In this document: positions 1-64,000 of the stretch, piece by piece
Layout of the letters: each line of letters opens with the position of its first letter
Numbering within the stretch: position 1 is the first letter of the stretch
NCBI GenBank assembly: GCA_003242895.1
Contig: QKMY01000058.1
Coordinates: forward strand, 12,739 to 76,738
Reading direction: 5' to 3'
DNA length: 64,000 bases
From: Candidatus Margulisiibacteriota bacterium
GTDB taxonomy: Bacteria > Margulisbacteria > Riflemargulisbacteria > GWF2-39-127
The notes under the pieces: generated by a model
What the model saw: only the letters and a program-made list of their open reading frames with translations
Databases searched by the model: none
What the model was told of the DNA's origin: nothing
Made by a program: the position numbers and the translations under genes

Positions 1-3000
1 CCGGCCTTATATAACTATAGGTACTTCCAGTCTGATTAAATATTTTGATAGCGGTGACTTCAATATTGACACTTGTGCTGCGAAAATAGGATATACTTCT
101 GGTTACGGCCATATCATTAATGTTTCCAGCAGAATCCTTGACCCAGAGGTACACTGTTTTGATCCCAAAATCAGTATTCCTAAAAGTATATTCATAAGGT
201 TTTTCGTTACGCCAGTAATTGCTTGTAGGTGAAGGTCTTGTAGGTTGGACTTCACTTAGTATCCAGCTTACAACATCGGCATCACTATTTATGATAACGC
301 GAGGAAGCAGGTCATGGGTATAGTTAGTATCCCCCGTATCATAATCGAAGATAACAAAGGAAGGAGTACTTGCTACAGTATCGAGAACAAACTGCTTGTC
401 TCCTACCAGGGTATTCTGCACATTAGATGCATTATCTGTTACACAAAGATAAAAACTAGCCACCCCTTGAGGATCATTCTGGAAAACATTAAAGGTTGCA
501 GTATAAATATTGGGACTCACTCCGTTAAGTAAAAAGTTTAACGTGCTGCCATCAGCATAAACCAATTTAAGTTCAGGAGTTGCAGGCGTATCCTCTTGGA
601 TTGATAGCGTTAAGCTCACCGCTCCAATTGAAACAAAATCTCTTTTTGTCATATTTATCTGAGAAACAGGTTTAATGGTATCCAAAATTATGTTTTGAGA
701 TACTATGGTTTTATTAATATTCCTCGCGGAATCCTGTATCCATAAATATACTTTTCGATGCCCTTCCGGCCCAGCGTTTAATGTGTACAAGTTAGGCTTA
801 CTTGATTGCCAGCCTGCGGCGTTCCATTCAGGCTTAACTGATTGAGTCTCATTTACCATCCATTTAACCGCGGTATTGTCATTTCCAACATCGACGGCAA
901 TGGAGTACTCATTTGTATATATCTTATCTCCACTCGTTCTATCGGTTATATTCATTGTAGGATCTGCCAGAGTGATCAAAACATTAAAAGTAACGATACC
1001 GCCAAAAATCGACGTAACATTACCAGCATAATCCGTAACTCTGATATTTATTGTACATATTCCTTCCGGATAACCATCACTAATTATAATATCGCCAGCC
1101 CAATAGTTATTTATTGATCTTGACATTAGGATGGAATGAGTCGAACTGTCGCTCATTGAAAAATAAGCTTGTGGCGGGTTAATCGTATGTTCACTAACAT
1201 TTAAAGTAAGCGTATAGCTGCCAATTGCCAAATTAGGAGAATTTTTGATTGATTCCACGGTAAAATCAGCAGGAATTTTATCAATAGTATAAGGTTTGAC
1301 GAACGCAAGGCTTCTATTACCTGCGTTGTCAGTAACAGTAACATCCAGAGAAGCGCTGCTATCAAATCCCAGTGAATCGGAAATATACAAAGACCCAGTC
1401 CAGACATTAAGGCCAATGCAACTCATAATCACAGGAGCATCAATGTCAGAATGGAAAATAACTGACGGGGTAGCGCTCACAGCTTCCGAGACATTAAGGG
1501 TAATATTTAAAGTTGTATTGTTTAAATAACAATCCGGAATTGAATGAACACTAAATTCCGGAAGAAGCGTATCAACCTGAAATACAATGTCGCCACTAAG
1601 TTTATTAGATCTATTTCCAGAATAATCCACTAACTGAACATTAAATAAAGCTGCTCCATTAGCAAAATCCTCAGTAACATTAATCGTTCCGGTATAAGTC
1701 AGGGCACTTACTTGATTAAGAGTTACATTACGGGCTACCTCGCCATACCCATATAAAGTATAGTTCAAAGACACTCCAACTAAAGTTGCTTCACTGACAT
1801 TCAACGTAATATTAAGGATTCCAGCCTTAACATTAGGATATGTAGAGATTAGTATTGTTGCGGTCGGTTCATCATAATCGAGATAAATGCTCCGGCTGCC
1901 TGTTGAAGAAATATTACCGGCACGGTCCTGTATCCACAATTTGATATTTTTCGTGCTGATAACCATGTCGCTGAAAGTAAAGGTTGTCGGTTGTTGAGTA
2001 AGCCAGCCAACAGCGTCAAAGTCCGGGGTTACATTTGTTTGATCAGACAAATACCACATGTATACGCTACTATCAATGTTAACGCTAACGCCAATAGTAC
2101 GCTGATTGGTATAAGATTGAATAAGCGTAATCGGATCATAGGCGGTAAAACCCGGGGCCGAGGGCCTGGTCTTATCAATAACAAAAGTCTGCATTCCGCT
2201 AATTATCTTGTTTTGAACGTTGCTCGCATTGTCAGTGACGCTTAAACTAAAAGTTGCAACACCTTCGGGTGCCTCAGCATTAACGTTGATAGTGCCGACC
2301 CATAAATATCGAGAACTATCCATAGGAACAATATCGATTGCCAAGGCTTCTTGCCCTGCATATTGAACTTTGAAATCCGGCGTATTATTAAGTGCTAATA
2401 TTTCCTGGGTTATATTTAGAGTTATTTTGTAGTCGCCTTCTTTTATATATGGCCTGTACCCAAATTTTACTTCGGTCTGCGGAGGGGTATCATCATAAAA
2501 AATGTTAGCGCTCACTACATTTTTGTTTATATTTTTATAGGCATCCTGGACCCATAAATATAATTTTTTATTCTCATTCACTACATTCTTTAAAGTAAAA
2601 TTACTTGGTTTATCAGCGTTCCATCCCGGAGAGTTCAACGTCGGTTGAGTGCTTTGCGTATAACTGACCATATACTTGACCGCATCTTTATCGTTGCCAA
2701 TCTGCAAGCCGACAACCAAGTCGTTTACGTAGAGATTACTATCGGTATCAGTATCAATAATATTAAACGTCGGATCCGGGATCAGCGTATCAATACTAAA
2801 CGTAACGGTACCAAATAAAGAAGTTGACAGGTTACCTGCTCTATCAATAGTCTGCCCGCTTATTGTAGCCGTATCATTTACGTCAAAAGGCCTGATCTCT
2901 ACCTGGCCAATCCAGGTATGGTTTGATGATACACTATACAGTATATCGATTGAGCGTGTTAGCGCATTAGGGCTGCCGGAAGCTGGAGTCATAGTAATAA

Positions 3001-6000
3001 AATAACTCGGAGCAACCAGAATAGGTTCATTATAATTAAAGGTTACGGTAGAATACCCAATTCCTAAAGTCTTGCCTATCCTGATATTTACAGTTGGCTC
3101 CATGGTGTCCAGGGTAATCGTTCTGGTAATCAGCTTTGTATTGATATTAGCCTCAAAGGGATCGCTACTATCTTTTACCCAAAAGGCCAAGGTTTTTGGT
3201 CCGTCACCCGAGCTCAAGGTATAAGAATCAGTATACTCAGCCTTTGGCCTCCAAGCAGTAAAAGATCTCTCAGGACGAGTATAGTACGTCGCATTTTCTG
3301 TAATAATATAAAAATCAGCAAAATCATCACTGATAATATTCAAGCTGACTGTCAGTTCATTTGTAAACACCGGGGAACCGTTATTTGTATCAGTAATATT
3401 GAACGACGGATTCGGAACGACCGAAATATCGTAGGTAGTAGAAATATCGACCCTATTGCCAGCTTTATCGTATGTATTGAAAGATAACGTCATTTGTCCG
3501 CTTGGAGTATCACTATCGATATTGATGGTTGTCCTAAAAGTATTGTAAAAATTATTGCTATCAGGTGATCCGACAGGCGTAAAACTTAGTATCTTAGTTG
3601 CAGCATTAAAATAAGTAAATTTAGAATTCTTTATATTATTTGAAGGTATATACTCAGTAACAGATACGGTAAGAATATATTCTCCCGCATGAATTTTTTT
3701 AATGCCTTCGTTTAAGGATACTGTTACTTCAGGGGTTAGCAAGTCAACAAGGATAGACGCATTGATAGTACTTTCGTTATGGATATCGCTTGCGCCTTTT
3801 ACCCAAAGATTGTAAGTCACTACCGTCTCCTGATTGTCTGGCGCCAAGCTGGGGGAGATATAATAATTGTTTAAAGAAAACTCATTAGATTCACTGTTAT
3901 TCGGGCTAGTAATATCAACTAAAACGGGTTTAATCCCGATATTGCTCGTGATCATATAGTGAGTAACCAGTGCTACCTGATCGAATAGCATATTAATATA
4001 CCGTTCATTCGTATATTTCGAGCTGCTGAAATTATTAAGATTATCCCTGTCCAATATCTTTAAACTGACAAAACCTATTCCAGTAGCTACAACAAAAGTA
4101 TTAGGCCAATCGAGGTTCTCAAGATAATTACCCTGCGGCTTATCCGATACTCGCCTGTTGCCAACCAAATCCTCGGCGATGATCCTGAAAAACTGCCGTC
4201 CGTCCCCGAAACTACCATCAACAGAGAAACTGCCGGTTACAAGTTGAGAATTCACAACTGTATAGGTTAGTGTGTTTACCCGATTATCGGCCACACACAC
4301 AATATTAATAGATAGCGAGTCAGAAGCTATTGGTTCATTGAAATTAATGGTCACAGCAACGACCCCGATTCCATAAAATGTTGCGACACCAGGAGGCCGG
4401 GCCATTTCAACTGAAACAGTTGGAGCAATAGCGTCAAAATTAGTACTGACATACCGGGGCAAGCTAATGTTGCCGGCGTGATCTTTAACCCAAATATAAT
4501 AACCATACTGCCCTTGGGACTCACTATGAAAATACGTTTGAGGCCGTTCACTTAACCATGTGCCAGGAGGTATAGATGCAGGATCCGCAATTAGATTAGA
4601 GGAAATGTAATACCCTTTAATTGTAGATTCCGTAATAGCCATTGTTATATTAAAAGGGTTATCATTGGTTAGATTATAGCTGTTAGGTTTATCCATATCA
4701 TAAATAGCAGCGGTAGCTATTATGGGGATTACGGTATCAACATTTAATGTGGTTGTGCCATAAGAAAAGGTATCTGACGTAACGGTCCCGGCATTATCAG
4801 TAATCGTCATATGAAACGTTAAAAAACCATTCGGAAAGGCTTCAGTAACATTAAGTGTCGCAATGAATGCATTGCGGGTTATGTCAACAGGTGTTAGCTC
4901 GACTGAATAAGTCGTTCCACCCACTTCATAAGTCAAGTCCGGTGTTACTATAATGTTTTCTCCAATATCTAATGTTACCGAAACATCGCCTGTAGATATC
5001 CATCCGCTCTTTGTCAGCAGCAACCCGATATTAGGAACAGAAGGATCATAATAGATAGAAGTTGTAACGACGACATTATTAATATTTCCTGATTTATCCA
5101 TTAACCAACAATAGAGATACCTTGGACCTTCTTCAATGTTATCCGGGTCAAAATCGTAATTTGCGGGCTTAACTGCGGACCAAACTGCAGCTAATGGGTC
5201 TGGTTTCCCGAATTGTGCATTTTCAGTGATGATATAATAGTCGGTATCATTTGCTGCAAGTTCTACAATATTCGACAGCGAATTGGTGATCTGATTTGAC
5301 CGGTTAGCCTGACACTTGAGTTTTAAACTACCGGTAGGGATATCGATATCATATACTATAGAGTTAAAAGCGTACTGATTGGAAATATTCCCAGCCCTAT
5401 CTTTTACCCACAAATACAAATTTCTAGTTCCTTGCGTTTCATAAACAAATCTATATTGGACAGGTTCGGGCATCCAATCTTCAGCATTCTCTGATGGAAC
5501 TGCGGTCAACTCACGGATCACATACCGGAAATAATCAGGATCTTTGGATATCGTTACGTTTATTGTAGGCGTATTCGTATAACCACTACTATTATCAGGC
5601 CTGTTTAGACCACTGGTATTTACGCCCAAGGTAGGATCAGGTGGAAGTACTGTATCAAAATTAATAGTTGATATCAGTCCGGCAGGTATAACATTCGTAA
5701 TATTCAGCGCGTTGTCAGTAATAGTTAAATTAATCACAGCAGTGCCATTTTCATTTGGATCAACGGTAAAAAAACCCGCTAATGTCAGTCCGTCAAAATA
5801 ATCAAACGTAATAGTTCGCTTACTTCCCATAAAAGTTAAATAGAAATCGGGGGTCGCACTCACTGACTCAGAGATATTTACGGTTACACGGGAAGTCCCG
5901 GCTTTAATGTACCTGCCGCGCTCAAAATTGATGGAAGTAGCTTGAGGGAAAACATTATCATAATTAATGATAGCAATTGCCGGAACGGTATTAATATTGC

Positions 6001-9000
6001 CGGCAGCATCCTTGGTCCATAAGTAGGACGTCCGAGTTCCATTATTTGTATTTTTCAGTACAAAATAAACCGGAGGCGTACTCTGCCATAATGGGTCCGT
6101 CAAGCTTGGATTCGTTGACTGTGTCTCACTTATTAACCAGGCGGAAGACCTTTGATCGTAGTTATAACTTACGCCTACTACAAAATCATTGGTAAACTGA
6201 CTACTTTTCGAGTCAAGATCATACAGGATAAATGTAGGAGTAATTAAGGCAATATTAACGGTTAATTGATTACTAAAATAAATGCTCGAATATTTTAACC
6301 ATTGAACACTTGTACCGTAATTACGAGCATTATCTGTAACCTGAGCACTAAAATAAGCAGGCCCGTTGGCAGTTTGACTATTAATCGTGATTGAACCGTA
6401 AAACTGGGTTCCAGTTCGTCCTAAAATAGTTACCGGAACAGCAGCTTTCTGATATGGATTAAAATACAAATTAGGAGTGACTGATATTCCACTGGGGATA
6501 TTTAAAACATTAATAGTAACATTGAGGTTCTTTGTAGCAGTAATAGGATTTAACGGATTATGGTTAATATCGATTCCAATTTCCGGTATCAGGTTATCAT
6601 ACACAATGGTTGTAGTATTGGAGTTGATATTAAGCGCATAATCTTTGCCCCAGATATAGACATTATGAGTTCCCTGTACATTCGTCAGCTGATAGCTGGT
6701 TGGTTTGGCGCCCCAGTTACTATCTGCAGTATCAGGGACAAAAGCGCTATTTTCGGTTATTATCCACGAGTTGATATCACTGGAACCGCTTAAGGTCAGG
6801 TCAACTACCCGGGCATTTGTATAGAGTTCACTGCCAGTCAGCTTATCAAACAGTCTAAAGGTACTAATGTTCGGGGAAGTAGAATCAATAGAGATCTGCC
6901 CGCCAGCAAGAATCCCGGTCCCAACATTACTAGCATTGTCAGTTATCTTAATACCGAAGGTACCGAGGCCGTTCATTCCACTAGAATTGAACACCCAGGT
7001 ATATTTGGTACCGGATACCTTTGCCGCTGGGCCCAAAACAACACTTATTCCATTTACCGTTAAGCTCAGAAGTGGTGTTTCCTGTAGCGCTTCGCTTAGA
7101 TTAACGGTTATGGTTTTAACTCCGCCGTTTACATATGGACTGTTATCGATATCTACTGATACCGCGAAGGGAATGACATCATCATAATTAATCGTCGCAA
7201 CGGTTGAAACCGGACTTATTATTTCGTTCCGGTTCTTTACCCAGACGAAGAGGCTCTTCAACTCATTTACCCTATTTTTAAAAGTATAAGTTATTGGCCT
7301 ATCAATTCTCCAGTTTTGATCATTTGCTTCCGGAGCTACTCCAGTGCTGCTCTCACTTAATAACCAGCGTACCGCATCAGGATCGTTCCCGATATTCACA
7401 CCGATCATCTGATTATTAGTATACTGAGAGCTTGAGGTACCACGATCGAACATTGTAACGGTGGGTACTGCTACGTTTCTATTTATTCTTATTTCACCAC
7501 CGTTGATTGAGCTTATTCCGGTATTATAATAAATTTTATTTACCCGGGTTGTTGCATTACCTACAACATCGGTGACACTTACTTCAAAATTAGCAGTTCC
7601 AATAACGGTAAAAGGTACTATTCCCGAACAACTGTAACTGTTACCACCACTATTGATGATACTGCTTAAAGGCACCTCTACTTTATCCTGGCCATAGAGC
7701 TTAATCCATAAGCTAGCAGTACTTATTTGTGTTTCGTTATCCATACGTAAGGTAACGGTAACCGGGGTGCTGCTATAAACATTATGGATGTCTCCGATGC
7801 TTAATAACTGGATATCTACTGTGGGAGGAGTGTACATAGAATCATAAACAATACTGGTTGCCACATCAATCGGGCCACCCGCAAGATTATTGTTTGCGGT
7901 AGCTCGGGCAGATATATTTTGAGCAAGGTCTTTTACCCAGATGTACAATTTCTTTGCACCTTGGTCTCCGCTTAATGTGTATACCTCCGGCACTATGCCT
8001 GACCAATTACTATCATTAGCTTGAGGGGTAAAAGTATTATTCTCGGTTACCAGCCACCAGCCTATACCACTTCCACTATCACTGCTTTTTATCTCCAGAT
8101 CTACTCTATTTGAATTGGTATAGAGCGTGCTCCCAGTCAATCTATCCATAACCTTAAAACTTGTAACAACCGGGTTGGACTTATCAATAACGATACTTCC
8201 GCCACTCAGTATCTGCGAGCCAACATTATTCGCGTTATCAATTATCCTTACGCCAAATACTGCCGCACCTTCAGGTGTTGCGCCATCAATAGTCAGCGTA
8301 GCCGTATAGAGGCTGGGGCTTACTTTGGTCAGATTAAGGTTTGTTTTGACACCGCCATTAAAAGTGACCCACATTTCCGGGATCACCGCATATGGCAAAT
8401 AGGTTAGCTCTTCACTTAAATTAATGGTAACGGTTTTTGTTCCTGCACTAATATTAGGCATATTAGTAATATCTATAGAGACTACATATGGCAGCGTGGC
8501 GTCATAATTAATGGCAGCAGATGTACCGGCACTTATATTACCCATCGCATCCATGATCCAGGAATATATAGTCTTCAAGCCATTGGTATTATTTTTGAAA
8601 GTATACAAAGGCTGGTTCGAGTTTGACCACCGGCTATCCTGGGGAGAAACCGGAGGCGTATTTACTTCCGTCAGTAGCCAGTAGGAAGCTGCCCCTCCAC
8701 CCTGTAGAGTTACTGATACTACCAGATCATTAGTCCAAACCGTGCTGTAGGTGTCCTGATCGCTGAGGATCAACGTAGGTGTACCGATAATTCCCTGAGA
8801 AAAAATAAGTGACTGAATTAACTTCTCTTTTGTTGCAGTCCCGGCATTATTGGTTGCTGACAGATAGAATTCGATAGAATTAGGAGTTATGCCCGGATTA
8901 AATAAAAAATCGCCTTTATAAATATATTCCCCTGTATAATTTCCCAGACCATAATTTAAGCCTGATCCCGATAAAACAATTGGAGTCGAACTAGAATTAT

Positions 9001-12000
9001 CTTCATATCTATATACCATCTTTAATTCAGGTATAGACTGGAAATTGGGCAGTAACGAAATATCTTCTATCGACATATTTAAAGTAACATGTACCCAGGT
9101 CCCTCTGCTAATGATCTTCGGAGACAACTCAAGGGTACCATCCGGCGCACTCGCCATAATATATAGAGTTGTCGAACTTATGCTGACGTTACCTGCCCGA
9201 TCAGCTACTTCTAAATAAAGCGTCCGCATTCCTTCCGCTAATCCAGTAAACTGGAACTGCTGCCCGGTAAACCATTCAGACCAGGCGTTATTGTCAACCT
9301 TAGCCCGGAATGGACGATCTTTTAACTGACAATTATCTGCCGCCGGAGTCCAGCTTACAACAACATTATTCTTGTCATAGTAACCGGACTGCGGCCAATT
9401 AACGGCAAACCCGGTCGGACTGACAGTGTCCACATTTACTGTAACATCTTTTGTAGCCACATGGCCGGCAGCATCAGCCACTTTGATTTGGATAGATACG
9501 ATTCCCTGGACCGCCCCTACATTTATATCACCAATCGTATTCAGCGAAATACCCGATGACCAGGTTAGCCCATTATTCGTACTGAAAAAATAGGTTTTTG
9601 TATTAAGACTGACACTATCCCATGCCGGATCCCATTTTAAAGTAATCGAGCTATCATCATACCAGTTCGGTTCAGGATCAACTCCGTCTCCACCAGAATC
9701 AGAATCCTCACGAACTTCAACGAAATAAAAATTCGGAGTGGTAGTATCTACCCATTGCGAACCTACTGCTGAGGCTTTTATATTACCAGCCTTATCTGCT
9801 ACTGCCACATTAAAAGTAGCAGGTTTATAGATATTCGCCGAAGTATAGACATTCATCGTATTCGTATTATATGGAGTCCAGGATACTGTACCGATAGAAT
9901 TCTTTGCAAAATAAGGAGATGACGTGAACCCACCGACATCCTGCATTGCGGAAGTGGGAATTGTATATACGACAACAGTTTCTTTCCCATAATAGCCGAT
10001 GTCCGGCGTTACATCACCAATAAGGACCGGAGGACAAGGCAGAAAATTGACAGGAAGAAGCAGGTCCGGGCCTAGTATTACCGGGGCGACCATATCCACA
10101 TAAAACCCAGCCTGGGATTCAGTAACGTGTCCGGCCCTATCTCTTGCCTGAACATAGCCCAGGTTTTGATAACTGCCGTCATTGGAATAGGCGACAAAAT
10201 TAACGGCATTGCCATTATATGCAAATCCGCTCCAAGCATTCCATTCTGTATTAGCCGGAATATCGCTCGTTGCCACTCTGTAACGGTAAGCACCACCAGA
10301 TTGATATGGTCCGGAGGCATCTGACATTTCCCAGGAGAAATCTACAGTGTTGTCATCATAATAAGGAAATATGGGAGAGATTCCGTCACTATTGCTATCA
10401 CTATCAGGAGCAATCGCCATATTTAAGACAGGGGCCGTCAGATCGACAATTATGTTTTTTGAAAAAGTCGACGAATTGCCGACACTATCTCGAGCTATTA
10501 CGTATACGGTATGAACCCCTTCGCTTAAAGAACAGGTTAGACTTCCGTTCGCAGATTGTCCCCAAACAGGCGCAGCAGAATCAAGCTGATAAGCAACTGA
10601 GTTAATTCCTGAACCTGAATCACTAATACTCCAGCTAAAACCTACGGTTGTTTGATCAAAATACCCATTCTCCGGTTGATAAATGCTCGACCCGTCAGTA
10701 TCATCGGCAATAGTTATAGAACCGACAGGGCCAGTTGTGTCGATAAGGAATGGCCCTATATGGGTTGAATTTGTACTATAGTTAGCTACCTTGTCTTTTG
10801 ATCTGACATGAAACCATAGATTATTCCCATCAATCAATGAAGCCTGGTAATAAATATTAGCCGCAGCGACACCAGGCGCAGGCTCTGTATTGGAATTAGT
10901 ATCCCAAGAGTATACGTATCCATCTAATCCACTGTGTGCGTCACTTGCCTGGTTCCAATCGATTCTTACTACAGGGTTATTACTCCAGGTACCGGTAGTA
11001 TGTCCAGACGTACATCTAACGTTGGCTACATCAGTTGGGGGGGTTACATCCACCCAGAATGGACCACGATGAGCAGTAGAAGCAGAGATATTTATGGCTT
11101 GATCCTCCGGGCGAATATGCAGCCAATAATTCTGAGCAGATACTAGCGCAGAGGCAGGAAACGTATAATATGTCACGTTACCGAAACCATTATCGCTGCT
11201 CGTTACCAATGTACCGGAAACATTATCGAGCTTATATCTATAGGTATTAATGCCACTACCGCCTTGATCATACGATGTCGTCCAGTACGCACCGATATTT
11301 GGTAACCATGTACCAGTTGCAGGAGCGGTTATTGAAATGTCAGGAGGAATAGTCGTATCGATTTTTAGCAGAAAACTAGTAACATTCCCCCATGTTCCAG
11401 CATTGTTTTTTGCTCGTACATTGATTGAATAGGTACCTTCAGTTTTAGTTATTTGGAATGTTTGCAGAGGGTCACTGCCAGCAGGATCTACGATGATAAT
11501 CCCGTTTGTATCACCAGGGGTAGTGCCATCGGTTGTATAGCTATATCTATCAATTCCAGACACACTAAACGGGGCATTAATTGAAAAGGTAAAAACTCCG
11601 CTCTTATTCGTCCATCCGTTTACTCCATCCGGCATTGATGCGCCTCCGCTGTGGACACAGCTCAAAACCGGCCCTGCAGGAATAGCCGCATCAATCTTAA
11701 ATGGTCCTAAATTAGCTTCCACACCGACATTTCCGACATTATCCACAGCATGCACATGGAAATATGCGGTTGCTGAATTGGGCAGTACAATATTATTTAA
11801 TTGAGTTCCCACCGTATCATAGGTGCCATCAGCCAAAGTACCGGCAGATGCATTCGCGGCATACGAGTATCCGGCTACTCCTGATTGTGTGGCGTAGGTA
11901 ACATTATCATTTGAAGCATTCCACTGCATCGACAACATATTATTAGCTGTCCAGATCCCATTAGCCTGAACACCTGCTGTTCTTATTAATCCGGTAATAT

Positions 12001-13696
12001 TTGAAGGATTGGTCACATCTACCCAGAATGGCCCGCGATGAGCAGTATTGTAAGAAAGGTTGCTGGCGGAATCTTCAGGACGGATATGCAGGTAATAATC
12101 CTGTGCAGTAACGAGTGGAGAAGGAAGAAAAGTATAGCTAGTCACATTACCTACTCCGGAATCAGTGCTGTTTAACACTGTTGCTGAGGCCCTATCAAAT
12201 CTATATCGATAGGTGCTGATATTACTTCCGCCCATATCATTCGACATATTCCAGTATGCATTAACACTTTTCATCCAGGTGCTTGTATTCGGAGCTGTTA
12301 TCATGATATCCGGAGGGTTAGAAATATCTATATTTAATATAAAAGTCCTCGTTTGACTCCAGACGCCCGAAATACTTTTAACTTTTGCTTTAAAAGTATA
12401 AGTCCCTTGCGTTGAATAGGTACTTGGTAATGTGTATGAACTAGCAGCCTGGTCAATGATTGTGTCTGGTTCTGATCCATCCGTTGTATAGCTGATCCCT
12501 GCCATTCCGGAAATATTGCTCGGCGCTGTTATCGTAATCTGATGTCCAGTCAGGTTAGTCCAGACATTACTTACAGTACCCCTGCTGCTCACTATTGCCG
12601 GAGCGGCAGTGGAAGCATCTATCCAGACTTGGCTAAGGCTTGCCTCTGAACTCTCATTGCCTGCATTATCAACAGTCTTTACATATAACGTATATTTTCC
12701 ATCGATCGGACTGGCTTGAGAGGCACTTGTACCTGTAGTCGTACCTGAATAGGTCGTGTTAGTGCCAACCAACCTCCAACGATATTCTTTTAGTCCGCTC
12801 CCGCCAGAATCTGTAGCTGCAGTCCAGGAAAATGAAATCGGAGTTGCATTATTTGTATACCAGGTATTAAGTGTATGGGAAGTGCAGGAGAAACTTCCTG
12901 GTATCGAAGGGGCTATTGAGTCTATATAAAAAGGTCCCACATTAGTTGGAAGCGTTCCGGTATAGGTATGTCCCGCATCATCATTAACTACATTAAAATT
13001 AAGATATTGAGCGGTTGTGCTGGAAGTGTTGTAATCAAAAACATATGTTGGGCTATTTGAGGTATAATTTCCCCAATTCGTATATATATTTAATGGAGCG
13101 GCTCCACTGTCGTTTGTTTGCACTGTTACACGGACACTTTGATACCATGTTGGACCGCTGCCGGTTTTTACGGTTGATTGTGAAACAGAAGAAATAGGGT
13201 TCCAGTCAGCTTTGATTGTTATGGAATCAGAATATTGACTGCCATTAATGTAACAGGTTCCAGTATGAGTATTTGAACCCCCATTTGAGATTGCCCCATT
13301 CGGATTGTTAACATACAGAGAGTATGGGCTTGCATGACCACATCCTCCTGATGAGTAACTGATAGTGTAGCTTGAATATCCTGAGTTGGTAATATATCCG
13401 TTTGTCAAAGGAGCAGAACAGTAGAGACTGGCATAAGCTGAATAATAATCATGATAATCGTAATGTCCCGCAGAACAATATTGACAAGGATACGAGTAAT
13501 ATCCAGTACAATTCCCCATGCCGTCGTAGCCAGTGCAATAGCCGCAGGAGGTCCAAGCATACGAATCACACACCCACCAGTTATGGTATCCAGGCCAGGA
13601 AGCTGAAGATGCCCAGCTACCAGCGGCAGTGATTAGCAACATAATCACCCCGAAAAATAACGCATATAAAAATGTAATATTTTTAATCTTCCTCAA
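1..13696 (-). CDS. Giant secreted Ig-like repeat surface protein (partial, C-terminus lies beyond window start); >=4565 codons in window
   Basis: Manual minus-strand translation in the frame with codon first bases at coordinates = 1 mod 3 runs from TTG 13696 to position 2 without a stop. GAGGA 6 nt upstream; in-frame TGA at 13706-13708; alternative ATG at 13642. N-terminus MRKIKNITFLYALFFGVIMLLITAAGSWASSASW looks like a signal peptide. Recurrent motifs such as LYLWVKDRAGNIS and VTVTDNAGN. Not in the supplied ORF track, presumably because there is no stop inside the window. Confidence 0.85.
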   Translation of the reverse strand, partial: MRKIKNITFLYALFFGVIMLLITAAGSWASSASWPGYHNWWVCDSYAWTSCGYCTGYDGMGNCTGYYSYPCQYCSAGHYDYHDYYSAYASLYCSAPLTNGYITNSGYSSYTISYSSGGCGHASPYSLYVNNPNGAISNGGSNTHTGTCYINGSQYSDSITIKADWNPISSVSQSTVKTGSGPTWYQSVRVTVQTNDSGAAPLNIYTNWGNYTSNSPTYVFDYNTSSTTAQYLNFNVVNDDAGHTYTGTLPTNVGPFYIDSIAPSIPGSFSCTSHTLNTWYTNNATPISFSWTAATDSGGSGLKEYRWRLVGTNTTYSGTTTGTSASQASPIDGKYTLYVKTVDNAGNESSEASLSQVWIDASTAAPAIVSSRGTVSNVWTNLTGHQITITAPSNISGMAGISYTTDGSEPDTIIDQAASSYTLPSTYSTQGTYTFKAKVKSISGVWSQTRTFILNIDISNPPDIMITAPNTSTWMKSVNAYWNMSNDMGGSNISTYRYRFDRASATVLNSTDSGVGNVTSYTFLPSPLVTAQDYYLHIRPEDSASNLSYNTAHRGPFWVDVTNPSNITGLIRTAGVQANGIWTANNMLSMQWNASNDNVTYATQSGVAGYSYAANASAGTLADGTYDTVGTQLNNIVLPNSATAYFHVHAVDNVGNVGVEANLGPFKIDAAIPAGPVLSCVHSGGASMPDGVNGWTNKSGVFTFSINAPFSVSGIDRYSYTTDGTTPGDTNGIIIVDPAGSDPLQTFQITKTEGTYSINVRAKNNAGTWGNVTSFLLKIDTTIPPDISITAPATGTWLPNIGAYWTTSYDQGGSGINTYRYKLDNVSGTLVTSSDNGFGNVTYYTFPASALVSAQNYWLHIRPEDQAINISASTAHRGPFWVDVTPPTDVANVRCTSGHTTGTWSNNPVVRIDWNQASDAHSGLDGYVYSWDTNSNTEPAPGVAAANIYYQASLIDGNNLWFHVRSKDKVANYSTNSTHIGPFLIDTTGPVGSITIADDTDGSSIYQPENGYFDQTTVGFSWSISDSGSGINSVAYQLDSAAPVWGQSANGSLTCSLSEGVHTVYVIARDSVGNSSTFSKNIIVDLTAPVLNMAIAPDSDSNSDGISPIFPYYDDNTVDFSWEMSDASGPYQSGGAYRYRVATSDIPANTEWNAWSGFAYNGNAVNFVAYSNDGSYQNLGYVQARDRAGHVTESQAGFYVDMVAPVILGPDLLLPVNFLPCPPVLIGDVTPDIGYYGKETVVVYTIPTSAMQDVGGFTSSPYFAKNSIGTVSWTPYNTNTMNVYTSANIYKPATFNVAVADKAGNIKASAVGSQWVDTTTPNFYFVEVREDSDSGGDGVDPEPNWYDDSSITLKWDPAWDSVSLNTKTYFFSTNNGLTWSSGISLNTIGDINVGAVQGIVSIQIKVADAAGHVATKDVTVNVDTVSPTGFAVNWPQSGYYDKNNVVVSWTPAADNCQLKDRPFRAKVDNNAWSEWFTGQQFQFTGLAEGMRTLYLEVADRAGNVSISSTTLYIMASAPDGTLELSPKIISRGTWVHVTLNMSIEDISLLPNFQSIPELKMVYRYEDNSSSTPIVLSGSGLNYGLGNYTGEYIYKGDFLFNPGITPNSIEFYLSATNNAGTATKEKLIQSLIFSQGIIGTPTLILSDQDTYSTVWTNDLVVSVTLQGGGAASYWLLTEVNTPPVSPQDSRWSNSNQPLYTFKNNTNGLKTIYSWIMDAMGNISAGTSAAINYDATLPYVVSIDITNMPNISAGTKTVTINLSEELTYLPYAVIPEMWVTFNGGVKTNLNLTKVSPSLYTATLTIDGATPEGAAVFGVRIIDNANNVGSQILSGGSIVIDKSNPVVTSFKVMDRLTGSTLYTNSNRVDLEIKSSDSGSGIGWWLVTENNTFTPQANDSNWSGIVPEVYTLSGDQGAKKLYIWVKDLAQNISARATANNNLAGGPIDVATSIVYDSMYTPPTVDIQLLSIGDIHNVYSSTPVTVTLRMDNETQISTASLWIKLYGQDKVEVPLSSIINSGGNSYSCSGIVPFTVIGTANFEVSVTDVVGNATTRVNKIYYNTGISSINGGEIRINRNVAVPTVTMFDRGTSSSQYTNNQMIGVNIGNDPDAVRWLLSESSTGVAPEANDQNWRIDRPITYTFKNRVNELKSLFVWVKNRNEIISPVSTVATINYDDVIPFAVSVDIDNSPYVNGGVKTITVNLSEALQETPLLSLTVNGISVVLGPAAKVSGTKYTWVFNSSGMNGLGTFGIKITDNASNVGTGILAGGQISIDSTSPNISTFRLFDKLTGSELYTNARVVDLTLSGSSDINSWIITENSAFVPDTADSNWGAKPTSYQLTNVQGTHNVYIWGKDYALNINSNTTTIVYDNLIPEIGIDINHNPLNPITATKNLNVTINVLNIPSGISVTPNLYFNPYQKAAVPVTILGRTGTQFYGSITINSQTANGPAYFSAQVTDNARNYGTSVQWLKYSSIYFSNQLTVNIALITPTFILYDLDSKSSQFTNDFVVGVSYNYDQRSSAWLISETQSTNPSLTDPLWQSTPPVYFVLKNTNNGTRTSYLWTKDAAGNINTVPAIAIINYDNVFPQATSINFERGRYIKAGTSRVTVNISESVSATPDFYLTFMGSKRTITFDYFDGLTLAGFFTVDPNENGTAVINLTITDNALNITNVIPAGLISTINFDTVLPPDPTLGVNTSGLNRPDNSSGYTNTPTINVTISKDPDYFRYVIRELTAVPSENAEDWMPEPVQYRFVYETQGTRNLYLWVKDRAGNISNQYAFNSIVYDIDIPTGSLKLKCQANRSNQITNSLSNIVELAANDTDYYIITENAQFGKPDPLAAVWSAVKPANYDFDPDNIEEGPRYLYCWLMDKSGNINNVVVTTSIYYDPSVPNIGLLLTKSGWISTGDVSVTLDIGENIIVTPDLTYEVGGTTYSVELTPVDITRNAFIATLNVTEAFPNGFLTFHMTITDNAGTVTSDTFSYGTTTLNVDTVIPIIATAAIYDMDKPNSYNLTNDNPFNITMAITESTIKGYYISSNLIADPASIPPGTWLSERPQTYFHSESQGQYGYYIWVKDHAGNISLPRYVSTNFDAIAPTVSVEMARPPGVATFYGIGVVAVTINFNEPIASDSLSINIVCVADNRVNTLTYTVVNSQLVTGSFSVDGSFGDGRQFFRIIAEDLVGNRRVSDKPQGNYLENLDWPNTFVVATGIGFVSLKILDRDNLNNFSSSKYTNERYINMLFDQVALVTHYMITSNIGIKPVLVDITSPNNSESNEFSLNNYYISPSLAPDNQETVVTYNLWVKGASDIHNESTINASILVDLLTPEVTVSLNEGIKKIHAGEYILTVSVTEYIPSNNIKNSKFTYFNAATKILSFTPVGSPDSNNFYNTFRTTINIDSDTPSGQMTLSFNTYDKAGNRVDISTTYDISVVPNPSFNITDTNNGSPVFTNELTVSLNIISDDFADFYIITENATYYTRPERSFTAWRPKAEYTDSYTLSSGDGPKTLAFWVKDSSDPFEANINTKLITRTITLDTMEPTVNIRIGKTLGIGYSTVTFNYNEPILVAPSYFITMTPASGSPNALTRSIDILYSVSSNHTWIGQVEIRPFDVNDTATISGQTIDRAGNLSTSLFGTVTFSIDTLIPDPTFNIIDTDTDSNLYVNDLVVGLQIGNDKDAVKYMVSYTQSTQPTLNSPGWNADKPSNFTLKNVVNENKKLYLWVQDAYKNINKNVVSANIFYDDTPPQTEVKFGYRPYIKEGDYKITLNITQEILALNNTPDFKVQYAGQEALAIDIVPMDSSRYLWVGTINVNAEAPEGVATFSLSVTDNASNVQNKIISGMQTFVIDKTRPSAPGFTAYDPITLIQSYTNQRTIGVSVNIDSSVYMWYLSDQTNVTPDFDAVGWLTQQPTTFTFSDMVISTKNIKLWIQDRAGNISSTGSRSIYLDYDEPTATILISTYPNVKAGILNITLNVSEATLVGVSLNYTLYGYGEVARNVTLNQVSALTYTGTINVTEDFANGAALFNVQLVDYSGNRSNKLSGDIVFQVDTLLPEFSVHSIPDCYLNNTTLNITLNVSEAVSATPSVIFHSDIDAPVIMSCIGLNVWTGSLYISDSLGFDSSASLDVTVTDNAGNRSLAFVKPYTIDKIPADFTVESIKNSPNLAIGSYTLTLNVSEHTINPPQAYFSMSDSSTHSILMSRSINNYWAGDIIISDGYPEGICTINIRVTDYAGNVTSIFGGIVTFNVLITLADPTMNITDRTSGDKIYTNEYSIAVDVGNDNTAVKWMVNETQSVKPEWNAAGWQSSKPNLYTLNAGPEGHRKVYLWIQDSARNINKTIVSQNIILDTIKPVSQINMTKRDFVSIGAVSLTLSIQEDTPATPELKLVYADGSTLNFLLNGVSPNIYTATFNVFQNDPQGVASFYLCVTDNASNVQNTLVGDKQFVLDTVASTPSFVIFDYDTGDTNYTHDLLPRVIINSDADVVSWILSEVQPTRPSPTSNYWRNEKPYEYTFRNTDFGIKTVYLWVKDSAGNINDMAVTRSISYFRSTSVNIEVTAIKIFNQTGSTYSYIRP
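100..7960 (-). repeat. Tandem coding repeat array inside the giant gene: ~13 diverged copies of a ~200-220 aa two-domain module (period ~600-680 nt)
   Basis: Motif [LF]W[VI][KQ]D-x-AGNI recurs at approx. 135, 740, 1925, 2555, 3180, 3805, 4485, 5095, 5405, 6020, 6640, 7240, 7930, interleaved with a second motif (V-T/D-D-N-A-x-N). Copies are conserved at protein level but diverged at DNA level. Confidence 0.7.
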
Positions 13697-13727
13697 TAGA
13701 TATCCTCAATTATTCTATACGTAATAC

Positions 13728-15068
13728 CTATTTTGCACATCTGAACCCTGTACAGCCACAAGGACTCGAAGGAGCTATTCCGGCCATAATGGAAAAAACC
13801 CCTGATTGTTCATTCATTTTGTGTTCTCCGCCTCTCAGCAAAGCGGCAGGGAAGCATTGTCCTTCCGCTTGATTAGAAGCTGATTTAACTTCACTAACAC
13901 TATCGTTACCATAGGAAACTCCCGTATTAGGAAAAAATCCGGGATCATACTGACCTTTACCGATTCTTATCATTTTCAGGGTTTCTACTATCAATTTCTC
14001 TATATCCTTAAATTTTGGATCAATTTCTAATGTAAATGCTTTCATATCAGGCTGAAATCTACTCGATATCTTTCTGTTTTCATCGAGGTAATAATTCTTC
14101 TTTAATTCTTCCCAGATTTCTTCAGATTTAAACGAGGTTTTTTTTTCAATCTCATCAAAGGCATTTTTTTGTACTGGCCCCTGATAAAACATGCCATTAC
14201 CCTGCATCCAGTCGCTTACCCATTCATTTACATTCCCCGCCATGCCAACACAGCCAAAGGTAGAAATTTCCTGAGCGGCTATAGTGTCCCAGGAGGCCGG
14301 AAGTTCCCCTCCCCGCCCTTTGCTTAACGCCGTGCCTGCTGCGCCGTCCTGCCATTCGCCGTTTGTCACCAGCCGCTTCCCTGCGTTAACTGCTGCCCTG
14401 CGAGCGACAAACCAGGTCATTCCGGTCGAACACTCAGCCCTTTGAGAAAAAGCCATCCAATATGGTGGCACATTCTGGCCATTACCCGCCAAAATCCCAA
14501 AATCATTATGATTATGATCATGTTGGCTGTCTTTTTTATTTTCGTTCCGCTGAATAAAATATGTCCCTTTTACGTCAGCACCTTTATAATCTGCACCCAC
14601 ATCAATTATCCGGCAGGAATACTTATCTATCCAAACGGTACCTACCTTCACCTGTATATCATCTTGCCCGCATCGGTATGCCGGCATATCCGGATTGTAT
14701 TTGTTATTAATATGAGTTCCTGGCGGCAACTGATCCAGTTTGCCATGAAAAAAACCGACATTATTTCCTGTTACTATCCAGGAAACAGGATCTCCAGGAT
14801 CAATTGTGCCCCGGCTGGCATCTATGACTTTATTATATTTCCAGGCCCTTTCTTCATCATCCCACCCTACCCATAGAGCATTAAACATTAGATAACTCTG
14901 TCCATTATTGCTAAAATCCGGCCATTGATATACCGGAACAGAGTTAGCATAATAGTTGGGTAACCGGTTATCAACCTGCTGAACCGCGGCTTCGCCGACA
15001 ACTGAAAATACCATTAAAAAAAAGCATAGTGAAAGTATAATTCTGATCTTGTGATAAAATTGCATCAT
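13728..15068 (-). CDS. FGE-sulfatase/SUMF1-family domain protein (formylglycine-generating-enzyme-like; GldK/GldJ-like possibility), secreted
   Basis: 446 aa with N-terminal signal peptide. Motifs AGKRLVTNGEWQDGAAGT and MAGNVNEWVSDW resemble the FGE signatures RLPTEAEW..ARGG and GNVWEW. ~140-aa C-terminal extension ending PCGCTGFRCAK. 31 bp upstream of the giant gene, same strand. Confidence 0.65.
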   Translation of the reverse strand: MMQFYHKIRIILSLCFFLMVFSVVGEAAVQQVDNRLPNYYANSVPVYQWPDFSNNGQSYLMFNALWVGWDDEERAWKYNKVIDASRGTIDPGDPVSWIVTGNNVGFFHGKLDQLPPGTHINNKYNPDMPAYRCGQDDIQVKVGTVWIDKYSCRIIDVGADYKGADVKGTYFIQRNENKKDSQHDHNHNDFGILAGNGQNVPPYWMAFSQRAECSTGMTWFVARRAAVNAGKRLVTNGEWQDGAAGTALSKGRGGELPASWDTIAAQEISTFGCVGMAGNVNEWVSDWMQGNGMFYQGPVQKNAFDEIEKKTSFKSEEIWEELKKNYYLDENRKISSRFQPDMKAFTLEIDPKFKDIEKLIVETLKMIRIGKGQYDPGFFPNTGVSYGNDSVSEVKSASNQAEGQCFPAALLRGGEHKMNEQSGVFSIMAGIAPSSPCGCTGFRCAK

Positions 15069-15076
15069 CGTCTCCC

Positions 15077-15790
15077 TTATAATAAAAATAAAATACCTAG
15101 CGCTAAAAACGTAAAAGCCATAACCAACTTAAACCAACCTATTTTTTCTGTCAAAAATCCGGAAAGCTTCCGGGAAGAAAGCCCGCTGTAAGTTAATAAT
15201 CCGATTATGATTAAAGGAAAAACAAAAAATACGTTATAAACGAACAATAGCAATGTGCCCTTTATCGCAGAACCGGTTTTTATCATATACAGAATCGAAG
15301 GGAAATATATCTGTCCGGTACAGTTCAGCTCAAATATAGATACCAGGAAACCTAATACCAGTGAGGCAATCACGATATTTCCTGTCATGGTTTTCTCTCT
15401 GATTGCGTTTTTAATTCTTTTTTGTAAAAAGTCCGGTAACCGTAAGATGAACTTATTTTTTTTTGTAAATGCCAGATAAGCATCATAAAAAGAAAGGGCC
15501 GAACCAATGAATGCAAGACCTGCTATAACGCATTGAAAAAGCCTGGCAACAATAAAGTATGAACCGGTTTTATAAAGAAATTGAAATAAGCCAAACCCTA
15601 TCAAAAAATAGGTAACAAACACTGCTATCGTAAATAATGCAAAAGAAAGCATCATTTCCTGTTTTCTCTGTCGTACTGACAGGTACGAGAGCAAAAAAAT
15701 TACCGTACCAAATGCACACGGATTTATTCCGTCGATTAAACCTGCCATGCATATAGTAATAAAACTGAGATTAACCAAACTATTTAGCAT
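15077..15790 (-). CDS. CcdA/DsbD_2-family thiol:disulfide transmembrane electron-transfer protein
   Basis: 237 aa, polytopic and hydrophobic. N-terminal motif GLIDGINPCAF and a second membrane-embedded Cys (FELNCTGQIY), as in the cytochrome c biogenesis transmembrane (DsbD_2) family. Confidence 0.55.
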   Translation of the reverse strand: MLNSLVNLSFITICMAGLIDGINPCAFGTVIFLLSYLSVRQRKQEMMLSFALFTIAVFVTYFLIGFGLFQFLYKTGSYFIVARLFQCVIAGLAFIGSALSFYDAYLAFTKKNKFILRLPDFLQKRIKNAIREKTMTGNIVIASLVLGFLVSIFELNCTGQIYFPSILYMIKTGSAIKGTLLLFVYNVFFVFPLIIIGLLTYSGLSSRKLSGFLTEKIGWFKLVMAFTFLALGILFLL

Positions 15791-16880
15791 CCTCTCTCAT
15801 AATATGATCAAGCTGTCTCTCTATCTCAGTTTTACCTGCCAGTAACAGTCCATTAAAATATAGTGCCGGCAGATCAAGTTTATTTCCCATTATCTTCATA
15901 TAAGTCTTATAATTATCAGGCTCTTCCAGAGGATAAAAAACAACCTCATAATGTTTATTATGAGCAGCTAATACCTGCGGGATCTTCTTTGTTCTTAGTT
16001 TGTGACAATAGGCACAATTACTGTTAGAAAATACATAAATAATATCCCTGGATAACCTTGTATCTTTTTGCTTTTCCTGACCTCTTAACTCTTTATAATA
16101 TTCGAGCATCAGACCCTTAAGCTTTTTTGAGGCCATAAAACTGTCGGCAGGTATCATTTTCTGGGAGATGAGATTAACGGTCCCCTTCTCTATGCTAAAA
16201 ACCATCTTTCCAAGGAATTGAGCATCTTTTCCTGCTGATACAAAATGTGTCTGCCCTACTGTAAAAGAATTCTGATACTCACTTTCACTGGAGACAATAA
16301 TATCAATCCAAGGGAATTTCTTCGCGATTTCAATATTCTCTTTTTTAGAAAGCTGGGATAATAAAACTGTCAGGTCAGCTGATTTTTTTTGTACACTAAA
16401 GTGCCCTGACAAATACGTCTCGAATGCAGATTGCTTATCAGCAGCAACCCCGAGAATGATTATAGTGACTCCGGATTTCTTAACCGAAATGTATTTCTGG
16501 GTTTGTGCACCTGATTGAACAGAGGATACAAGAGGAAGTTCACGTACCTGGTTATCTGCCGGCACATCCAGGTTAATTGCATCATATTTAAATAAGTTCA
16601 TAGCGGCTGCAACATACTTGTTTTTTGCACTATTATCAGGTAAAAAAGTTCCTCCGTTATCAACTATTACTAAATTAGGATTGCGTTCCCTTTCTTTTTC
16701 AACAAGAGGCAATAGCAACTCTAGTCCGCCATTCGCTTCTGTTGAACAATTACACGATTCTAATTTCCCGTTGATATTAGAGGTAAACAGCAGGGTAATA
16801 GTTTCTGCATTCAAAAAATTACAACTGCACATCGATAATACAGTAATAAGAAAAAAATAATTAATAATAATTCTACCCAT
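15780..16880 (-). CDS. Exported thioredoxin/glutaredoxin-like CxxC protein with N-terminal degenerate metallophosphoesterase-like domain
   Basis: 366 aa with signal peptide. C-terminal thioredoxin-fold-like segment with CAYC (YVFSNSNCAYCHKLRTKKIP...). N-terminal part weakly resembles a calcineurin-like phosphoesterase (ITLLFTSNINGKL, LVIVDNGGTF) but lacks the usual His/Asp ligands. Overlaps the CcdA-like gene by 11 bp. Confidence 0.5.
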   Translation of the reverse strand: MGRIIINYFFLITVLSMCSCNFLNAETITLLFTSNINGKLESCNCSTEANGGLELLLPLVEKERERNPNLVIVDNGGTFLPDNSAKNKYVAAAMNLFKYDAINLDVPADNQVRELPLVSSVQSGAQTQKYISVKKSGVTIIILGVAADKQSAFETYLSGHFSVQKKSADLTVLLSQLSKKENIEIAKKFPWIDIIVSSESEYQNSFTVGQTHFVSAGKDAQFLGKMVFSIEKGTVNLISQKMIPADSFMASKKLKGLMLEYYKELRGQEKQKDTRLSRDIIYVFSNSNCAYCHKLRTKKIPQVLAAHNKHYEVVFYPLEEPDNYKTYMKIMGNKLDLPALYFNGLLLAGKTEIERQLDHIMREDAK

Positions 16881-16900
16881 CCGTACACCATGACCTCGAA

Positions 16901-19561
16901 TTATTTACTGTTCTCGATACTAGCTATAACTTTTTCAGCATCAACAGAATCGCTTATCAATAGAGAACCTGGGACCCCTCCGGGCAGAGCATTACGAATG
17001 AACGCATCAATATCCTCCTGGCTTGCTTTACCGATATGGCCAAAACTCTTTTTGATTAACGTAACTATACCTTGCTTGCTTAGGTGTTTAGCAACTCCGA
17101 CAACTTGTTCCTGTGCATCTATTACTTCAATATTAGTAATCGTTTTGCTCTTAAGCTCAATTACCTGATTGACCATATCACGCATACCTTCTGTCAGAAT
17201 GCTCCTAATGTGCTCACTGTCAGTGTTATCAATATGAACAATCGCTGCTGCTGCTATATAGGGATCAACAACGGAAAAGATCTGACGGAGTGCGGTGTCG
17301 TCCAGCAGCAACAGATCTTCGAATAACAGGATCATATCTCTGATCTCTTCAAGTACATCCGGGAACCTTTCAGCCATAACCTTAGTAAGCTCAGTCTTGT
17401 CGTTGTCCCTTATCTGATTAAGAAGCCCAAGGACAACTTCTCTTCCACCAACAAGGCTTGATAGTTTCTCCCTTATACGCGTGTCCAGAAACTCTATCTC
17501 TTCTTTACTATATTGGTTACTATAAACCAAATATGAAAGTACTTCTGCTTGCTCTAAATGGCATAACTGAGACAGAATAATATTAGCCATAGACGGCGAT
17601 AAATAAGATAAAATTATTGATATTTTTTCTAGATCGATTTGTCCCTGTTCATATTCTGACTTGAGCAAATTCCTTAGCTTAAAAATATTCCCTTCATTAA
17701 CAAATGCAAAAAATCCGACAAATGAATTCGATGTCAAATCAATGGACGCTGCCGCTCCAATCGGTCCCGAACCAGCATCTTTCGATCCCTCGCTTGCTCC
17801 ATATCCAGCCCCAAGAGTTAGCGCGCTTGACGAAGCTGCTCCAGATTTATCAGCCATTTTAGTCACACCATCGGAAACTACCGATAAAGATTTCCTGAAT
17901 AAAACGCCTATCAATAAAATAACTACAATGATTGCAGCAGTATTAGCTATAGAAACATAATGGTTGATTCCTAATGCCAGCGACTTTTTAGATTGTGAAT
18001 CCGAAAAATCCCCCGTTTGTGAGACACTCTTGTATTCTGCCCTAAACTTATCAACTATATTTTGTACGTCGAGAACAGTGTCCTTTCGAACTCTGTAAGC
18101 TATTTCTTCATTTTTCGATAGCCTGTCTTCCACCAACTTTAAATTTCGATTAAGTTCTTCCTGGATATTTTGATTATTATTAAAGAATTTATCTGCGACA
18201 GAAGACATAGATTCGTCACTAATTTTATCTTTAGTTATGAACAAATTTTTATTCATTTTTACCGGAAAATCAAAAAAACCATTCACAATACCAACGATTT
18301 TCTTCTCTTTATTACTATCGATATCAGTTGGCACAGTAATATATACATTTACATCTTTAATAAAATATTTGTCATATAAATTGGTCGATTGAATAGGAAC
18401 ACCAGGCAATAATGATTTTTCCTGAATTGGGGAAAACAGATCAATACCGATATCCAGCTTTAATAAAACAACGATATCTTTGATATTCAACTTTTTTCTG
18501 ATAACATTTTGTAACCTGGTTTCCAATGTCTGTTCCAGTTCTGTTTGTTTTCCAATAAAAGCACGGTCCTGTTGTCTGCCCTCATGCTGAAGAAATTCTC
18601 TCACCAGTTTGTTATCAGGATCGATTTTCAGGACGTTATTCCAGTCTTGTCTTGCCTTATCAAAATTATCCAGCAAAAAATTAGCGGACCCTCTTCTCAT
18701 TAACGCCGCTACATTTTTAGGGTCTACATCCAAAACTTCATTGCATTCTTTAACAGCATCATAAAACTTCCACTCGTTTATATATTTTAAGGCCCTTGCT
18801 AATTTCTCTTCAATTATTTCATCAAAATCATTCTGTTTGATAATATTGTGAACATCGTTTATTAAATCCTCAGATTTTTTTGTATTCAAGTATTTACTAA
18901 CGCTATCATCCAATAATTTATTCTTGATAAAAACATTAGCCTCTCTCTTCGGAAATTTAAATTCGTTCTTGAATTTAGCGATTTTGTCACTAAATCTATC
19001 TGTATTTGACAGCATTTCAACCATTTTTCCCCGAGACAAATAGATCCTATCTTCTAACGGAGAAGATCCAGAGGCCAGATTGGCGCTACCGTTATAATAA
19101 TTTTTTGGAAAAACCAACAATTTATTGATTATTTCAGCGGCTTCTTTTTCCTCGATGAATGACTTTGGATAAAATTTCTTATTGTCGGGAACACCAATTA
19201 ATTTCAGATTAACAGCTCTGCATATAGCCGGAGCTGCACTATAGTCTTCAGGCACATCAACAAAAAAGTTGGAATACTTATAGTTATCATCTTTATCTGT
19301 TAAAGAAACGATAAATGTAATGAATTGGCTTTTATTGATTAAACGGTCTGAATTAAATAAATTACCTTTATTAGGGATGAGGAGCTTGTTTGTAACAAAA
19401 TAATATATTTCTTTGGCATAAGGATCTTTTTCAGATATGTCTTTGAGAACAAACGTTTCCGATTTTTCGGCCTTCGTTACAACAACATCACCTATGGTAG
19501 CTTGAGCCATTATGAATATCAACGCTATTACAGCGATAATTGTCCGTTTTAATAACTTCAA
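16901..19561 (-). CDS. Bitopic membrane protein: periplasmic TPR-containing domain, one TM helix, Gly/Ala/Ser linker, cytoplasmic FliG-like (FliG_M + FliG_C / MgtE_N-like) domain
   Basis: 886 aa; TTG start with AAGGGGGA RBS. TPR-like segment YDAVKECNEVLDVDPKNVAALMRRGSANFLL..NNVLKIDPDN. TM helix SIANTAAIIVVILLIGVLF. C-terminal ILSYLSPSMANIILSQLCHLEQAEVL and MILLFEDLLLLDDTALRQIF resemble the FliG middle and C-terminal signatures. Confidence 0.6.
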   Translation of the reverse strand: MKLLKRTIIAVIALIFIMAQATIGDVVVTKAEKSETFVLKDISEKDPYAKEIYYFVTNKLLIPNKGNLFNSDRLINKSQFITFIVSLTDKDDNYKYSNFFVDVPEDYSAAPAICRAVNLKLIGVPDNKKFYPKSFIEEKEAAEIINKLLVFPKNYYNGSANLASGSSPLEDRIYLSRGKMVEMLSNTDRFSDKIAKFKNEFKFPKREANVFIKNKLLDDSVSKYLNTKKSEDLINDVHNIIKQNDFDEIIEEKLARALKYINEWKFYDAVKECNEVLDVDPKNVAALMRRGSANFLLDNFDKARQDWNNVLKIDPDNKLVREFLQHEGRQQDRAFIGKQTELEQTLETRLQNVIRKKLNIKDIVVLLKLDIGIDLFSPIQEKSLLPGVPIQSTNLYDKYFIKDVNVYITVPTDIDSNKEKKIVGIVNGFFDFPVKMNKNLFITKDKISDESMSSVADKFFNNNQNIQEELNRNLKLVEDRLSKNEEIAYRVRKDTVLDVQNIVDKFRAEYKSVSQTGDFSDSQSKKSLALGINHYVSIANTAAIIVVILLIGVLFRKSLSVVSDGVTKMADKSGAASSSALTLGAGYGASEGSKDAGSGPIGAAASIDLTSNSFVGFFAFVNEGNIFKLRNLLKSEYEQGQIDLEKISIILSYLSPSMANIILSQLCHLEQAEVLSYLVYSNQYSKEEIEFLDTRIREKLSSLVGGREVVLGLLNQIRDNDKTELTKVMAERFPDVLEEIRDMILLFEDLLLLDDTALRQIFSVVDPYIAAAAIVHIDNTDSEHIRSILTEGMRDMVNQVIELKSKTITNIEVIDAQEQVVGVAKHLSKQGIVTLIKKSFGHIGKASQEDIDAFIRNALPGGVPGSLLISDSVDAEKVIASIENSK

Positions 19562-19585
19562 ACAATAATCCCCCTTATTTATTCT

Positions 19586-20827
19586 CTAATACTGATTTTC
19601 CAAAGAATTCTCTATAAATTTAAGCAATTCCATTATCGAGCGGTTTGCCGGCATATACTTTTCTGCATTTTTCGCTTCATTATAAGCATCCATGACCCTG
19701 TCAGCCTTCAACAATTCCCTGGCTTTCTGAATGTGCTCCCACGCTTGCTTTTCATCCGCCAGCGAATATGTTTTCAGTTTTAAAATATTATCCAATTTCT
19801 CTATTTGCTCTTTAATCTCGGCAGTAAGCTCTGCAATAGTTCCCGCGGAGCTATAAGATTGCCTGGATAAATTGTAAAAACCTCTTTCCTGGTACATAGA
19901 ACCCTCAAGAATAAGTTTATCACACTCTTTCTTAATAACCTCTTTTTTATCGTCACCAAAGTTTAAAACCATAGAAAATTTCATCGTATCGCCTATGGTC
20001 TCTTGTTTACCTAACGCTAAATCGAACTTAAACATCAGATATTCTATACCTATGCCAAAAGTGAGTTCGTTATAATTAATCCCACTTCGAAGATAAAGCA
20101 TATCCAACAGCTTGTATTCCGCCCCTAAATACCACTGATCAAAGGAATCTGTGATATCATAGGCAATTATCCAGTCATTATCAGCGTAACTAATGCCACC
20201 ACGCCATACCATAGGGATAGTATCTGCAGTCATCGAAGGAGCATTATTCATCACATAAATATTATTAAGTACTGCGCCTATAGTCATTTTATCTAAAATC
20301 TTATAATTTAAGCCTAGATCAAAAACAAAAAAAGAATCAGAGCTAACATCCAACTCTCGATTAAACATTTTGAATCCAATACCGTAAGACAATTTATGAT
20401 CAAATTGTTTGGCATAGCCAAGGCACAATGCACTACTCTTATCATTAAATGAACCTATATTATTGTTGTCTTTATCTGTTTTTATAAATCCGACTGAATC
20501 AGATAAATTGATTAGCCCTCCTCCATACGTTTCGTATAACCCGGGATAAACAAATGAGAGAACAGAATAAGAGTAAGCTTGGAACATTGAGGCTGACATA
20601 AAAAGGAAAGACATTTTTGGTACATCTACTAAACAAGCAGGATTGCGATAAACAGATGAAGCATCCTTACTATTTGTTACATACGTTCTCCCCATTGCAA
20701 AAGACCTTGCATCTGCTCCGTATGAGAATAAAGCTCCAGGCTGACCCGCATCAAGCGCTTGAGAACCGCCGACGAAAAAGATCAGGTTTAAAACAAAAAA
20801 AATAATTAGAAAGACACTTTTTAACAT
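19586..20827 (-). CDS. Outer-membrane beta-barrel protein, PorV/PorQ-like N-terminal signature, plus C-terminal alpha-helical domain
   Basis: 413 aa with signal peptide. N-terminal motif GADARSFAMGRTYVTNSKDASSVYRNPACL matches the PorV/UPF0164-type signature. Alternating amphipathic beta pattern for ~290 aa, then a ~120-aa charged helical tail. First gene of the operon. Confidence 0.45.
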   Translation of the reverse strand: MLKSVFLIIFFVLNLIFFVGGSQALDAGQPGALFSYGADARSFAMGRTYVTNSKDASSVYRNPACLVDVPKMSFLFMSASMFQAYSYSVLSFVYPGLYETYGGGLINLSDSVGFIKTDKDNNNIGSFNDKSSALCLGYAKQFDHKLSYGIGFKMFNRELDVSSDSFFVFDLGLNYKILDKMTIGAVLNNIYVMNNAPSMTADTIPMVWRGGISYADNDWIIAYDITDSFDQWYLGAEYKLLDMLYLRSGINYNELTFGIGIEYLMFKFDLALGKQETIGDTMKFSMVLNFGDDKKEVIKKECDKLILEGSMYQERGFYNLSRQSYSSAGTIAELTAEIKEQIEKLDNILKLKTYSLADEKQAWEHIQKARELLKADRVMDAYNEAKNAEKYMPANRSIMELLKFIENSLENQY

Positions 20828-21430
20828 ATATGTCCACTATCAGCTGCTTATCTACTTAAACCAATATGAAATTGATAATAAAATTATCGTTAAACTCATC
20901 ACCTATCTTAATTTTATCAAAGATTTAACCAATCACACAAAAAAAGGCTTTATTATAACCCTTATTCTCGCCCCCAAATGAATCGATTTTTTCAAAATCC
21001 AGGGGTAAAGGCTTACATAAGCAGCTAATTATAACTGCTGTAAAAATCTATCGGGGAAATATGCCCAACGACTTGTATCGACTGATTATGGTTTATTGAG
21101 GACGGCACCTAGGAGATGTCTTTTTAAGTTTTAAGTGAGAATTAGTTTTATTGAATGTTAAAATTTTTAAAGCTAATAATTAGAAGAATAATTGAACTAT
21201 TCTATAAGCTTTTGCCGAAGTAAAAATATAGTAATCATCGTCAAAACATTTTAATTTGAAAAGAATTATGTGGATTTAAGAAATAGATAATTATCGTTTT
21301 GATCTATCGAGAATCAAATGGATTTGGAGATATTCCCTACAAGCTGCCAATCATATTATATGGAAATAATAGAATTATTAAAATCTAAAGAAATAAATTT
21401 TAAGGATTAAACTTGCTTATACATTTAAAA

Positions 21431-21507
21431 TGGTCGGGGCGACTGGATTTGAACCAGCGGCCCCCTGTTCCCAAAACAGGTGCGCTACCGAGCTGCGCCA
21501 CGCCCCG
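21431..21507 (-). tRNA. tRNA-Pro (anticodon UGG)
   Basis: Minus-strand sequence CGGGGCGTGGCGCAGCTCGGTAGCGCACCTGTTTTGGGAACAGGGGGCCGCTGGTTCAAATCCAGTCGCCCCGACCA folds as a cloverleaf: 7-bp acceptor stem, anticodon loop TTTGGGA, T-loop TTCAAAT, encoded CCA. Confidence 0.9.
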
Positions 21508-21539
21508 AAAAAACATATTAAATGATAAGCCTAAACATT

Positions 21540-22136
21540 CTAGCTTATTGTCTTATATTTTTCAAGCAACATTTTTGCTTTAGTTAACGCTTGTCCTCTA
21601 TGGCTTATTTTATTCTTTTCAGACAAATCTATTTGAGCTAACGTTTTGTCGAGAGGGGGATAATAAAAAATCGGATCATAGCCGAATCCGCCTTCACCAT
21701 TTAGTTCATTAAGAATATAGCCTTCAACAGTTCCCTGAGCCAAGTCTAATTTATCACCACAAACAATAGCTATAACACAACGAAATCTAGCCGTACGCTT
21801 CTCCCATGGAACACCGGACATTAGGTCGATGATCTTCTTACACATCTCTTCACCTGAAGCACCCGGACCTGCAAAGCGAGCACTGAGAACCCCCGGCTTT
21901 CCTCCTAAAATATCAACTTCTAATCCGGAATCATCTGCGAGAGTTAATATCCCGGTTTGCTGCATGCACTCTCTAGCTTTTTTTATCGCATTTTCTTCAA
22001 ATGTATTTCCATCTTCGATAGTTTCTGGAATTTCTGGGTAATCTAATAAAGATTCCAGCTCAAGACCGCTCCCTTCGAAAAAAGCACGGATTTCCATAGA
22101 TTTATGATTATTTTTAGTAGCAATTAATAGCTTCAC
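21540..22136 (-). CDS. rdgB: Non-canonical purine NTP pyrophosphatase (dITP/XTP pyrophosphatase, RdgB/Ham1 family)
   Basis: 198 aa; motifs LTLADDSGLEVD, FGYDPIF, SHRG. Confidence 0.85.
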   Translation of the reverse strand: MKLLIATKNNHKSMEIRAFFEGSGLELESLLDYPEIPETIEDGNTFEENAIKKARECMQQTGILTLADDSGLEVDILGGKPGVLSARFAGPGASGEEMCKKIIDLMSGVPWEKRTARFRCVIAIVCGDKLDLAQGTVEGYILNELNGEGGFGYDPIFYYPPLDKTLAQIDLSEKNKISHRGQALTKAKMLLEKYKTIS

Positions 22137-23401
22137 TTTAATCCTTTTGCACCAATATCTCGTCTATAATATGCACCAGCAAAAGAAATGTTCAAAATAT
22201 CTGAATATACTTTATCAATCGCTTTATCTAATGTAGAAGCAAGAGCCACAATATTAAATACCCTTCCTCCATTAGTAACGACGTTGCCATTCTTAATTTC
22301 TGTTCCGGCATGAAAGGCAAAAGTATCCTGGATATTTTTAAATGTGTCTAGGCCATATACCTTCATTCCTTTTGCATAGTTTTCCGGATAACCTTGAGCG
22401 GCCATTACAACACCAACACTAAACTTTGTATCCCAAGATAATTTGATATCGGCAAGTTTATTCTCAATAATCGCATTAAACACTTCAGCTAAGTCGTTTT
22501 TCATTCTTGGCAAGACTACTTGTGTTTCGGGATCTCCAAATCTTACATTATACTCGATCACTTTTGGTCCATCTTTAGTAAGCATCAATCCGGCAAATAA
22601 TATACCGCGAAATAAGATACCTTCTTTTCGTAACGCATCAATAGTAGGTTTAAGTATCGTTTCCTGTATTTCGGATTCAAGCTCGCTTGTCACGATAGGA
22701 ACAGGGGAATACGCGCCCATTCCACCGGTATTGGGTCCTTCGTCATTGTCAAATATCCTTTTATGATCTTGAGCACTTGCCATAGGAAGAATAGTAATAC
22801 CGTCACAAAAAGCCAGTATGGAGGTTTCCTCTCCCTGCAAAAATTCTTCAATAACAATATTGTTCCCAGCTTCCCCGAAAATCTTTTCTTCCATCATCTT
22901 ATTCACAGCATCCAGGGCTTCTTCAACTGTCATTGCAACGGTAACACCCTTACCTGCAGCAGCTCCATCAGCCTTGACAACAATAGGGGCGCCTACTTGC
23001 TTAATATAAGATTTAGCAGAAGCAGCATCAGAAAACGATTCGAACTGAGCTGTCGGAATATTGTACTTTTTCAATATATTTTTACAGAACACTTTGCTAC
23101 CTTCGAGCTGAGCTGCATCCTTATTTGGTCCAATTATATTCAAACCAGCAGCGTTAAAAGTGTCTACAATCCCGTTAATCAAAGGAATTTCAGGGCCTAC
23201 AACAGTCAGATCAATGGCTTTCTCTTTAACAAAAGAAAGAAGAGCCTCAATATCATCTGCATTAATCGCTACGGCGTTCGCAATCTCTGAAGTTCCTGCG
23301 TTGCCGGGAGCACAATAAATTTCTTTTACAATAGGACTTTGAGCGAGCTTCCATACTATAGCGTGTTCTCGCCCGCCACTTCCTACAACCAGAACTCTCA
23401 T
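22133..23401 (-). CDS. purD: Phosphoribosylamine--glycine ligase
   Basis: 422 aa; MRVLVVGSGGREHAI N-terminus and ATP-grasp motifs; 4-bp overlap with rdgB. Confidence 0.9.
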   Translation of the reverse strand: MRVLVVGSGGREHAIVWKLAQSPIVKEIYCAPGNAGTSEIANAVAINADDIEALLSFVKEKAIDLTVVGPEIPLINGIVDTFNAAGLNIIGPNKDAAQLEGSKVFCKNILKKYNIPTAQFESFSDAASAKSYIKQVGAPIVVKADGAAAGKGVTVAMTVEEALDAVNKMMEEKIFGEAGNNIVIEEFLQGEETSILAFCDGITILPMASAQDHKRIFDNDEGPNTGGMGAYSPVPIVTSELESEIQETILKPTIDALRKEGILFRGILFAGLMLTKDGPKVIEYNVRFGDPETQVVLPRMKNDLAEVFNAIIENKLADIKLSWDTKFSVGVVMAAQGYPENYAKGMKVYGLDTFKNIQDTFAFHAGTEIKNGNVVTNGGRVFNIVALASTLDKAIDKVYSDILNISFAGAYYRRDIGAKGLK

Positions 23402-23510
23402 CTAACATACCTCCTGCAATTTCAATTTGTATTAGATTTTCATAGAATCCAAAAATAGCTTGTTGGCTAGCTTAAAAAATCATTATTAAAGTCAACCGGC
23501 CCATAAATGA

Positions 23511-23546
23511 AAAAGATATAAAAAGGGGTTTGATTAATCAAACCCC
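23511..23546 (-). terminator. Rho-independent terminator candidate downstream of the 776-aa PorV-like/SLH gene
   Basis: Hairpin GGGGTTTGA-TTAA-TCAAACCCC (23525-23546) followed on the minus strand by TTTTTATATCTTTTT. Confidence 0.5.
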
Positions 23547-23579
23547 ATTAAAATGCTCTGATATATTGTAAATAGATTT

Positions 23580-25910
23580 TTATAATCCGGCAAGTGAAGA
23601 GTTTTTTGAGCTATCTTTAACTATCACTTTAAGTATCGTATTCGGATTCCCACTATTCTTAACTTTAGAGAAAAACTGCCCGGTTGGCTTTATATATAGA
23701 GACTTATTATTTACTGCCACTACAAGACCCTTATTTGCCATTCCTTGAACAATTATGTTCCCTTGAGAAAAGCTGACTATAATTTCTACTTCTTTATCAT
23801 TGTTATCAATTGCAGTTATAACTATTTCTTTATCTTTTGCGTAATCTACTTTTGCAAATAACTTATAGCGTAAAGAATTTATACTGGTCTTTTTCCCATC
23901 AATAATAAGTCCCTTAATACCCTGGGCACTACCTTTAATTATTACTTTATTAGCTTTTGTCTTATATACTTCCAAAGAGATATTCTGAGTAATTATTGAG
24001 CTCTCAATGTTGACGACTTCCCTATTATTTAAATCAGCATTTGCCTCAGTATCGAATACCTTGTTTGTGCTAAGATACCTCGCCAATATAGTCGCAGCCT
24101 CTACTCTGTTAATCCTCTTATTCGGATTTAATGCGCCTTTTTCATCTCCACCAGCACCTAATGCTGAAATATATATTTTTATAAATTCATCATATTTATG
24201 AGGGATCAATACAGCATCTTTATAGGATATCTCAACATTTTCTTCGGCTTGGTAACCCTCTTTTTTCAACGCTTTCGCTATCGCAACTACCAACTCTAAT
24301 TTTGTGAATGGTTTAGTCGGTTTAAATAACATAGCAGATTCACCATTAACTACACCTAAAGTTACAGCTTCCTGAATTATACCTGATGCCCAGTGACTAG
24401 AGCTTACATCGTTAAACCGGGTATTCGTCTTGTCGTTTGCTTTAATATTGATGTATTCAGTTGTTACATGAAGCTCTTTTGCTGTATTCATCTCTTCATA
24501 CGGATTCTCTACCACAACTTTAACTTTATAAACTCCATCTTCTACAACTTTGTTTGATTTATCAGTGCCATCCCAAACTAATTTTTTTTCTGAAGTATTT
24601 ACATCAAGTATAGTATTAATATTCTTTACTAAAACTCCATCTTTATTATAGATATCCACTCTTATTGGTATATGATTATTTTTTTCATCTTTATTCAATT
24701 TTATTGAGAACTCTGCATTTCCGGCTTTTTGTTTCAATTTTAGTGCTAGTAAAACTATTTTTGTAGCTTCAGATTTTTTAATGATTCCATTCGGATCATA
24801 GTTTCCATCAGGCCTGCCATTTACTACTCCTAAGCTAGCCATATCTTCTACAGCCTTCTTGCCCCAGTGATCTTCCATATCGGAAAACTTAACATCCAGC
24901 CCGGCAGGCTTAATTACTGTTGATGAGACGACATCCAATTTTACCATCTCGTCTTTTTGTGGAAGAGTTGCTCCAAGCCCAGTTGATTTATCAATGGATA
25001 CGCTATCAAAGCTTAATCCGAAAGAGAAAGAATTATTATTCTCAAGCACTCCATCAGGAGATCCCATATATGCGTAATTAAAATTAAACACGTCATATTT
25101 GATTCCAGCTCCAAATGTTAACGCAGAATTGTTTAAGCCCCCACGAAATGACAATAAATTCTGATAATTGTATTCGACACCTAGTCCATACCCCATTTTA
25201 CGATTATTGCGAAGCGTCGCATCATAAAGCAATGTAAAATCATTTATTTTCTGGGAAACTCCAATGGTAGCTTTAAAAGGGATAGTGTCAGTATTATTAC
25301 TTTCGGTATCCCATCTCAGAGCCGGCTTTACTACATTTTGAAGATTAACGCCAACTTTCAGATCTTCAAACGGATTGTAAAGGAAGCCTATATCCATGCC
25401 AAAACCGGTTGCCTGTTTATTGTACATACTTTCATTGATATATTTGGTTGTTACTCCTAAGGCTAATGAAGGAAGAACGTTAACTCCATATCCGATCATA
25501 ATCGCCTTAGCCCCATAATCAAAATTCTTGCCAGTTTCCGTAGCTCTAAACTGGCTGCCAATCTGGTCTAACGTTGTTTCTTTTATTCCTGCAACTCCAG
25601 CAGAAAAATACGTAATACCTAAACCTGCATTATCTCCAATTGGAATTACTCCGCCGAAATAAGTCTGGTCGACATCTCCATATAGTTTTGTGTACATTGA
25701 ATCAAATTGGATGTTTTTTATTTGGGCAAGCCCTGCACTATTGTACATTGTTGCATGGGCGTCATTGCTGAGGGCTGTAAAGGCTCCTCCTAATGACTGA
25801 GGCCTTGCACCGGCACCCTTTTCGAGAAATGCGCCGGCATTTGAATAATCCTTCGCATAACCTACGTTTGCAAATGTGAGTAGTGTTAATATTAAAAGTA
25901 GCTTTTTCAT
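23580..25910 (-). CDS. Mosaic outer-membrane protein: PorV-like beta-barrel N-domain + SLH domains + FlgD-Ig-like domain + C-terminal beta-rich domain
   Basis: 776 aa with signal peptide. N-terminal GAGARPQSLGGAFTALSNDAHATMYNSAGLA (PorV/UPF0164-like). SLH-like segments FSDMEDHWGKKAVEDMASLGVVNGRPDGNYDP and FNDVSSSHWASGIIQEAVTLGVVNG. FlgD-Ig-like KKLVWDGTDKSNKVVEDGVYKVKVV. Confidence 0.55.
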   Translation of the reverse strand: MKKLLLILTLLTFANVGYAKDYSNAGAFLEKGAGARPQSLGGAFTALSNDAHATMYNSAGLAQIKNIQFDSMYTKLYGDVDQTYFGGVIPIGDNAGLGITYFSAGVAGIKETTLDQIGSQFRATETGKNFDYGAKAIMIGYGVNVLPSLALGVTTKYINESMYNKQATGFGMDIGFLYNPFEDLKVGVNLQNVVKPALRWDTESNNTDTIPFKATIGVSQKINDFTLLYDATLRNNRKMGYGLGVEYNYQNLLSFRGGLNNSALTFGAGIKYDVFNFNYAYMGSPDGVLENNNSFSFGLSFDSVSIDKSTGLGATLPQKDEMVKLDVVSSTVIKPAGLDVKFSDMEDHWGKKAVEDMASLGVVNGRPDGNYDPNGIIKKSEATKIVLLALKLKQKAGNAEFSIKLNKDEKNNHIPIRVDIYNKDGVLVKNINTILDVNTSEKKLVWDGTDKSNKVVEDGVYKVKVVVENPYEEMNTAKELHVTTEYINIKANDKTNTRFNDVSSSHWASGIIQEAVTLGVVNGESAMLFKPTKPFTKLELVVAIAKALKKEGYQAEENVEISYKDAVLIPHKYDEFIKIYISALGAGGDEKGALNPNKRINRVEAATILARYLSTNKVFDTEANADLNNREVVNIESSIITQNISLEVYKTKANKVIIKGSAQGIKGLIIDGKKTSINSLRYKLFAKVDYAKDKEIVITAIDNNDKEVEIIVSFSQGNIIVQGMANKGLVVAVNNKSLYIKPTGQFFSKVKNSGNPNTILKVIVKDSSKNSSLAGL

Positions 25911-26145
25911 TTTTTCTCCCCTATTTACAAACCTTTTTAAACATCTCTCTTACATAAATTTATCGTAAATAAAAAATGATTATTTCATATTTTTTAAATC
26001 AAAGTAACTATCCCACTATATGCGAAGGTAAAATAATAGTACATATACCATGATATTTTTCTTTTGGCAACATACCATAAACAAAACGACATATAATACT
26101 TTATCAATATTATATAGGTGGGGATAAACCAGATTTTTCATAAAT

Positions 26146-26181
26146 AAAAACAAAAAGGCAGGTAAAACTACCTGCCTTTTT
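26146..26181. terminator. Bidirectional rho-independent terminator candidate
   Basis: Perfect hairpin GGCAGGTA-AAAC-TACCTGCC (26157-26176) flanked by A-run on one side and T-run on the other; immediately downstream of the minus-strand 1268-aa gene stop. Confidence 0.55.
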
Positions 26182-26205
26182 GTTTTTATTTTAAAATGTT
26201 AAATA

Positions 26206-29200
26206 TTATTTCAAAACTGCTATCTTAACTTTTTCTTTTGTTTTATGCTTGCCGTCATCTATTATGAGATATCCGAGATAGACACCATTCGAAACAACTT
26301 CACCGAATTTATTTCTACCATTCCAAATTATCTCATTATATCCAGCTTGAGCTCCCGGTTCGTCTTTCGATGCTTCCATATTAAATAATAACTCACCACT
26401 AATTGAGTAAACCCTTAGTTCCGTATCCGCCGGCTGACTTAGGTAATAACTAATATAAGCACTTCCCTTGTTAGGATTAAAAGGATTCGGCGCAGATAAA
26501 AGTTTAGTTACCGTTTCCCCTGACACCAGGAAACTAACCTGAACTACTATGCTCGACGTCGATAAATCATTCGCCTGGACAAGAATAGAATATCTTCCCG
26601 GAGCAAGAGTTATAGCAGGATTGAAGACATATGATGCAGTAGCCACAATTGATGCTGTTGGGAATGCTACTATTCCTGATACAGTTACAATATCGTTCTT
26701 CCAATCTTGGATTAGCACATTGTAAGTTGTCAGGAAAACATCATCAACAAAACCAACCTTCACTTCTCGAACTTCATTCGAGATATAATCCCCAGTAACT
26801 ACCACTTTATCGTTGACATAAAGATCTGAAGCTGATCGAGGACTGTCTACTATTGAGGTTATTACAAATGCCTGCGAATTATTAACAAGTTCATTACCGA
26901 AAATGTCTTTGATATTACGAATCTCTATCTTTGCAATACCAGTATTCATTAAATTGCCTATTTCTGTTTCTGCCACCCATACGGCATTCTTAACTCCGGA
27001 GGATTCCAATCTAACAGCAAACTGCTCGGTTACTCCTAAGATATCAACACACGTTATAATTGGAAGTGAAGTACTATCCACTCCTGTATCGTCAGAAACA
27101 TTTATAGTTAGAGTCATAGTATTGCCGAAGGGGACCCTTCGATCCAATTTATCAAAACTCGTAGCAAATGCATTAATAGTCGGGGCCCTTAGCTCCGCTG
27201 CATATACTATAGATGCGAAGCTAATTACCGTCCCATTGTCACTACTAACGTACTGAGCAGTATGCCCAGCTAAATCAACTATACACGAAGTATCAAAATA
27301 AAGGTTTCCTGTACCAACTGCTAAGCTATAATCAATCGGAATAACTCCTCTTATTATATTATTAACAATATTCACGCTAGCAGCGTTAGCATATATCTTC
27401 TGATGGTCTTTTGACATCTCTAGCCAAATCTTAGGTTCAGAGTCCGCAGATATCACAACTATGCCTTTTTCGATAATAGGGATTACAAAGTGAATGCCGT
27501 TAGGACCAAGCTTCACAATGGAACCCGTTACGATTTCTTCCTCGAAAGCAGTCTTGGAAATAGATACCTTTTCTTTAGTAGATTTTGCTTTCGCAACTTT
27601 ACTAAAGATGCTCCTAAATGTATCCTTCTTCGTAGCTACTGATAAGGCACTAATACCTGTGTTACTTGCAGCAATATCATCTGATGTGAAAATCAGGGTA
27701 TCGGCACTGAATTGAGGTAACATCGGCGAAGTTTGATCTGTTTCAAAAGAGATATTATCAACAGTAAACCTATCTTTGCCCGCATTATAAACTTTAAATT
27801 GAAAAGCAAGTATATTTTTAATTAAATCTTCAATCGGAACTATATTTCCAAAATCCCCATTCAATCTAAAATCACTATAGGAAAGAACAACTCGATTAAA
27901 CTGACCATTAATCCAAGTATCCGGGTCCATATGTTCTACAAAGAATGCTTCATAGTTGTTACCGAGCGTTAAATCATCATTTGCAAGAGCTACCGATACC
28001 TGACACATACTATCGTAATTTCCACTAACATATAAAGTTACAGTATCGTATTGGCTAAGATCAACTGCAACATTGCTGTTAGCAAATGGCCTGCTTACCA
28101 TCATCCAATTCGCGTCATCAGTACTATTGTATGCGATATTTAGCCCTTTCGACCCATCAACACCATTATTGGATATCCAAGCATTTATTGTAGCTTCAGA
28201 AGAAGGAGAATCCGCTCCGGACCACCAGTATTCACCGTAAGATTCCATGTCAAATGATTGCATAAAGTTAAAGGTTGTTGGGATCGGCGGAGTGTTAGCA
28301 TCATAATCAAATGACAGCTCATCGAAATATATGTTTCCAGCCCCACTACCATTAACTCGGAACTGAATTGTTTTTGCTTGAGCTAAGAGGTCTTTAACTG
28401 AAACAAGATTACCAAACAGCCCTTGAGGCATGAAGCTGCTTAGCGGGATCGATATTCTAGTAAAAGTAGAATTATTAACAGAATCCGTCACTACTTGACT
28501 TAAATCAACGAAATAGTTGTTATAACTAGTAACATCATCATTAGCGATGATCAATTTCAACCGACCGACTTCTTCTTTGTTGCCCTTTACATAGAGGTGC
28601 ATCACATTATACATCGAAAGGTCGACGGTTGGAGTTACCGCAGTTCCTAGAGCTCGACCAATAATTGACCATGAACTGTCAGACGTATTGGAATAATTAA
28701 TCTGGAATGACTTCATTGTCCCGTCGGCACCTTCATAGACAATATTATGATTGATAGTCGCGCCATAGGCTGCTGTATCCCACCACCAGTTGCTTCTGTC
28801 TTTCTCAAAATCGTATTTGCCAGCAAAATTCAAGTTCAGGGTCGGCACATACGGTGGATTCTGCGCAACATCGAACCCTAAGTTATCGACGATAAAGGAG
28901 CCTGAAACTTGCCCTTCTATCCTGAACTGTATTGCTTTTATATTACTTAATATTGTTCCAAAATCTATGGCGGTTTCCATACTATTCATCGGCCTAAAGT
29001 CACTGAACGGGATCACGACTTGATTATAACCATTGGCATTATAGCTGTCTTTATCGATACAATCATAAATATTTGCTCCATAGTTGTTGTATGAGGTAAT
29101 CGTATCGTTCGCCAGTACCATCAAGATATTCTTGAACTGCTCGACGTCACCCTTTAGCGACACCGTTATTGATTTGTAATTATTCATTGCGACAATGTCG

Positions 29201-30012
29201 ACATTTGGGTTACTACCATTTATGTCTGAGTTAGTAACTTGCCACCAATATTCGGTTTTATCCTCGATGTCGCTATACAAAGTAACATCTTTCAAATTAA
29301 TACCAACAATTTTCCAGGCATCTTTACTTGCGAGATTGTAATCTACAGGCATCACAAAAGCAGGAATATACGGAGGATTTAGAGTTAAATTAAAATTAAC
29401 TTCATCAACAGTAAAAGTACCTGAACCGGCACCTGTGTTTTTAAATTGTACTGCATTGGTATTTTTCAATAAATTAACAAAATCTGATATTCTACTTGCA
29501 CCTGACGATGCTCTAAATGCATCAAAAGGTATTATTATCCTATTGAATAAGTTCGGATTGTAATTGCTCGGATTTATAAATGGATTGATTTTCGCTTCAT
29601 AGTTACTACCTAGTGCATCATTTGCTAATACAAAAGATAGTTGCTGTAGACAATTAATGTCACCTTTAACATAAAAAGAAACCGACTCGTAAAGAGTCAT
29701 ATCGATCGTGCTACTCAGATTCTTGCCAACTATCGACCATGAATCATCAGAAGGATTCGTATACGTTATCTCCAGTGCTTTCTGAGTTGCTTCGGCACCA
29801 CCAGCTACTATCGAGTGATTGATTGTTGCACCGGAGGAGGATGCATCCCACCAACTATCACGAGACTCAAAATTCAGAATACCGTTAAATACTTCGACAA
29901 TACTAGCTTGAATTGCAATAAGCCCGTAATTCGCAGCAAAAACCTCGCTATTACAGGTAATAACGAGAAACAAGGCTAATAACAGTAATGACTTTATTTT
30001 TTTGCCAATCAC
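26206..30012 (-). CDS. Large secreted protein: signal peptide, N-terminal ANYGLIAIQA motif, four ~190-aa carbohydrate-binding-module-like repeats, Ig-like region, C-terminal FlgD-Ig / T9SS-CTD-like beta-sandwich
   Basis: 1268 aa; GTG start with GAGGTG RBS. Repeats each contain WW..(S/A)..ATIN and ANDxxxSYNNY-type motifs. C-terminus NPFNPNKGSAYISYYLSQPADTELRVYSISGELL...GYNEIIWNGRNKFGEVVSNGVYLGYLII. Overlaps the upstream gene by 4 bp (GTGA). Confidence 0.6.
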   Translation of the reverse strand: MIGKKIKSLLLLALFLVITCNSEVFAANYGLIAIQASIVEVFNGILNFESRDSWWDASSSGATINHSIVAGGAEATQKALEITYTNPSDDSWSIVGKNLSSTIDMTLYESVSFYVKGDINCLQQLSFVLANDALGSNYEAKINPFINPSNYNPNLFNRIIIPFDAFRASSGASRISDFVNLLKNTNAVQFKNTGAGSGTFTVDEVNFNLTLNPPYIPAFVMPVDYNLASKDAWKIVGINLKDVTLYSDIEDKTEYWWQVTNSDINGSNPNVDIVAMNNYKSITVSLKGDVEQFKNILMVLANDTITSYNNYGANIYDCIDKDSYNANGYNQVVIPFSDFRPMNSMETAIDFGTILSNIKAIQFRIEGQVSGSFIVDNLGFDVAQNPPYVPTLNLNFAGKYDFEKDRSNWWWDTAAYGATINHNIVYEGADGTMKSFQINYSNTSDSSWSIIGRALGTAVTPTVDLSMYNVMHLYVKGNKEEVGRLKLIIANDDVTSYNNYFVDLSQVVTDSVNNSTFTRISIPLSSFMPQGLFGNLVSVKDLLAQAKTIQFRVNGSGAGNIYFDELSFDYDANTPPIPTTFNFMQSFDMESYGEYWWSGADSPSSEATINAWISNNGVDGSKGLNIAYNSTDDANWMMVSRPFANSNVAVDLSQYDTVTLYVSGNYDSMCQVSVALANDDLTLGNNYEAFFVEHMDPDTWINGQFNRVVLSYSDFRLNGDFGNIVPIEDLIKNILAFQFKVYNAGKDRFTVDNISFETDQTSPMLPQFSADTLIFTSDDIAASNTGISALSVATKKDTFRSIFSKVAKAKSTKEKVSISKTAFEEEIVTGSIVKLGPNGIHFVIPIIEKGIVVISADSEPKIWLEMSKDHQKIYANAASVNIVNNIIRGVIPIDYSLAVGTGNLYFDTSCIVDLAGHTAQYVSSDNGTVISFASIVYAAELRAPTINAFATSFDKLDRRVPFGNTMTLTINVSDDTGVDSTSLPIITCVDILGVTEQFAVRLESSGVKNAVWVAETEIGNLMNTGIAKIEIRNIKDIFGNELVNNSQAFVITSIVDSPRSASDLYVNDKVVVTGDYISNEVREVKVGFVDDVFLTTYNVLIQDWKNDIVTVSGIVAFPTASIVATASYVFNPAITLAPGRYSILVQANDLSTSSIVVQVSFLVSGETVTKLLSAPNPFNPNKGSAYISYYLSQPADTELRVYSISGELLFNMEASKDEPGAQAGYNEIIWNGRNKFGEVVSNGVYLGYLIIDDGKHKTKEKVKIAVLK

Positions 30013-30827
30013 AAATTCACCTCAAAGACTTTAGTTTCTGACTTAATTTTACTAGAAAGATACTCATATTGAGCGTTAATCTCCGCCAAATATTTTCCGT
30101 GATTAAAATCCTCGATGTTCGGTAACGTCATCTGGATTATCCTGTCGGCCTCAGGGAAAACAGGCCAATCTTTCGCAATTAAAAAAGTATCTTTTCCCTG
30201 ATCATCAAGCAGGTACTTCCCGTCTGCCACACTCTTTAACCGTAAATATATTTCTGGTCTCATATGAACATTCCCATAATTTTTTAAAATAATTGTCGTA
30301 CTGAGAGAAACATTGGTTGATGCTAAACCAGCTGCTTGCGTTGCCGCTATATTAAAACTAGTAACTCGTACATCCGTTTTTTTATTTTCTTCACTCATCA
30401 TATATACTGGAACCCTTATCTCGCTAACATAAGGAGACCCTGGCGCCCGTTCGGTAAATGAAAGGTAGATCTTTTTCTCCCCAACAAAATCTGAAGGAGC
30501 ACTTATAACAATAGTTTTTTTGACTGTCTTATTCGGAGAAACCTCAAGATCTACAAAAGAGTCGATTTGAACCCAAGATACTTCTTCTTCGGTGAATACG
30601 ACCGATTGGTTTTGATCAAAGCGCCATGCAGTGATTCCATTATTCACGATAACATCGTCATCACAGTTATTTTTAATATAAAAACTAGTAGTCGTTGTCT
30701 CCCCAGGCAGGACTTCGACTTCTATCATCGAGGGATGGACACTTAATGCGTGAAGAGCAGAGGTGCTACACAAAAGAAAGATAGCACTAACTACTAAACA
30801 GGTACTTTTTGCACTAATGACTTTCAT
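30009..30827 (-). CDS. Secreted two-domain beta-sandwich protein, possible PapD-like periplasmic chaperone fold
   Basis: 272 aa with signal peptide; N-terminal LSVHPSMIEVEVLPGETTTTSFYIKNN resembles a chaperone N-domain strand pattern. Assignment is weak. Confidence 0.35.
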   Translation of the reverse strand: MKVISAKSTCLVVSAIFLLCSTSALHALSVHPSMIEVEVLPGETTTTSFYIKNNCDDDVIVNNGITAWRFDQNQSVVFTEEEVSWVQIDSFVDLEVSPNKTVKKTIVISAPSDFVGEKKIYLSFTERAPGSPYVSEIRVPVYMMSEENKKTDVRVTSFNIAATQAAGLASTNVSLSTTIILKNYGNVHMRPEIYLRLKSVADGKYLLDDQGKDTFLIAKDWPVFPEADRIIQMTLPNIEDFNHGKYLAEINAQYEYLSSKIKSETKVFEVNL

Positions 30828-30959
30828 TAACTACTCCCTATATTTGCTATCAGTTTTTATTCAAACTTATTAAGTCCCCCGACAACTTAATAAGTTTGAT
30901 TTTAAAGGTTTCAGGTATTCTCCGGCAAGAACCGGAGAATACCTGGCTAAAAATACCTA

Positions 30960-31634
30960 TTATTGTGTTTGTAAACTATATTGTAAAACAGCTGTCCAGG
31001 TAGCCGGAGCTGTTGTTGCTGTAAAACCGAGTCGATACCAAGCTTTTATTGTGGTTTCTGTTAGCTGTTGTTCACCAGATGCAATTTGACGTGCAGAATC
31101 AGCAAGTGTAGCTGAACCTTTAGTCCACGTTGTCCCATCTGCCTTCCAGCATGGATCTTGTTGTGCTGCAACGCCAACTTTGTACCATGGCCAGTATTGA
31201 CTATCCTTTACATTTAACCATGCAGCCGCAGCGGTGTTTGTTGGTAGAGTTGCGCTAACGGTTACACCAAGAGGTTGCTGTGATCCGGAATAATCAACTC
31301 CCATATTTCCAAGTGAGTAATCAACCAGACCATCGATTTTAACGTTTTCATCAGCATTTGTTGTAGCCGCAACGTGACTCGCATTCATAACGAATAGCTG
31401 CCATGATGATTTGTTTGTCGAATAAGCAATATTGGTTGCTGTTGTAACAATTATTGTAGTCGCATTGACTGTAAGGGCATTTAATGTAGGCGCCTGTCCC
31501 CCTGAAACAGTATTTACTTTCAATATTGTGGTATCGGCAACTGTTGCCTGAATACCAATCAAACCATAGTTTGCAGCGAAGGCTGCTGAACTCATAAGCA
31601 TTAAAGCTAAAACCATAAATAGTATTTTTTTCAT
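30960..31634 (-). CDS. Secreted Thr/Ala-rich protein (candidate fibre/pilin-like subunit) with mature N-terminus ANYGLIGIQATV
   Basis: 224 aa; ATG with AAAGGTGGG RBS; signal peptide MKKILFMVLALMLMSSAAFA, then the same motif as the mature N-terminus of the 1268-aa protein. Confidence 0.5.
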   Translation of the reverse strand: MKKILFMVLALMLMSSAAFAANYGLIGIQATVADTTILKVNTVSGGQAPTLNALTVNATTIIVTTATNIAYSTNKSSWQLFVMNASHVAATTNADENVKIDGLVDYSLGNMGVDYSGSQQPLGVTVSATLPTNTAAAAWLNVKDSQYWPWYKVGVAAQQDPCWKADGTTWTKGSATLADSARQIASGEQQLTETTIKAWYRLGFTATTAPATWTAVLQYSLQTQ

Positions 31635-32209
31635 GTACTATTCCCACCTTTCAATATAATTATTTTAATAATTAAAATATATTTTCATACATCACAGTCG
31701 CGATTATCTAAAAACGTCAAGAATCTATTTCTCCAGCTAGCCCCTCCTTTCACATACCTTATCAAAATCAAGTAACAAAATACCATTACTATTAATATAT
31801 CGTATCGTCATCAAAATGATTTCATTACATTTGCATTTTTTATTGCCAGTAATTATAGCAAAAACAAAACATTAAATCAAATACATATTTTATATTTATA
31901 ATATTGCCATTGTTTACTTATATTTTTTAGCTATACTTATGATTGTTTTCTTTAACAAAAACATTTTATTACTTGTTAATTCTCAAGGATTAATAAAAGC
32001 ATGAGGATACAACCATATTAATTTAGCGATACATATAATATATTTTTTTTTCAAAGGTAGCAATGACTAAATATTAATCTCTCCTTTCATTACTTACTAT
32101 ACCCGTGCATTATGTAGTTCAAACATAGATTTACATAACATTTTCATGTCGAATGTTGCGTTTCTGTGAAATATCCTTCATTTATAAATAATTTGACAGT
32201 TATTTCAAT

Positions 32210-33235
32210 TTGTTTCATACTTTCTGTAAAATAATCGTAAATAGAGGTTCCACTGTGATAACGACTGTTACACTAAACCCGGCTTTAGATAAGATATATA
32301 CGATATCTAATTTTACTATAAGTAAGCTCCACAGACTTGGTGATTTTTCCAGACTTTTTATGGATGGAGAAATCGACACAGTAATTTCTTCGCCGGGTGG
32401 AAAAGGTATAAATGTTGCTGTTTTCACCCAGCGAATGGGGATCAAAACCATGGCAATGGGCATTATCGGAGGACATGCCGGGAGATTACTGGAAGATCTG
32501 GTCATAAGAGAAGGCATTACGATTAATTGCATCTACGGGGCTGGAAATACAAGAACAAATCTTTCTATATTTGATACAAAAAGCAATACGCTAACCGTCA
32601 TTAACGAGCCAGGAAACCCGATACTTGAAGAAGATCTTGATACTTTTCTAAAAAGATTCAGCCTGGTCGTTAGTTCTTCGCAATACATAATAATCTCAGG
32701 GAGTATTCCACCGGGGACCGACCCTGATTTCTATGCCAAACTTATCAATATTTCCAACGCAAAAAAGGTACCGGTTATCCTTAACACACTAAAAACACCG
32801 TTACTCAAAGGAATAGAAGCCGGACCAACAATTGTTTACCCTGACCTTCGAAGTGACTATACTTTTCTTGACCATAAAACTGAAACAAGAGAAGATTATT
32901 TTGATCTTGGACAGATAGTTCTTACAAAGCACAAAAACATTAAAATCGTCATCTTTTCGAAAATGACCAATGGACAGGTTTTCTACATCACGAGACAGGG
33001 CCAGTACGAAGTCACGTTCAACAATCTTAAAATAGCGAACCTTTTTGGTTTCGGCGACCAGCTTATTGGTGGTCTTACTTATGCTCTCGTCAATAACATG
33101 GAGATTGAAGATGCACTTAAATATGCCTCGGCTGCTGGCCTTACCAATGCTGAATCTCTATCGAAATTTGTTACAAATCCCAAAATTATCAATAATAATA
33201 TTAACCGAGTTTCAATAATAAAAAGGGAGGGTTAA
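32210..33235 (+). CDS. PfkB-family carbohydrate kinase (1-phosphofructokinase / tagatose-6-phosphate kinase-like)
   Basis: Motif TVTLNPALDK near the N-terminus; GG and DxxGAGD-like regions. True start is probably GTG ~32256 (RBS AGAGG upstream) rather than 32210. Confidence 0.7.
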   Translation: MFHTFCKIIVNRGSTVITTVTLNPALDKIYTISNFTISKLHRLGDFSRLFMDGEIDTVISSPGGKGINVAVFTQRMGIKTMAMGIIGGHAGRLLEDLVIREGITINCIYGAGNTRTNLSIFDTKSNTLTVINEPGNPILEEDLDTFLKRFSLVVSSSQYIIISGSIPPGTDPDFYAKLINISNAKKVPVILNTLKTPLLKGIEAGPTIVYPDLRSDYTFLDHKTETREDYFDLGQIVLTKHKNIKIVIFSKMTNGQVFYITRQGQYEVTFNNLKIANLFGFGDQLIGGLTYALVNNMEIEDALKYASAAGLTNAESLSKFVTNPKIINNNINRVSIIKREG

Positions 33236-33649
33236 ATGAAAGTTAAAAATTATATGACCAGGGATATTACCTCTGTACTTGAAGATACCTCGATGGAATA
33301 CCTCATAAAAGTTCTCTTCCGACATAAGCGGTCCACAATTCCTGTAGTTAATAATGAAAATAAAGTAATTGGATCAGTCAGCACTACTAACATTTATGAA
33401 GCATTGCAACCAGGGCAAATCAATCATTCAGCTGATCTGGAAGACTTACTCCGTACTATGAAAGAAAAAAAAGTTTCTAATTATTTGCATACGGGACTTC
33501 CCATTGTTTATGAAAACGACGAAATAATCAAGGCAATCAATCTATTACTAAGAAATAATCTTGACGCAATATTTGTTGTGAATAATGAACATATTCTTAC
33601 TGGGTTCATTAGCAGCATCGACTTACTTGCATCGATAATAAAACACTAG
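33236..33649 (+). CDS. CBS-domain pair protein
   Basis: 137 aa; two CBS-like repeats (PVVNNENKVIGSVS...; DAIFVVNNEHILTGFIS). Confidence 0.6.
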   Translation: MKVKNYMTRDITSVLEDTSMEYLIKVLFRHKRSTIPVVNNENKVIGSVSTTNIYEALQPGQINHSADLEDLLRTMKEKKVSNYLHTGLPIVYENDEIIKAINLLLRNNLDAIFVVNNEHILTGFISSIDLLASIIKH

Positions 33650-33771
33650 AATAAGCAAATAAGCTAAAAACACTCTTCTGCTATACTTGGAGATAATTGC
33701 GTAAATAAGGTCCCTTTTTCTCAACGACCTATTAGAAATTATTATTTTCATTAAAGCTATAAGCGAAATTC

Positions 33772-34599
33772 CTAAAATATTAAACTTCTACTAACAATCC
33801 ATTCGGAAATATCTGAGTAGATGGTATCCCTATCAACTGGAACACTCAGGGCATGGAATTCCGGATACGAATTGATCTTTTTATCCAACACTTGCAATGA
33901 TTGAAAAAAATTATTCGCAGTCTTATTATCGACCAAAAGATCATCATCGGCGAGCAAGAAAAACACTGGCGTCTTAATTTTCTTCTTCTTGAAAAGAACC
34001 TGCTTAGACATGAGAGCAAATTCCCCCCAAAATTTCGCGCTATACCAATATTCTTTCTCCCCAGTTTCATTGAGTGCGTCCAGATACCACTGATCTTTGG
34101 TAACCATAGACGTTTTGATTGGAAAACAAAAACTTTTTTGAGGACGGAGAAAATAATCCCTTATTATTGAAAGCTTCTTTATTATATTAAACGAAATATC
34201 GAAAAAGGGGGACAAGACAATCACTCCGGACAATAATGAAGGGAAAGCCTGTGCGAAGTACAAAGCGACAACTGCACCATACCCTTCTCCGCATAAAAAA
34301 ATCGGGGTATCTTTGTATTTTTTTTTGTGTTCGTTAATTAAGAAATTAATTTTTTCAAAACTTGCTTCTATCTCATTGCTTCGGATAACTTCACGGTCAT
34401 GACGGATATCCGGGGATAATATATCCGGCGCTACTCCATAGATACCATTATTACACAAATATTCTGCTAAGGCAGAGAACCTCGACGGTTTAGCATTAAA
34501 GTCCTGCAAAAAAATACAGGTCCCCTGGCTTTTCGTCGTAGGCCATTTTAGATAATTGATCCTGGGCTCTGAATGATCCCTATTATTTTCATTGTGCAT
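33772..34599 (-). CDS. Alpha/beta-hydrolase-fold protein (lysophospholipase-like), nucleophile position apparently Gly
   Basis: 275 aa; nucleophile-elbow-like FLCGEGYGAVVALYF, where GxSxG would be expected. Confidence 0.45.
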   Translation of the reverse strand: MHNENNRDHSEPRINYLKWPTTKSQGTCIFLQDFNAKPSRFSALAEYLCNNGIYGVAPDILSPDIRHDREVIRSNEIEASFEKINFLINEHKKKYKDTPIFLCGEGYGAVVALYFAQAFPSLLSGVIVLSPFFDISFNIIKKLSIIRDYFLRPQKSFCFPIKTSMVTKDQWYLDALNETGEKEYWYSAKFWGEFALMSKQVLFKKKKIKTPVFFLLADDDLLVDNKTANNFFQSLQVLDKKINSYPEFHALSVPVDRDTIYSDISEWIVSRSLIF

Positions 34600-34816
34600 A
34601 TTATCATTTTATCAAAAAAAACACATAATTAGCACATTGATAGCCATACATTTCTCTGTTTAACTGATTATTCTACAAAATCACAAAACATGTTATTCTA
34701 TATTCTCCATTTCCACTTCGTTATAAGATGAAGTGGATTGACGGTTCATTTCGAAACGTATCAGTTGATTATAGGCATACCAACACATCAATAAGCGCAC
34801 CAAGGTTAAGGTAATT

Positions 34817-35680
34817 ATGGGTAAGCTCCCGGAATGGCTTAAAACAAAAACCAGCAAAGGTCTCCACCAAAAAACAATCCGTTCCATTATTGATGACCAA
34901 TCAATTCATACCGTTTGCGAAAGTGCAAAATGTCCGAACAGAGGCGAATGTTTCAGCAAGAAAACTGTTACTTTTATGATCTTGGGTGATGTTTGTACAA
35001 GAAATTGCGCCTTTTGTGCAGTAAGTAAAGGAATCCCGAAAACACCAGAAGAAGATGAGCCTCAACATCTTATTAACACGATAGTCAAACTCGGCCTTAA
35101 ATACATTGTTATCACCTCGGTTACCCGCGATGACCTCCCTGATGGCGGAGCATCCCATTTCGCAAAAATAATATCTGCAATTAAAAGCTACGATTCCACC
35201 ATAAAGATCGAAATACTCACTCCCGATTTTCAAGGAAATTACACACATCTTTCTATAGCCCTCGATGCCCAGCCTGATGTGTTCAATCACAATATCGAAA
35301 CAGTGCCGAGACTATATCCGCTCGTTCGGTCCAAAGCTGACTACAACAGGTCCCTTCGCTTACTGAAGTATTCAAAGGAAATGTTCCCCAATATCGTCAC
35401 GAAATCAGGTCTCATGGTTGGGCTTGGGGAAACTATCGAAGAGATCAAAGAAACCTTGAAGAACCTTTCAACTCATCTAGTAGATATCGTTACTATTGGT
35501 CAATATTTACAACCATCATCAAAAAATGTAATTGTTCACGAATATATCCATCCAGATATTTTTGAGGATTATAAGTCGATTGGAAAAACCCTGGGATTAA
35601 AAGTTGTCAGTGCTCCTTTTGTCAGAAGTTCCTACAACGCACTGGAAGTTTGTAATGAAGTATTGAATAGTGACTCGTAA
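34817..35680 (+). CDS. lipA: Lipoyl synthase
   Basis: 287 aa; N-terminal Cys cluster CESAKCPNRGEC and radical-SAM CTRNCAFC motif. Confidence 0.9.
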   Translation: MGKLPEWLKTKTSKGLHQKTIRSIIDDQSIHTVCESAKCPNRGECFSKKTVTFMILGDVCTRNCAFCAVSKGIPKTPEEDEPQHLINTIVKLGLKYIVITSVTRDDLPDGGASHFAKIISAIKSYDSTIKIEILTPDFQGNYTHLSIALDAQPDVFNHNIETVPRLYPLVRSKADYNRSLRLLKYSKEMFPNIVTKSGLMVGLGETIEEIKETLKNLSTHLVDIVTIGQYLQPSSKNVIVHEYIHPDIFEDYKSIGKTLGLKVVSAPFVRSSYNALEVCNEVLNSDS

Positions 35681-35825
35681 TATAACTCATGTTACAATAA
35701 AAATAAGCATAAATCTGCCACATATTTAAATGTTTGTTTTACTTCCATCAGCTTGTATTTTTAAGTTGAGACGGATATTTTTTTATTCTTTATTTTGGTC
35801 CTTTCATGGACAAGGAGGCATATAA

Positions 35826-36314
35826 TTGATCAAAAAACAGATTATCGATATTTTAGAGCAAGATTCGAGAACAACCTCAAAAGAAATTGCCACTATGCTT
35901 AATATAAGCGTAGAAGAGGTAGAAACAAATATTAAGCAGATGGAAGCAGATAAAGTAATTGTAAAATACACTGCTATAGTTAATAAAGAAAAGGTTTCGG
36001 GAAGTGTACAAGGAGTCGAAGCTTTTATTGAAGTGCAAGTAAAACCTGAAAGAGATAAAGGGTTTGATTCAATAGCAGAAAGGCTCTACAGCTTCCCTGA
36101 GGTTAAGTCCCTTTATTTGATGAGTGGAGGTTATGATCTGCTTGTTGTAATTCAAGGCGCCAACCTCAATGATATTGCGTCTTTCGTCTACCAAAAGTTG
36201 GCAACCCTGGAAAATGTAAAAAGCACAAGGACTCACTTTCTTCTAAAAAAATACAAAGAAAATGGGATTACCTTTGAAAAAACTGAGATCGAAAGGCTAG
36301 CAATAACCTTATGA
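35826..36314 (+). CDS. Lrp/AsnC-family transcriptional regulator
   Basis: 162 aa; N-terminal HTH (ILEQDSRTTSKEIATMLNIS) followed by a RAM-type ligand-binding domain. Confidence 0.7.
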   Translation: MIKKQIIDILEQDSRTTSKEIATMLNISVEEVETNIKQMEADKVIVKYTAIVNKEKVSGSVQGVEAFIEVQVKPERDKGFDSIAERLYSFPEVKSLYLMSGGYDLLVVIQGANLNDIASFVYQKLATLENVKSTRTHFLLKKYKENGITFEKTEIERLAITL

Positions 36315-37468
36315 AACATAAATATTCCAGGATCGCTGAGACAATCCCCCCTTCCGGCATCAGAAAATTCTTTGATCTCGTCATGAATGCCAAAGATATA
36401 ATTTCATTAGGTGTTGGAGAACCGGATTTCGTAACTCCGTGGAGAATACGGGAAGAGGTATACCACACGCTTGAACTTGGAAAAACATGCTATACCTCTA
36501 ACTGGGGACTGCTCAGTCTCAGAGAAAAAATAGCACAGTATTTAGGCAAAAAGTACAACTGCGATTATAATCCTGAAAATGAAATTATTATTACTGTAGG
36601 TGTAAGTGAAGCTATCGACATTACGCTTCGGGCCCTTCTTAATCCAGGTGATGAAGTGATAATTCCTGAGCCGTCTTTCGTCGCGTATAGCCCGCTCGTG
36701 TCGCTAGCAGGAGCACAGCCTGTCACCGTTGACACTTCGTCCGTTGAATTTAAAGTTACAGCTGAGCAGATTAAAGAAAAGATTACTGCTAACACTAAGA
36801 TTATCTTTCTTTCTTATCCGAACAACCCTACCGGAGCTACAATCGATCGAAACGAACTCGAAAAGATAGCACTTTTGGCAAAACAAAATGATCTATGGGT
36901 CATTTCTGATGAAGTCTATTCAGAGCTTACTTACATTGGAGACCATGTGTCGATTGCCTCACTGGAAGGCATGAAAGAACGGACAATTATGTTTAACGGT
37001 TTCTCAAAAGCATTTGCGATGACCGGTTGGAGAATGGGTTATATGTGCGGTCCTGAAGATGTTGTGGGAATAGCTTTAAAAATTCATCAGTATGCTATGA
37101 TGTGCGCACCGATTATGTCCCAATACGCTGCGCTGGAAGCAATTGTCAACTGTCAAAAAGAAGTCGACCTCATGAAACGATCGTATGAACAGAGAAGAAA
37201 CCTGTTTATTTCCGGAATGCGTGAAATAGGCTTTGAGATTAATACTCCAGACGGAGCATTTTATGCTTTCCCTTCGATCAAATCGACGGGATTATCCTCT
37301 GAAGAATTTGCAATGCAGCTTCTCAACCAGGAAAAAGTAGCGGTTGTCCCGGGAAACGCCTTTGGTACCTGTGGCGAAGGCTATATCAGATGCTGCTACG
37401 CTACCGATATTAACTTATTAAAAGAAGCCATAAAAAGAATTGGCAACTTTGTTAAATCATTAGGCTAA
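36311..37468 (+). CDS. Class I/II PLP-dependent aminotransferase (aspartate/aromatic aminotransferase-like)
   Basis: 385 aa; NGFSKAFAMTGWRMGY PLP-lysine region. Confidence 0.8.
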   Translation: MKHKYSRIAETIPPSGIRKFFDLVMNAKDIISLGVGEPDFVTPWRIREEVYHTLELGKTCYTSNWGLLSLREKIAQYLGKKYNCDYNPENEIIITVGVSEAIDITLRALLNPGDEVIIPEPSFVAYSPLVSLAGAQPVTVDTSSVEFKVTAEQIKEKITANTKIIFLSYPNNPTGATIDRNELEKIALLAKQNDLWVISDEVYSELTYIGDHVSIASLEGMKERTIMFNGFSKAFAMTGWRMGYMCGPEDVVGIALKIHQYAMMCAPIMSQYAALEAIVNCQKEVDLMKRSYEQRRNLFISGMREIGFEINTPDGAFYAFPSIKSTGLSSEEFAMQLLNQEKVAVVPGNAFGTCGEGYIRCCYATDINLLKEAIKRIGNFVKSLG

Positions 37469-37471
37469 ACA

Positions 37472-38410
37472 ATGATAAAAGCAACACTGGTAACATTAGC
37501 AATTGGATATTTAATCAACTATTTTGGCATTAAAGCGCTGAAGAAATTAAATTTTCGACAGAATATACGTGAAGATGGGCCCTCCAGCCATCTCAAAAAA
37601 TACGGCACCCCGACAATGGGTGGAATATTTATCATAGCGACAGTCCTGCTAAGCATGCTCATCACAATGCAGATAGTTGATACTAAAATAATTATCATCA
37701 TCATATCATTCATCGGATTCGGGAGTGTCGGTCTGCTGGATGACCTTCTAAAAAAATTACGGGGCAAGAACCTTGGATTAAGAAGCTGGCAGAAAATGCT
37801 TGGTATTTTAATTATTTCTCTCTTTATTATCAGCTATATGTTAAAAAGTGGTGAGTATAACAATCTTCACCCGTTTTTCTTAATGTTTAACCTGAACAAC
37901 CCGCTGTTATTCTTCTTATTTGGGTTTACTGTTTTGGCAGGAACTTCAAACGGAGTTAACCTTACAGACGGGCTTGACGGATTAGCTGCTGGAACGAGCG
38001 CAATTATATTCGTGGCCTTTGCTTTCTTAAATTTTAATATTGGCAATCACTCCATAAGTTATTTCTGTATCTTAATAGCAGCTGCACTTATGGCTTTTCT
38101 CTGGTTCAATCATCACCCTGCCCAAGTTTTTATGGGTGATGTCGGTTCTCTTGCTATTGGAGGAACTCTCGGGACCATTGCCTTATTAACACATACCGAA
38201 CTCAATTTATTTTTCTGCGGATTTATTTTTGTGATTGAAACAATGAGCGTTATCATGCAAGTTATCTCCTTTAAATTAACTAAAAAAAGAATTTTTAAAA
38301 TGAGCCCTATCCACCATCATTTTGAATTATCAGGCTGGGTGGAAACCAAAGTTGTAACCAGGTTCTGGCTCACTTCGATAGTGTTTTCACTTATTGGTTT
38401 GTTGGTTTAA
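37472..38410 (+). CDS. mraY: Phospho-N-acetylmuramoyl-pentapeptide transferase
   Basis: 312 aa polytopic membrane protein; GTPTMGG, NGVNLTDGLDGLA and HHHFE motifs. Confidence 0.9.
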   Translation: MIKATLVTLAIGYLINYFGIKALKKLNFRQNIREDGPSSHLKKYGTPTMGGIFIIATVLLSMLITMQIVDTKIIIIIISFIGFGSVGLLDDLLKKLRGKNLGLRSWQKMLGILIISLFIISYMLKSGEYNNLHPFFLMFNLNNPLLFFLFGFTVLAGTSNGVNLTDGLDGLAAGTSAIIFVAFAFLNFNIGNHSISYFCILIAAALMAFLWFNHHPAQVFMGDVGSLAIGGTLGTIALLTHTELNLFFCGFIFVIETMSVIMQVISFKLTKKRIFKMSPIHHHFELSGWVETKVVTRFWLTSIVFSLIGLLV

Positions 38411-38466
38411 TTCATAAATTCCCCTCTGCCTATGGGGGGGAAATATTACTTTATGGAGACAAAAGC

Positions 38467-39654
38467 ATGAATATTGCTGTTCTTGGAGAAGGTTTGACAG
38501 GTAACGCCATAAAACAAAAAATTTCCATACTCCCGGACCATATAATAACCTCAGTTGACGAAGCAGACGTAATTATTGCGAGTCCCGGAATCCCTCCCGA
38601 ACAGTTCCCGAAAACAGAGAAACCGATTATTAGTGAAATAGAGCTTGCTTATAGACTATTTCAAGATTATCAAAAAAAGCCTAGGTTCATTGGGATAACC
38701 GGCACCAATGGGAAAACTACGATTACCACATTAATCGGCGATATGCTTGATTGTCCGGTAGCCGGAAATATCGGGAAACCGCTGATTTCATTTATACCCG
38801 AGAATAAAGAGCAAGAAGCTGCCATTCCTGACTATATTGCTGTCGAACTGAGCAGTTACCAGTTAGAAACAACGATATCGTTCAGACCTGACGTTTCCAT
38901 AATCACCAATATTACCGAAGATCATTTGACCCGGCACAAGACTATGCAGAATTATGCTAAGGCTAAAGCCAAAATATTTGAGAGCCAGACACCAACAGAC
39001 CTCTTCATTTATAATGAACTGGATCCCTTGATACTTGAAATGCTACCGACGTGCCAGGCACAAAAAAAAGGTTTTGATGTTAACCATGATTATCTCAGGA
39101 TAAAAGAACACCTGAATATCCCCGGGGATCATAATCTGGAGAATGCAATGGCAGCGGTATATTGTTCTCAATTTTTTGGTTTAGCTGTTGAAACAATATT
39201 TTCAAAACTGGAAAAATTCACGGGAGTAGAACACCGGATAGAATACGTGGCTACGATAAATAATATTGACTGTTACAATGACTCGAAAGGTACTAACCCA
39301 GAATCGACGATCACAGCCTTAAAAGCACTTCATGGGCAAGGAATACTTATCTTGGGAGGAAAAGATAAATGCACATCTCTTGACCAACTTTGCAAGTGCG
39401 TCAAGGAGCATGCTTCGAAAACGATTCTTATAGGAGAAGCAAAGGAGCGTTTTTGTAATGCCTTAACCGCACACGGATATACTTCAATTTATATGGAGAC
39501 TGATTTATCGTCCGCAGTCAAAAAGGGATTAGAACTCGCGACCGATGAAAAGTATTTACTTTTATCCCCTGCCTGTGCTAGCTTTGATATGTATAATAAT
39601 TTCGAAGAGCGTGGAACTCATTTTAAGCTGTTAATTAAAAAATACTTCAAATAA
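38467..39654 (+). CDS. murD: UDP-N-acetylmuramoylalanine--D-glutamate ligase
   Basis: 395 aa; Mur ligase P-loop GITGTNGKTT; position between mraY and ftsW. Confidence 0.85.
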   Translation: MNIAVLGEGLTGNAIKQKISILPDHIITSVDEADVIIASPGIPPEQFPKTEKPIISEIELAYRLFQDYQKKPRFIGITGTNGKTTITTLIGDMLDCPVAGNIGKPLISFIPENKEQEAAIPDYIAVELSSYQLETTISFRPDVSIITNITEDHLTRHKTMQNYAKAKAKIFESQTPTDLFIYNELDPLILEMLPTCQAQKKGFDVNHDYLRIKEHLNIPGDHNLENAMAAVYCSQFFGLAVETIFSKLEKFTGVEHRIEYVATINNIDCYNDSKGTNPESTITALKALHGQGILILGGKDKCTSLDQLCKCVKEHASKTILIGEAKERFCNALTAHGYTSIYMETDLSSAVKKGLELATDEKYLLLSPACASFDMYNNFEERGTHFKLLIKKYFK

Positions 39655-39691
39655 TATTCATAAAATTCACTATATAGATAATGGAGACAAA

Positions 39692-40855
39692 ATGCCCTCC
39701 GAAGCTGCAACGATAATAAACAAAAAAAAGATCAACACCAATATTTCACAAAAATCAGCACCGGATTATATTTTTTTATTTTCTGTTTTTCTGCTATTGA
39801 TCATTGGTTTCATTATGATCCTCAGCTCATCTCAGGCAGTAGGCTTAGATTTTTTTAACGATAGTTATTATTTTATTAAACGTCACGCAATATATTTATT
39901 TCTCGGCATGGGTGCTTTTTCCTTAGGGGTTTTCATTGATTACAAAAATTACAGAAAATGGGCTGCTGGAGGACTCATTCTGACCGTATTTTTGTTATTC
40001 CTCACGTATGTACCGGGAATAGGCAGGAATGAGCTAGGTGCAACCCGATGGGTAAACTTAGGAATTTTTTCTTTTCAACCATCTGAGCTTGCAAAGTTGG
40101 CAATTATTATTTTTGTGGCTACTTACCTTGAAAATAAAAAAATAGTAATACGTTCGTTCCTTCAAGGCGTAATGCCGGTATTAATGGTAGTCGGATTCAT
40201 CGGTGCTATCGTCTTAATTCAACCAGATCTGGGTACAACTATTGTAATTCTCTCTATATCTTTCATTATGATATATGCCTCCGGAGCAAAAACTTGGCAT
40301 ATGTTTATTCTTGCACTTATTGGAGCTCGAACCGCTTTATGGGTAATCTGGAGGAGTCCTTATCAGAAAGAAAGAATTCTCGCCTTTCTGGATCCATGGA
40401 AAGATTCACTGGGCATTGGCTTTCACATTATTCAATCGTGGCTGGCAATCGGATCAGGAGGTTTTTTTGGGTTAGGCCTTGGTAACTCCAGGCAAAAGTT
40501 TTATTATCTCCCTCAACAATTTACTGACTTTATATTTGCTATCTTGTGCGAAGAAGGCGGATTTATCTTTGCAACTTTCGTGGTTGTTTTGTTCGGAATT
40601 TTCCTTTGGAAAGGTTTGCTGATATCAGTAAAAGCACCGGATTATTTTTCAAGATATCTCGTATTAGGACTAGTTTGCTGGATTTTTTTACAGGCATTTA
40701 TAAATATATCGGTCGTACTAGGATTATTACCAACAACAGGCATCCCGCTTACTTTTCTTAGTTTTGGAGGAACGGCCCTTGTAGTAAACCTCTATTCAGT
40801 CGGTATTATTACACAAATCTCTACATTAAAAAAACCAGATAAAGACAACAAATAA
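39692..40855 (+). CDS. ftsW: Peptidoglycan glycosyltransferase FtsW (SEDS family)
   Basis: 387 aa polytopic membrane protein; SEDS motifs; located between murD and murG. Confidence 0.8.
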   Translation: MPSEAATIINKKKINTNISQKSAPDYIFLFSVFLLLIIGFIMILSSSQAVGLDFFNDSYYFIKRHAIYLFLGMGAFSLGVFIDYKNYRKWAAGGLILTVFLLFLTYVPGIGRNELGATRWVNLGIFSFQPSELAKLAIIIFVATYLENKKIVIRSFLQGVMPVLMVVGFIGAIVLIQPDLGTTIVILSISFIMIYASGAKTWHMFILALIGARTALWVIWRSPYQKERILAFLDPWKDSLGIGFHIIQSWLAIGSGGFFGLGLGNSRQKFYYLPQQFTDFIFAILCEEGGFIFATFVVVLFGIFLWKGLLISVKAPDYFSRYLVLGLVCWIFLQAFINISVVLGLLPTTGIPLTFLSFGGTALVVNLYSVGIITQISTLKKPDKDNK

Positions 40856-40866
40856 AGGATTGATTT

Positions 40867-41970
40867 ATGAATATTATTATCACCTGTGGCGGTACTGGAG
40901 GTCATATTTATCCAGCTTTAGCAATAGCGGACGAATTGCCGAAACAGTCTGTAACCTTCATCGGGACGAACGACAGACTAGAGAGTTCGCTTATACCGCA
41001 AGAAGGATATAAGTTCAAACATATTACTGCAAGCAGAAAAAATCCGGCAAAAATCTTTTTCAGCTTAGTAAAATCCTTATGGATAGTAATACGCCTTAAT
41101 CCAATCTGTGTTATCAGTACTGGTGGTTACGTAACCTTACCGGTATGTCTAGCAGCATTATTGCTGAAAAAACCAATCATACTCCAGGAACAGAATGCAA
41201 TCCCTGGGAAAGTAAACAGACTGATTGGAAAATTCGCGTATAAAGTTGCGATAGGACTACCGACCCCAAAAGAGTATTTCCTTCCGGAAAAAGTACTATT
41301 AACCGGAAACCCTATTAGAAAAATATTTCTACAAAACACCGAAAGTCCGATTAACTATAATATTAACGAAAACAACAAAAAGGTACTTGTTATCGGAGGA
41401 AGCCAAGGCGCCATGATTTTTAATCAGACCATAATTGATCTGATAAAAGATAAAAAATTATCTTCCACTACTTTTTTTCTTATTACAGGAAAAAAACACT
41501 ATATCCCTACAAGGAACACATTATCCGCACTTTCGGAATCATCACTAAAAAAGGATTCCGAAGGTTACTGTCACATAGGATTCAAAAACAAAACAGAAAT
41601 TGTAATTTTATCGTATACATCGAATATACATTATTTAATGAAAATTGCAGATGCGGTAATTGCCAGAGCCGGGGCATCAACCCTAACCGAAATTGCCGCA
41701 TTAGGCAAACCTTCCATCTTGGTACCTTATCCCTACGCAGCAAACGATCACCAACATTGGAATGCACAGTATTATGCAGATAACGGAGCGGCTAAAGTCA
41801 TTACGAATAGAGAGTTGTCACCCCAAAAGTTAGAAGCTATAATAAAGTCAATTCTTACAAATAAAACTCTTTTAGAGGATATGAGTAAAAAAGCGTATTC
41901 ACTTTATCAGGATAATTCTGCGGCAAAAATAGCAAAACTGGTAACTTCTCTCAAAAGTTATGGTCACTGA
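40867..41970 (+). CDS. murG: UDP-N-acetylglucosamine--N-acetylmuramyl-(pentapeptide) pyrophosphoryl-undecaprenol GlcNAc transferase
   Basis: 367 aa; N-terminal ITCGGTGGHIYPALA motif. Confidence 0.85.
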   Translation: MNIIITCGGTGGHIYPALAIADELPKQSVTFIGTNDRLESSLIPQEGYKFKHITASRKNPAKIFFSLVKSLWIVIRLNPICVISTGGYVTLPVCLAALLLKKPIILQEQNAIPGKVNRLIGKFAYKVAIGLPTPKEYFLPEKVLLTGNPIRKIFLQNTESPINYNINENNKKVLVIGGSQGAMIFNQTIIDLIKDKKLSSTTFFLITGKKHYIPTRNTLSALSESSLKKDSEGYCHIGFKNKTEIVILSYTSNIHYLMKIADAVIARAGASTLTEIAALGKPSILVPYPYAANDHQHWNAQYYADNGAAKVITNRELSPQKLEAIIKSILTNKTLLEDMSKKAYSLYQDNSAAKIAKLVTSLKSYGH

Positions 41971-42041
41971 AATTACTCCATTACGAAAAAAGTAAATTAT
42001 AATAATTTAATAATCCAGGATTACATAGGTGGTAAAAAAAC

Positions 42042-43469
42042 ATGCAAAAAAGACATAAAGACATAAATGAAGTAAAAAATATCCACTTTATCGGTATTGG
42101 CGGCGAAGGGATGAGCCCTATTGCTAAAATTCTGCTTGAAAAGAAATTTAATGTTTCCGGCTCAGATATGAGAGAAAATCTTCATACTTTCAGATTAAAA
42201 GATAAAGGCGCGCAAATCTACTTCAAGCATGATGAAACCAATATTAGATCAGCAGATGTTGTTGTTATTTCTACCGCGATTCCAGAGGACAACCCTGAAC
42301 TCCAAGCAGCCAGAGCCCATAAGATACCGGTACTAAAACGGGCTCAAATGTTATCCTGGCTGATGGAGCAGGAAGAAAAAAAAATAGCGGTAGCCGGAAC
42401 ACATGGAAAAACGACCACCACTTCAATGATTTCTCAGATTTTTTCGAACTGTAACCTATCTCCTACATTCATAATCGGCGGAGAAATTAATGGTATTAAT
42501 GCTAATTGTGCACTAGGAGAAGGCAAATATTTTATAGCCGAGGCTGATGAGAGCGATGGTTCGTTTCTAGAGCTTAACCCTAATATTATGGTTATTACCA
42601 ATATTGAACCGGAACATCTCGATTACTACCGGGACCTCGATCACATATTTGAGACTTTCAAACAATTTGTTAGTAAGCTTCCTCCTGATGGTTATCTGGT
42701 CATTAATTACGATCATCCTAATAATAAACAGTTCATCGAAAGCATTGATTGTAATATACTCACCTATGGTTTCGACAATTTTTCTGATATTCGGGCAGAA
42801 AATATTGAGTTTTTCGAAAACAATACTTCTTTTGATGTTATCTATAAGCATAAGTACCTGACACGGATTGAACTACAAATCCCAGGAAAACATAATGTAC
42901 AAAATGCGTTAGCCGCGCTATTGATAGGATTAGAGCATGGACTACCTATTGAACCGATGAGGCAAGCATTGTATTCTTTCTTAGGCACAAAAAAACGATT
43001 CCAGAAAATCGGCGAGTTTAACGATATAACTTTCATTGATGATTACGCACATCATCCTACTGAAATAGCCGCAACACTGTCTGCAGCACGAGCCGGATGG
43101 CCTGATCGACGTATTATCGTAATTTTTCAACCTCACAGATACACCAGGACGAAACTTCTCGCTCATGAATTCAGTGAGTGCTTTAACAACGCGGATACAG
43201 TCATAATTACCAACATTTATGCCGCTTCTGAGAAGCCAATTCACGGTATTTCGGGAAAAATAATTTACGATCTTCTAGAAAAAAATCAACACAATGATAT
43301 ACACTATATCAGCAAAAAAAATGAGATACCTGAATTCTTGCTTAGTTTTGTTAAGCCGAATGATATGATAATTACTATGGGCGCCGGAGATATACATAAT
43401 GTCTCAAAAGAAACACTCACACGGCTTAAACAACTTGAATTAATTGAAGAAGAAGAGACCGATAATTAA
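42042..43469 (+). CDS. murC: UDP-N-acetylmuramate--L-alanine ligase
   Basis: 475 aa; HFIGIGGEGMS and AVAGTHGKTTTTSM motifs. Confidence 0.9.
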   Translation: MQKRHKDINEVKNIHFIGIGGEGMSPIAKILLEKKFNVSGSDMRENLHTFRLKDKGAQIYFKHDETNIRSADVVVISTAIPEDNPELQAARAHKIPVLKRAQMLSWLMEQEEKKIAVAGTHGKTTTTSMISQIFSNCNLSPTFIIGGEINGINANCALGEGKYFIAEADESDGSFLELNPNIMVITNIEPEHLDYYRDLDHIFETFKQFVSKLPPDGYLVINYDHPNNKQFIESIDCNILTYGFDNFSDIRAENIEFFENNTSFDVIYKHKYLTRIELQIPGKHNVQNALAALLIGLEHGLPIEPMRQALYSFLGTKKRFQKIGEFNDITFIDDYAHHPTEIAATLSAARAGWPDRRIIVIFQPHRYTRTKLLAHEFSECFNNADTVIITNIYAASEKPIHGISGKIIYDLLEKNQHNDIHYISKKNEIPEFLLSFVKPNDMIITMGAGDIHNVSKETLTRLKQLELIEEEETDN

Positions 43470-44313
43470 TATACTGAATGACTTATCATTAAAACCATAC
43501 TCTAATTTGGGAATTGGAGGAAGTGCCAGAACCATTCTAATTCCTGAATCAGAGGAAGATTTCGTACAAACAGCAATCGAGAATCCGTTGATCCCCTTAA
43601 TAGCCGGTGGTTCAAACACACTCATAGCTGACAAGCTTTTCGATCAAATATTTTTGCTCAAAAATCCGTTTTATGAACCTCGTTTTTTATCTGGAAATAT
43701 ACTGGAAGTATCCGCTCCGCAAAAAATTCCGGCATTAACTACTTTCTTCAAACAAAATAATCTATCTGGAATTGAATTCATGGCTGGAGTCCCTCGGGTA
43801 AGTTTTGGAGGAGCTATATACCAAAACTTTGGTGCTTTTGACAAGAAAATCGAGAATATAATAATCTCTGTAAAAGCTCTTGCAAACAATAAAATTATCA
43901 CACTATCAAAAGATGAATGCGGCTTTGCATATAGAAGTAGTATTTTTAAAAAAAATAATTATAAAATTATCTCCGCACAAATGCATTATACCAAGGGTGA
44001 CAGTTCGAGATTCACCGAAGATATAGAAAAAATCATTAATTTCAGAAAAAAACACCAGCCGTTAAAATTTCCGAATATAGGGTCTATTTTCAAAAACCCT
44101 CAAGGGTGCTACGCCGGTAAATTAATTGAGGATTTAGGACTGCGAGGATTCTCTATTGGCGGAGCGCAAATCTGGGAACACCATGCTAACTTTATAATTA
44201 ATAAAAACAATGCTACCTACAATGATGTCATAGAATTAATTGAAACTATTCAAAAAAAATCAAAAAAAAGGTATAACATACTATTAGAACCGGAAATTTC
44301 GATTTTACGTTAG
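43444..44313 (+). CDS. murB: UDP-N-acetylenolpyruvoylglucosamine reductase
   Basis: 289 aa; FAD-binding-like N-terminus; position after murC with 26-bp overlap. Confidence 0.75.
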   Translation: MKKKRPIINILNDLSLKPYSNLGIGGSARTILIPESEEDFVQTAIENPLIPLIAGGSNTLIADKLFDQIFLLKNPFYEPRFLSGNILEVSAPQKIPALTTFFKQNNLSGIEFMAGVPRVSFGGAIYQNFGAFDKKIENIIISVKALANNKIITLSKDECGFAYRSSIFKKNNYKIISAQMHYTKGDSSRFTEDIEKIINFRKKHQPLKFPNIGSIFKNPQGCYAGKLIEDLGLRGFSIGGAQIWEHHANFIINKNNATYNDVIELIETIQKKSKKRYNILLEPEISILR

Positions 44314-44378
44314 CAATTATTTAAAAATAGATTCTATTTGAAGTGAATCCAACCGGATTCGGCAATAAAAAATAAAGG

Positions 44379-45281
44379 GTGCAGATTATGACAAGAAAAT
44401 TCAATAAAGTCGCCGTACTTATGGGAGGTAATTCTCCGGAGAGAGAAATATCGCTTCGATCAGGAAAAAATGTTCTAAATTCACTTTTACGGCAAGGTTA
44501 TGATGCTATCGGCATTGACCCAAGCGTTCAGTCGATTCCGACAGATATTGATGCAGCATATATAACGTTACATGGCGAAGGTGGCGAAGATGGCGTTATC
44601 CAAGGAGTTCTAACTCATATGGGAATCCCTTATACAGGCCCTAAAATACTCGCGAGCGCCATTGCTATGGACAAAATATTTACGAAAAGAATACTCTTAT
44701 CTTCTGGGATTCCAACCCCTTTATTTGAGATTATTACCGGATCTAAAACAACACTTCAATTCCCTTTTGTACTAAAACCTTCCAATGCAGGTTCCAGTAT
44801 CGGTGTTTTTATAATAAAAAACCAAAAAGATTTTGATGAAAAATATGCTTCAATCAGCCAGCAGTTCGACTCCATTTTTGTAGAAGAATACGTCCACGGT
44901 AAGGAAGTAACTATCGGTATTGTAGACCTAGATAACCAGTTAAAGGTATTGCCAATTCTCCAGCTTATCCCTCATAATGAATTTTATGATTTTGACGCTA
45001 AATATACAAAAGGGAAAACCGATTTCATCCTTCCTGCGCCTTTGTCAAAAAATACAGAGGCAAAGGTTCAGGATATAGCGATGGCAACCTACAGAGCAAT
45101 AGGATGTCGAAGTGTTAGCCGTATTGACATGCTGATCGACAAAAATGACGAGATCACTGTATTAGAAGTTAATACGAGCCCGGGGATGACAGACACCAGT
45201 GACCTTCCCGCTCAAGCGGAATGTGCCGGAATAAGTTATGACGAATTAGTCAGTACTATAATGAATTCGGCAAGTTTATAG
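44379..45281 (+). CDS. ddl: D-alanine--D-alanine ligase
   Basis: 300 aa; VAVLMGGNSPEREISLRSG N-terminus and ATP-grasp C-terminus. Confidence 0.9.
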   Translation: MQIMTRKFNKVAVLMGGNSPEREISLRSGKNVLNSLLRQGYDAIGIDPSVQSIPTDIDAAYITLHGEGGEDGVIQGVLTHMGIPYTGPKILASAIAMDKIFTKRILLSSGIPTPLFEIITGSKTTLQFPFVLKPSNAGSSIGVFIIKNQKDFDEKYASISQQFDSIFVEEYVHGKEVTIGIVDLDNQLKVLPILQLIPHNEFYDFDAKYTKGKTDFILPAPLSKNTEAKVQDIAMATYRAIGCRSVSRIDMLIDKNDEITVLEVNTSPGMTDTSDLPAQAECAGISYDELVSTIMNSASL

Positions 45282-45385
45282 ATTTCCCCCGCGTGTTCTT
45301 ATATATTATTACTGGCAGGTGAAAGATCATTACTAGAAAAGCTAAACTTTTTATCAGTATATTCCTAATTATTATTGTAGCGGCA

Positions 45386-46075
45386 TTGCTTCAAATACCT
45401 CTAAATATTGAATATTTTTCTATAAAAAATATCATCATAAAAAACAATCAAATAATTCCTACGGCGATTGTAACAGAAAAAAGTAATTATATTCTTAAGA
45501 AAAATATTTTCTCTTTTGGAAAGCAAAGGATTTTGAAGACATTAATGACAATCCCTCAGTTTGAGAGTATCAACGTTATTAGGGCTTACCCTGACAAAAT
45601 AGTTATAGATATTAAAGAAAAAAAGCCATGGGTTAATTTACTCCTCAATAATAAAGACATTATCATCGATAAAACCGGTATTATTTTAAATATGCCCGGG
45701 ACTAATGAGATAGATTCAACCATACTTCCTGTAATCAAAGGATTGCCTCCCGGGGTAACCAGTGACCACAAAATAGATATATCTACATTAAATATGTTAA
45801 AAAATGTATTAACGCCGTTAGAAACCTTATTTAAACCAGAACAGTTACAGTTTAATTTGGTTGACGAGACAAACATTGAAATACTTGCTGACGATATCTT
45901 GCTTATTAAAGTAGGAGATTCTTCTTTTATTGAACAAAAACGGACTACACTAAAAACCTTCCTGAATTATATTCAAAACAGATGGAATGAGGTCGAATAT
46001 ATAGACATCAAATGCATAAAAAATCCTGTAATCAAGTTTAAACAGGAACTAAATTTAACGAACCAAACGGAATAA
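45386..46075 (+). CDS. ftsQ: Cell division protein FtsQ/DivIB (POTRA domain); annotated start probably truncates the TM anchor
   Basis: Position between ddl and ftsA; POTRA-like region. The in-frame upstream extension back to 45323 encodes a hydrophobic helix (LFISIFLIIIVAALL) but has no ATG/GTG/TTG. Confidence 0.65.
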   Translation: MLQIPLNIEYFSIKNIIIKNNQIIPTAIVTEKSNYILKKNIFSFGKQRILKTLMTIPQFESINVIRAYPDKIVIDIKEKKPWVNLLLNNKDIIIDKTGIILNMPGTNEIDSTILPVIKGLPPGVTSDHKIDISTLNMLKNVLTPLETLFKPEQLQFNLVDETNIEILADDILLIKVGDSSFIEQKRTTLKTFLNYIQNRWNEVEYIDIKCIKNPVIKFKQELNLTNQTE

Positions 46076-46080
46076 CAACC

Positions 46081-46713
46081 ATGAAAATCAGAATAATAAA
46101 ATATGCTACTTTAGCAACGGTTCTTTTTATTCTTGGCTTTTTTAGCGGGAATATTTATCAATTATACAAAAACTACAATTACAATCTGAAAATCATTAAT
46201 TATCTCCAAAAAGAACACAAACTATTACAACACAAAAATGTTTCGCTGAAAAAGCTCGTTTCTTCATTTAAAAAAATATCCGGATTAGCCGACATACAAG
46301 GAGCAGGAATTATTATAAAAGTTGATGAGCCTATATCATCAAATCACGCAGAAAAACCTAAACAGCCTGACAATATTGTAACAGATAAAGATCTTCAAAA
46401 CATTGTAACTGAACTTTGGTCATTTGGTGCGCAAGCGATTTCAATTAATGGTAACAGGTTGGTAATCAACTCCGTTATAAACAATAATAACTCCATTATA
46501 TCAATCAACCAAAATACAGTTACCCCACCCTATACTATTAATGCGGTAGGAGAAAGACAGCAATTATACAACTCGGCCGGTAGCGACAATGGATATCTAA
46601 GCTTTTTAAAAACAAAAAACGTGACTGTTGTGATTACAGTTCAAGACAACGTAATAATTCCTGCCTATAAAGGCACGCTGTTACTGAAAAGCATGAAAGT
46701 TCAAAGCAACTAA
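46081..46713 (+). CDS. DUF881-family division-cluster protein (YlxW/YlxX-like)
   Basis: 210 aa; N-terminal TM helix; located between ftsQ and ftsA as in Firmicutes-type division clusters. Confidence 0.55.
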   Translation: MKIRIIKYATLATVLFILGFFSGNIYQLYKNYNYNLKIINYLQKEHKLLQHKNVSLKKLVSSFKKISGLADIQGAGIIIKVDEPISSNHAEKPKQPDNIVTDKDLQNIVTELWSFGAQAISINGNRLVINSVINNNNSIISINQNTVTPPYTINAVGERQQLYNSAGSDNGYLSFLKTKNVTVVITVQDNVIIPAYKGTLLLKSMKVQSN

Positions 46714-46830
46714 AAAATATTCTCAGTTCTGAAATCTTGGTATTTGAACTTGTCAGTATGCTTGGTTATAAAGTAAGATAAGCTATAAAAAAATGAAAAA
46801 ACAAATAAACAGATACATCGACAACCAATC

Positions 46831-48063
46831 ATGCAAGAATTAATCAACGATAATTCAATAATAGGATTAGACTTGGGCACATCTAAAATATGTGCCTCTC
46901 TCTGCACTTTTGATGAAAATGGACAAATCCATATAGCGGGAGTTGGAACTAGCATCACAGAAGGAATAAACAAAGGTTCCATTACAAATACCGACCTGTT
47001 GATTAAAGCGATTAAACGAGCTATCACTCGTGCCGAAAGAATAGCAAAAATATCGAGTAAAAGCGTAATCATAGGCTTAGCTTCTCCGACGTATAAGACA
47101 AAACAAGCATCCGGAGTTATCTCTTTACCGGACTCACGAGATCATATAACAACCGAAGATAAAATAAGCGTTATCAAAAAAGCTCGGCAATTAACCGATA
47201 TCAAAGATTATTCTGTTATCCACACAGTACCACAGAAATTCTTTATTGATGACAAGCTCTGCAATTCTGACCCTATCGGGACGTTCGGTTCGTCACTAAA
47301 AGCAGATATTTTGACAATACAATACCGAAATAATGATATAGAACTCATAAAAGCGATCTTTGACAAACTCAACCTTTCGATCCTTGCAATAGTCGCAAGT
47401 CCTCTTGCTACAAGCAAAATTGCCCTAACAACTTCTGAGTTGAACACCAGCGTCGCTTTAATTGATATCGGCGGCGGAACAACGCAGCTTGCTTATTACC
47501 AAAATAACATAATAAGGCACCTAACGATCCTTCCTATCGGCGGCGACCATATATCTTCAGATATAAAGATTATACTCAAAACATCAACTGGTGAGGCTGA
47601 CCGGTTAAAAATACTTTATTGCCATTTGAATAAAGAACACTATGATGAAAACAACACTATTGAGTACATAATGAAGGATAATGATAAAGAGCTAAAAACT
47701 AATACTAGCGAAGATTATCTCTCTCAAATAATTAAAGCAAGACTTGAAGAGATTTTCAAATTGATCTCACAGGAACTGAAGAAAGCTATTGGAAACAAAG
47801 CTCCTGAGATTATTGTCATTACGGGAGGAACATCAAATCTCCCTGGGATAGATGATTATGCAACAAATTTTTTCAAAATTCCAGTAAGAATCGGGATTCC
47901 AAAAGACAAAAAAGAAGTTATTGAGTCTCAGAATTATGCAACCAGCATCGGACTTGTAGTCTACGCTATCAAAAGTAAACTCATTGATATTAACAAGTAC
48001 AAAATTCCTTCAAGAAAAAAAGTTAGCAATTTTGTTAAAAAATGGTTTAAAGATTTTTTTTAG
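46831..48063 (+). CDS. ftsA: Cell division protein FtsA
   Basis: 410 aa; actin-like ATPase motifs (IGLDLGTSKI, DIGGGTT); immediately upstream of ftsZ. Confidence 0.9.
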   Translation: MQELINDNSIIGLDLGTSKICASLCTFDENGQIHIAGVGTSITEGINKGSITNTDLLIKAIKRAITRAERIAKISSKSVIIGLASPTYKTKQASGVISLPDSRDHITTEDKISVIKKARQLTDIKDYSVIHTVPQKFFIDDKLCNSDPIGTFGSSLKADILTIQYRNNDIELIKAIFDKLNLSILAIVASPLATSKIALTTSELNTSVALIDIGGGTTQLAYYQNNIIRHLTILPIGGDHISSDIKIILKTSTGEADRLKILYCHLNKEHYDENNTIEYIMKDNDKELKTNTSEDYLSQIIKARLEEIFKLISQELKKAIGNKAPEIIVITGGTSNLPGIDDYATNFFKIPVRIGIPKDKKEVIESQNYATSIGLVVYAIKSKLIDINKYKIPSRKKVSNFVKKWFKDFF

Positions 48064-48185
48064 CATGCTATAATTACATTCAATTTCAGTTTTAATTTTT
48101 GAAGATGTTTGAGAAATTATGTCTGATAATTTTTCTTTTCCTTATCAATATTTTTTTATAATAATTATAATTTAGGAGTTAATTT

Positions 48186-49361
48186 ATGGAAAATGGATTG
48201 AGACAGTTTGCAAATATCAAAGTAATCGGTGTTGGAGGCGGAGGAAGTAATGCGGTTAACAGAATGGTCGGATCCGGGCTATCGGGTGTTGAATTCTGGG
48301 CAGTTAATACTGACCTTCAAGCTCTCAACGTTTCACTCGCAGACCATAAACTCCAAATAGGAAGTAAATTAACCAAAGGACTCGGGGCCGGTTCGACCCC
48401 TGAAGCCGGATTAAAAGCAGCAGAAGAAAGTCTCGAAGATATTATGCTCGCCCTTGAAGGAGCTGATATGGTTTTTATAACAGCTGGCATGGGTGGCGGA
48501 ACCGGAACAGGTGCTGCGCCTATAATTGCAGATGCTGCAAAAGAAATTGGTGCACTAACAATCGCGATTGTTACTAAACCATTTCGATTCGAAGGTCCGG
48601 TGAGAATGAGACAGGCTGAAGAAGGTGCAAACATACTGAAAAATAAAGTTGATGCGCTTATCGTAATTCCTAACGACAAGCTCCTTCAGGTTGTCGAAAG
48701 AAACACAACGATTATTGATGCTTTCAAAGTAGCAGACGATGTACTTAGGCAAGGAGTTCAAGGCATTTCCGACTTAATTACCATTCCTGGTTTAATTAAT
48801 CTTGATTTTGCTGACGTAAAAACTATTATGCAAAATGCCGGATCAGCAATGATGGGAATCGGCAGAGGGGCTGGCGAACAAAGGGCAATTGAAGCCGCCG
48901 AAGCAGCGATATCTTCACCGCTCCTTGAAGAAACAATTATGGGTGCTAGCGGAGTTATTTTAAGTATATCCGGTGGAACTGATTTATCTCTCCATGAAGT
49001 CCATGATGCGGCAGACGTAATTTATAATGCGGTTGATCCAGATGCTAACATTATTTTTGGAGCTGTTATTAATGAAGACCTAGGGGACGAAATAATAATT
49101 ACAGTTATTGCAACTGGTTTCAAAGGAAGCAACAGACCTCAAAGAAATACAACATCATCTTTTTCTCAAAGGAGCGATTCAATAACTACCTCACCTGCTG
49201 CACGAAATGAACAGCCAGTCAGGCAAACCATTGCAGTTCCGAATATAGAACAGGCAATTAAAGATCATGACGTATCTCAGACGAGTAATGACAATGAGGA
49301 AGTAGATGAGCAGGATGACGATTTTAATATACCTGCATTTATCAGAAAACGCTCTATCTAA
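48186..49361 (+). CDS. ftsZ: Cell division GTPase FtsZ
   Basis: 391 aa; tubulin signature GGGTGTG and N-terminal [15 protein letters not shown]. Confidence 0.95.
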
Positions 49362-49400
49362 CTTAATCCTCTGCGTTGACACTGCAAATACAGCAAAAAG

Positions 49401-49430
49401 TTGACTTATGTCCTTTGCGTTTCATATTAC
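49401..49430 (+). promoter_or_regulatory. Candidate sigma70-like promoter for the OmpM-like gene
   Basis: TTGACT (49401-49406), 18-nt spacer, TATTAC (49425-49430), about 20 nt upstream of the ATG at 49452. Weak -10; speculative. Confidence 0.2.
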
Positions 49431-49451
49431 AATTAATGAATAGATTTAGTA

Positions 49452-50798
49452 ATGAACAGATTATTATTTATCATACTAGCCCTTATTTGTTTAACCACCC
49501 CAGTCGGCGCTTTAACCTTTACTGATATCCCGGAAGGACATTGGGCGCGAAATGCTGTGTATGGCATCGTACGATACGGCATCACCCAAGGATACCCAGA
49601 CCTTACCTTCCAAGGCACAGCCACTATAAACAGATATGAATTGGCATCCTATTTCTGGAATTACATTCAGGCAAATGAAGCTAAGAAAAAAAATACCGAG
49701 ATAGAAAAATCTACACTGGTTGCCGACAAACTGGCAGAAGAGCTTAAAGATGAAATGTATCGAATTAGAACAGAACTTGCAGCTATCAAAAAGTTAAAAG
49801 AACCTGCCCCACCAGCTTCAACGATCAAGACAGAGTTCTCTTTCGGAACTCGTGGAAGATTCTCCAACATCTTCGAAGACAAACTCGAATCAAAGCTGTA
49901 TGAAAACAGATTTACAGCGCAAATATCAAATCAGATTAACAGCAATACCAGCTTCTTTGCTCTTTACGATTCACATTGGCTCGATATCACTTCAAAAAAC
50001 GTATTTAATACACTGGAAAATGTTGATGCCAAGATGTCCACGAGTTTTGATATCGGCATGCCAAGTCCACTTACAGTAACAATTACTTCCGGCCCAGGAT
50101 ATAATATCAATAAATATAATCACTTTGCCAACCAGCTGTCACTATCAACCTCGATAACAGGTTTCGTCATAGAAACCAATCATCAACAAAACTACAACGC
50201 ACTAAAACTTTCTTTTAAAGTTCAAGATACCATAGTTGGTACCATTGATGCCAAGCTTACCGGAGAACTCTACAACAAATCAATAAATACGTTCAAAGCG
50301 AGCGATAGCCAATCAATGAAAACAGCTCTCAACTTAAATTTTGCACCGACCAAACAACTTAAAATAGAAACTTTAGTCGGCGCTAAGCTGAAAAAAAAGT
50401 TTGGAGCTTTTACTCAGATTATTGCATCGATTGGTGATATTCTTAGAAGTGGAACCACCTATAAAATAGGAATCCTAAGAATAGCCAATAATTATTATCA
50501 CCAACAAGACACATCAACTGAAGAAATACTCTTACGCCAGCTATTTGATAATGAAGTTGTTTTCCAAAATGATAGATATGTCTACGAACTTATAGTAGAT
50601 CAGAAAATATCGAAGGATTCCCATGTTATTATAGAGTTTAATCAAAATGGCAAAGGATTCTGGCAAAAAAACGGAAAAGCGATTTTCAGATTAACACTGA
50701 TTAAAGAGCTAAACAAATCATCTTCCTGGTTTACCAATTTTTACAAGGATAATAAACACGTTAATTATCTAAGGTCAGGACTGGCTTTTTCTTTCTAA
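49452..50798 (+). CDS. SLH-domain outer-membrane porin (OmpM/Slp-like: SLH + coiled coil + beta-barrel)
   Basis: 448 aa with signal peptide. N-terminal SLH (FTDIPEGHWARNAVYGIVRYGITQGYPDLTFQG...TINRYELASYF), coiled-coil segment, beta-barrel-like remainder ending in aromatic ...GLAFSF. Confidence 0.7.
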   Translation: MNRLLFIILALICLTTPVGALTFTDIPEGHWARNAVYGIVRYGITQGYPDLTFQGTATINRYELASYFWNYIQANEAKKKNTEIEKSTLVADKLAEELKDEMYRIRTELAAIKKLKEPAPPASTIKTEFSFGTRGRFSNIFEDKLESKLYENRFTAQISNQINSNTSFFALYDSHWLDITSKNVFNTLENVDAKMSTSFDIGMPSPLTVTITSGPGYNINKYNHFANQLSLSTSITGFVIETNHQQNYNALKLSFKVQDTIVGTIDAKLTGELYNKSINTFKASDSQSMKTALNLNFAPTKQLKIETLVGAKLKKKFGAFTQIIASIGDILRSGTTYKIGILRIANNYYHQQDTSTEEILLRQLFDNEVVFQNDRYVYELIVDQKISKDSHVIIEFNQNGKGFWQKNGKAIFRLTLIKELNKSSSWFTNFYKDNKHVNYLRSGLAFSF

Positions 50799-50894
50799 AA
50801 CTTCGCACCCCCCTTTTATTTTTTATCTTACCGGTGTATACTTTTTTAGCGTATATTTATTATCTGCAAATAGCAGTACAAAGGAGTATTATTA

Positions 50895-52418
50895 ATGATT
50901 TTATTAACAATTCTTGATGGTTGGGGTATCAACAAAAACGAAGAAGGAAATGCCTGCAAACTAGCAAACACTCCCAATATTGATTCCCTCTTTGAAACCT
51001 ATCCGAATACAGTACTAACTCCATCAGGAGTTCATGCCGGATTGCCAGAAGGGCAAATGGGCAATTCTGAGGTCGGACATCTTAATCTTGGGGCCGGAAG
51101 AATCGTGAACCAGTCATTGCAGCAAATCAACTTATCCATTCAAGATGGCTCTTTTTTTAACAATACAGAGTTCATCGAAGCTATTAATAATGCCAAAACC
51201 AATAATAGTTCCTTACATCTTATGGGCTTACTCTCCGACGGAGGTGTACATACAAACAACAAACATCTCTACGCGTTGCTTGAGCTAGCAAAACAAGAGG
51301 ATTTCACAAGAGTCTATATTCACTGTTTTATGGATGGTAGAGACACGTCACCAACAAGCGGGATTGGATTCGTTACAGAATTATTGGAAGAAATCAAAAG
51401 AATCGGCGTAGGTGAGATAGCAACAATCACAGGTAGATACTATGCGATGGACAGAGACAATCGATGGGATAGAGCGGAAAAAGCCTATAACGCTTTAGTA
51501 AATGGAAAAGGAGTCTTAGCTCAAGATCCGATAGCAGTTATGCAAGTATTATACGATCAAAACATAACCGATGAGTTCATAGACCCTATTGTCCTTACTA
51601 AAGACAATAGTCCTGTCGCAACGATCAACAATCACGATTCAGTTATTTTCTTTAATTTCAGGCCGGACAGAGCAAGACAACTATCATATATTTTTCTTGA
51701 TCAATCATTCGATGGATTTAAAAGAACTCCGATTCATCAGCTTCATTATGTTTGCATGACAGAATACGACAAAAAAATTATAGCCCCTGTAGCTTTCAAA
51801 CCAATCAGATTAAATAATGTTCTGGCTGAAGTACTTGCTAACAATAACAAAAAACAACTTCACATAGCTGAAACCGAAAAATATGCTCACGTCACTTTTT
51901 TCTTTAACGGAGGTGTCGAAAAACAATATCAGGGAGAAGAGCGAATACTAATTCCATCTCCCAAAGTAGCGACATATGATCTTCAACCGGAAATGAGTGC
52001 TTATGAAGTTACCGAAAAAGTTATTGAATCGATAGACAGCCGCCAATTCGACGTAATTATTCTTAATCTGGCAAATCCTGACATGGTAGGACACACAGGA
52101 ATCATTGAAGCGGGTATAAAAGCGATGGAGACAATTGATATCTGTATCGGAAAGATTGTAGAGAAAATATTATATTATAATGAGAAAATGATCCTTACAT
52201 CCGATCACGGCAACCTCGAATACATGACCGATGAGCAAACCGGAAAGCCATTTACAGCACACACCACGAATGATGTGCCAGTCATTTTCATATCTAACGA
52301 CAAAACTGATATACGCTTACGGGATAACGTTATTCTTGCAGATATTGCACCGACTATACTTGATTTATTAAATATAGAAAAACCAATAGAAATGACCGGG
52401 ACTTCGATCATATGTTGA
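50895..52418 (+). CDS. gpmI: 2,3-bisphosphoglycerate-independent phosphoglycerate mutase
   Basis: 507 aa; ILDGWGI, GNSEVGHLNLGAGR and DGRD motifs. Confidence 0.9.
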   Translation: MILLTILDGWGINKNEEGNACKLANTPNIDSLFETYPNTVLTPSGVHAGLPEGQMGNSEVGHLNLGAGRIVNQSLQQINLSIQDGSFFNNTEFIEAINNAKTNNSSLHLMGLLSDGGVHTNNKHLYALLELAKQEDFTRVYIHCFMDGRDTSPTSGIGFVTELLEEIKRIGVGEIATITGRYYAMDRDNRWDRAEKAYNALVNGKGVLAQDPIAVMQVLYDQNITDEFIDPIVLTKDNSPVATINNHDSVIFFNFRPDRARQLSYIFLDQSFDGFKRTPIHQLHYVCMTEYDKKIIAPVAFKPIRLNNVLAEVLANNNKKQLHIAETEKYAHVTFFFNGGVEKQYQGEERILIPSPKVATYDLQPEMSAYEVTEKVIESIDSRQFDVIILNLANPDMVGHTGIIEAGIKAMETIDICIGKIVEKILYYNEKMILTSDHGNLEYMTDEQTGKPFTAHTTNDVPVIFISNDKTDIRLRDNVILADIAPTILDLLNIEKPIEMTGTSIIC

Positions 52419-52481
52419 CGCAACTGCTATTTTGCTTTAGAATTTATAATATTTTCTAATTCATAAAAGAAAGAGTTTACT

Positions 52482-52700
52482 ATGATATATTTATTATTAA
52501 CTATTGAATTCGTTTCGGCAGTGTTATTAACTTTTGCTGTTTTGCTTCATTCAGCAAAAGGAGAAGGTTTAGGAAGTATCGGGGGTACGGCACGAATTTT
52601 CGGCACACAAAAAAGTCTTGAAACTGGACTTAATAAAGTCACATTAGTTCTCGCAACACTATTCTTGACCAGTTCAGCATTAATATATTTTTTAAGCTGA
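52482..52700 (+). CDS. secG: Preprotein translocase subunit SecG
   Basis: 72 aa, two TM segments, GGxARxFG-like motif (SIGGTARIFG). Confidence 0.75.
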   Translation: MIYLLLTIEFVSAVLLTFAVLLHSAKGEGLGSIGGTARIFGTQKSLETGLNKVTLVLATLFLTSSALIYFLS

Positions 52701-52728
52701 TTCATATACAAGGCTATCCTTTATAATA

Positions 52729-53400
52729 ATGAAAACTTATCTAAAAATAGTTATTCTATTTATCGTACTTTTAGTGAACCCTGTTTATGCTTATCAATCT
52801 GACAAAGTAACGAAAGTAGTAATTTCAACAAATATCGTTGATGGCAGCGAGAATAAACCTAATCAGCAGGAACGATTGCCATCAAACAGTGAATCCGGCA
52901 CAAAAAACACTGTTTCAAAGAAAATTACGACAATTCCTATTAAAAACAGTAATAAAGCTGCTAAAATTAATGATAATAAATCAGGGCCATTGATTAAGAT
53001 GTTGGCAATAGATTTTTTTTATCATAATCAACAAAGCATTAAGCCAAGCATTCCTGGACTTAGATTCTTTCTAAGTGACTTTTCTTCTGTAGGACTATCC
53101 GTTTCATTCAAAAACATTACCAATAAAGATAACTTTTTCCTCTTTGATAGTTATTATCTTCTATCGATTATCCACAATCCAGACATCCAGATGTCTTTAG
53201 GGTTAGATTTTTCCTATTTCACAGACCCTAAAGATAACTATTCACTTTCCTTGCTTTTTGGTATCCAAAAAGAAGTTTCATCAAAAATAAAATTCGGAGT
53301 ATTGTACGAACCCTTAGCAATAAAATTTCTTAATCAGAATTACGATCCTTACGTATACGTGAACAACGATTTTACAACATACTTATCCTGGGAATTGTAA
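52729..53400 (+). CDS. Hypothetical secreted protein (possible small outer-membrane beta-barrel)
   Basis: 223 aa with signal peptide; Ser/Asn/Lys-rich linker, then alternating hydrophobic pattern. Confidence 0.4.
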   Translation: MKTYLKIVILFIVLLVNPVYAYQSDKVTKVVISTNIVDGSENKPNQQERLPSNSESGTKNTVSKKITTIPIKNSNKAAKINDNKSGPLIKMLAIDFFYHNQQSIKPSIPGLRFFLSDFSSVGLSVSFKNITNKDNFFLFDSYYLLSIIHNPDIQMSLGLDFSYFTDPKDNYSLSLLFGIQKEVSSKIKFGVLYEPLAIKFLNQNYDPYVYVNNDFTTYLSWEL

Positions 53401-53458
53401 ATTATTGCTTGCCAAAAAAGCCAATTTATTGTATCCTTTAGCTCAGTTGCAAAACTTT

Positions 53459-53545
53459 GGAGGGGTGGCCGAGTGGCTAATGGCAGCAGACTGTAAATCT
53501 GCCGCGCTTTGCGCTACGTAGGTTCGAACCCTACCCCCTCCACCA
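53459..53545 (+). tRNA. tRNA-Tyr (anticodon GUA), type II with long variable arm
   Basis: GGAGGGGTGGCCGAGTGG...GACTGTAAATC (anticodon loop)...long variable arm...GGTTCGAACCCTACCCCCTCCACCA; encoded CCA. Confidence 0.9.
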
Positions 53546-53705
53546 TATTTCCCTTAAATAACAATCATAAATATCTATTTGCAAATCGAAGTAAAAAATA
53601 CTATTATATAGTAGAAAAAGTAATGGGCACTGTTTCAATATGACATTGATTGATAAAATCAATGATTGCAACAATACCTAATCAATTAATAAGAGGTGTT
53701 ATTCT

Positions 53706-53903
53706 ATGATTACGAAAGATATGTCAATTATTGATATAGTACAAAAATATCCGGAAACCAGATTGGTTTTCGAAGATTACAACTTAGGATGTATAGGTTG
53801 TCTCGCAGCAGCGGGAGAAACAATATCTGACGGACTTATTGCACATGGTCTTGATCCTGATACAGTTATTGCCGACCTTAACAAGGCCATTCAACCTAAA
53901 TAA
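53706..53903 (+). CDS. DUF1858-like small redox (disulfide) domain protein
   Basis: 65 aa; paired Cys in NLGCIGCLAAAGETI context typical of the hybrid-cluster-protein-associated small domain. Confidence 0.45.
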   Translation: MITKDMSIIDIVQKYPETRLVFEDYNLGCIGCLAAAGETISDGLIAHGLDPDTVIADLNKAIQPK

Positions 53904-54517
53904 TGCGTGTTCGGTCTCATCAAAATCCATTTTCATTATTTAAGGAACATTCTTTATTAGAGTTAAGTAAATTATTCCCCCAGCCTGACAACACACTTGT
54001 TGTTGAAATTGGATCGGCTGGGGGATTTTTTTTGCTAAATTTTTGCAAAAAACATGCTAATTACAATATTATAGGGATTGAGATCAGAAAATTATTAGTC
54101 GAAAGTGTCCTCAATGCGATTCAAAAAGATAAACTTACGAACGCACACATACTTCATGCAAATGCCAACACATCAATACCGCAGCTGTTTAAACCAGGAC
54201 AAGTTGATAATTTCTTTATTTTTTTCCCTGATCCCTGGATTAAAAAAAGGCATCTTAAAAGAAGAGTTGTTAATGCTGCCCTCGTCCAAGATCTCTATGA
54301 TATCATCAAAATAGGCGGAGAAGTTTTCATTCAATCAGATGTACTAGAATTAGCACAAGATATACAAATGTATTTCGAAAATAGCAAATTTACCAACTTA
54401 TTCGGACCAAAAGGATGGGCACCAGAAAATCATACTGGAATAATAACCGAGAGAGAATCTTTCTGCCTTGAAGACAATAAACCGGTCCATCGTCTACGAT
54501 ACAAAAAATTACATTAG
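53903..54517 (+). CDS. trmB: tRNA (guanine-N7)-methyltransferase
   Basis: 204 aa; SAM-binding VVEIGSAGG and FPDPWIKKRHLKRR motif. Confidence 0.8.
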   Translation: MRVRSHQNPFSLFKEHSLLELSKLFPQPDNTLVVEIGSAGGFFLLNFCKKHANYNIIGIEIRKLLVESVLNAIQKDKLTNAHILHANANTSIPQLFKPGQVDNFFIFFPDPWIKKRHLKRRVVNAALVQDLYDIIKIGGEVFIQSDVLELAQDIQMYFENSKFTNLFGPKGWAPENHTGIITERESFCLEDNKPVHRLRYKKLH

Positions 54518-55330
54518 ATACTTGGCACATTCATCAGGGATTAACGAATCATTATGCGCATGTCCAAGCGTCTTCCCTGGAATATTTGCCCCATGGAAAT
54601 CGCTACCGCCTGTAACAAACAAGCCCAAATCCTTTGCGATTGAAATATAATACTCAGTTTGAGAAGGACTATGCTCAGGATAGTAGACTTCGATTCCATT
54701 TAATCCGGCATCTTTAAGAGATTTACAAAAATCCCATAATTCAGATTTATTAAAACCGTATAAATGAGGATGAGCCAACACGCTTAAGGCTCTAAATGAT
54801 TTAAGAAAAATAACTGCCTCGTGAGGATTCATTGTGACTCTGGGGAAATAGACAGCTCCTTTTGGCGATAAATATTTCTGGAATGCCTCTGCGATATTTT
54901 TGACATACCCTTTTTCGATCAGAATATTGGCAAAATGTAGTCTTCCGATCTGAGCTGGAAGATATTTTTCCATATCTAACATGGAGACCTCAATCCCGAG
55001 ACTATGAAATTTCTCTATCATTTTCTGATTGCGGTCACGACGTTTCTGCTTAAGTACTACTAGTTGTTCCTGGAATGCCGGAGATTTGTAATCCAACTTA
55101 TAACCTAAAATGTGTATTTCGTTTTCCTTGAAAAGAGAACTAAGTTCAATACCAGGGATAAAATGCAGGTTATACTCTGAGGCACAGGTAATGGCTTCAT
55201 CTAATCCATCAACAGTGTCGTGATCAGTGAGTGACATAACATCGACACCAAGTTCCTTGGCTTTATGCAGCAGCTCTTTAGGAGAATCAGTTCCATCTGA
55301 ATGATAACTATGAACATGCAAATCGATCAC
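54509..55330 (-). CDS. PHP-domain phosphoesterase (TrpH/YciV-like)
   Basis: 273 aa; MIDLHVHSYHSDGT...LTDHDT metal-binding motifs. Confidence 0.75.
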   Translation of the reverse strand: MIDLHVHSYHSDGTDSPKELLHKAKELGVDVMSLTDHDTVDGLDEAITCASEYNLHFIPGIELSSLFKENEIHILGYKLDYKSPAFQEQLVVLKQKRRDRNQKMIEKFHSLGIEVSMLDMEKYLPAQIGRLHFANILIEKGYVKNIAEAFQKYLSPKGAVYFPRVTMNPHEAVIFLKSFRALSVLAHPHLYGFNKSELWDFCKSLKDAGLNGIEVYYPEHSPSQTEYYISIAKDLGLFVTGGSDFHGANIPGKTLGHAHNDSLIPDECAKYLM

Positions 55331-55446
55331 AATTGGACTCCAATCTCACGCGGAATAACCTATATTTAATTGAAATAATTAATCTAATTAAGCTCACTCA
55401 TTATTATACCGATAATTAATAACACATACCAAAGGTGGCAATAATT

Positions 55447-55602
55447 ATGGATGGTCAATATTTAGAATATTTAATTATAGCATGCCTAGATAAATTACGA
55501 AAGAATTCCAATAAAGACGAGAAGAAAAAACTACAAATAAATCCGCATACCCGTAAATTTATAGATAAAAGAAAATCCGTAAAAACTGTTATATATGAAT
55601 AA
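55447..55602 (+). CDS. Small basic hypothetical protein (51 aa), not in ORF track
   Basis: ATG 55447 preceded by strong SD AAAGGTGG (55431-55438); stop TAA at 55600-55602; Lys-rich product MDGQYLEYLIIACLDKLRKNSNKDEKKKLQINPHTRKFIDKRKSVKTVIYE. Confidence 0.3.
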   Translation: MDGQYLEYLIIACLDKLRKNSNKDEKKKLQINPHTRKFIDKRKSVKTVIYE

Positions 55603-56182
55603 TTTTTAGAGTACAGCCAAATGTCTGAGTAAAAAGATCTGACTTTTTAAATCCGGCTACGATATCATGATCATCATAATATCCATAGATATTAAAAATT
55701 ATCTCAGGAAATATCTGCTTAACCTTGATTTTTTTAACATTCTGATTATGAGAGCGATCCAAACCATCTGCAACTCTGATAAAAGCAGCTAACTTAACAA
55801 CCAAAGATTTATCGAACTTACTTAAATACTTGATAGCTTCATGATGATCGCTAGGTAATGCCCGCCTATGGTACCTTGCTACTGCAGCAATTATAGCCTG
55901 CTCTCTCCTCGAAAAATAATTCATATTTTGATTGATAATAAGAGAATAGGAGTGTTTATGGTGCTTCTTTACATCCACTGACAAGCCGATATCATGCAAC
56001 AACGACGCCATCTCCAGATAGAAAGCATAACGTAACGGCAACCGATGGAGATTTTTTAACTGAAGAAAGATATCAACTGCTATTTTTGACACTTGAACCG
56101 CGTGCTGAGGAGAACTATTATATTTGTATAAAATCGAAAGAACTTCTCTCCTCTTTTTATTCTTTCTAAATACAAATAACAT
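55589..56182 (-). CDS. HD-domain protein
   Basis: 197 aa; LLHDIGL..H..HHKHS motif arrangement. Confidence 0.55.
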   Translation of the reverse strand: MLFVFRKNKKRREVLSILYKYNSSPQHAVQVSKIAVDIFLQLKNLHRLPLRYAFYLEMASLLHDIGLSVDVKKHHKHSYSLIINQNMNYFSRREQAIIAAVARYHRRALPSDHHEAIKYLSKFDKSLVVKLAAFIRVADGLDRSHNQNVKKIKVKQIFPEIIFNIYGYYDDHDIVAGFKKSDLFTQTFGCTLKIIHI

Positions 56183-56304
56183 TTTTTCTCCCCGTAAATT
56201 TTTTTAAAATCATCCTCCAAAGGTAACTTTACGTATTATAGTTGATTCCTTTCGGGATCTAATTCGGGGTAAAATGGACAATTCGAGGCATTATATCCCA
56301 TTAG

Positions 56305-57534
56305 CTATTTCTCGCGTGCTTTGCGCCTGACAATGCTTCCGACTGGAACTTCATGCGTTACTGAGACGAAAACCTCATTAGTATTATGTGCAACACCAAT
56401 ATTATTCCCATTGAAGTCCTTTATACTATTCGGCTTAATAATGTATTGATCATCAGCCTTCGGTAAAAGGATTTCGAGTTCGTCTTGAGCTAATATATGG
56501 TTACGAACTGCAATTTTTATCATATTTTTGTGAGGATAATACTCTTCTACCATTCCAACAAAATCGTAATTCTTTATATATCCGGAGGTTAAATAATTGT
56601 GATCCTGCGGTCCGGGAGCTCCAAAATAGAAACCGGTACTATACCCTCGATAACTCACATTTTGAAGCTCAGCAATCCACTCAGGCTTGCATACATAATT
56701 GTCAGGATCTTTCATGTATTCATCAATCGCTTTGCGATAAATCTTTGTAACAAGCGCTACATAATAAGCCGACTTCATTCTTCCCTCTATTTTGATTGAG
56801 CCGATATTTGATTCGATTATCAGAGGAAGATGCTCAATAAGACACAAATCTTTAGAGTTCATAATATACGTGCCATGCTCATCTTCTTCAATAACAAGAG
56901 GTTCTTTTCTCGTTGCTTCTTTAAGGTAATATTCCCATCTGCATGGATGTGAACACTCACCTTTGTTAGAAGGTCGGCTGGCCATATAAGAAGACAAAAT
57001 GCATCGTCCGGAGTACGCGATACACATTGCTCCGTGAGCGAATACTTCGATTTCCACATTCTTAACATTTTGAGCAATTTGAGCTATCTCGTTAATGCTC
57101 AGCTCTCTGGCAAGAACAATTCGCTTAATACCATTTTTTGCCCAAAATCTAACAGCTTCAATATTTGTTGTGTTAGCCTGTGTACTTAAATGTATATCCA
57201 TCGTTGGAGCGACCTTTTTAACAAGTGCAATAACGCCTGGATCACTGACCACTATGGCATCAATTTTTTTGTTTACAAGCCTTGGAATGGTTTCTTCTAT
57301 TAATGCGAGATCACTATTCTGCGGGAAAATATTAAGTGCTGCGTATACTTTAACTCCATGCTGATGGGCAAATGCCACACCTTCTTTAATCTGTTCAAAA
57401 TCCATTTCTGAGGCCCGAGTCCTTAAGCTAAGTCCTGGAGCTCCTACATAGACGGCATCTGCGCCGTATTGTACTGCTGTTTTTAATTTTTCTAAATTAC
57501 CAGCTGGTGCAAGTAGTTCTAACCTCGCGGACAT
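56305..57534 (-). CDS. Peptidase U32 family protein (collagenase-like)
   Basis: 409 aa; LELLAPAGNLEKLKTAVQYGADAVY N-terminus and conserved Cys/Glu region typical of U32. Confidence 0.8.
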   Translation of the reverse strand: MSARLELLAPAGNLEKLKTAVQYGADAVYVGAPGLSLRTRASEMDFEQIKEGVAFAHQHGVKVYAALNIFPQNSDLALIEETIPRLVNKKIDAIVVSDPGVIALVKKVAPTMDIHLSTQANTTNIEAVRFWAKNGIKRIVLARELSINEIAQIAQNVKNVEIEVFAHGAMCIAYSGRCILSSYMASRPSNKGECSHPCRWEYYLKEATRKEPLVIEEDEHGTYIMNSKDLCLIEHLPLIIESNIGSIKIEGRMKSAYYVALVTKIYRKAIDEYMKDPDNYVCKPEWIAELQNVSYRGYSTGFYFGAPGPQDHNYLTSGYIKNYDFVGMVEEYYPHKNMIKIAVRNHILAQDELEILLPKADDQYIIKPNSIKDFNGNNIGVAHNTNEVFVSVTHEVPVGSIVRRKAREK

Positions 57535-57720
57535 GGCTAATCTCCTATCGGTTTATGATTATTTTTTTACTTTTGTATTATACACGTTTTTTTACAAATT
57601 ACATACAGCTTCTCGGCCTAAATCGACTGCAGCTTTTAGTTTTCGCAATTCTTTTTCATAAACCAACCAAATTTTTCTGTATTTTATTCTCAGGACAGCC
57701 AGCAGTCAAAAATTGACATA

Positions 57721-58431
57721 CTATAATGACTTTAACGATTGTATTTCTTCTTTAGTTAAATCTCTCCATTCCCCAAGCTTAATGTCATCCAGATTTATGG
57801 TATGAATTCTTATCCTTTTTAGCTGTACAACGGGATATCCAACTTTCTGGCACATCCTGCGTATTTGCCGATTCTTTCCTTCTACGAGCGTAATAAGGAA
57901 AGAATTTGGGCCTCTCCTTTTAACCGCTGCTGATTTCGTCTTAACTCCCCATAAACTAATTCCGGTGCGCAATTTTTCCAGAGCTCCGTCAGGAATCTGT
58001 CCAACAACTTTGACATAATACTCTTTTTCGCAATGGCTTTCTTCTCCGATAATCTTCTTTGGAAGCGAAGAATCATTGGTAAACAGCAAAAGACCACTAC
58101 TGTCTTTATCCAATCTCCCTATCGGCGCCAAACCCTTCTCATGTTTAACGAGATCGTACACGGGCTTCCCCTCTTCCTCATTCGTAGAAACTACGTATCC
58201 GGTAGGTTTATTGAGGGCAATATAGGTCCTTTGGCTTTCCAATTCCGAAACATCGAAGGCATATGAGACTTTTTCGTTTTCAGGATCGATTTTACGTCCT
58301 GGATTTCTCTCAATCTCGCCATTAACTAAAACAGCTCCATCTTTAATGAGATTATCAGCTTCCCTGCGAGAAGAAATATTGTTTATTGCCATATATTTAT
58401 TTAAACGTATCAATCTTTCATCTGAATTCAT
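57721..58431 (-). CDS. rRNA pseudouridine synthase (RsuA/RluB family, S4 domain)
   Basis: 236 aa; S4-like N-terminus (RLNKYMA...ISSRREADNLIKDGAVLVNG) and catalytic GRLDKDSSGLLLFTND motif. Confidence 0.8.
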   Translation of the reverse strand: MNSDERLIRLNKYMAINNISSRREADNLIKDGAVLVNGEIERNPGRKIDPENEKVSYAFDVSELESQRTYIALNKPTGYVVSTNEEEGKPVYDLVKHEKGLAPIGRLDKDSSGLLLFTNDSSLPKKIIGEESHCEKEYYVKVVGQIPDGALEKLRTGISLWGVKTKSAAVKRRGPNSFLITLVEGKNRQIRRMCQKVGYPVVQLKRIRIHTINLDDIKLGEWRDLTKEEIQSLKSL

Positions 58432-58599
58432 ATTAACAAAAGCCCCTTATCTCTAAATAGTATAATGTTTAATTCTTCTTTTTTGTATTATTATATAATT
58501 ATAGGCGTGCTGCAAATAATTATTGCTAATTATACTACCTATTAAATAATAATTGAAATTATTTTCATTTTTTATCGAAAATATAGTAAAGGGAAAAAA

Positions 58600-59097
58600 A
58601 TGAAATTCGTTAACAAACTATTATTTGTTTTATTAATCTCAGTAATTGCTTCTGCCGTAACCGGATGCGGAAACGTTATTACCCAGACGACGGAGCAAAA
58701 TCATATAAATGTCACAGCAAATCAGGAACAACCCGATTTTTCTTACCAATTCGACATACAGAAAATTGAAGGTAAAACATACAAAATCGGATTCAAAATC
58801 ACCAACAATGGTTCTCGTGCAGTAAATATTACATTCCCTAACACTCCGGTATCCTATCTTTACAGAATCAATGACACCAAAGAAAATCTATTAAGCAACT
58901 TCGGAGATGATTCAGGTATATATCAAGACGGCATACTCACTGCCCTATCGACAATAACCATTGAACCGGGAACATCATTCTATAGAGAAAGCTTCCCATA
59001 TACCAAGGACAACGAATCAGTGCTCACTATCTCAAATCAGGTATTCTTTTCTTGTGACGGCAAAGGATATAGCGAAATAATCAACGGTACTTTTTAA
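58600..59097 (+). CDS. Hypothetical lipoprotein
   Basis: 165 aa; lipobox-like signal (LISVIASAVTGCGN). Confidence 0.5.
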   Translation: MKFVNKLLFVLLISVIASAVTGCGNVITQTTEQNHINVTANQEQPDFSYQFDIQKIEGKTYKIGFKITNNGSRAVNITFPNTPVSYLYRINDTKENLLSNFGDDSGIYQDGILTALSTITIEPGTSFYRESFPYTKDNESVLTISNQVFFSCDGKGYSEIINGTF

Positions 59098-59120
59098 TTA
59101 ATTAAGTTTTTTTATTAAAA

Positions 59121-59150
59121 AAGACATCCTTCCTCGGTATGTCTTTTTTT
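59121..59150 (+). terminator. Rho-independent terminator candidate after the lipoprotein gene
   Basis: Hairpin AAGACATCC...GGTATGTCTT followed by TTTTTTTGTTTTTT. Confidence 0.45.
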
Positions 59151-59329
59151 GTTTTTTAAAATAACGATTTAATGAAGCATTTCATCTCCCACAGGCAAAG
59201 ACTTCCTCCGCCTAAATATTTAAGATTCTATTGATATCTATCTATTTTATTAATATTTGCTAATAGAGTCTTTTTTACTTATAATAAGATATTCATGACA
59301 CTTAAAAAACTAAACAAAAAGGATAGTAT

Positions 59330-62083
59330 ATGAAAAAGCTTTTTATCATTGATGGGCATTCGATTGCCTATAGAGCCTATTTCGCGCTACCAAACACGAT
59401 GAAAACCCAGACAGGATTATCATCTAACGCGATCTACGGGTTTACCTCCATGTTGCTTAATATTATCCTTAATGAAAAACCGGATTATATTGCGGTAACC
59501 TTTGATCGAAAAGAACCTACTTTCCGGCATACCATGTACACTGAATACAAAGCCCATAGACCGATACCTGATAAAGAGTTCATCGAACAGCTTCCTGTTA
59601 TAAAAAAAATGGTTGATACGCTCGCAATAAAGCATTTTGAAATTGCCGGCTATGAAGCTGACGACATTATTGGGACCATTGCGCTTAAAGCTGAAAAGCA
59701 CGGAATCGCTACCGTAATAGTCACGGGAGATCTTGATGCTCTCCAGCTTGTAACTGATGACATCTCTGTATTAACCACCAAAAGGGGAATATCGGATACT
59801 ATCCTTTATAATCCTGAAGAAGTGAAAAACAGATTCAGGCTGGCACCTTCCCAAATTGTCGATCTCAAGGGGTTAAAAGGCGACCCGTCAGATAATATAC
59901 CCGGGGTTCCGGGCATCGGAGAAAAAACAGCAACAAAATTATTACTAGAATTCGGATCAATAGAAAACATTATTAATCATCTTAATGAAGTTACCCCACC
60001 TACCCTGCAAGATAAAATAAAAAACAATATTGATTTAGCCCGATTAAGCTATCAGCTCGCTAAAATCAACACAGAGGTCCCACTTGATCTCGATATCAAC
60101 TCGTTAAGTACCAAAATAAACTGGAAGGAAACAAAACTATTTTTTCAAGAACTACAATTCGCAACCTTAATTAGCAAAATACCAAGAGAGTCTCATCAAA
60201 CAAACTCGGCACCACAGTCAAACCATATTAAAGGAAACTACAGAGTTCTACTTCTAAATGAAGAACTTAATGAATTAAGAGACACACTTGTTAATATTAA
60301 TGAGTTTTCCTTTGATTTTGAAACCACTTCTACCAATACAATGGAAGCAGATATAGTTGGAGTATCATTTTGCTGGAAGGAAGGAGAGGCGAGTTATATC
60401 CCTTTCCCACAAAAACATGTCGGAACAATACAGCAAGACCTCTTTAGCAGTCCGGAAAAAAATTATTCCCCGTTGAGTAGCGGCCTTGAAAAGACAAAAA
60501 TACTCGAATTCCTCAATGCTATATTCGATAACCCTAATTCAATAAAAATCGGGCAGAACATTAAATTTGATATTAACATCCTAAAAAATGCCGGAGTATC
60601 AGTCAAAGGGTTTCTCTTTGATACAATGCTGGCAGACTACCTGCTAGAACCTACTCGTACATTTCATAATCTGAAGTTTTTATCGCAGCATTATTTTAAT
60701 ATTACAATGACCCCGATCACTGAGCTTATCGGTACAGGGAAAAAGCAGATTACCCTTGCTCAAGTCCCTATCGAGAAGGTTGCTCAATACTGCTGTGCTG
60801 ATGCTGATATGACTCTTAGGTTAAAAACCCTGCTTGCATCCAAATTGCAGGAATCCGACTTATTTTCTTATTACAAAGACTTTGAAGAACCATTGATCCA
60901 TATTCTCTCTGATATGGAAGTTACCGGAATCAAACTTAATCTCGATTATTTAAGCACCCTAGCAAAAGAACTGAGCGGAAAAATAAAAAAGGAAGAAGAA
61001 AATATATACATACTTGCAGGTGAACATTTTAATATAAACTCTCCTCAACAATTAGGAGATATTCTTTTCAGAAAGCTTGGACTTCCCCCCGTAAAAAAAA
61101 CACGAACCGGGATATCAACAGATATTGAAGTACTCGAAATACTGGCACAGAATTATGAAATTGCACAAAATCTCATCGTATACAGACAATTATCAAAACT
61201 CAAAAACACCTATGTTGATACGCTACCGCAACTAATTAACAGAAAAACAAAAAATATTCATACAACATTTAATCAAGCAATCACTGCTACAGGACGTCTC
61301 AGCAGCTCGAATCCAAACTTACAGAACATCCCTATCAAAACTGAAATCGGCAGCAAAATAAGAACGGCATTCATACCTTCAAACCCGAATAACTATCTCG
61401 TTTCGGTTGATTATTCGCAAATGGAATTACGTATCCTTGCAGAATTATCAAAAGACCCGCTATTAACCGAGTCGTTCATGCAGGGAGAAGATGTCCATAC
61501 TGCAACGGCTGCAATACTTAATGAGATACAAGCAGAACTGGTAACCGATGAAATGCGACGTAAAGCCAAAGTCATTAATTTTGGGATTATTTATGGTATG
61601 AGTTCGAAAGGTCTTGCGGACTCGCTGCATATTTCTTATTCAGAAGCTAATCAGTTCATATCCCATTATTTTGCAAAATACATTGGAATCAAAAACTATA
61701 TAGACCGGACTATTGAAGAGGCAACAAAATCCGGAGTAGTAAAAACTTACTTTGGTCATATTAGACATATACCTGAACTAAACCTACCAAATCAACAAAG
61801 AAAAAAAGCTGCCAACCGCATTGCGGTTAATACTGGTATCCAGGGAACTGCCGCAGACATTATGAAGCTCAAAATGTCCAGTATTAGTAAAATTATTAAT
61901 TCGTTACCCTTCTATGCAAGAATGCTCTTACAAGTTCATGACGAACTTGTTTTTGAAGTTGATAAAAACCATATAAATGAATTTAATGAGCTTATAAATA
62001 AAGAAATGCAGGTAATCCCCGGGTTTACAATTCCTTTTCCTGTCTCGATCGCATATGGAACGAACTGGAAAGAAGCCAAATAA
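59330..62083 (+). CDS. polA: DNA polymerase I
   Basis: 917 aa; 5'-3' exonuclease N-terminus, 3'-5' exonuclease-like middle, polymerase motifs (RRKAKVINFGIIYGMS, QVHDELVFEV). Confidence 0.95.
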   Translation: MKKLFIIDGHSIAYRAYFALPNTMKTQTGLSSNAIYGFTSMLLNIILNEKPDYIAVTFDRKEPTFRHTMYTEYKAHRPIPDKEFIEQLPVIKKMVDTLAIKHFEIAGYEADDIIGTIALKAEKHGIATVIVTGDLDALQLVTDDISVLTTKRGISDTILYNPEEVKNRFRLAPSQIVDLKGLKGDPSDNIPGVPGIGEKTATKLLLEFGSIENIINHLNEVTPPTLQDKIKNNIDLARLSYQLAKINTEVPLDLDINSLSTKINWKETKLFFQELQFATLISKIPRESHQTNSAPQSNHIKGNYRVLLLNEELNELRDTLVNINEFSFDFETTSTNTMEADIVGVSFCWKEGEASYIPFPQKHVGTIQQDLFSSPEKNYSPLSSGLEKTKILEFLNAIFDNPNSIKIGQNIKFDINILKNAGVSVKGFLFDTMLADYLLEPTRTFHNLKFLSQHYFNITMTPITELIGTGKKQITLAQVPIEKVAQYCCADADMTLRLKTLLASKLQESDLFSYYKDFEEPLIHILSDMEVTGIKLNLDYLSTLAKELSGKIKKEEENIYILAGEHFNINSPQQLGDILFRKLGLPPVKKTRTGISTDIEVLEILAQNYEIAQNLIVYRQLSKLKNTYVDTLPQLINRKTKNIHTTFNQAITATGRLSSSNPNLQNIPIKTEIGSKIRTAFIPSNPNNYLVSVDYSQMELRILAELSKDPLLTESFMQGEDVHTATAAILNEIQAELVTDEMRRKAKVINFGIIYGMSSKGLADSLHISYSEANQFISHYFAKYIGIKNYIDRTIEEATKSGVVKTYFGHIRHIPELNLPNQQRKKAANRIAVNTGIQGTAADIMKLKMSSISKIINSLPFYARMLLQVHDELVFEVDKNHINEFNELINKEMQVIPGFTIPFPVSIAYGTNWKEAK

Positions 62084-62155
62084 AGTCTGCATAGCAAAAT
62101 TTACTATTGAGCATACTCAAATACCTCCGAACCCTGAATTCTTCCGGCAAAAGGG

Positions 62156-62184
62156 TTATCAAATGCCTGGTTTAGGTCTATAAT
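62156..62184 (+). promoter_or_regulatory. Candidate sigma70-type promoter for the small membrane-protein gene
   Basis: TTATCA (62156-62161), 17-nt spacer, TATAAT (62179-62184), about 55 nt upstream of the ATG at 62241. Confidence 0.3.
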
Positions 62185-62240
62185 ATACTCGTGAGTTTTG
62201 ATCCTCTAACATCAAGCAAATTTCCCAAAGGATTAATATT

Positions 62241-62504
62241 ATGAAAAAAGAAACCTTCTCGTTTATAGCTATGGTTATACTTATGGCTATCGGCGGCTTA
62301 TATCAATATTCGTTTTTGTGCGGCACAGGGCTTATTATATATGGTCTACATGGCGCAGTAGCAAAGGAATACAATAACGGCAGCAAAAAAGTGGAAGGCA
62401 TGAGTGCTGCAATTTTAGGTCTATTATTTATAATGACAGGGGTAATTATTATCATTCATAGCTATAAATATGGTGTCAACTATATGTGGCATAGATGGAG
62501 CTAA
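62241..62504 (+). CDS. Small hypothetical membrane protein
   Basis: 87 aa with two hydrophobic helices; RBS-like AAAGGATTAATATT before ATG. Confidence 0.4.
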   Translation: MKKETFSFIAMVILMAIGGLYQYSFLCGTGLIIYGLHGAVAKEYNNGSKKVEGMSAAILGLLFIMTGVIIIIHSYKYGVNYMWHRWS

Positions 62505-62563
62505 TGTCCAGATGAAAATAAGCACCTAGCATGGAATGAAAATACCAAACTAGGTGCATTGAG

Positions 62564-62791
62564 TTATTCTACTTCTCCTATACCTTTTGCAACATCAATT
62601 GGGCTAGTATAGGTTTTATCAGGAATCCTTCTAAGAATGTCAAGAATATCACTTGTTGCTCCGTGATTTTGTGCAAATTGAACCATGGAATCCCTTGAAG
62701 CAGGAAAATCGATCCCTTTTAAATACTTTTCTATAGCAGCTGGACTTGGATTTGGCATATAATATTCCCCCCCTTTGTTTTTAAATAACAC
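62564..62791 (-). CDS. DUF2795-like small protein
   Basis: 75 aa; internal sequence NPSPAAIEKYLKGIDFPASRDSMVQFAQNHGATSDILDILRRIPDKTYTSPIDVAKGIGEV is typical of this conserved family. True start is probably the internal Met (MPNPSP...). Confidence 0.5.
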   Translation of the reverse strand: MLFKNKGGEYYMPNPSPAAIEKYLKGIDFPASRDSMVQFAQNHGATSDILDILRRIPDKTYTSPIDVAKGIGEVE

Positions 62792-63431
62792 ATAAGTGCT
62801 GAGCGAAGTATATGCATTTGCGGCTATTGGTCAAGCTCAAATATATTATAGACTGAAGGAAGAAATTACTGCTTTTCATTATAATTTGATAAATAAAATA
62901 ATTAAAGGTTTGGTTGGAATAGATAAAAAATTTGCCGCAAAGATCAAAAAACTTCGAAAATCCAAAGGGATTACGAAAGAAAAGTTTGCACATGGACTCA
63001 ACATATCTTTGAAGGATTTGTTTGATTATTAAATTAATCTTGTAAAATTTAGTTTTCTCTGAAATTTTCACAGTCTTAAAAGCAATTTATTCCATTTTAA
63101 ATTTTTTACTTTCTTGTAATGGAATTATTCCTTAACTTAGCTGACATGTTAAAATTTTGTTTCGATAAACTCCGCCAGTTTCTGCACTGCCGGATCAGCT
63201 ATATGATAAATTCTCTCGCTCTATAAAGTTCCAGTAGAACAGTAAGCCTGTGTATATGGCTCAATCCCTCAAGACGAGATGCGATATTCTGAACGTTGTT
63301 TTTTATCAACATACTGTGTTTCCTCTTTTTAAACCAAAGGTTCATAAAAAAACGACCAGTTAGAGTACATCTATATTAGAATATATTTGATATAATAATA
63401 TCAATAATATCTTAACACAGAAAGAAAAAAC

Positions 63432-64000
63432 ATGACTAATAAAGGGATTGTTTATAAAACTGCTGAGACGGAAGAAGATTATAAGGGGATTTATCTTGTA
63501 AGAAAAAGTATTTTTGTTGATCAATTCCACTATCGAGAAGATACGATTGTGGTAGAATCTTCACCTAAAGATAGACACTTTATCGCAATAAAAAATGAAG
63601 AAATAATAGGTTCTATCACTGTTTCAACACCAAAAGATGAGAAATTATCTATAGAGAACTATTTCGATATATCTTCATTTAAATCGAATAAGGATATCGA
63701 AATAAAAAAATTAGCAGTAAAAAATCCTACAAAAAATCTACTTGTAGGTCCTACATTAATAGCACTTGCCTATGAGTATATAAAAAGTTTATCTAAACAT
63801 AGAATATTTATTTTTGCCCCTATAGTAGGCAACTTATATCATGTGAAATTATGGGAAAAGTTTGGATACAAAATCGTAGGCAGTTTTAATTATGAACAAA
63901 TTTGTGATGCATATGCGATGTACTTGGATATTAATAGTTTTGAGTCAAGTACAGATTTTATTAAGAGTCGTGAATTCGCTAAAAGAAAATATTCTAAAAT
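63432..64000 (+). CDS. GNAT-like N-acyltransferase (partial, runs off window end)
   Basis: ATG 63432; open frame to the window end (189 codons, no stop); GNAT/N-acyl amino acid synthase-like composition. Not in the ORF track because no stop lies in the window. Confidence 0.45.
   Translation, partial: MTNKGIVYKTAETEEDYKGIYLVRKSIFVDQFHYREDTIVVESSPKDRHFIAIKNEEIIGSITVSTPKDEKLSIENYFDISSFKSNKDIEIKKLAVKNPTKNLLVGPTLIALAYEYIKSLSKHRIFIFAPIVGNLYHVKLWEKFGYKIVGSFNYEQICDAYAMYLDINSFESSTDFIKSREFAKRKYSK

What the first reader, a model, noticed from the sequence alone, without database searches (positions are those of the whole stretch)
13696..21430. Six-gene co-directional operon with a ~600-bp AT-rich leader
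PorV-like barrel, TPR/FliG-like membrane protein, Trx-like protein, CcdA-like protein, FGE-like protein and the giant protein are all on the minus strand with short gaps or overlaps (24, 20, -11, 8, 31 bp). The unit is preceded by an unusually long non-coding AT-rich region (20828-21430), which would hold the promoter and any regulatory RNA or sites.
Basis: seen in the sequence. Interest (0 to 1): 0.5.

Follow-up and report, generated by a model that had tools for sequence, protein, structure and literature searches.

The report
Giant adhesin operon with flagellar-rotor-like ring
The six tightly packed genes are real and appear to encode a 5,692-residue surface protein plus its own envelope-spanning apparatus (an outer-membrane PorV-like barrel and an inner-membrane protein built from flagellar FliF and FliG parts), while the long "leader" is mostly leftover DNA containing a dead gene fragment rather than a regulatory RNA.

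Summary
The gene layout is confirmed: six minus-strand genes with gaps of 24, 20, -11, 8 and 31 nt, in a Candidatus Margulisiibacteriota genome.

- **Core trio.** PorV-like barrel, then the "TPR/FliG" protein, then a giant protein. This order recurs in the four relatives found, three of which retain enough downstream sequence to show the large protein. The Trx-like, CcdA and FGE-like genes occur only here, together with a Cys/Tyr-rich N-terminus on this giant.
- **The 886-aa protein.** It reads signal peptide, SLH, TPR, FliF RBM3-like ring motif, TM helix, FliG middle and C domains. It belongs to a family whose named members and all recovered genomic loci are Margulisiibacteriota, and that lacks the five stator-contacting charges of true FliG.
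- **The giant.** It ends in a T9SS type-A-like C-terminal domain, matching the PorV-like partner. Such CTD proteins sit beside FliF/FliG-like genes in other Margulisbacteria too.
- **Neighbours elsewhere.** Three relatives carry a motAB pair with altered rotor-contact charges next to the cluster.
- **The 603-bp "leader".** It begins at a tRNA-Pro gene and has ordinary intergenic AT content. It has no Rfam hit, no convincing fold signal and no conservation. It contains a decayed copy of the giant's own CTD-coding sequence.

Operon status is likely but has no transcript evidence. The function is inferred, not shown.

The parts
1..13696 (-). Giant secreted protein: the first 4,565 of 5,692 codons. 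It has a signal peptide, a Cys/Tyr-rich segment at residues 43-148, and Ig/Y_Y_Y-like repeats. The C-terminal T9SS type-A-like CTD lies outside the window.
   Evidence: The frame is open from TTG 13696 to window position 1. A GAGGA Shine-Dalgarno sequence sits 7 nt upstream. Pfam finds Y_Y_Y and Big_13. The full length and C-terminus were rebuilt from locus L019. The CTD matches the PorU C-terminal region at E 2.8e-9 and TIGR04183 at 18.7 bits, below the cutoff of 23. Nine of the 31 Cys lie in residues 43-148.
13728..15068 (-). Secreted FGE-fold (SUMF1/EgtB/PvdO-like) protein, 446 aa, with an insertion of about 100 aa. It ends in ...CGCTGFRCAK.
   Evidence: Pfam FGE-sulfatase scores 27.7 bits against a cutoff of 23.3, covering residues 260-302 only. 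There are no NCBIfam hits and no PDB sequence hits at E up to 1. The canonical CHxSYCxRYR-type motif is not seen.
15077..15790 (-). CcdA/DsbD-type membrane thiol-disulfide electron conduit, 237 aa.
   Evidence: Pfam DsbD_TM scores 29.1 bits against a cutoff of 27.1. Cys residues lie in 'INPCAFG' and 'ELNCTGQ'. The gene overlaps the upstream gene by 11 nt.
15780..16880 (-). Secreted protein, 366 aa, with an UshA-like (metallophosphatase-like, CNC motif) N-terminal part and a glutaredoxin/thioredoxin-like C-terminal part carrying CAYC.
   Evidence: NCBIfam 'UshA-like (seleno)protein' E 7.4e-17, which is below its cutoff. Thioredoxin_2 and glutaredoxin give weak hits. Cys lie at positions 43, 45, 289 and 292.
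16901..19561 (-). 886-aa bitopic inner-membrane protein. Order: signal peptide, SLH-like, TPR, FliF RBM3-like ring-building motif, coiled coil, TM helix (about residues 535-563), Gly/Ala linker, FliG middle and C domains.
19586..20827 (-). Outer-membrane FadL/PorV-superfamily barrel (residues about 70-290) with a C-terminal six-helix TPR-like domain (residues 294-412), 413 aa.
20828..21430 (-). 603-bp spacer (the 'leader'). It is composite: tRNA trailer, decayed gene fragment, hairpins, then a likely promoter and 5'UTR.
   Evidence: Sequence. No Rfam family. Fold z -0.64. Not conserved with relatives.
21244..21328 (-). Relic of a CTD-coding sequence: 'PNPFDSR*IKTIIIYFLN...', with an in-frame stop.
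   Evidence: tblastn against the giant's CTD gives 54% identity over 28 aa. blastn gives 80% identity over 54 nt to the giant's own CTD-coding DNA, E 2.6e-9. A CTD HMM in a six-frame search of the window gives i-E 1.2e-5. Alignment A6.
21041..21069 (-). Terminator-like hairpin with a U-run. It lies where the relic gene's stop codon would have been (about 21049).
   Evidence: Terminator scan. Part of the only sub-window with a mild fold signal, z -1.75.
20911..20940 (-). Candidate promoter: TTGTGT, 18 nt, TGaTAAAAT (extended -10), about 85 nt upstream of the ATG. Unverified.
   Evidence: Read from the sequence. Relatives show TGATATAAT motifs in their upstream regions. The consensus scan is no better than chance overall.
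21431..21507 (-). tRNA-Pro(tgg), which bounds the spacer. The best sigma-70-like site in the region (TTGAAA-17-TAGAAT, 21565-21537) lies just upstream of it.
   Evidence: ARAGORN and Rfam, 64.8 bits. Promoter scan.
23580..25910 (-). Paralogous PorV-family barrel fused to two SLH domains and a FlgD_ig domain, 776 aa. It forms a second cargo-plus-barrel pair with the next entry.
   Evidence: NCBIfam PorV_fam 121 bits against a cutoff of 90. Pfam SLH E 2.9e-23 and FlgD_ig. It matches an HMM of the PorV-like proteins at E 7e-29.
26206..30012 (-). 1,268-aa secreted protein ending in the same CTD type.
   Evidence: tblastn against the giant's CTD gives E 1.7e-14. The PorU C-terminal region matches at E 6.2e-13 and TIGR04183 at E 4.7e-4.

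Best explanation
**What it is.** The six genes are most likely one transcription unit of a Candidatus Margulisiibacteriota bacterium. It makes a 5,692-aa repetitive surface protein together with a dedicated envelope apparatus.

**Shown here.**
- The giant has a Sec-type signal peptide and ends in a T9SS type-A-like C-terminal domain (CTD).
- The first gene encodes a FadL/PorV-superfamily outer-membrane barrel with a periplasmic TPR-like tail.
- The second gene encodes a bitopic inner-membrane protein. Its periplasmic part carries SLH, TPR and a FliF RBM3-type ring-building motif. Its cytoplasmic part is a FliG middle-plus-C domain.

**Inferred.**
- The PorV-like barrel binds the giant's CTD and holds or escorts it at the outer membrane, as PorV does for T9SS cargo.
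- The FliF/FliG-like protein oligomerises into a ring that spans the periplasm. Its SLH domain would tether it to the cell wall, and its TPR would contact the barrel's TPR-like tail or the cargo.
- The ring therefore couples the surface protein to the inner membrane and cytoplasm.
- The three middle genes are a lineage-specific add-on. CcdA would pass reducing equivalents to the periplasmic Trx-like protein, and with the FGE-fold protein this would mature the Cys/Tyr-rich N-terminal segment found only on this giant.

**The 603-bp 'leader'.** It is not a dedicated regulatory RNA. It is a composite of a tRNA-Pro trailer, a decayed fragment of a CTD-coding gene, terminator-like hairpins, and about 220 bp that probably hold the promoter and 5'UTR.
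For: **Layout and operon signals.**

**Conserved core order.** PorV-like, then FliF/FliG-like, then a large secreted Ig-repeat protein recurs in L007, L008 and L010; in L011 the contig ends inside the second gene. Junctions run from -4 to 104 nt.

**Fusion/split evidence.** In Marinamargulisbacteria the SLH/TPR part is a separate adjacent gene. In another locus type a separate TPR protein lies two genes upstream.

**CTD.**. The same CTD, at 40-44% identity, ends the giant proteins that sit next to FliF/FliG-like genes in L014 and L018. A signal-peptide-plus-CTD mini-protein lies next to the third paralogous locus, L020.

**PorV-like fold.**

**Second pair in the window.** A CTD-bearing cargo and a PorV-family barrel sit side by side.

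**Redox trio and Cys-rich N-terminus.** Both occur only at this locus.

**Leader relic.**
Against: - There are no transcript data.
- No physical interaction has been tested.
- The PorV-like protein (80.7 bits against a cutoff of 90) and the giant's CTD (18.7 against 23) fall just below the curated cutoffs.
- No core T9SS genes (SprA, PorK/L/M/N, PorU) were seen in the stretches examined, so the route across the outer membrane is unknown.
- The link between the redox trio and the Cys-rich segment rests on a single locus.
- The FGE-fold protein lacks the canonical catalytic motif, and the giant has no CxPxR site.
- An SLH wall tether and a rotor-derived ring are hard to reconcile mechanistically.
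Confidence: 0.55

Rival explanations
1. A non-flagellar, MotAB-powered machine. The FliF/FliG-like ring is a rotor, or a force-transmitting hub, driven by a dedicated stator. It moves, tensions or exports the giant CTD adhesin held by the PorV-like barrel, in the way GldLM drives SprB in Flavobacterium gliding. It may be under chemosensory control.
For: - In L007, L010 and L011 a motA/motB pair lies divergently next to the PorV-like gene. It aligns full-length to PomA/MotP-type stators, and MotB has the plug and the essential Asp. L007 also has an MCP gene there.
- A CheY-like regulator precedes the third paralogous locus.
- All 50 family members sampled have lost most or all of the five FliG charges that contact MotA, while the Gly-Gly hinge is invariant and the MFxF motif nearly so (47 of 50). 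The new Q-plus-aromatic surface is itself conserved.
- The adjacent MotA proteins have in turn lost the PomA R88 and E96 equivalents (Q/S/S and A/Q/Q). This pattern suggests a co-adapted interface.
Against: - The motAB adjacency is seen in only one sub-clade, which also shares neighbouring housekeeping genes (argS, gcpE). It may be inherited synteny from a single event.
- No motAB was found in this window or in nine other loci.
- An SLH wall-binding domain on the putative rotor argues against free rotation.
- Loss of the torque-helix charges could simply mean there is no stator contact.
- Whether these organisms also have true flagella was not determined.
Confidence: 0.2
2. The six genes are not one operon. 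Internal promoters lie inside coding sequence, for example ahead of the inserted redox trio or the giant gene, and give two or three independently expressed units.
For: - The three middle genes are a lineage-specific insertion.
- The FGE-like gene and the giant's 5' end are more GC-rich (0.42-0.46) than the upstream genes (0.31-0.37).
- Sigma-70-like matches occur inside the coding regions.
- A 17-kb gene may need its own promoter to be expressed adequately.
Against: - The junctions of 8-31 nt are too short to hold both a terminator and a promoter.
- The count of promoter-like sites equals chance (36 found, 31.9 expected).
- No terminator-like site lies at any junction.
- Relatives keep the core genes abutting or overlapping.
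Confidence: 0.2
3. The 603-bp region encodes a cis-regulatory RNA (riboswitch or leader) or an sRNA that controls the operon.
For: - The spacer is unusually long.
- The sub-window 20921-21070 has three hairpins and a mild fold signal, z -1.75.
- Upstream regions of related clusters are also long, at 177-468 bp.
Against: - No Rfam family matches.
- The overall fold z is -0.64.
- No sequence is shared with the upstream regions of the four relatives, including the paralogous cluster from the same organism or a near-identical strain.
- Part of the region is demonstrably a decayed coding fragment.
- The hairpins fit terminators for the tRNA or the relic gene.
Confidence: 0.07
4. The FliF/FliG-like gene is a vestige of a lost flagellum, with no functional tie to its neighbours.
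For: - It lacks FliG_N, RBM1/2 and the torque-helix charges.
- No other flagellar genes are nearby.
Against: - There are at least three paralogues per genome and about a hundred divergent family members, with structural motifs invariant or nearly so and a conserved replacement surface.
- The family shows repeated gene fusion and fission with SLH/TPR partners.
- It is repeatedly adjacent to giant or CTD-bearing proteins.
Confidence: 0.03

Closest known systems
T9SS cargo with PorV/PorQ-type outer-membrane partner (Bacteroidota; for example PorV in 6H3I, and the SprB giant adhesin of Flavobacterium gliding)
   Same: - A FadL-like barrel of the PorV/PorQ family.
- Cargo with a C-terminal beta-sandwich sorting domain carrying the 'NYPNPF...' signature.
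- A repetitive adhesin of more than 5,000 aa encoded next to its outer-membrane partner.
- An FGE-fold protein in the cluster. PorK, GldK and GldJ are FGE-fold proteins (from background knowledge, not tested here).
   Different: - The phylum lies outside Bacteroidota/FCB. No paper in the library links T9SS to Margulisbacteria.
- Both the barrel and the CTD score just below the curated cutoffs.
- No SprA, PorL/M/K/N or PorU genes were seen in the stretches examined.
- The barrel carries a TPR-like tail.
- The inner-membrane partner derives from FliF/FliG, not GldL/M.
Flagellar MS-ring and C-ring proteins FliF and FliG (including the engineered FliF-FliG fusion solved as 8Z4D)
   Same: - An RBM3-type ring-building fold, followed by a TM helix, followed by FliG middle and C domains.
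- The Gly-Gly hinge is invariant and the MFxF motif nearly so (47 of 50 members).
- The order matches FliF's C-terminal half joined to FliG.
   Different: - It lacks RBM1, RBM2 and FliG_N.
- All five conserved stator-contacting charges are replaced.
- It has an N-terminal SLH and TPR.
- It is not in a flagellar operon. No FliM/N, export gate, rod or hook genes are nearby.
- There are several paralogues per genome.
CcdA/DsbD-thioredoxin periplasmic reducing pathways (for example CcdA-ResA)
   Same: A DsbD_TM protein with two membrane-embedded Cys, encoded next to and overlapping a secreted CxxC thioredoxin-fold protein.
   Different: - The Trx-like domain is fused to an UshA-like module with a CNC motif.
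- The pair is associated with an FGE-fold protein and a giant adhesin, not with cytochrome c maturation.
Formylglycine-generating enzyme / SUMF1-EgtB-PvdO superfamily
   Same: The Pfam FGE-sulfatase domain and a C-terminal ...GFRCA motif.
   Different: - Only a partial profile match, with an insertion of about 100 aa.
- The canonical catalytic Cys motif was not found.
- There is no CxPxR target in the giant.
Giant genes of Omnitrophota and other bacteria (bioRxiv 10.1101/2023.11.21.568195)
   Same: A very long repetitive secreted protein encoded beside envelope and secretion genes in an uncultivated lineage.
   Different: The size class is different (5.7 kaa against more than 30 kaa). The accessory genes differ too: that abstract describes type II secretion homologues and SecA-like domains.

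Membership tests
PorV/PorQ family (NCBIfam NF033709) | Whole-protein score at or above the curated cutoff of 90 bits | tested here: not met
   The 413-aa protein scores 80.7 bits, E 1.4e-22. The 776-aa paralogue in the window does pass, at 121 bits.
PorV/PorQ family (NCBIfam NF033709) | FadL-like 14-stranded outer-membrane barrel fold | tested here: met
PorV/PorQ family (NCBIfam NF033709) | Works with cargo that carries a T9SS C-terminal domain | tested here: inconclusive
   CTD-bearing cargo is encoded in the same unit, and a second cargo-plus-barrel pair lies in the window. Binding itself was not tested.
Type IX secretion system | Core components SprA/Sov, PorK, PorL, PorM, PorN and PorU present in the genome | not testable with these tools
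   None appeared among the window and locus proteins scanned. The whole genome could not be searched.
T9SS type A sorting domain (TIGR04183) | Score at or above the 23-bit cutoff at the extreme C-terminus | tested here: not met
   The giant scores 17-18.7 bits and p1268 scores 20.1. The homologous CTD of the L014 giant scores 23.3 and passes. All four match the C-terminal domain region of PorU at E 1e-5 to 6e-13.
Flagellar FliG | FliG middle and C-terminal domains with the Gly-Gly hinge and MFxF motif | tested here: met
   Pfam FliG_C and FliG_M. PDB profile E 1e-41 to 1LKV. GG is invariant in 50 of 50 members and F in 47 of 50.
Flagellar FliG | Conserved torque-helix charges (E. coli K264, R281, D288, D289, R297) | tested here: not met
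   40 of 40 true FliGs keep K, R, E, D, R. The window protein has V, G, Q, V, T at these positions. Family members mostly have V/M/I, S/G/A, Q, F/Y/W and S/T.
Flagellar FliG | N-terminal FliF-binding domain and a flagellar gene neighbourhood (FliM/N, FliH/I/J) | tested here: not met
   The window protein has no significant FliG_N hit (E 0.87). Neighbours are not flagellar genes in any of 12 loci.
Flagellar FliF (MS ring) | RBM3 / YscJ_FliF_C periplasmic ring-building domain before the second TM helix | tested here: met
Flagellar FliF (MS ring) | RBM1 and RBM2 domains | tested here: not met
   Only one alpha-beta-beta-alpha-beta module is present. SLH and TPR occupy the N-terminal part.
CcdA/DsbD_TM (PF02683) | Passes the gathering score and has two conserved membrane Cys | tested here: met
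   29.1 bits against 27.1. Cys25 and Cys157 lie in PC- and NC-type motifs.
Formylglycine-generating enzyme | Catalytic Cys pair motif, and a CxPxR site in a substrate | tested here: not met
   The domain hit is partial. No such motif appears in the C-terminal region, and the giant has no C.P.R.
Known cis-regulatory RNA or sRNA (Rfam 15) | Match at or above the family's gathering score in 20828-21430 | tested here: not met
   Only the tRNA passes. The best other match has E 0.13, at 33.9 bits against a gathering score of 59.
Operon (single transcription unit) | Co-directional genes, short or overlapping junctions, no junction terminators, conserved order | tested here: met
Operon (single transcription unit) | A single transcript spanning all junctions | not testable with these tools
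   No expression data are available.

The most novel reading that the evidence does not exclude
Margulisbacteria have re-used the C-terminal half of FliF fused to FliG as the core of a non-flagellar envelope machine. A stator-type MotAB unit, with a co-adapted and charge-altered interface, would act on a FliF/FliG-like ring. That ring is linked through TPR contacts to a PorV-like outer-membrane barrel holding a giant CTD adhesin. This would be a new kind of ion-driven surface-adhesin motor or exporter, a candidate for flagellum-independent motility or prey/host attachment in a sister lineage of Cyanobacteria. It would also be a natural intermediate for thinking about how flagellar rotors evolved.
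Probability: 0.2. Interest if true: 0.9.

Novelty: new variant of a known kind. Interest (0 to 1): 0.62.

Why it matters
**Why the operon matters.** As an operon call it is routine. Its content is not. It exposes a protein family, so far found only in Margulisiibacteriota, that joins a FliF ring-building domain to FliG outside any flagellar context. That family is repeatedly encoded next to giant proteins carrying T9SS-like sorting domains and PorV-like barrels.

If the inferred coupling is real, three things follow.
- T9SS-style cargo handling would extend to a Cyanobacteria-related phylum.
- Flagellar rotor parts would be shown serving another envelope function.
- There would be a concrete, testable candidate for how giant surface proteins are anchored or moved.

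**Why the leader result matters.** It is a useful negative. The long AT-rich spacer is explained by a tRNA boundary plus gene decay, not by an unknown riboregulator.

Tried and rejected
**Leader region**
- Rfam at gathering score over the whole window, and at E up to 10 over the leader: tRNA only.
- Folding of the whole leader and of five 150-nt sub-windows: no convincing structure.
- Pairwise local alignment of the leader with four relatives' upstream regions against shuffles. Only a low-complexity match and an L010-L011 17-mer emerged, with nothing involving a conserved element in the window.
- Small ORFs in the leader: none of note.
- A motA/motB remnant in the leader or elsewhere in the window, by tblastn: none.
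- A second copy of the tRNA-Pro 3' end, which would mark island att sites, in the loci and in L019: none.

**Database searches that fell short**
- An exact-pattern scan of metagenome contigs with the window's first 30 nt found nothing. A protein-based scan then recovered L019.
A closer 8-sequence alignment worked.
- Word-indexed homologue searches with the PorV-like and 886-aa proteins returned only 5 and 3 hits. The exhaustive HMMER search was needed.

**Hypotheses tested and dropped**
- The FGE-like protein against PDB sequences: no hit.
- A sulfatase-type CxPxR motif in the giant: absent.
- The idea that type-A loci were fliH/I/J-like. They proved to be ispF, cysS and thiE.
- The idea that the 392-aa lipoprotein of type-A loci is PorV-like: not supported.

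**Literature**
- Searches for FliG or T9SS in Margulisbacteria found nothing relevant.

Full report
**1. Observation**

The window comes from a Candidatus Margulisiibacteriota MAG. The same proteins occur on GCA_001783265.1 MFRF01000005 and GCA_003537615.1.

| Gene | Coordinates | Length |
|---|---|---|
| PorV-like | 19586-20827 | 413 aa |
| "TPR/FliG" protein | 16901-19561 | 886 aa, TTG start |
| Trx-like | 15780-16880 | 366 aa |
| CcdA-like | 15077-15790 | 237 aa |
| FGE-like | 13728-15068 | 446 aa |
| Giant | from TTG 13696 to window position 1 | at least 4,565 codons in the window |

- The gaps are 24, 20, -11, 8 and 31 nt.
- The full giant is 5,692 aa. I rebuilt it from locus L019, and the length matches the public annotation.
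- Good Shine-Dalgarno sequences precede the 886-aa, FGE-like and giant genes.
- The domain labels are confirmed by Pfam and NCBIfam.
- Co-directionality itself is not special, because the minus-strand run continues to 31634. The short junctions are what single out these six genes.
- Terminator-like sites number 7 against 6.3 expected by chance, and none lies at a junction. Promoter-like sites number 36 against 31.9 expected.

**2. The core of the unit is conserved and the middle is an insertion**

The PorV-like protein has only four non-identical relatives in 5.8 billion clustered proteins, at 46-57% identity. Their contigs show the following.

- In each, the PorV-like gene is followed directly by a 911-938-aa homologue of the 886-aa protein. 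In L011 that gene is cut by the contig end.
- In L007, L008 and L010 this is followed directly by a large signal-peptide-bearing Ig-repeat protein, with junctions from -4 to 104 nt. In L011 the contig ends first.
- L008 is a paralogous cluster recovered from the same groundwater study.
- None of the relatives has the Trx-like, CcdA or FGE-like genes.
- None of their large proteins has the Cys/Tyr-rich N-terminal segment seen here. In the window's giant, 9 of 31 Cys and 15% Tyr fall in residues 43-148, against 0.4% Cys elsewhere.

So the unit is a conserved trio plus a lineage-specific thiol-redox and FGE-fold insertion. That insertion co-occurs with a Cys-rich extension of the cargo, although this rests on a single locus.

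**3. The 886-aa protein is a FliF-FliG-type chimera**

*Sequence evidence*
- An exhaustive HMMER search of 1.84 billion representatives found a family of roughly 100 proteins, excluding TPR-only hits. Most are 470-560 aa and some are 850-890 aa.
- Every member that carries a source name is Margulisiibacteriota. All seven loci recovered from species-representative genomes are Termititenax, Riflemargulisbacteria or Marinamargulisbacteria.
- A family profile matches T. maritima FliG middle-plus-C domains at E 7e-42 and 1e-41.
- The same profile retrieves genuine FliGs at about E 1e-36.
- 25 of 50 members hit Pfam YscJ_FliF_C, with best E 6.4e-11.

*Structure evidence*
- An AlphaFold2 model of residues 331-886 has mean pLDDT 65, with the structured domains mostly between 75 and 90.
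- It shows an alpha-beta-beta-alpha-beta module, a long helix, a TM helix, a disordered Gly/Ala linker and the FliG fold.
- Hydropathy gives a signal peptide and one TM helix at about residues 535-563.

*Architecture*
- The order is: signal peptide, SLH (23.6 bits against a cutoff of 20.8), TPR, RBM3-like module, coiled coil, TM helix, FliG_M, FliG_C.
- In Marinamargulisbacteria the SLH/TPR part is a separate adjacent gene. In a third locus type a separate TPR protein and a lipoprotein precede a 550-aa FliF/FliG-like protein.
- This pattern of fusion and fission supports a functional link between the parts.

*It is not a working flagellar FliG*
- In an alignment with 40 true FliGs, the Gly-Gly hinge is invariant and the MFxF phenylalanine nearly so (47 of 50 members).
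- The five stator-contacting charges are invariant in the true FliGs as K, R, E, D, R.
- In the family they are replaced by V/M/I, S/G/A, Q (40 of 50), F/Y/W and S/T. This is a different surface, and it is itself conserved.
- FliG_N, RBM1 and RBM2 are absent, and no neighbourhood is flagellar.

**4. The giant carries a T9SS-like sorting domain**

- L019 supplies the missing 1,127 residues. The protein ends "...LSNYPNPFDSRQGITTITYFLN...IVWDGRNDNGRKVGKGGY...VIH".
- This region matches the C-terminal domain of PorU at E 2.8e-9, FlgD_ig, and TIGR04183 (type A sorting domain) at 17-18.7 bits against a cutoff of 23.
- The same domain, at 40-44% identity, ends the giant proteins encoded immediately upstream of the SLH/TPR and FliF/FliG-like genes in two Marinamargulisbacteria, L014 and L018. 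L014 reaches the TIGR04183 cutoff, at 23.3 bits.
- The domain also ends the window's 1,268-aa protein (26206-30012). That gene is followed by a 776-aa PorV-family barrel (121 bits against a cutoff of 90) fused to two SLH domains and a FlgD_ig domain.
- A third FliF/FliG-like locus, from the same sample as the window sequence, reads: CheY-like regulator, 400 bp, FliF/FliG-like (549 aa), a 225-aa FliG_MC-only protein, a 207-aa protein, then a 3,722-aa Kelch-repeat giant. A divergent 179-aa signal-peptide-plus-CTD protein sits beside it.
- The association of a FliF/FliG-like ring protein with giant or CTD-bearing secreted proteins therefore recurs across the phylum.

*The PorV-like protein*
- Its AF2 model has pLDDT 77 and pTM 0.69. 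It is a FadL/PorV-type barrel followed by six confident helices, a TPR-like tail.
- Sequence profiles favour PorV/PorQ (E 1.4e-22) over Toluene_X (E 0.0024).

**5. motAB in relatives**

- In L007, L010 and L011 a motA/motB pair lies divergently upstream of the PorV-like gene. L007 also has an MCP gene there.
- These proteins align full-length to PomA/MotP and MotB/MotS-type stators. MotB keeps its plug and the essential Asp.
- Against V. alginolyticus PomA from the PDB, L010 MotA has S at R88 and Q at E96.
- By alignment, L007 and L011 have Q and S at the R88 position and A and Q at the E96 position. The call to PomA does not depend on it.
- Loss of the rotor-contact charges in MotA alongside loss of the stator-contact charges in the FliG-like protein is what a co-adapted pair would show.
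- However, the adjacency is confined to one sub-clade that also shares housekeeping synteny (argS, gcpE). No motAB is present in the window or in the other loci.
- I therefore treat the motor reading as a minority hypothesis.

**6. The "leader"**

- The spacer runs from the PorV-like ATG at 20827 to tRNA-Pro(tgg) at 21431-21507.
- Its GC content, about 27%, is typical of intergenic DNA here (30%). Its length, 603 bp, is among the three longest spacers.
- No Rfam family matches. It has no significant fold, no conservation with relatives and no notable small ORF.
- Positions 21327-21244 translate to "PNPFDSR*IKTIIIYFLNPHNSFQIKMF". This is 54% identical over 28 aa to the giant's CTD.
- At the DNA level, 54 nt are 80% identical to the giant's own CTD-coding sequence (blastn E 2.6e-9). 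A CTD HMM finds the fragment in a six-frame search of the window at i-E 1.2e-5.
- A CAG-to-TAG change and the loss of similarity on both sides show that it is a dead fragment.
- Extrapolating the CTD length puts the former stop codon at about 21049. A hairpin with a U-run lies there, at 21069-21041.
- That leaves about 220 bp, close to the 219-bp spacer that follows the giant gene in L014.
- A plausible extended -10 promoter (TTGTGT, 18 nt, TGaTAAAAT; 20940-20911) lies in this proximal part. Relatives show TGATATAAT motifs. None of these promoters is verified.
- The strongest sigma-70-like site in the region sits just upstream of the tRNA, at 21565-21537. Read-through from the tRNA promoter is therefore possible.

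**7. Mechanism**

*Shown here*
- The domain identities, folds, gene order, CTD, leader relic and charge substitutions described above.

*Inferred*
- The PorV-like barrel binds the giant's CTD at the outer membrane.
- The FliF/FliG-like protein forms a ring in the inner membrane that reaches the wall through SLH and reaches the barrel or cargo through TPR.
- CcdA, the Trx-like protein and the FGE-fold protein mature the Cys/Tyr-rich N-terminus.

*Unknown*
- How a 5,692-aa protein crosses the outer membrane.
- What the cytoplasmic FliG-like domain binds.

*Canonical FGE chemistry is unlikely*
- The FGE-fold protein has no catalytic motif, and the giant has no CxPxR site.

**8. Comparison and novelty**

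- The closest known systems are T9SS cargo with PorV (including SprB-type giant adhesins) and the flagellar FliF/FliG rotor.
- The locus fails strict membership of both. The scores fall below cutoff and no core T9SS genes were seen. The torque-helix charges, FliG_N, RBM1/2 and a flagellar neighbourhood are all missing.
- I found no paper linking FliG-like proteins or T9SS to Margulisbacteria.
- I rate it a new variant of known kinds. There is a minority chance, about 0.2, that it is a new ion-driven envelope machine.

**9. Verdict**

- The operon interpretation is likely but untested.
- The leader interpretation is largely replaced by a tRNA boundary plus a gene relic.
- The real interest lies in the gene content rather than in the operon or leader as such.

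Noticed in passing
window 26206-30012 and 23580-25910 (minus strand): A second cargo-plus-barrel pair. A 1,268-aa secreted protein with the same T9SS-like CTD is followed by a 776-aa PorV-family barrel fused to two SLH domains and a FlgD_ig domain. This would be an outer-membrane barrel that also carries wall-binding modules.
   Followed up: partly
L020/L021 8312-21650 (same sample as the window sequence): A third FliF/FliG-like locus. Its order is: CheY-like response regulator, 400-bp spacer, 549-aa FliF/FliG-like protein, 225-aa FliG_MC-only protein, 207-aa secreted protein, then a 3,722-aa Kelch-repeat giant. A divergent 179-aa signal-peptide-plus-CTD mini-protein lies beside it.
   Followed up: partly
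L007 6530-9717; L010 8379-9823; L011 4136-5616: These loci carry motA/motB pairs whose MotA lacks the PomA R88/E96-equivalent charges. L007 also has an MCP gene next to motB. Whether these organisms have flagella is unknown.
   Followed up: partly
L001 (GCA_003537615.1) about 17783-17785, equivalent to window about 11650-11780: This assembly differs from the window by a net 124-nt deletion inside the giant gene's repeats. Its annotation splits the gene into 650 and 5,005 aa. This could be an assembly artefact in repeats or real variation.
   Followed up: no
L004-L006 positions 3-27 (window 21431-21455): Three independent Logan contigs start inside the 3' end of tRNA-Pro. This assembly break falls exactly at the boundary of the spacer and is compatible with strain-variable sequence there.
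   Followed up: no
L019 14686-15468: An FkbM-family methyltransferase gene lies 101 bp downstream of the giant on the same strand and may be a seventh member of the unit. Beyond it, on the opposite strand, are a 601-aa protein that looked helicase-like by eye and other genes that were not scanned.
   Followed up: partly
window 62084-63431: The longest ORF-poor stretch of the window, 1.35 kb, with only small ORFs: an 87-aa membrane protein, a 75-aa protein and a 78-aa protein, none of them scanned against family libraries. No Rfam family reached its gathering score there.
   Followed up: no
L008 7628-9532: Upstream of the paralogous cluster lies a 634-aa protein made almost entirely of left-handed beta-helix (hexapeptide) repeats. 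It has LpxA/LpxD-like hits but no obvious catalytic context.
   Followed up: no
window 15780-16880: The Trx-like protein's N-terminal half matches NCBIfam 'UshA-like (seleno)protein' models (E 7e-17) and has a CNC motif at residues 43-45. This points to a redox-active module rather than a phosphatase-like one.
   Followed up: no

Follow-up and report, generated by a model that had tools for sequence, protein, structure and literature searches.

A thiol-redox protein pair and a lectin-fold protein encoded upstream of a giant surface protein gene in Candidatus Margulisbacteria

Introduction

In a stretch of 64,000 nt from a Candidatus Margulisbacteria MAG, hereafter called the window, three genes lie directly upstream of a gene for a giant surface protein, which raises the question of whether the three work together and on that protein. 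According to the original prediction they form one dedicated cassette, in which an FGE-type enzyme of 446 aa oxidises cysteines of the giant adhesin, and a CcdA-like and a thioredoxin-like protein service the reaction. The reading that we favour, with moderate confidence, is that the interval holds two functionally separate modules of one surface-structure operon, namely a putative redox relay and a putative lectin-fold binding protein.

Results and Discussion

Gene organization

Three minus-strand ORFs of 366, 237 and 446 aa were confirmed (Table 1), and their position directly upstream of the giant gene, on the same strand, is as originally described. The 366- and 237-aa ORFs share an 11-nt overlap, the gap between the 237- and 446-aa ORFs is 8 nt, and 31 nt separate the 446-aa ORF from the TTG start of the giant gene, which a GAGGA Shine-Dalgarno sequence precedes by 6 nt. 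No terminator-like site was found within any gap of the gene string, and promoter-like sites showed no excess over shuffled sequence. The gene for an 886-aa protein lies 20 nt upstream of the redox pair. The PorV-like gene, two genes further upstream of the 366-aa gene, is probably the first gene of the operon, because a 712-nt intergenic region lies upstream of it. As part of the favoured explanation, the operon would thus run from the PorV-like barrel through the SLH/TPR/FliG-like protein, the redox pair and the lectin-fold protein to the giant adhesin.

Table 1. Features of the gene string in the window (positions counted from the first letter of the window).
Feature	Position	Strand	Basis
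PorV/PorQ-family outer-membrane beta-barrel, 413 aa	19586..20827	-	NCBIfam PorV_fam
Bitopic SLH/TPR/FliG-like protein, 886 aa	16901..19561	-	Pfam, NCBIfam, hydropathy
Two-domain redox protein, exported, 366 aa	15780..16880	-	NCBIfam, AF2 model, Foldseek
CcdA/DsbD-type membrane protein, 237 aa	15077..15790	-	Pfam DsbD_TM, hydropathy, homologues
C-type-lectin/FGE-fold protein, Mtd/TvpA (DGR variable protein) type, exported, 446 aa	13728..15068	-	
Repeat-rich surface protein of 5,692 aa, first 4,565 codons	1..13696	-	TTG start 13696

No stop codon interrupts the giant ORF over the 4,565 codons up to the window edge, and public contigs give its full length as 5,692 aa. Its product has a signal segment (residues 7-25) and an N-terminal module rich in Cys, Tyr and Gly, whose residues 43-148 contain nine Cys, CGYC and CQYC among them (window 13253-13570). 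Past this module, Ig-like repeats of the Y_Y_Y, Big_13 and OmpL47-barrel types follow, and the first 4,565 residues contain only 14 more Cys.

The FGE-like protein lacks both catalytic cysteines

The 446-aa protein has a single N-terminal hydrophobic segment (signal segment, residues 10-28), followed by a family-specific beta-rich region (about residues 45-130) and a CLec/FGE-type domain (about 133-446), which is broken at about residues 291-400 (window 13869-14198) by a helical insertion specific to the lineage. Its fold is that of the FGE-sulfatase and C-type-lectin-like proteins; the Pfam FGE-sulfatase model scored 27.7 bits against a cut-off of 23.3, covering only residues 260-302. With FGE (SUMF1) and its paralogue pFGE/SUMF2 it shares, in addition to the fold, the elements TW..A...A...GKRL..EAEW, GN.WEW, RGG and GFRC. 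The assignment to the FGE/SUMF1 family therefore stands for the fold, but it does not extend to oxidation of Cys.

Catalytic FGE carries two Cu(I)-binding cysteines in a CxxxxC loop a few residues past RGG(S), which are C336 and C341 in the human enzyme. In the 446-aa protein the RGG is followed by EHKMNEQSGVFSIMAGIAPSS, where the two equivalent positions are Met and Gly, and the stretches 274-404 and 406-436 are free of Cys. The same two positions are variable or Gly across the family, the family consensus RGGxWxxGxxAGVFA is also without Cys, and HMMER alignments of the protein to FGE structures skip the catalytic-Cys loop. EgtB-type enzymes require a DinB domain, and the 446-aa protein has none. 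An FGE substrate, be it a sulfatase or another client, carries a C/S-x-P-x-R motif; no [CS]xPxR was found in the first 4,565 of the 5,692 residues of the giant protein. Profile searches revealed no sulfatase among the scanned ORFs of the window, as had been noted originally. In these absences (catalytic Cys, sulfatase and CxPxR) the protein is nearer to the catalytically inactive pFGE than to FGE.

The above-threshold Pfam match and the FGE fold, the tight same-strand packing with the giant gene and the Cys-rich N-terminus of the giant protein do speak for an FGE-enzyme cassette. They are set against the Met and Gly at the catalytic positions, the missing DinB domain of an EgtB-type route, the missing substrate motif and sulfatase, and the nearest relatives of the 446-aa protein, which are targets of diversity-generating retroelements (DGRs) and a phage protein. 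Moreover, the redox pair and the FGE-like gene were never found together at the other loci examined: an FGE-like gene or giant adhesin is absent from every other examined locus of the redox pair, split or fused, and the FGE-like family recurs without a CcdA or Trx gene at its own other loci examined. The synteny comparison thus goes against a dedicated three-gene cassette, which is largely refuted and which we regard as the least probable of the readings weighed here. A role of the 446-aa protein as an FGE-type Cys oxidase was rejected, both catalytic Cys being missing and the closest relatives being DGR variable proteins and a phage protein. A tempting wrong annotation is thereby removed: "FGE-family" here means a binding scaffold and not a Cys oxidase, and therefore no new protein-modification system is implied.

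Kinship with DGR variable proteins

The best structural matches of the 446-aa protein are the DGR variable proteins Mtd (Bordetella phage), TaqVP (Thermus aquaticus) and TvpA (Treponema denticola), with which it also has export in common; a Foldseek search against viral structures gave weak matches only. Two homologues (P0005 and P0010) are 51% and 47% identical to it over 57% and 61% of the query. Their genes are each followed by bAvd and reverse transcriptase genes, and of the positions at which template and variable repeats differ, 18 of 19 at the first locus and 12 of 12 at the second are template adenines. Another homologue (P0008) is encoded between portal/terminase and other phage-like genes. 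Close homologues have fibre stalks as well as DGR variable regions, and the last 41 residues of the 446-aa protein (window 13731-13853) are the equivalent of the variable region of the DGR-targeted homologues, located in the same C-terminal stretch. Fold, C-terminal variable region and homology to proven targets together point to a protein of the DGR variable type, a kind frequently hypermutated in phages and bacteria, which would descend from a family used by DGRs and phages as receptor-binding heads.

Kinship with true DGR targets, the alignment of the C-terminal 41 residues with their variable regions, and the presence in this stretch of two of the ten strain polymorphisms could be explained if the protein were an active target and a retroelement at another site in the genome diversified it in trans. 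However, no reverse transcriptase, Avd or template repeat was found in the 64-kb window (tblastn with the L008 reverse transcriptase and Avd; blastn with the last 473 nt of the gene). The gene has only 10 polymorphic sites among ten strain variants, and both substitutions within the variable-region equivalent lie at scaffold positions of the homologues' templates, neither at a template-Asn position, so that the stretch is near-invariant among strains, in contrast to DGR variable proteins. The template-Asn positions hold Glu, Lys, Met and Gln, which adenine mutagenesis of AAY codons cannot give. In addition, both scaffold Trp of the variable-region equivalent are lost, and the 31 AT-rich nt past the stop codon contain no GC-rich element or hairpin. 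Diversification in trans is accordingly given very little weight.

The 446-aa protein also differs from DGR variable proteins in having no N-terminal fibre stalk, in its helical insertion of about 110 aa, and in the location of its gene within an adhesin/PorV-like operon. Within the favoured explanation, it is a putative exported, non-catalytic ligand-binding protein of C-type-lectin/FGE fold.

The PorV-like barrel and possible surface display

The PorV-like protein matched the NCBIfam PorV_fam model at 1.4e-22 (80.7 bits, under the cut-off of 90), matched the PorQ and PorV2 models as well, and has a C-terminal helical extension of about 120 aa. It is 25-27% identical to PorV-like genes adjoining CLec homologues at two other loci (L005 and L018), where the homologue of the 446-aa protein neighbours a PorV-family gene as well as a protein whose C-terminal domain is of the T9SS type. 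DGR-type lectin heads are found near PorV-family genes and large surface proteins at no fewer than three loci, one in the Margulisbacteria window, one on an Elusimicrobia contig and one on an unassigned metagenome contig, which gives a hint of how such binding proteins may be displayed outside phages. The 886-aa protein combines a signal/anchor segment, an SLH domain, TPR repeats and a second membrane segment (residues 536-554) with a FliG_M/FliG_C-like C-terminus; Pfam FliG_C matched at 1.5e-12, alongside FliG_M, SLH and TPR, and NCBIfam fliG at 5.8e-13 (residues 618-833).

The operon resembles PorV-dependent display in type IX secretion in encoding a PorV/PorQ-family barrel, and the two other loci resemble it in that a lectin-fold gene has a PorV-family gene for a neighbour, together with a protein whose end is CTD-like. 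In contrast to type IX systems, no core machinery was seen in the window and the phyla are outside Bacteroidota; the PorV match is below its curated cut-off, and the comparison covers residues 1-4,565 of the 5,692 of the giant protein. Another reading takes the 446-aa protein itself as a structural lipoprotein, similar to PorK/GldK, in a type IX machine for export of the giant protein. However, PorK was only eleventh in the structural ranking, behind three DGR proteins, and NCBIfam, which we take to include the GldK and GldJ models, had no model that matched this protein at E values up to 0.1. No PorL-, PorM-, PorN- or Sov-like genes were found among the scanned ORFs, no lipobox-type signal peptide is evident in the translation, and the close homologues have the stalks and variable regions described above. 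A PorK/GldK-like role is thus highly improbable. Most likely, the lectin-fold protein would serve as a binding subunit and be displayed alongside the giant adhesin by way of the PorV-like pathway.

The two-domain redox protein and its membrane partner

The 366-aa protein, predicted to be "thioredoxin-like", is indeed an exported CxxC protein, but it has two domains, a UshA-fold CxC domain followed by a glutaredoxin-fold CxxC domain. Hydropathy shows a single N-terminal hydrophobic segment (signal segment, residues 4-22). A degenerate UshA/5'-nucleotidase-fold domain (about residues 26-270) contains CNC at C43/C45 (window 16746-16754), and the glutaredoxin-fold domain (about residues 278-366) contains CAYC at C289/C292 (window 16005-16016); all four Cys are invariant in 16 homologues. 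The AF2 model (pLDDT 81, pTM 0.77) matched Escherichia coli 5'-nucleotidases in Foldseek at E 1e-16. Its C-terminal part is arranged as beta-alpha-beta-alpha-beta-beta-alpha (E280-285, H290-306, E312-317, H321-329, E339-342, E345-348, H349-364), with C289/C292 just before helix H290 and the conserved P338 preceding strand E339, so the modelled domain has the thioredoxin/glutaredoxin fold. Profile matches were all below their cut-offs: Pfam Thioredoxin_2 (18.6 bits, cut-off 27), NCBIfam GRX_euk (18.8 bits, cut-off 87), UshA_like_PCGU (61.1 bits, curated cut-off 275) and SoxB.

At what we take to be the dimetal motifs DxH, GD, GNH(E/D), H and GH.H, the 366-aa protein has FTSNING, VDNGG, AINLD, LSQLS and VSSES, so that on this assumed, sequence-based mapping of the UshA ligands the majority of them appear to have been replaced. 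It shares the degenerate 5'-nucleotidase fold and export with the UshA-like (seleno)protein family (COG0737 "UshA-like" CxU; NF041198), and in both a CxC or CxU lies a few residues past the first metallophosphatase motif position. It is a distant relative of NF041198 and not a member by the NCBI criterion, because it scored 61.1 bits against 275. Unlike that family, it has Cys instead of Sec, appears to have lost more metallophosphatase motifs than the family consensus, and adds a glutaredoxin-fold domain coupled to a CcdA-like partner. The CxU form of the CxC domain is a listed selenoprotein family (PMC2398784, PMC13188914), which has no published function.

The predicted CcdA-type membrane conduit for an exported CxxC partner was corroborated. 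The 237-aa protein exceeds the Pfam DsbD_TM (PF02683) cut-off (29.1 against 27.1 bits, residues 11-202), weakly matches the membrane part of DsbD PRK00293 in an NCBI profile search, and has six hydrophobic segments, with Cys25 (NPCAF motif, window 15716-15718) in segment 1 and Cys157 (ELNCTGQ motif, window 15320-15322) in segment 4. With nine fused homologues it shares 33-47% identity in their C-terminal domains, and with a separate downstream gene in L022 it shares 44%; the NPC and CTG motifs are kept in all nine fusions and in the L022 gene. Like CcdA-ResA, DsbD and ScsB-ScsC, the pair thus comprises a six-segment membrane protein with conserved Cys in segments 1 and 4 and an exported CxxC partner of thioredoxin/glutaredoxin fold, adjacent or fused, and the fused forms imply the same N-out topology. 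It differs from these relays in the additional degenerate UshA/5'-nucleotidase-fold domain with an invariant CxC on the periplasmic partner, in the position of the glutaredoxin-fold domain N-terminal to the membrane domain in the fusions, in the Cys motifs NPCAF and CTGQ, and in that no cytochrome c maturation genes are nearby.

A recurrent redox module

One 633-aa protein (P0072) can be aligned end to end with the 366-aa protein (33% identity) and the 237-aa protein (47%), and the alignment keeps LESCNC, NCxYC, NPCAFG and ELNCTGQIY. The CxC domain family comprises 613 representative clusters, mostly stand-alone or haem-fused. Among the best 150, in which architectures were counted, nine are three-domain fusions (CxC, glutaredoxin and CcdA-like), 34 combine the CxC domain with at least two CxxCH haem motifs, and 135 have the CxC within the first 140 aa. 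The split pair recurs in L022, with a 4-nt overlap. The two genes are thus one unit, which under the favoured explanation would be a recurrent three-domain envelope reductase divided between two polypeptides. Because the CxC domain can be fused to haem motifs instead, it appears to accept electrons from interchangeable inputs.

By analogy with CcdA/DsbD, electrons of cytoplasmic thioredoxin would cross the membrane through Cys25/Cys157, pass to the CxxC of the glutaredoxin-fold domain, and reach the CxC at what was presumably once the metal site of the degenerate UshA-fold domain, the likely catalytic end; a transfer by the 237-aa protein to a periplasmic CxxC partner is suggested by the gene fusion with a glutaredoxin-fold domain. 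The lead here is a defined three-domain redox architecture, split or fused, whose terminal domain has been known so far only as a listed selenoprotein family of unknown function and whose fusions give a testable electron path. Both this lead and that on lectin-head display are incremental rather than surprising.

Which substrate the relay acts on is a separate matter. The proposal of the giant protein as client was not borne out beyond its adjacency and Cys-rich N-terminus. Our best guess, tentative and somewhat short of even, is that the clients are the Cys-rich exported products of the same operon, the nine-Cys N-terminal module of the giant protein and the lectin-fold protein with its eight Cys, which the relay would keep reduced or correctly paired. 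Other exported proteins of the window are Cys-poor (no Cys in 776 aa; five in a mature protein of 1,268 aa).

Less probable, and in our view unlikely, is a general or small-molecule envelope reductase that acts on a sulfur or selenium compound or on envelope thiols at large, whose neighbours are not its clients, while the lectin-fold protein still binds its ligand. The size of the CxC family and its mostly stand-alone or haem-fused forms agree with it, as do the relation of the CxC domain fold to the thiosulfohydrolase SoxB and the CxU selenoprotein forms, which suggest catalysis (PMC2398784). More distant copies of the module stand beside mnmG, an M48 peptidase and a TonB-dependent receptor; judging from these unrelated neighbourhoods, the redox module is not adhesin-specific. 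Against a general reductase are the packing of the operon (11-nt overlap, 8- to 31-nt gaps), the local enrichment of Cys in two downstream exported products, and the two closest fused relatives, each of which immediately follows the gene of a large exported protein (about 1,000 aa) with a PEGA domain.

A bolder proposal, to which we assign a still lower probability, joins both modules. The UshA-fold CxC (CxU) domain would be the catalytic end of an undescribed, widespread group of envelope thiol/selenol reductases with CcdA-type plus glutaredoxin or multihaem cytochrome c inputs. It would have been recruited into a PorV-linked operon, there processing the Cys-rich N-terminal module of the giant protein and a domesticated, stalk-less DGR-type lectin head that docks on the adhesin.

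Several side observations touch on the client. The relay is unlikely to serve cytochrome c maturation, because sediment Margulisbacteria are reported to be without a respiratory chain (PMC6349859). The multihaem cytochrome fusions of the CxC domain agree with a small-molecule substrate as well as with a protein one and are a point against the client guess, whereas the local Cys enrichment in the two downstream products and the PEGA-protein position of the two closest fused relatives are points for it.

Organization of the probable operon

The most plausible reading of the region is a surface-structure operon, predicted to encode a variant CcdA-type relay and a domesticated binding protein of the type belonging to diversity-generating retroelements (DGRs). 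Six consecutive minus-strand genes, from the 413-aa gene to the giant gene, are separated by 24, 20, -11, 8 and 31 nt, and 712 nt of intergenic DNA lie upstream of the first. No terminator-like site was found in any gap between the six genes by a promoter and terminator scan, which itself was not informative. The coordinates, strand, spacing and family labels originally assigned to the 366-, 237- and 446-aa genes are therefore correct. The giant ORF covers 4,565 codons inside the window and is called as 5,692 aa on public contigs; its last 1,127 aa fall at 83562-86942 of MFRF01000005.1. Public Candidatus Margulisbacteria MAG contigs from Rifle groundwater, e.g. GCA_001783265.1 MFRF01000005.1, are 99.7-99.9% identical to the window.

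Features of the region (window positions)
Feature	Position	Strand	Remark
413-aa ORF; PorV/PorQ-family barrel	19586-20827	minus	~120-aa helical C-terminal tail; family match below curated cut-off
886-aa ORF	16901-19561	minus	
366-aa ORF	15780-16880	minus	
237-aa ORF	15077-15790	minus	
446-aa ORF	13728-15068	minus	
Helical insertion of the 446-aa protein	13869-14198	minus	residues 291-400
Variable-region equivalent of the 446-aa gene	13731-13853	minus	
Giant ORF	TTG start 13696	minus	GAGGA Shine-Dalgarno ahead; open through window edge
Cys-rich part of the giant protein	13253-13570	minus	residues 43-148
Large protein with FlgD_ig-like domain	23580-25910	minus	
Large protein with FlgD_ig-like domain	26206-30012	minus	
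Cell-wall/division cluster	37472-49361	plus	
SLH-domain protein	49452-50798		

The PorV/PorQ-family match of the first gene reaches 80.7 bits versus a cut-off of 90, and two large proteins encoded near this gene carry FlgD_ig-like domains, C-terminal in one of them. Together, the barrel and these neighbours suggest that Margulisbacteria sort or display proteins by a type IX-like route; core type IX genes were not found in the window. The 886-aa protein is bitopic: an SLH domain and TPR repeats precede the second membrane segment (residues 536-554), and beyond that segment comes a FliG_M/FliG_C-like domain (Pfam FliG_C, 1.5e-12; NCBIfam fliG across residues 618-833). The placement of a membrane-anchored FliG-like domain between the PorV-like gene upstream and the redox pair downstream is unusual. 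Elsewhere in the window, an ordinary cell-wall/division cluster with Pfam matches typical of mraY, murD, ftsW, murG, murC, murB, ddl, ftsQ, ftsA and ftsZ is followed by a further SLH-domain protein.

The redox pair

The 366- and 237-aa genes are one unit, predicted to encode a thiol-redox relay, and relatives have the two proteins fused as one polypeptide. The single non-self homologue of the 366-aa protein in an index of 5.8 billion proteins, P0072 (633 aa), aligns with it over residues 14-388 (33% identity) and with the 237-aa protein over residues 400-633 (47% identity). A second split pair is found at locus L022, where a 402-aa gene (motifs CTC and CGYC) shares a 4-nt overlap with a 244-aa gene; the product of the latter and the 237-aa protein are 44% identical. 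When 1.84 billion cluster representatives were searched exhaustively with HMMER, 613 relatives of the 366-aa protein came up at E up to 1e-3. Among the 150 best of these, 135 have the CxC within the first 140 residues, 82 are short stand-alone proteins, and nine end in a membrane domain that shares 33-47% identity with the 237-aa protein and keeps NPC[AS]F and CTGQ. Another 34 of the 150 have at least two CxxCH haem-binding motifs in place of the membrane domain; with the CxC domain thus fused to a multihaem cytochrome c, it seems to take electrons from interchangeable donors. P0076, P0148 and P0209 (alignment A5) show such multihaem fusions, with several CxxCH motifs in place of the Grx and CcdA parts.

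The AlphaFold model of the 366-aa protein (pLDDT 81, pTM 0.77) has an N-terminal domain that Foldseek matches to 5'-nucleotidases of E. coli (E 1e-16) and to SoxB. In the same model, the C-terminal domain is of the glutaredoxin/thioredoxin fold, with the predicted order beta-alpha-beta-alpha-beta-beta-alpha; the CxxC opens helix 1, and a conserved Pro stands ahead of strand 3. C43, C45, C289 and C292 are invariant in a 16-sequence alignment. By comparison with the UshA sequence, the metallophosphatase motifs are presumably degenerate, and we take the CxC to fall right behind the position of the first of them. The 237-aa protein scores above the Pfam DsbD_TM threshold. Of its six hydrophobic segments, the first has Cys25 within or beside it and the fourth has Cys157 so placed. 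From the fused homologues and the analogy with CcdA/DsbD, we infer that electrons would pass from cytoplasmic thioredoxin to the membrane Cys pair, then to the Grx-fold CxxC and finally to the UshA-fold CxC. 'UshA-like' CxU proteins are a catalogued selenoprotein family without known function (PMC2398784; PMC13188914; NF041198); the 366-aa protein lies far under the cut-off of model NF041198 (61 versus 275 bits).

The 446-aa protein and its relatives

Although it shares the FGE fold, the 446-aa protein is no FGE. Its Pfam FGE match is genuine, yet short. The catalytic cysteines of FGE lie a few residues past the RGG motif; there the 446-aa protein reads RGGEHKMNEQSGVF, Cys is absent between residues 406 and 436, and the family consensus is likewise devoid of Cys after RGG. 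The best structural matches are Mtd (13.3), TaqVP (12.7) and TvpA (12.6), all solved DGR variable proteins, with lower values for PvdO (11.9), EgtB (10.8), SUMF2 (10.8) and PorK (10.0). PorK/GldK and EgtB/PvdO readings were weighed and rejected on an NCBIfam profile search and this structural ranking.

About 20 close homologues have two conserved regions in common, namely a block over residues 45-300 and the C-terminal LPAALLRGGxWxxGxxAGVFAxxAxxAPSxW....GFRC. N-terminal stalks with GNVGIGT..P..KL.V repeats, which match the Bdellovibrio fibre protein bd2133, are present in many homologues; the 446-aa protein itself has no stalk. A charged helical insertion of ~110 residues, modelled at low confidence (pLDDT about 50-67), interrupts its lectin-fold domain and is lineage-specific, being absent from all homologues.

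The relatives include DGR targets. Downstream of P0005 (51% identity to the 446-aa protein) lie bAvd and then a reverse transcriptase, past which stands a 125-nt copy of the P0005 3' end, with 18 of 19 differences at template adenines. The arrangement is the same at P0010 (47% identity), where all 12 differences fall on template adenines. Locus L019 (3964-11013) holds a complete DGR, consisting of target, bAvd, template repeat and reverse transcriptase. On its upstream side is a DUF2341 protein; on the downstream side, a protein of at least 959 aa has Ig-like repeats similar to those in the giant protein (tblastn E 9e-7).

The copy in the window is very probably static rather than diversifying. 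Searches of the 64 kb with the reverse transcriptase and Avd of locus L008 (tblastn) and with the 3' end of the gene (blastn) revealed neither of these two genes nor a template repeat. At positions for which the homologues' templates specify Asn, the window copy has Glu, Lys, Met and Gln, which adenine mutagenesis of AAY codons cannot reach, and both scaffold tryptophans are missing from the variable-region equivalent. Among ten strain variants, just ten positions vary. Two of them lie in this equivalent, which makes up 9% of the length, and that number is too small for a call; these are L/H at about 415-416 and A/S at about 421-422, neither a template-Asn position. The window sequence agrees with the H/S variant (P0221), not with the cluster representative.

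A phage connection was also considered. P0008 (47% identity) is encoded on a phage contig that also has terminase and portal genes, and a PHROG 'tail protein' family matches the 446-aa protein and its homologues. A scan of viral contigs with the lectin-fold alignment gave no confirmed locus, and Foldseek against BFVD gave weak, low-TM matches only; therefore, the link consists of that one metagenomic phage contig and the PHROG match.

Separate occurrence of the two modules

On the contigs of the two closest relatives, P0072 and P0073 (JGI 3300072015), the fused redox protein lies directly behind an exported ~1,000-aa PEGA-domain protein; on one of them a MacB-type FtsX/ABC pair follows it. More distant copies adjoin mnmG, an M48 peptidase or a TonB-dependent receptor, and at none of these loci was an FGE-like gene or giant adhesin found. 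A profile scan of genome contigs with the 366-aa alignment yielded only eight distant UshA-like loci (20-26% identical; Bacteriovoracaceae, one Deltaproteobacteria MAG and Brevibacillus), and tblastn found no match to the CcdA-like or FGE-like proteins of the window at any of them. The one locus of the eight that was read, L010 (6867-8474), encodes a UshA-fold CxC domain followed by four CxxCH haem motifs.

Conversely, no CcdA or Trx gene was found with the lectin-fold family at the loci examined. That family recurs near PorV-family genes, and the window operon also begins with a PorV/PorQ-family gene. In Elusimicrobia (L005), a lectin-fold gene is followed by an 863-aa fn3 protein, the C-terminus of which resembles a sorting domain and matches the C-terminal portion of PorZ, a type IX protein, and then by a PorV-family gene. 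At L018, the lectin-fold gene comes after a PorV-family/TPR gene and a protein whose C-terminus is FlgD-like.

Of the original prediction, a Cys-modification cassette serving the giant adhesin, the gene arrangement is confirmed and the thiol-redox relay is supported. The Cys-modifying enzyme is lost with the missing catalytic Cys, and the synteny check, in which the modules recur apart, does not show the three genes as a conserved cassette. The giant protein has no [CS]xPxR motif in its visible 4,565 residues; the scanned ORFs of the window include no sulfatase, as had been stated.

Possible clients of the relay

Local proteins of the operon may be the clients of the relay, at somewhat less than an even chance. 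Nine of the 23 visible Cys of the giant protein, including CGYC and CQYC, are concentrated in its Cys/Tyr/Gly-rich N-terminal module, and the remainder of the visible residues holds only 14. The mature lectin-fold protein has eight Cys, and the other exported proteins of the window are Cys-poor. A role in cytochrome c maturation is unlikely, because sediment Margulisbacteria are described as fermenters without a respiratory chain (PMC6349859). These points speak for a local client. The N-terminal 330 aa of the giant protein had no match in the 5.8-billion-protein index; not even the protein itself was returned, so it seems to be absent from the index. An exact 54-mer from the window start had no match in metagenome contigs. 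The unrelated neighbourhoods of more distant copies of the redox module, and the fusions of the CxC domain to haem motifs, speak for a general or small-molecule substrate.

Follow-up and report, generated by a model that had tools for sequence, protein, structure and literature searches.

A PorV/PorQ-Family Barrel with a TPR Tail, Encoded beside a FliF-FliG Fusion in Margulisiibacteriota, as a Candidate Outer-Membrane Subunit of an Envelope-Spanning Module

The Barrel Gene and Its Operon

The window, meaning the whole stretch of 64,000 nucleotides analyzed here (contig QKMY01000058.1 of a Candidatus Margulisiibacteriota bacterium), contains an open reading frame (ORF) at 19586..20827 on the minus strand, with an ATG start and a length of 413 aa. 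The parts of its product and the surrounding genes are as follows.

1..13696, minus strand: giant secreted Thr/Ser/Asn-rich repeat protein, N-terminal 4565 aa; the C-terminus lies outside the window
13728..15068, minus strand: secreted protein, 446 aa, with a partial FGE-sulfatase-like segment at aa 260-302 (PF03781, E 2.6e-6, 43 residues)
15077..15790, minus strand: DsbD/CcdA-type membrane thiol-disulfide electron transporter, 237 aa (PF02683, E 7.6e-7, 29.1 bits, cutoff 27.1)
15780..16880, minus strand: secreted protein, 366 aa, with a UshA-like (seleno)protein region and a thioredoxin/DsbG-like CxxC C-terminus
16901..19561, minus strand: 886-aa bitopic inner-membrane FliF-FliG fusion, its gene directly after the barrel gene (Pfam, NCBIfam, hydropathy and profile-versus-PDB searches)
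19586..19951, minus strand: C-terminal, presumptively periplasmic domain of the barrel protein, aa 293-413 plus the stop codon; three TPR-like repeats, six helices
19952..20755, minus strand: N-terminal hatch and FadL/PorV-type barrel, aa 25-292; about 14 strands, C-terminal end KFSMVLNF
20756..20827, minus strand: signal peptide of the barrel protein, aa 1-24 (...GGSQA, followed by LD), from the sequence and a low-confidence N-terminal helix in the AlphaFold2 model
20828..21430, minus strand: non-coding leader between the tRNA-Pro and barrel genes, the presumed operon promoter region
21431-21507: tRNA-Pro, upstream of the barrel gene
23580..25910, minus strand: 776-aa paralogue of the barrel protein, also a PorV-family barrel, with two SLH domains and an FlgD-Ig-like domain in the same chain (NF033709 121 bits, cutoff 90; SLH E 2.9e-23; FlgD_ig)
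26206..30012, minus strand: secreted protein, 1268 aa, with CIA30/CBM-like repeats and a T9SS-type-A-like/FlgD-Ig-like C-terminal domain

In agreement with the original prediction, the 413-aa product belongs to the PorV/PorQ-FadL superfamily and is located in the outer membrane; its barrel is plugged and has about 14 strands. The AlphaFold2 model built from 48 relatives (mean pLDDT 93, pTM 0.85), used in place of a 5-sequence model that was unusable (pLDDT 53), contains the signal peptide, an N-terminal hatch in the lumen, a barrel of about 14 strands at aa 72-290 and six helices at aa 294-412. The hatch carries the conserved motif GADARSFAMGRTYV...DASSVYRNPA, and the end of the barrel, KFSMVLNF, resembles a beta-signal. 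PorV was the nearest solved structure and ranked above FadL in both structure searches. The last ~120 residues form the charged helical tail that had been predicted; in the model its six helices pair into the helix-turn-helix repeats of a TPR fold, and this three-repeat domain probably continues the C-terminus of the barrel into the periplasm. The tail had been contrasted with canonical PorV. PorV indeed lacks it; nevertheless, the feature is not unique, as it occurs in the treponemal proteins TP0548, TP0859 and TP0865 and is the rule among the relatives of the barrel protein. TPR-containing models matched 16-31 of the 48 closest representatives, depending on the model.

The NCBIfam subfamily model of the PorV/PorQ family (NF033709) aligned over positions 9-326 of 326 with aa 36-290 of the barrel protein (E 1.4e-22, 80.7 bits), well beyond chance although slightly under the curated cutoff of 90. 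The PorV/PorQ-like N-terminal motif that had first drawn attention lies inside this full-length match, at aa 37-66. Judged from its sequence, the protein is by homology a divergent member of the PorV/PorQ family that formally falls slightly below the NF033709 cutoff. Orthology to PorV, PorQ or PorV2 was ruled out, with equivalog scores far under their cutoffs: 24.1 bits against 250 for PorV (NF033710, E 1.8e-5, N-terminal third only), 57.2 against 220 for PorQ (NF033711) and 41.5 against 325 for PorV2 (NF052325). The same scores ruled out membership of the barrel in a canonical type IX secretion system (T9SS). The other families that had been suggested fared less well than PorV/PorQ: Pfam Toluene_X (PF03349, FadL/TodX) reached only 16.9 bits (E 0.0024, cutoff 29.7) over aa 24-75, although the FadL fold is common to the barrel protein, and UPF0164 (PF03687, the treponemal FadL-like family, cutoff 21.4 bits) gave no match to it at E<=0.1. 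UPF0164 scored 17 bits against the paralogous barrel at 23580..25910, and it was matched by more distant relatives such as P0012. The family is large, with 8962 representatives at E<=1e-3; PorV_fam was matched by all 48 of the closest ones (best E 4e-56), and NCBI already names relatives "PorV/PorQ family protein". Word-indexed protein searches with the barrel or FliG-like alignment returned mostly TPR proteins or few matches and added little taxonomic breadth.

The barrel gene had been proposed to lead an operon, and its surroundings are consistent with this: about 600 bp of non-coding DNA and the tRNA-Pro gene lie upstream, and five co-directional ORFs follow on the 3' side with spacings of 24, 20, -11, 8 and 31 nt. 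Promoter and terminator scans performed no better than chance, and the leader shows weak sigma-70-like matches only. The last of the five ORFs encodes the giant surface protein expected in the same operon. It exceeds 4565 aa within the window and is 5692 aa long in the contig gene call, so its C-terminus falls about 1127 aa past the window start; a signal peptide is followed by a Cys/Tyr-rich N-terminal module, and the precomputed Pfam record of the full-length protein holds a faint Y_Y_Y match only. The claim of a GldK-like FGE neighbor did not survive. The ORF at 13728..15068 had no NCBIfam match at E<=0.1, GldK models included, the FGE-sulfatase profile covers 43 of its residues only, and a canonical lipobox is absent; GldK identity was thus ruled out. 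No FGE-like neighbor is annotated in the gene tables of the related loci inspected.

The FliF-FliG Fusion and the Conserved Gene Neighborhood

The gene directly after the barrel encodes, in order, a signal peptide, an SLH domain (aa 100-141), TPRs (250-320), a FliF-like ring-building domain (about 335-535), a membrane helix (536-554), a Gly/Ala/Ser linker, FliG_M (647-704) and FliG_C (729-835). By hydropathy, the single membrane helix separates the FliF-like and FliG halves. Going by its profile matches, the 886-aa neighbor is a homologue of the FliG M and C domains: FliG_C scored 48.2 bits (Pfam cutoff 23.3) and FliG_M 25.3 bits (cutoff 25), and the profile of the fusion family matched Thermotoga maritima FliG (PDB 1lkv) with E 3.7e-37. 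A profile of 16 periplasmic domains matched residues 240-471 of Salmonella FliF (6scn) with E 1.8e-7, other FliF sequences at about 1e-6 and SpoIIIAG at 3.6e-6; YscJ_FliF_C matched the fusion homologue of locus L005 with E 1e-3. The fusion thus has an RBM3-type periplasmic region followed by a membrane helix, as in FliF and ring-building proteins. FliG_N and the N-terminal half of FliF are absent from it in both the Pfam/NCBIfam and the profile comparisons. It was ruled out as an orthologous FliG, as FliG_N is missing, the equivalog TIGR00207 reached 48.9 bits against a cutoff of 226.7, and charges of the torque helix are lost. At the positions of Escherichia coli R281, D288 and D289, the Margulisiibacteriota clade has Gly, Gln and Val, whereas the wider fusion family keeps Glu-Glu at the acidic pair and has lost Arg281. 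The fusion carries the SLH and TPR modules in Margulisiibacteriota.

We compared 97 related loci, of which 92 were scored and dereplicated to 31 barrel clusters. Most of them were fetched from metagenomes with one peptide pattern, so the sample is biased. The metagenome scan used a 15-sequence alignment, the 48-sequence alignment being too diverse, and a scan of genome collections with the FliG-like alignment gave only 3 loci owing to narrow peptide patterns. The lineages include Margulisiibacteriota, Saganbacteria and Elusimicrobiota. The fusion gene lies immediately downstream of the barrel in 13 of 25 informative clusters, the pair recurring in L001, L002/L003, L004/L005/L010, L012, L096 and L097; the other 12 have no adjacent fusion gene, and in some closer relatives (Riflemargulisbacteria L006/L007; L011) its position is taken by nothing more than a TPR protein of 190 aa. 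A MotA/ExbB-type motor gene occurs near the barrel in 16 of 25 clusters. In Endomicrobiales and Elusimicrobiota MAGs, a stretch of 10 kb holds the genes of the barrel, the fusion, MotA and MotB together. Conservation of the gene order is an observed fact, and so are the folds and families assigned to the parts.

The motor associated with the barrels is MotAB with the FliF-FliG fusion or, in a second variant of the module, ExbBD-TonB; it is not GldLM. The two closest non-paralogous relatives, L001 (57% identity) and L096 (46%), have divergent MotAB adjoining the barrel. The MotA of the modules, with four helices and a large cytoplasmic loop, is closest to the flagellar MotP/PomA/MotA NCBIfam models (160-250 bits, below the equivalog cutoffs), and MotB has MotB_plug and OmpA domains and keeps the Asp of "YADLMT", so that both proteins have the features of a flagellar-type stator. 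A chemoreceptor gene adjoins MotAB in L001, and a PilZ gene is present in L005. The second variant uses TolQ/ExbB, two ExbD, a TonB_C protein and a YbgF/BamD-like TPR protein of ~1030 aa. No MotA or MotB gene was found in the 64-kb window, and none within 10 kb of the MAG's paralogous module.

Large, often giant proteins with a T9SS-type C-terminal sorting domain (CTD) are encoded immediately upstream of the barrel in 19 of 30 clusters. Three giant-protein tails beside related barrels matched the type A domain TIGR04183 with 26.9-29.4 bits (cutoff 23), and such tails matched the C-terminal sorting domains of the PorU, PorZ and M6i models with E 1e-8 to 1e-12; the protein upstream of an Endomicrobiales barrel reached 34.8 bits with the type B domain CHU_C (cutoff 27). 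Within the window, the second barrel (23580..25910) lies directly downstream of the CTD-bearing 1268-aa protein (26206..30012), whose isolated tail matched TIGR04183 at 20.4 bits (E 3.7e-4, cutoff 23), the C-terminus of the PorU model (E 6.4e-8) and FlgD_ig (E 3.8e-5). The MAG has two or more paralogous modules, and a separate giant gene goes with each. In the operon under study the giant gene lies downstream of the barrel, as opposed to upstream in most relatives. The proposal of a T9SS-like export logic stood in part. Sorting-domain proteins beside the barrels and the second barrel-cargo pair speak for it; against it, no ORF among those scanned near the barrel and in related loci matched the SprA/Sov, PorU, PorZ or GldLMN models, the motor is not GldLM, and the barrel is not a PorV/PorQ orthologue. 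Matches to T9SS models in the scanned ORFs were limited to sorting-domain or TPR segments of the PorU, PorZ, M6i and PorW/SprE models. No translocon wide enough for the giant protein was found in this analysis.

A Candidate Surface Machine and Its Rivals

This context points away from a classical type IX secretion system and toward a surface machine driven by protons. We lean slightly toward the explanation that the barrel serves as the outer-membrane subunit that holds the cargo in an as yet undescribed envelope-spanning module, together with the FliF-FliG fusion, a MotAB stator and the giant secreted repeat protein. Such a module would be analogous to T9SS and gliding machinery, but with a flagellar rotor-stator core at its center. 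In the mechanism given next, the topology, every contact between proteins, the assembly of a ring, the coupling to energy and the binding of cargo are inferred. Proton flow through MotAB would set the FliF-FliG protein, probably assembled into a ring, in motion, and this protein would contact the TPR tail of the barrel with its periplasmic part. As PorV or SprF do in type IX secretion and gliding, the barrel would bind the giant adhesin and hold it at the cell surface, and in the relatives the handle may be the C-terminal Ig-like sorting domain of the adhesin. Through this chain from MotAB to the fusion, the TPR tail and the held adhesin, proton-motive force would drive export, anchoring or movement of the adhesin. 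A bolder form of this hypothesis is a flagellum-independent rotary machine in Margulisiibacteriota, Saganbacteria, Elusimicrobiota and related uncultured bacteria, in which a FliF(RBM3)-FliG ring would be turned by MotAB and coupled via periplasmic TPR contacts to PorV-like barrels that hold giant adhesins by T9SS-type CTDs; we regard it as tentative and somewhat doubtful.

Several observations count against the best explanation. The window has no MotAB, the torque-helix charges are lost in the Margulisiibacteriota clade, 12 of 25 clusters are without the fusion, the giant gene is downstream, and the CTD of this operon's giant protein is only putative. Moreover, the barrel is slightly sub-cutoff, the sample is biased, and no wide translocon was found. 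Free rotation is also difficult to square with the SLH domain, through which the fusion would be fastened to the cell wall.

We considered four other explanations. The best family and structure matches are PorV/PorQ, and neighboring cargo-like proteins have T9SS-type CTDs, as would be expected if the barrel were a bona fide PorV/PorQ of a canonical T9SS in Margulisiibacteriota with SprA/Sov, PorU/Z and GldKLMN encoded elsewhere in the genome. We judge this exceedingly improbable in view of the low equivalog scores, the lack of any T9SS core model match in the ORFs scanned in the window and related loci, and a conserved motor partner that is MotAB with FliF-FliG, or ExbBD-TonB, rather than GldLM. 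To our knowledge, T9SS has been described only in the FCB group. The barrel could also be a FadL/TodX-type uptake channel for hydrophobic nutrients, whose TPR tail would deliver the substrate to an acceptor in the periplasm or inner membrane, a role put forward for TP0548, TP0859 and TP0865 of Treponema pallidum. This appears quite unlikely given the sub-cutoff Pfam FadL score and the better rank of PorV in both structure searches; the conserved neighbors are the FliF-FliG fusion, MotAB and CTD-bearing giant proteins, and no lipid or aromatic catabolism genes or transporters are annotated in the gene tables of related loci inspected.

A further explanation makes the barrel a general envelope protein, either a tether between outer membrane and wall or an assembly accessory like Bacteroidota BamG, which would have no energetic coupling to FliG/MotAB and would adjoin adhesin genes only through the envelope being built around them. 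Fusion adjacency in 13 of 25 clusters and MotAB/ExbBD in 16 of 25 are unexpected for a housekeeping assembly factor, and the two or more paralogous modules of the MAG, every one with a separate giant gene, suggest that the barrel has a dedicated and not a general function, so we think it unlikely. A remnant or atypical accessory of a true flagellum, with the barrel as a collar- or ring-like outer-membrane part of the motor, would account for FliF-, FliG-, MotA- and MotB-like parts that are all flagellar by homology, and for the chemoreceptor and PilZ genes of L001 and L005. It is nevertheless very unlikely: the fusion is without FliG_N and the N-terminal half of FliF, several copies of the module occur, in linkage with CTD cargo, and fliG and motAB are reportedly kept by non-flagellated Elusimicrobiota (10.1101/2022.07.08.499144). 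A flagellar gene cluster as such was ruled out, no export-apparatus, rod, hook, FliM/N or flagellin gene being recognized in the loci inspected.

Relation to Known Systems and Implications

Compared with PorV (LptO) of the Bacteroidota T9SS (PDB 6H3I; 8GL6 chain F), the barrel protein has 16-19% identity, fails the PorV equivalog (24 bits against 250) and ends in a TPR domain that is absent from PorV. The search for SprA, PorU or PorZ partners gave none, MotAB and FliF-FliG stand in place of PorLM/GldLM, and its phylum lies outside the FCB group. In Flavobacterium, the sprB and sprF genes lie side by side. PorP/SprF-type barrels such as that encoded by sprF of Flavobacterium are dedicated to a cargo and anchor a giant adhesin with a C-terminal sorting domain (PMC9143113). 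The arrangement of a giant CTD protein and then a barrel in 19 of 30 clusters is like that of PorP/SprF with its cargo gene. However, the barrels belong to a different subfamily (TIGR03519 matched weakly in only 1 of 48 relatives), and in the window the giant gene is downstream and its CTD putative. A like layout is found in TP0548, TP0859 and TP0865, in which a 14-stranded FadL-like barrel is followed by a presumptively periplasmic alpha-helical C-terminal extension with TPR motifs; they were proposed to be nutrient importers that pass substrate to a TRAP transporter (PMC8407342). The layout of barrel and TPR tail is common to both, but the treponemal proteins are not reported beside FliG-like, MotAB or CTD-cargo genes, and the barrel of the window falls below UPF0164.

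The module resembles the flagellar rotor-stator core in that the fusion has a FliF-like region, a membrane helix, FliG_M and FliG_C, and the MotA and MotB of the module are nearest the flagellar stator models. It differs in that a single chain unites FliF and FliG, without FliG_N and without the first, N-terminal half of FliF, and in that Arg281 is lost, as is the acidic pair in the Margulisiibacteriota clade. Moreover, genes for an export gate, rod, hook, FliM/N and flagellin were not recognized beside it in the loci inspected, and the core is linked to an outer-membrane barrel and giant adhesins. As with the proton-driven 5:2 motors that act on the outer membrane (GldLM/PorLM of T9SS and gliding, ExbBD-TonB, TolQRA and AglRQS-Glt), an inner-membrane ion motor is encoded with a periplasm-spanning protein and an outer-membrane barrel. 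However, none of these motors has FliG as a partner, and none is paired with a TPR-tailed PorV-like barrel.

Free-living Elusimicrobiota without flagellar structural genes were found to retain motAB and fliG, in a role called unclear (10.1101/2022.07.08.499144). These orphan genes are possibly the same as the fusion-module genes; the FliF-FliG fusion, the adjacent PorV-like barrel and the CTD-bearing giant proteins are not reported in that bioRxiv article. Apart from this, we found no description of the module in literature searches on PorV, FliG, MotAB, T9SS, giant proteins and gliding in Margulisbacteria, Elusimicrobia and Omnitrophota.

FliG and the MotAB stator count as flagellar hallmarks; PorV-type barrels with CTD cargo have the same standing for type IX secretion in Bacteroidota. 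If the two sets are wired together, this would be a second, non-flagellar use of the flagellar rotor-stator core. The association of barrel and rotor-stator genes is repeated in dozens of loci, in phyla not known to glide or to possess T9SS, and no further flagellar gene was recognized in the loci inspected. In these phyla, "PorV/PorQ family protein" and "FliG" annotations imply neither T9SS nor flagella. If true, the hypothesis would offer a testable account of how the giant surface proteins abundant in these lineages are handled, would account for the unexplained fliG and motAB of non-flagellated Elusimicrobiota and would provide a new data point on how the flagellar motor and T9SS-like sorting originated. 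Should the rotary form hold, the module would add a new class to the proton-driven apparatuses for adhesin secretion or gliding, and the machine would either have branched off from the flagellar motor or be related to the ancestor of that motor.

Barrel family and operon

A PorV-like outer-membrane barrel had been predicted in this region, and the observation was confirmed by an ORF of 413 aa with an ATG start. The ORF is preceded by a tRNA-Pro and a non-coding stretch of ~600 bp; downstream, five co-directional and tightly spaced ORFs follow.

Barrel gene and downstream ORFs (window positions)
19586-20827, minus: barrel protein, 413 aa
16901-19561, minus: 886-aa protein, first ORF after the barrel
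15780-16880, minus: UshA-like/thioredoxin-like protein
15077-15790, minus: DsbD/CcdA-type membrane protein
13728-15068, minus: protein with a 43-residue FGE-sulfatase-like segment
running off the window, minus: giant Thr/Ser/Asn-rich secreted protein (5692 aa on the complete contig, of which 4565 aa lie in the window)

The barrel protein is identical to DKM50_10460, annotated as hypothetical in a MAG of Candidatus Margulisiibacteriota (several assemblies contain the same contig), and carries an N-terminal signal peptide. It was matched end to end by the NCBIfam model NF033709 "PorV/PorQ family" (E 1.4e-22, 80.7 bits; curated cutoff 90), and the motif of the original prediction (aa 37-66) falls inside this match. 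Structure prediction with 48 relatives was confident (pLDDT 93, pTM 0.85), and the model consists of an N-terminal hatch, a barrel of ~14 strands that terminates in "KFSMVLNF", and six helices (aa 294-412). When 1.84 billion representatives were searched with a profile, 8962 relatives passed E<=1e-3, and the stricter thresholds of E<=1e-10 and E<=1e-30 left 2892 and 82, respectively; the named ones belong to Riflemargulisbacteria, Saganbacteria, Elusimicrobia and unclassified "bacterium" MAGs, and some already carry the NCBI name "PorV/PorQ family protein". All of the 48 closest relatives matched PorV_fam, and 16-31 of them, depending on the model, matched TPR-containing models, with tails often longer than that of the target. 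By homology, the protein is a divergent member of the PorV/PorQ family whose C-terminus forms a TPR tail. The helical tail had been noted as a departure from canonical PorV; it is not unique, since it recurs in many of these relatives and in Treponema pallidum TP0548, TP0859 and TP0865, FadL-like barrels which likewise bear a periplasmic, helical, TPR-containing C-terminal extension (PMC8407342). Since this architecture had already been described there, it is not new as such; the barrel alone is a novel variant within a known family, and the interest centres on the module around it.

The name "GldK-like" given to the FGE-like neighbour is unsupported, because none of the NCBIfam GldK models matched it and the gene was absent from the annotation of all related loci with inspected gene tables. 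Two genes at 15077-16880 specify the DsbD/CcdA membrane protein and a CxxC protein that is thioredoxin/DsbG-like and includes a UshA-like (seleno)protein region, and the N-terminus of the giant protein (~13400-13640) is a Cys/Tyr/Gly-rich module, WWVCDSYAWTSCGYCTGYDGMGNCTGYYSYPCQYCSAGHY; the two operon proteins may provide dedicated disulfide chemistry for the Cys-rich adhesin. Elsewhere in the window, the dcw/ftsZ cluster (37472-49361) is closely followed by the gene (49452-50798, plus strand) for a 448-aa protein whose N-terminus carries an SLH domain. This protein may tether the outer membrane to the wall in the manner of OmpM, which is consistent with a diderm envelope containing SLH-binding wall polymers.

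FliF-FliG fusion and sorting domains

The 886-aa neighbour comprises a signal peptide, one SLH domain, TPRs, a membrane helix (aa 536-554), a Gly/Ala/Ser linker, and FliG_M and FliG_C domains, both exceeding their Pfam cutoffs. A profile of this protein and three homologues matched Thermotoga FliG at E 3.7e-37. The periplasmic stretch ahead of the membrane helix shows the pattern "E..LE.RLQ..I...L......V.V.L...LPGVP...", and a profile built from 16 such domains matched residues 240-471 of Salmonella FliF among flagellar M-ring proteins (E 1.8e-7) and the ring-forming SpoIIIAG (E 3.6e-6); YscJ_FliF_C weakly matched a distant homologue. Therefore, the neighbour naturally joins in one chain a FliF-like ring-building region, a membrane helix and the stator-facing part of FliG; the N-terminal half of FliF and FliG_N are absent. 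Across the wider fusion family the torque helix reads "NMSxGxAxLLKEEMEFG", retaining the acidic pair that corresponds to E. coli D288/D289 and carrying Gly in place of Arg281. In the Margulisiibacteriota clade, including the window, the pair has become Gln-Val, so that all three E. coli residues are lost.

Giant proteins encoded upstream of related barrels, among them one of 16,931 aa, share a C-terminal domain of ~95 aa with the consensus "NYPNPF...I.Y.L...V.I.IYDL.G.LV...WDG.N..G..VA.GGYI.RI...RKIGV". Three of these tails, when isolated, exceeded the 23-bit cutoff of TIGR04183 "T9SS type A sorting domain" (29.4, 28.1 and 26.9 bits), and isolated tails matched the C-terminal sorting domains (CTDs) in the models for PorU, PorZ and M6i with E values of 1e-8 to 1e-12; Pfam FlgD_ig also matched the tails. 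The protein upstream of an Endomicrobiales barrel reached 34.8 bits with CHU_C (type B; cutoff 27). A CTD-type ORF is also present in the window, directly followed by a second barrel.

CTD-type ORF and second barrel
26206-30012, minus: 1268-aa ORF; tail matches TIGR04183 (E 3.7e-4, 20.4 bits; cutoff 23) and the PorU C-terminus (E 6.4e-8)
23580-25910, minus: second PorV-family barrel (121 bits), fused to two SLH and a FlgD-Ig-like domain

For the operon's own 5692-aa product the precomputed record lists only a faint Y_Y_Y match, although the tail of the 1268-aa protein likewise goes unlisted in that record. Right after the signal peptide, the 1268-aa protein and a 224-aa protein (30960-31634, minus) two genes upstream, with a 272-aa secreted protein between, have a common mature N-terminus (AANYGLIAIQASIV, AANYGLIGIQATVA), which could be a sorting, lipidation or strand-exchange signal.

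Gene order across related loci

We found that the barrel-then-fusion pair recurs in L001 (57% identical), L096 (46%), L002/L003 (a paralogous module of the same MAG), L097, L012 (a "bacterium" MAG) and L004/L005/L010 (a 2.9-Mb chromosome of an uncultured bacterium). MotA and MotB (plug+OmpA) are divergently adjacent in L001 and L096, and a giant gene (>3500-4100 aa) follows the pair in L002/L003 and L097. On the 2.9-Mb chromosome the order is the 16,931-aa protein, barrel-TPR, fusion, MotA, MotB and an 824-aa coiled-coil protein, with another PorV-like barrel and a CTD protein on the opposite side. In Endomicrobiales and Elusimicrobiota MAGs, barrel, fusion, MotA and one or two MotB lie within 10 kb. 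In some closer relatives (L006/L007 of Riflemargulisbacteria, and L011) the barrel is succeeded only by a TPR protein of 190 aa (11251-11823, 2453-3025 and 9282-9857, respectively), with a giant gene next in L011; this small protein corresponds by homology to the periplasmic TPR portion of the 886-aa protein, and thus the FliF-FliG part is missing there.

After 80 metagenome loci with barrel relatives had been added, 92 loci were scored with home-made HMMs for barrel, fusion, MotA, MotB and cargo tail, and dereplicated into 31 barrel clusters at 60% identity; L093-L097, obtained later, were left out of the statistics. In this biased sample of loci, the fusion lay directly downstream of the barrel in 13 of 25 clusters with enough flank (anywhere in the locus, 15 of 31), a cargo-tail protein directly upstream in 19 of 30, and a MotA/ExbB-type gene was present in 16 of 25. 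Variant A typically runs from a giant CTD protein through barrel-TPR and fusion to a Pro-rich coiled-coil protein of 770-1150 aa, MotA and MotB. In variant B the motor side is swapped, the barrel being followed by a ~1030-aa YbgF/BamD-like TPR protein, TolQ/ExbB, two ExbD and a TonB_C protein. Gene order ties the barrels of this clade to fusions, MotAB (or ExbBD-TonB) and large proteins with T9SS-type sorting domains, in at least Margulisiibacteriota/Saganbacteria and Elusimicrobiota.

Several further observations were made at these loci. The variant A coiled-coil protein, located between fusion and MotA (L036 13575-16613; L016 5119-8589; L038 3951-7085; L005 14953-17427), begins with a poly-proline stretch, continues as a very long coiled coil rich in Glu and Lys, and matched no Pfam family. 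In variant B (L078-L087, e.g. L085 4423-16842) a ~1800-aa CTD protein precedes a ~417-aa PorV-like barrel, and the ~1030-aa protein weakly matched PorW/SprE. A chemoreceptor (methyl-accepting chemotaxis protein) adjoins MotAB in L001 (6530-8086, minus), a PilZ-domain protein lies beside the module in L005 (20349-21146), and a Cache-HAMP-SpoIIE phosphatase lies between fusion and MotA in L009 (10278-12083); these genes hint at regulated, possibly tactic, behaviour. Beside the paralogous module (L002/L003 2619-6428; L097 1305-5114), a divergent OEP (TolC-like), a periplasmic adaptor and a MacB-type ABC pump form a candidate alternative export route for the giant protein. The giant gene encodes 650-aa and 5005-aa products in one assembly and a single 5692-aa product in another (L093 vs L094, 15866-22661, same organism), reflecting either a frameshift or an assembly difference inside a repeat gene.

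Alternatives and proposed working

Four other readings seem less likely because of scores and synteny. Cargo tails of T9SS type would suit a genuine T9SS, and the barrel scored much more weakly with the T9SS equivalogs (PorQ 57 bits, cutoff 220; PorV2 41.5, cutoff 325; PorV 24, cutoff 250). The PorV-like fold and the CTD-cargo logic of the original interpretation were upheld; a canonical T9SS was not, nor were a GldK identity and a unique tail. For a FadL-type nutrient channel, Pfam gave only a sub-threshold FadL/Toluene_X match, and a generic envelope or BAM accessory is similarly less likely given the neighbouring genes. As for a flagellar remnant, the module MotA proteins best matched flagellar MotP/PomA/MotA models, and no flagellar genes beyond fusion and MotAB were recognised in the loci inspected.

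By analogy with PorV or SprF, we propose that the barrel resides in the outer membrane and would hold the adhesin there, its TPR tail touching the periplasmic part of the fusion. MotAB would act on the fusion through its FliG domains, with the fusion copies probably assembled into a ring, and adhesin export, anchoring or movement would thereby be powered by proton-motive force. The main weaknesses of this proposal are the degenerate torque helix of the Margulisiibacteriota clade, the lack of MotAB within the window and the biased sampling of loci; in addition, no translocon was identified, and anchorage to the wall through SLH sits uneasily with a presumed rotor.

In the library searched, no paper connecting PorV-like barrels with FliG or MotAB and giant/CTD proteins in these phyla was found. 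Two studies reported Margulisbacteria, Elusimicrobiota and Omnitrophota to be enriched in giant proteins, with no mention of the module partners, and a survey of MotAB evolution does not list a FliG-linked non-flagellar clade. According to a preprint on magnetotactic Elusimicrobiota (10.1101/2022.07.08.499144), free-living members without flagellar structural genes keep motAB and fliG homologues whose role is "unclear". The module offers an explanation for these homologues in non-flagellated Elusimicrobiota and, if the proposed working is true, would be a new kind of proton-driven envelope machine.
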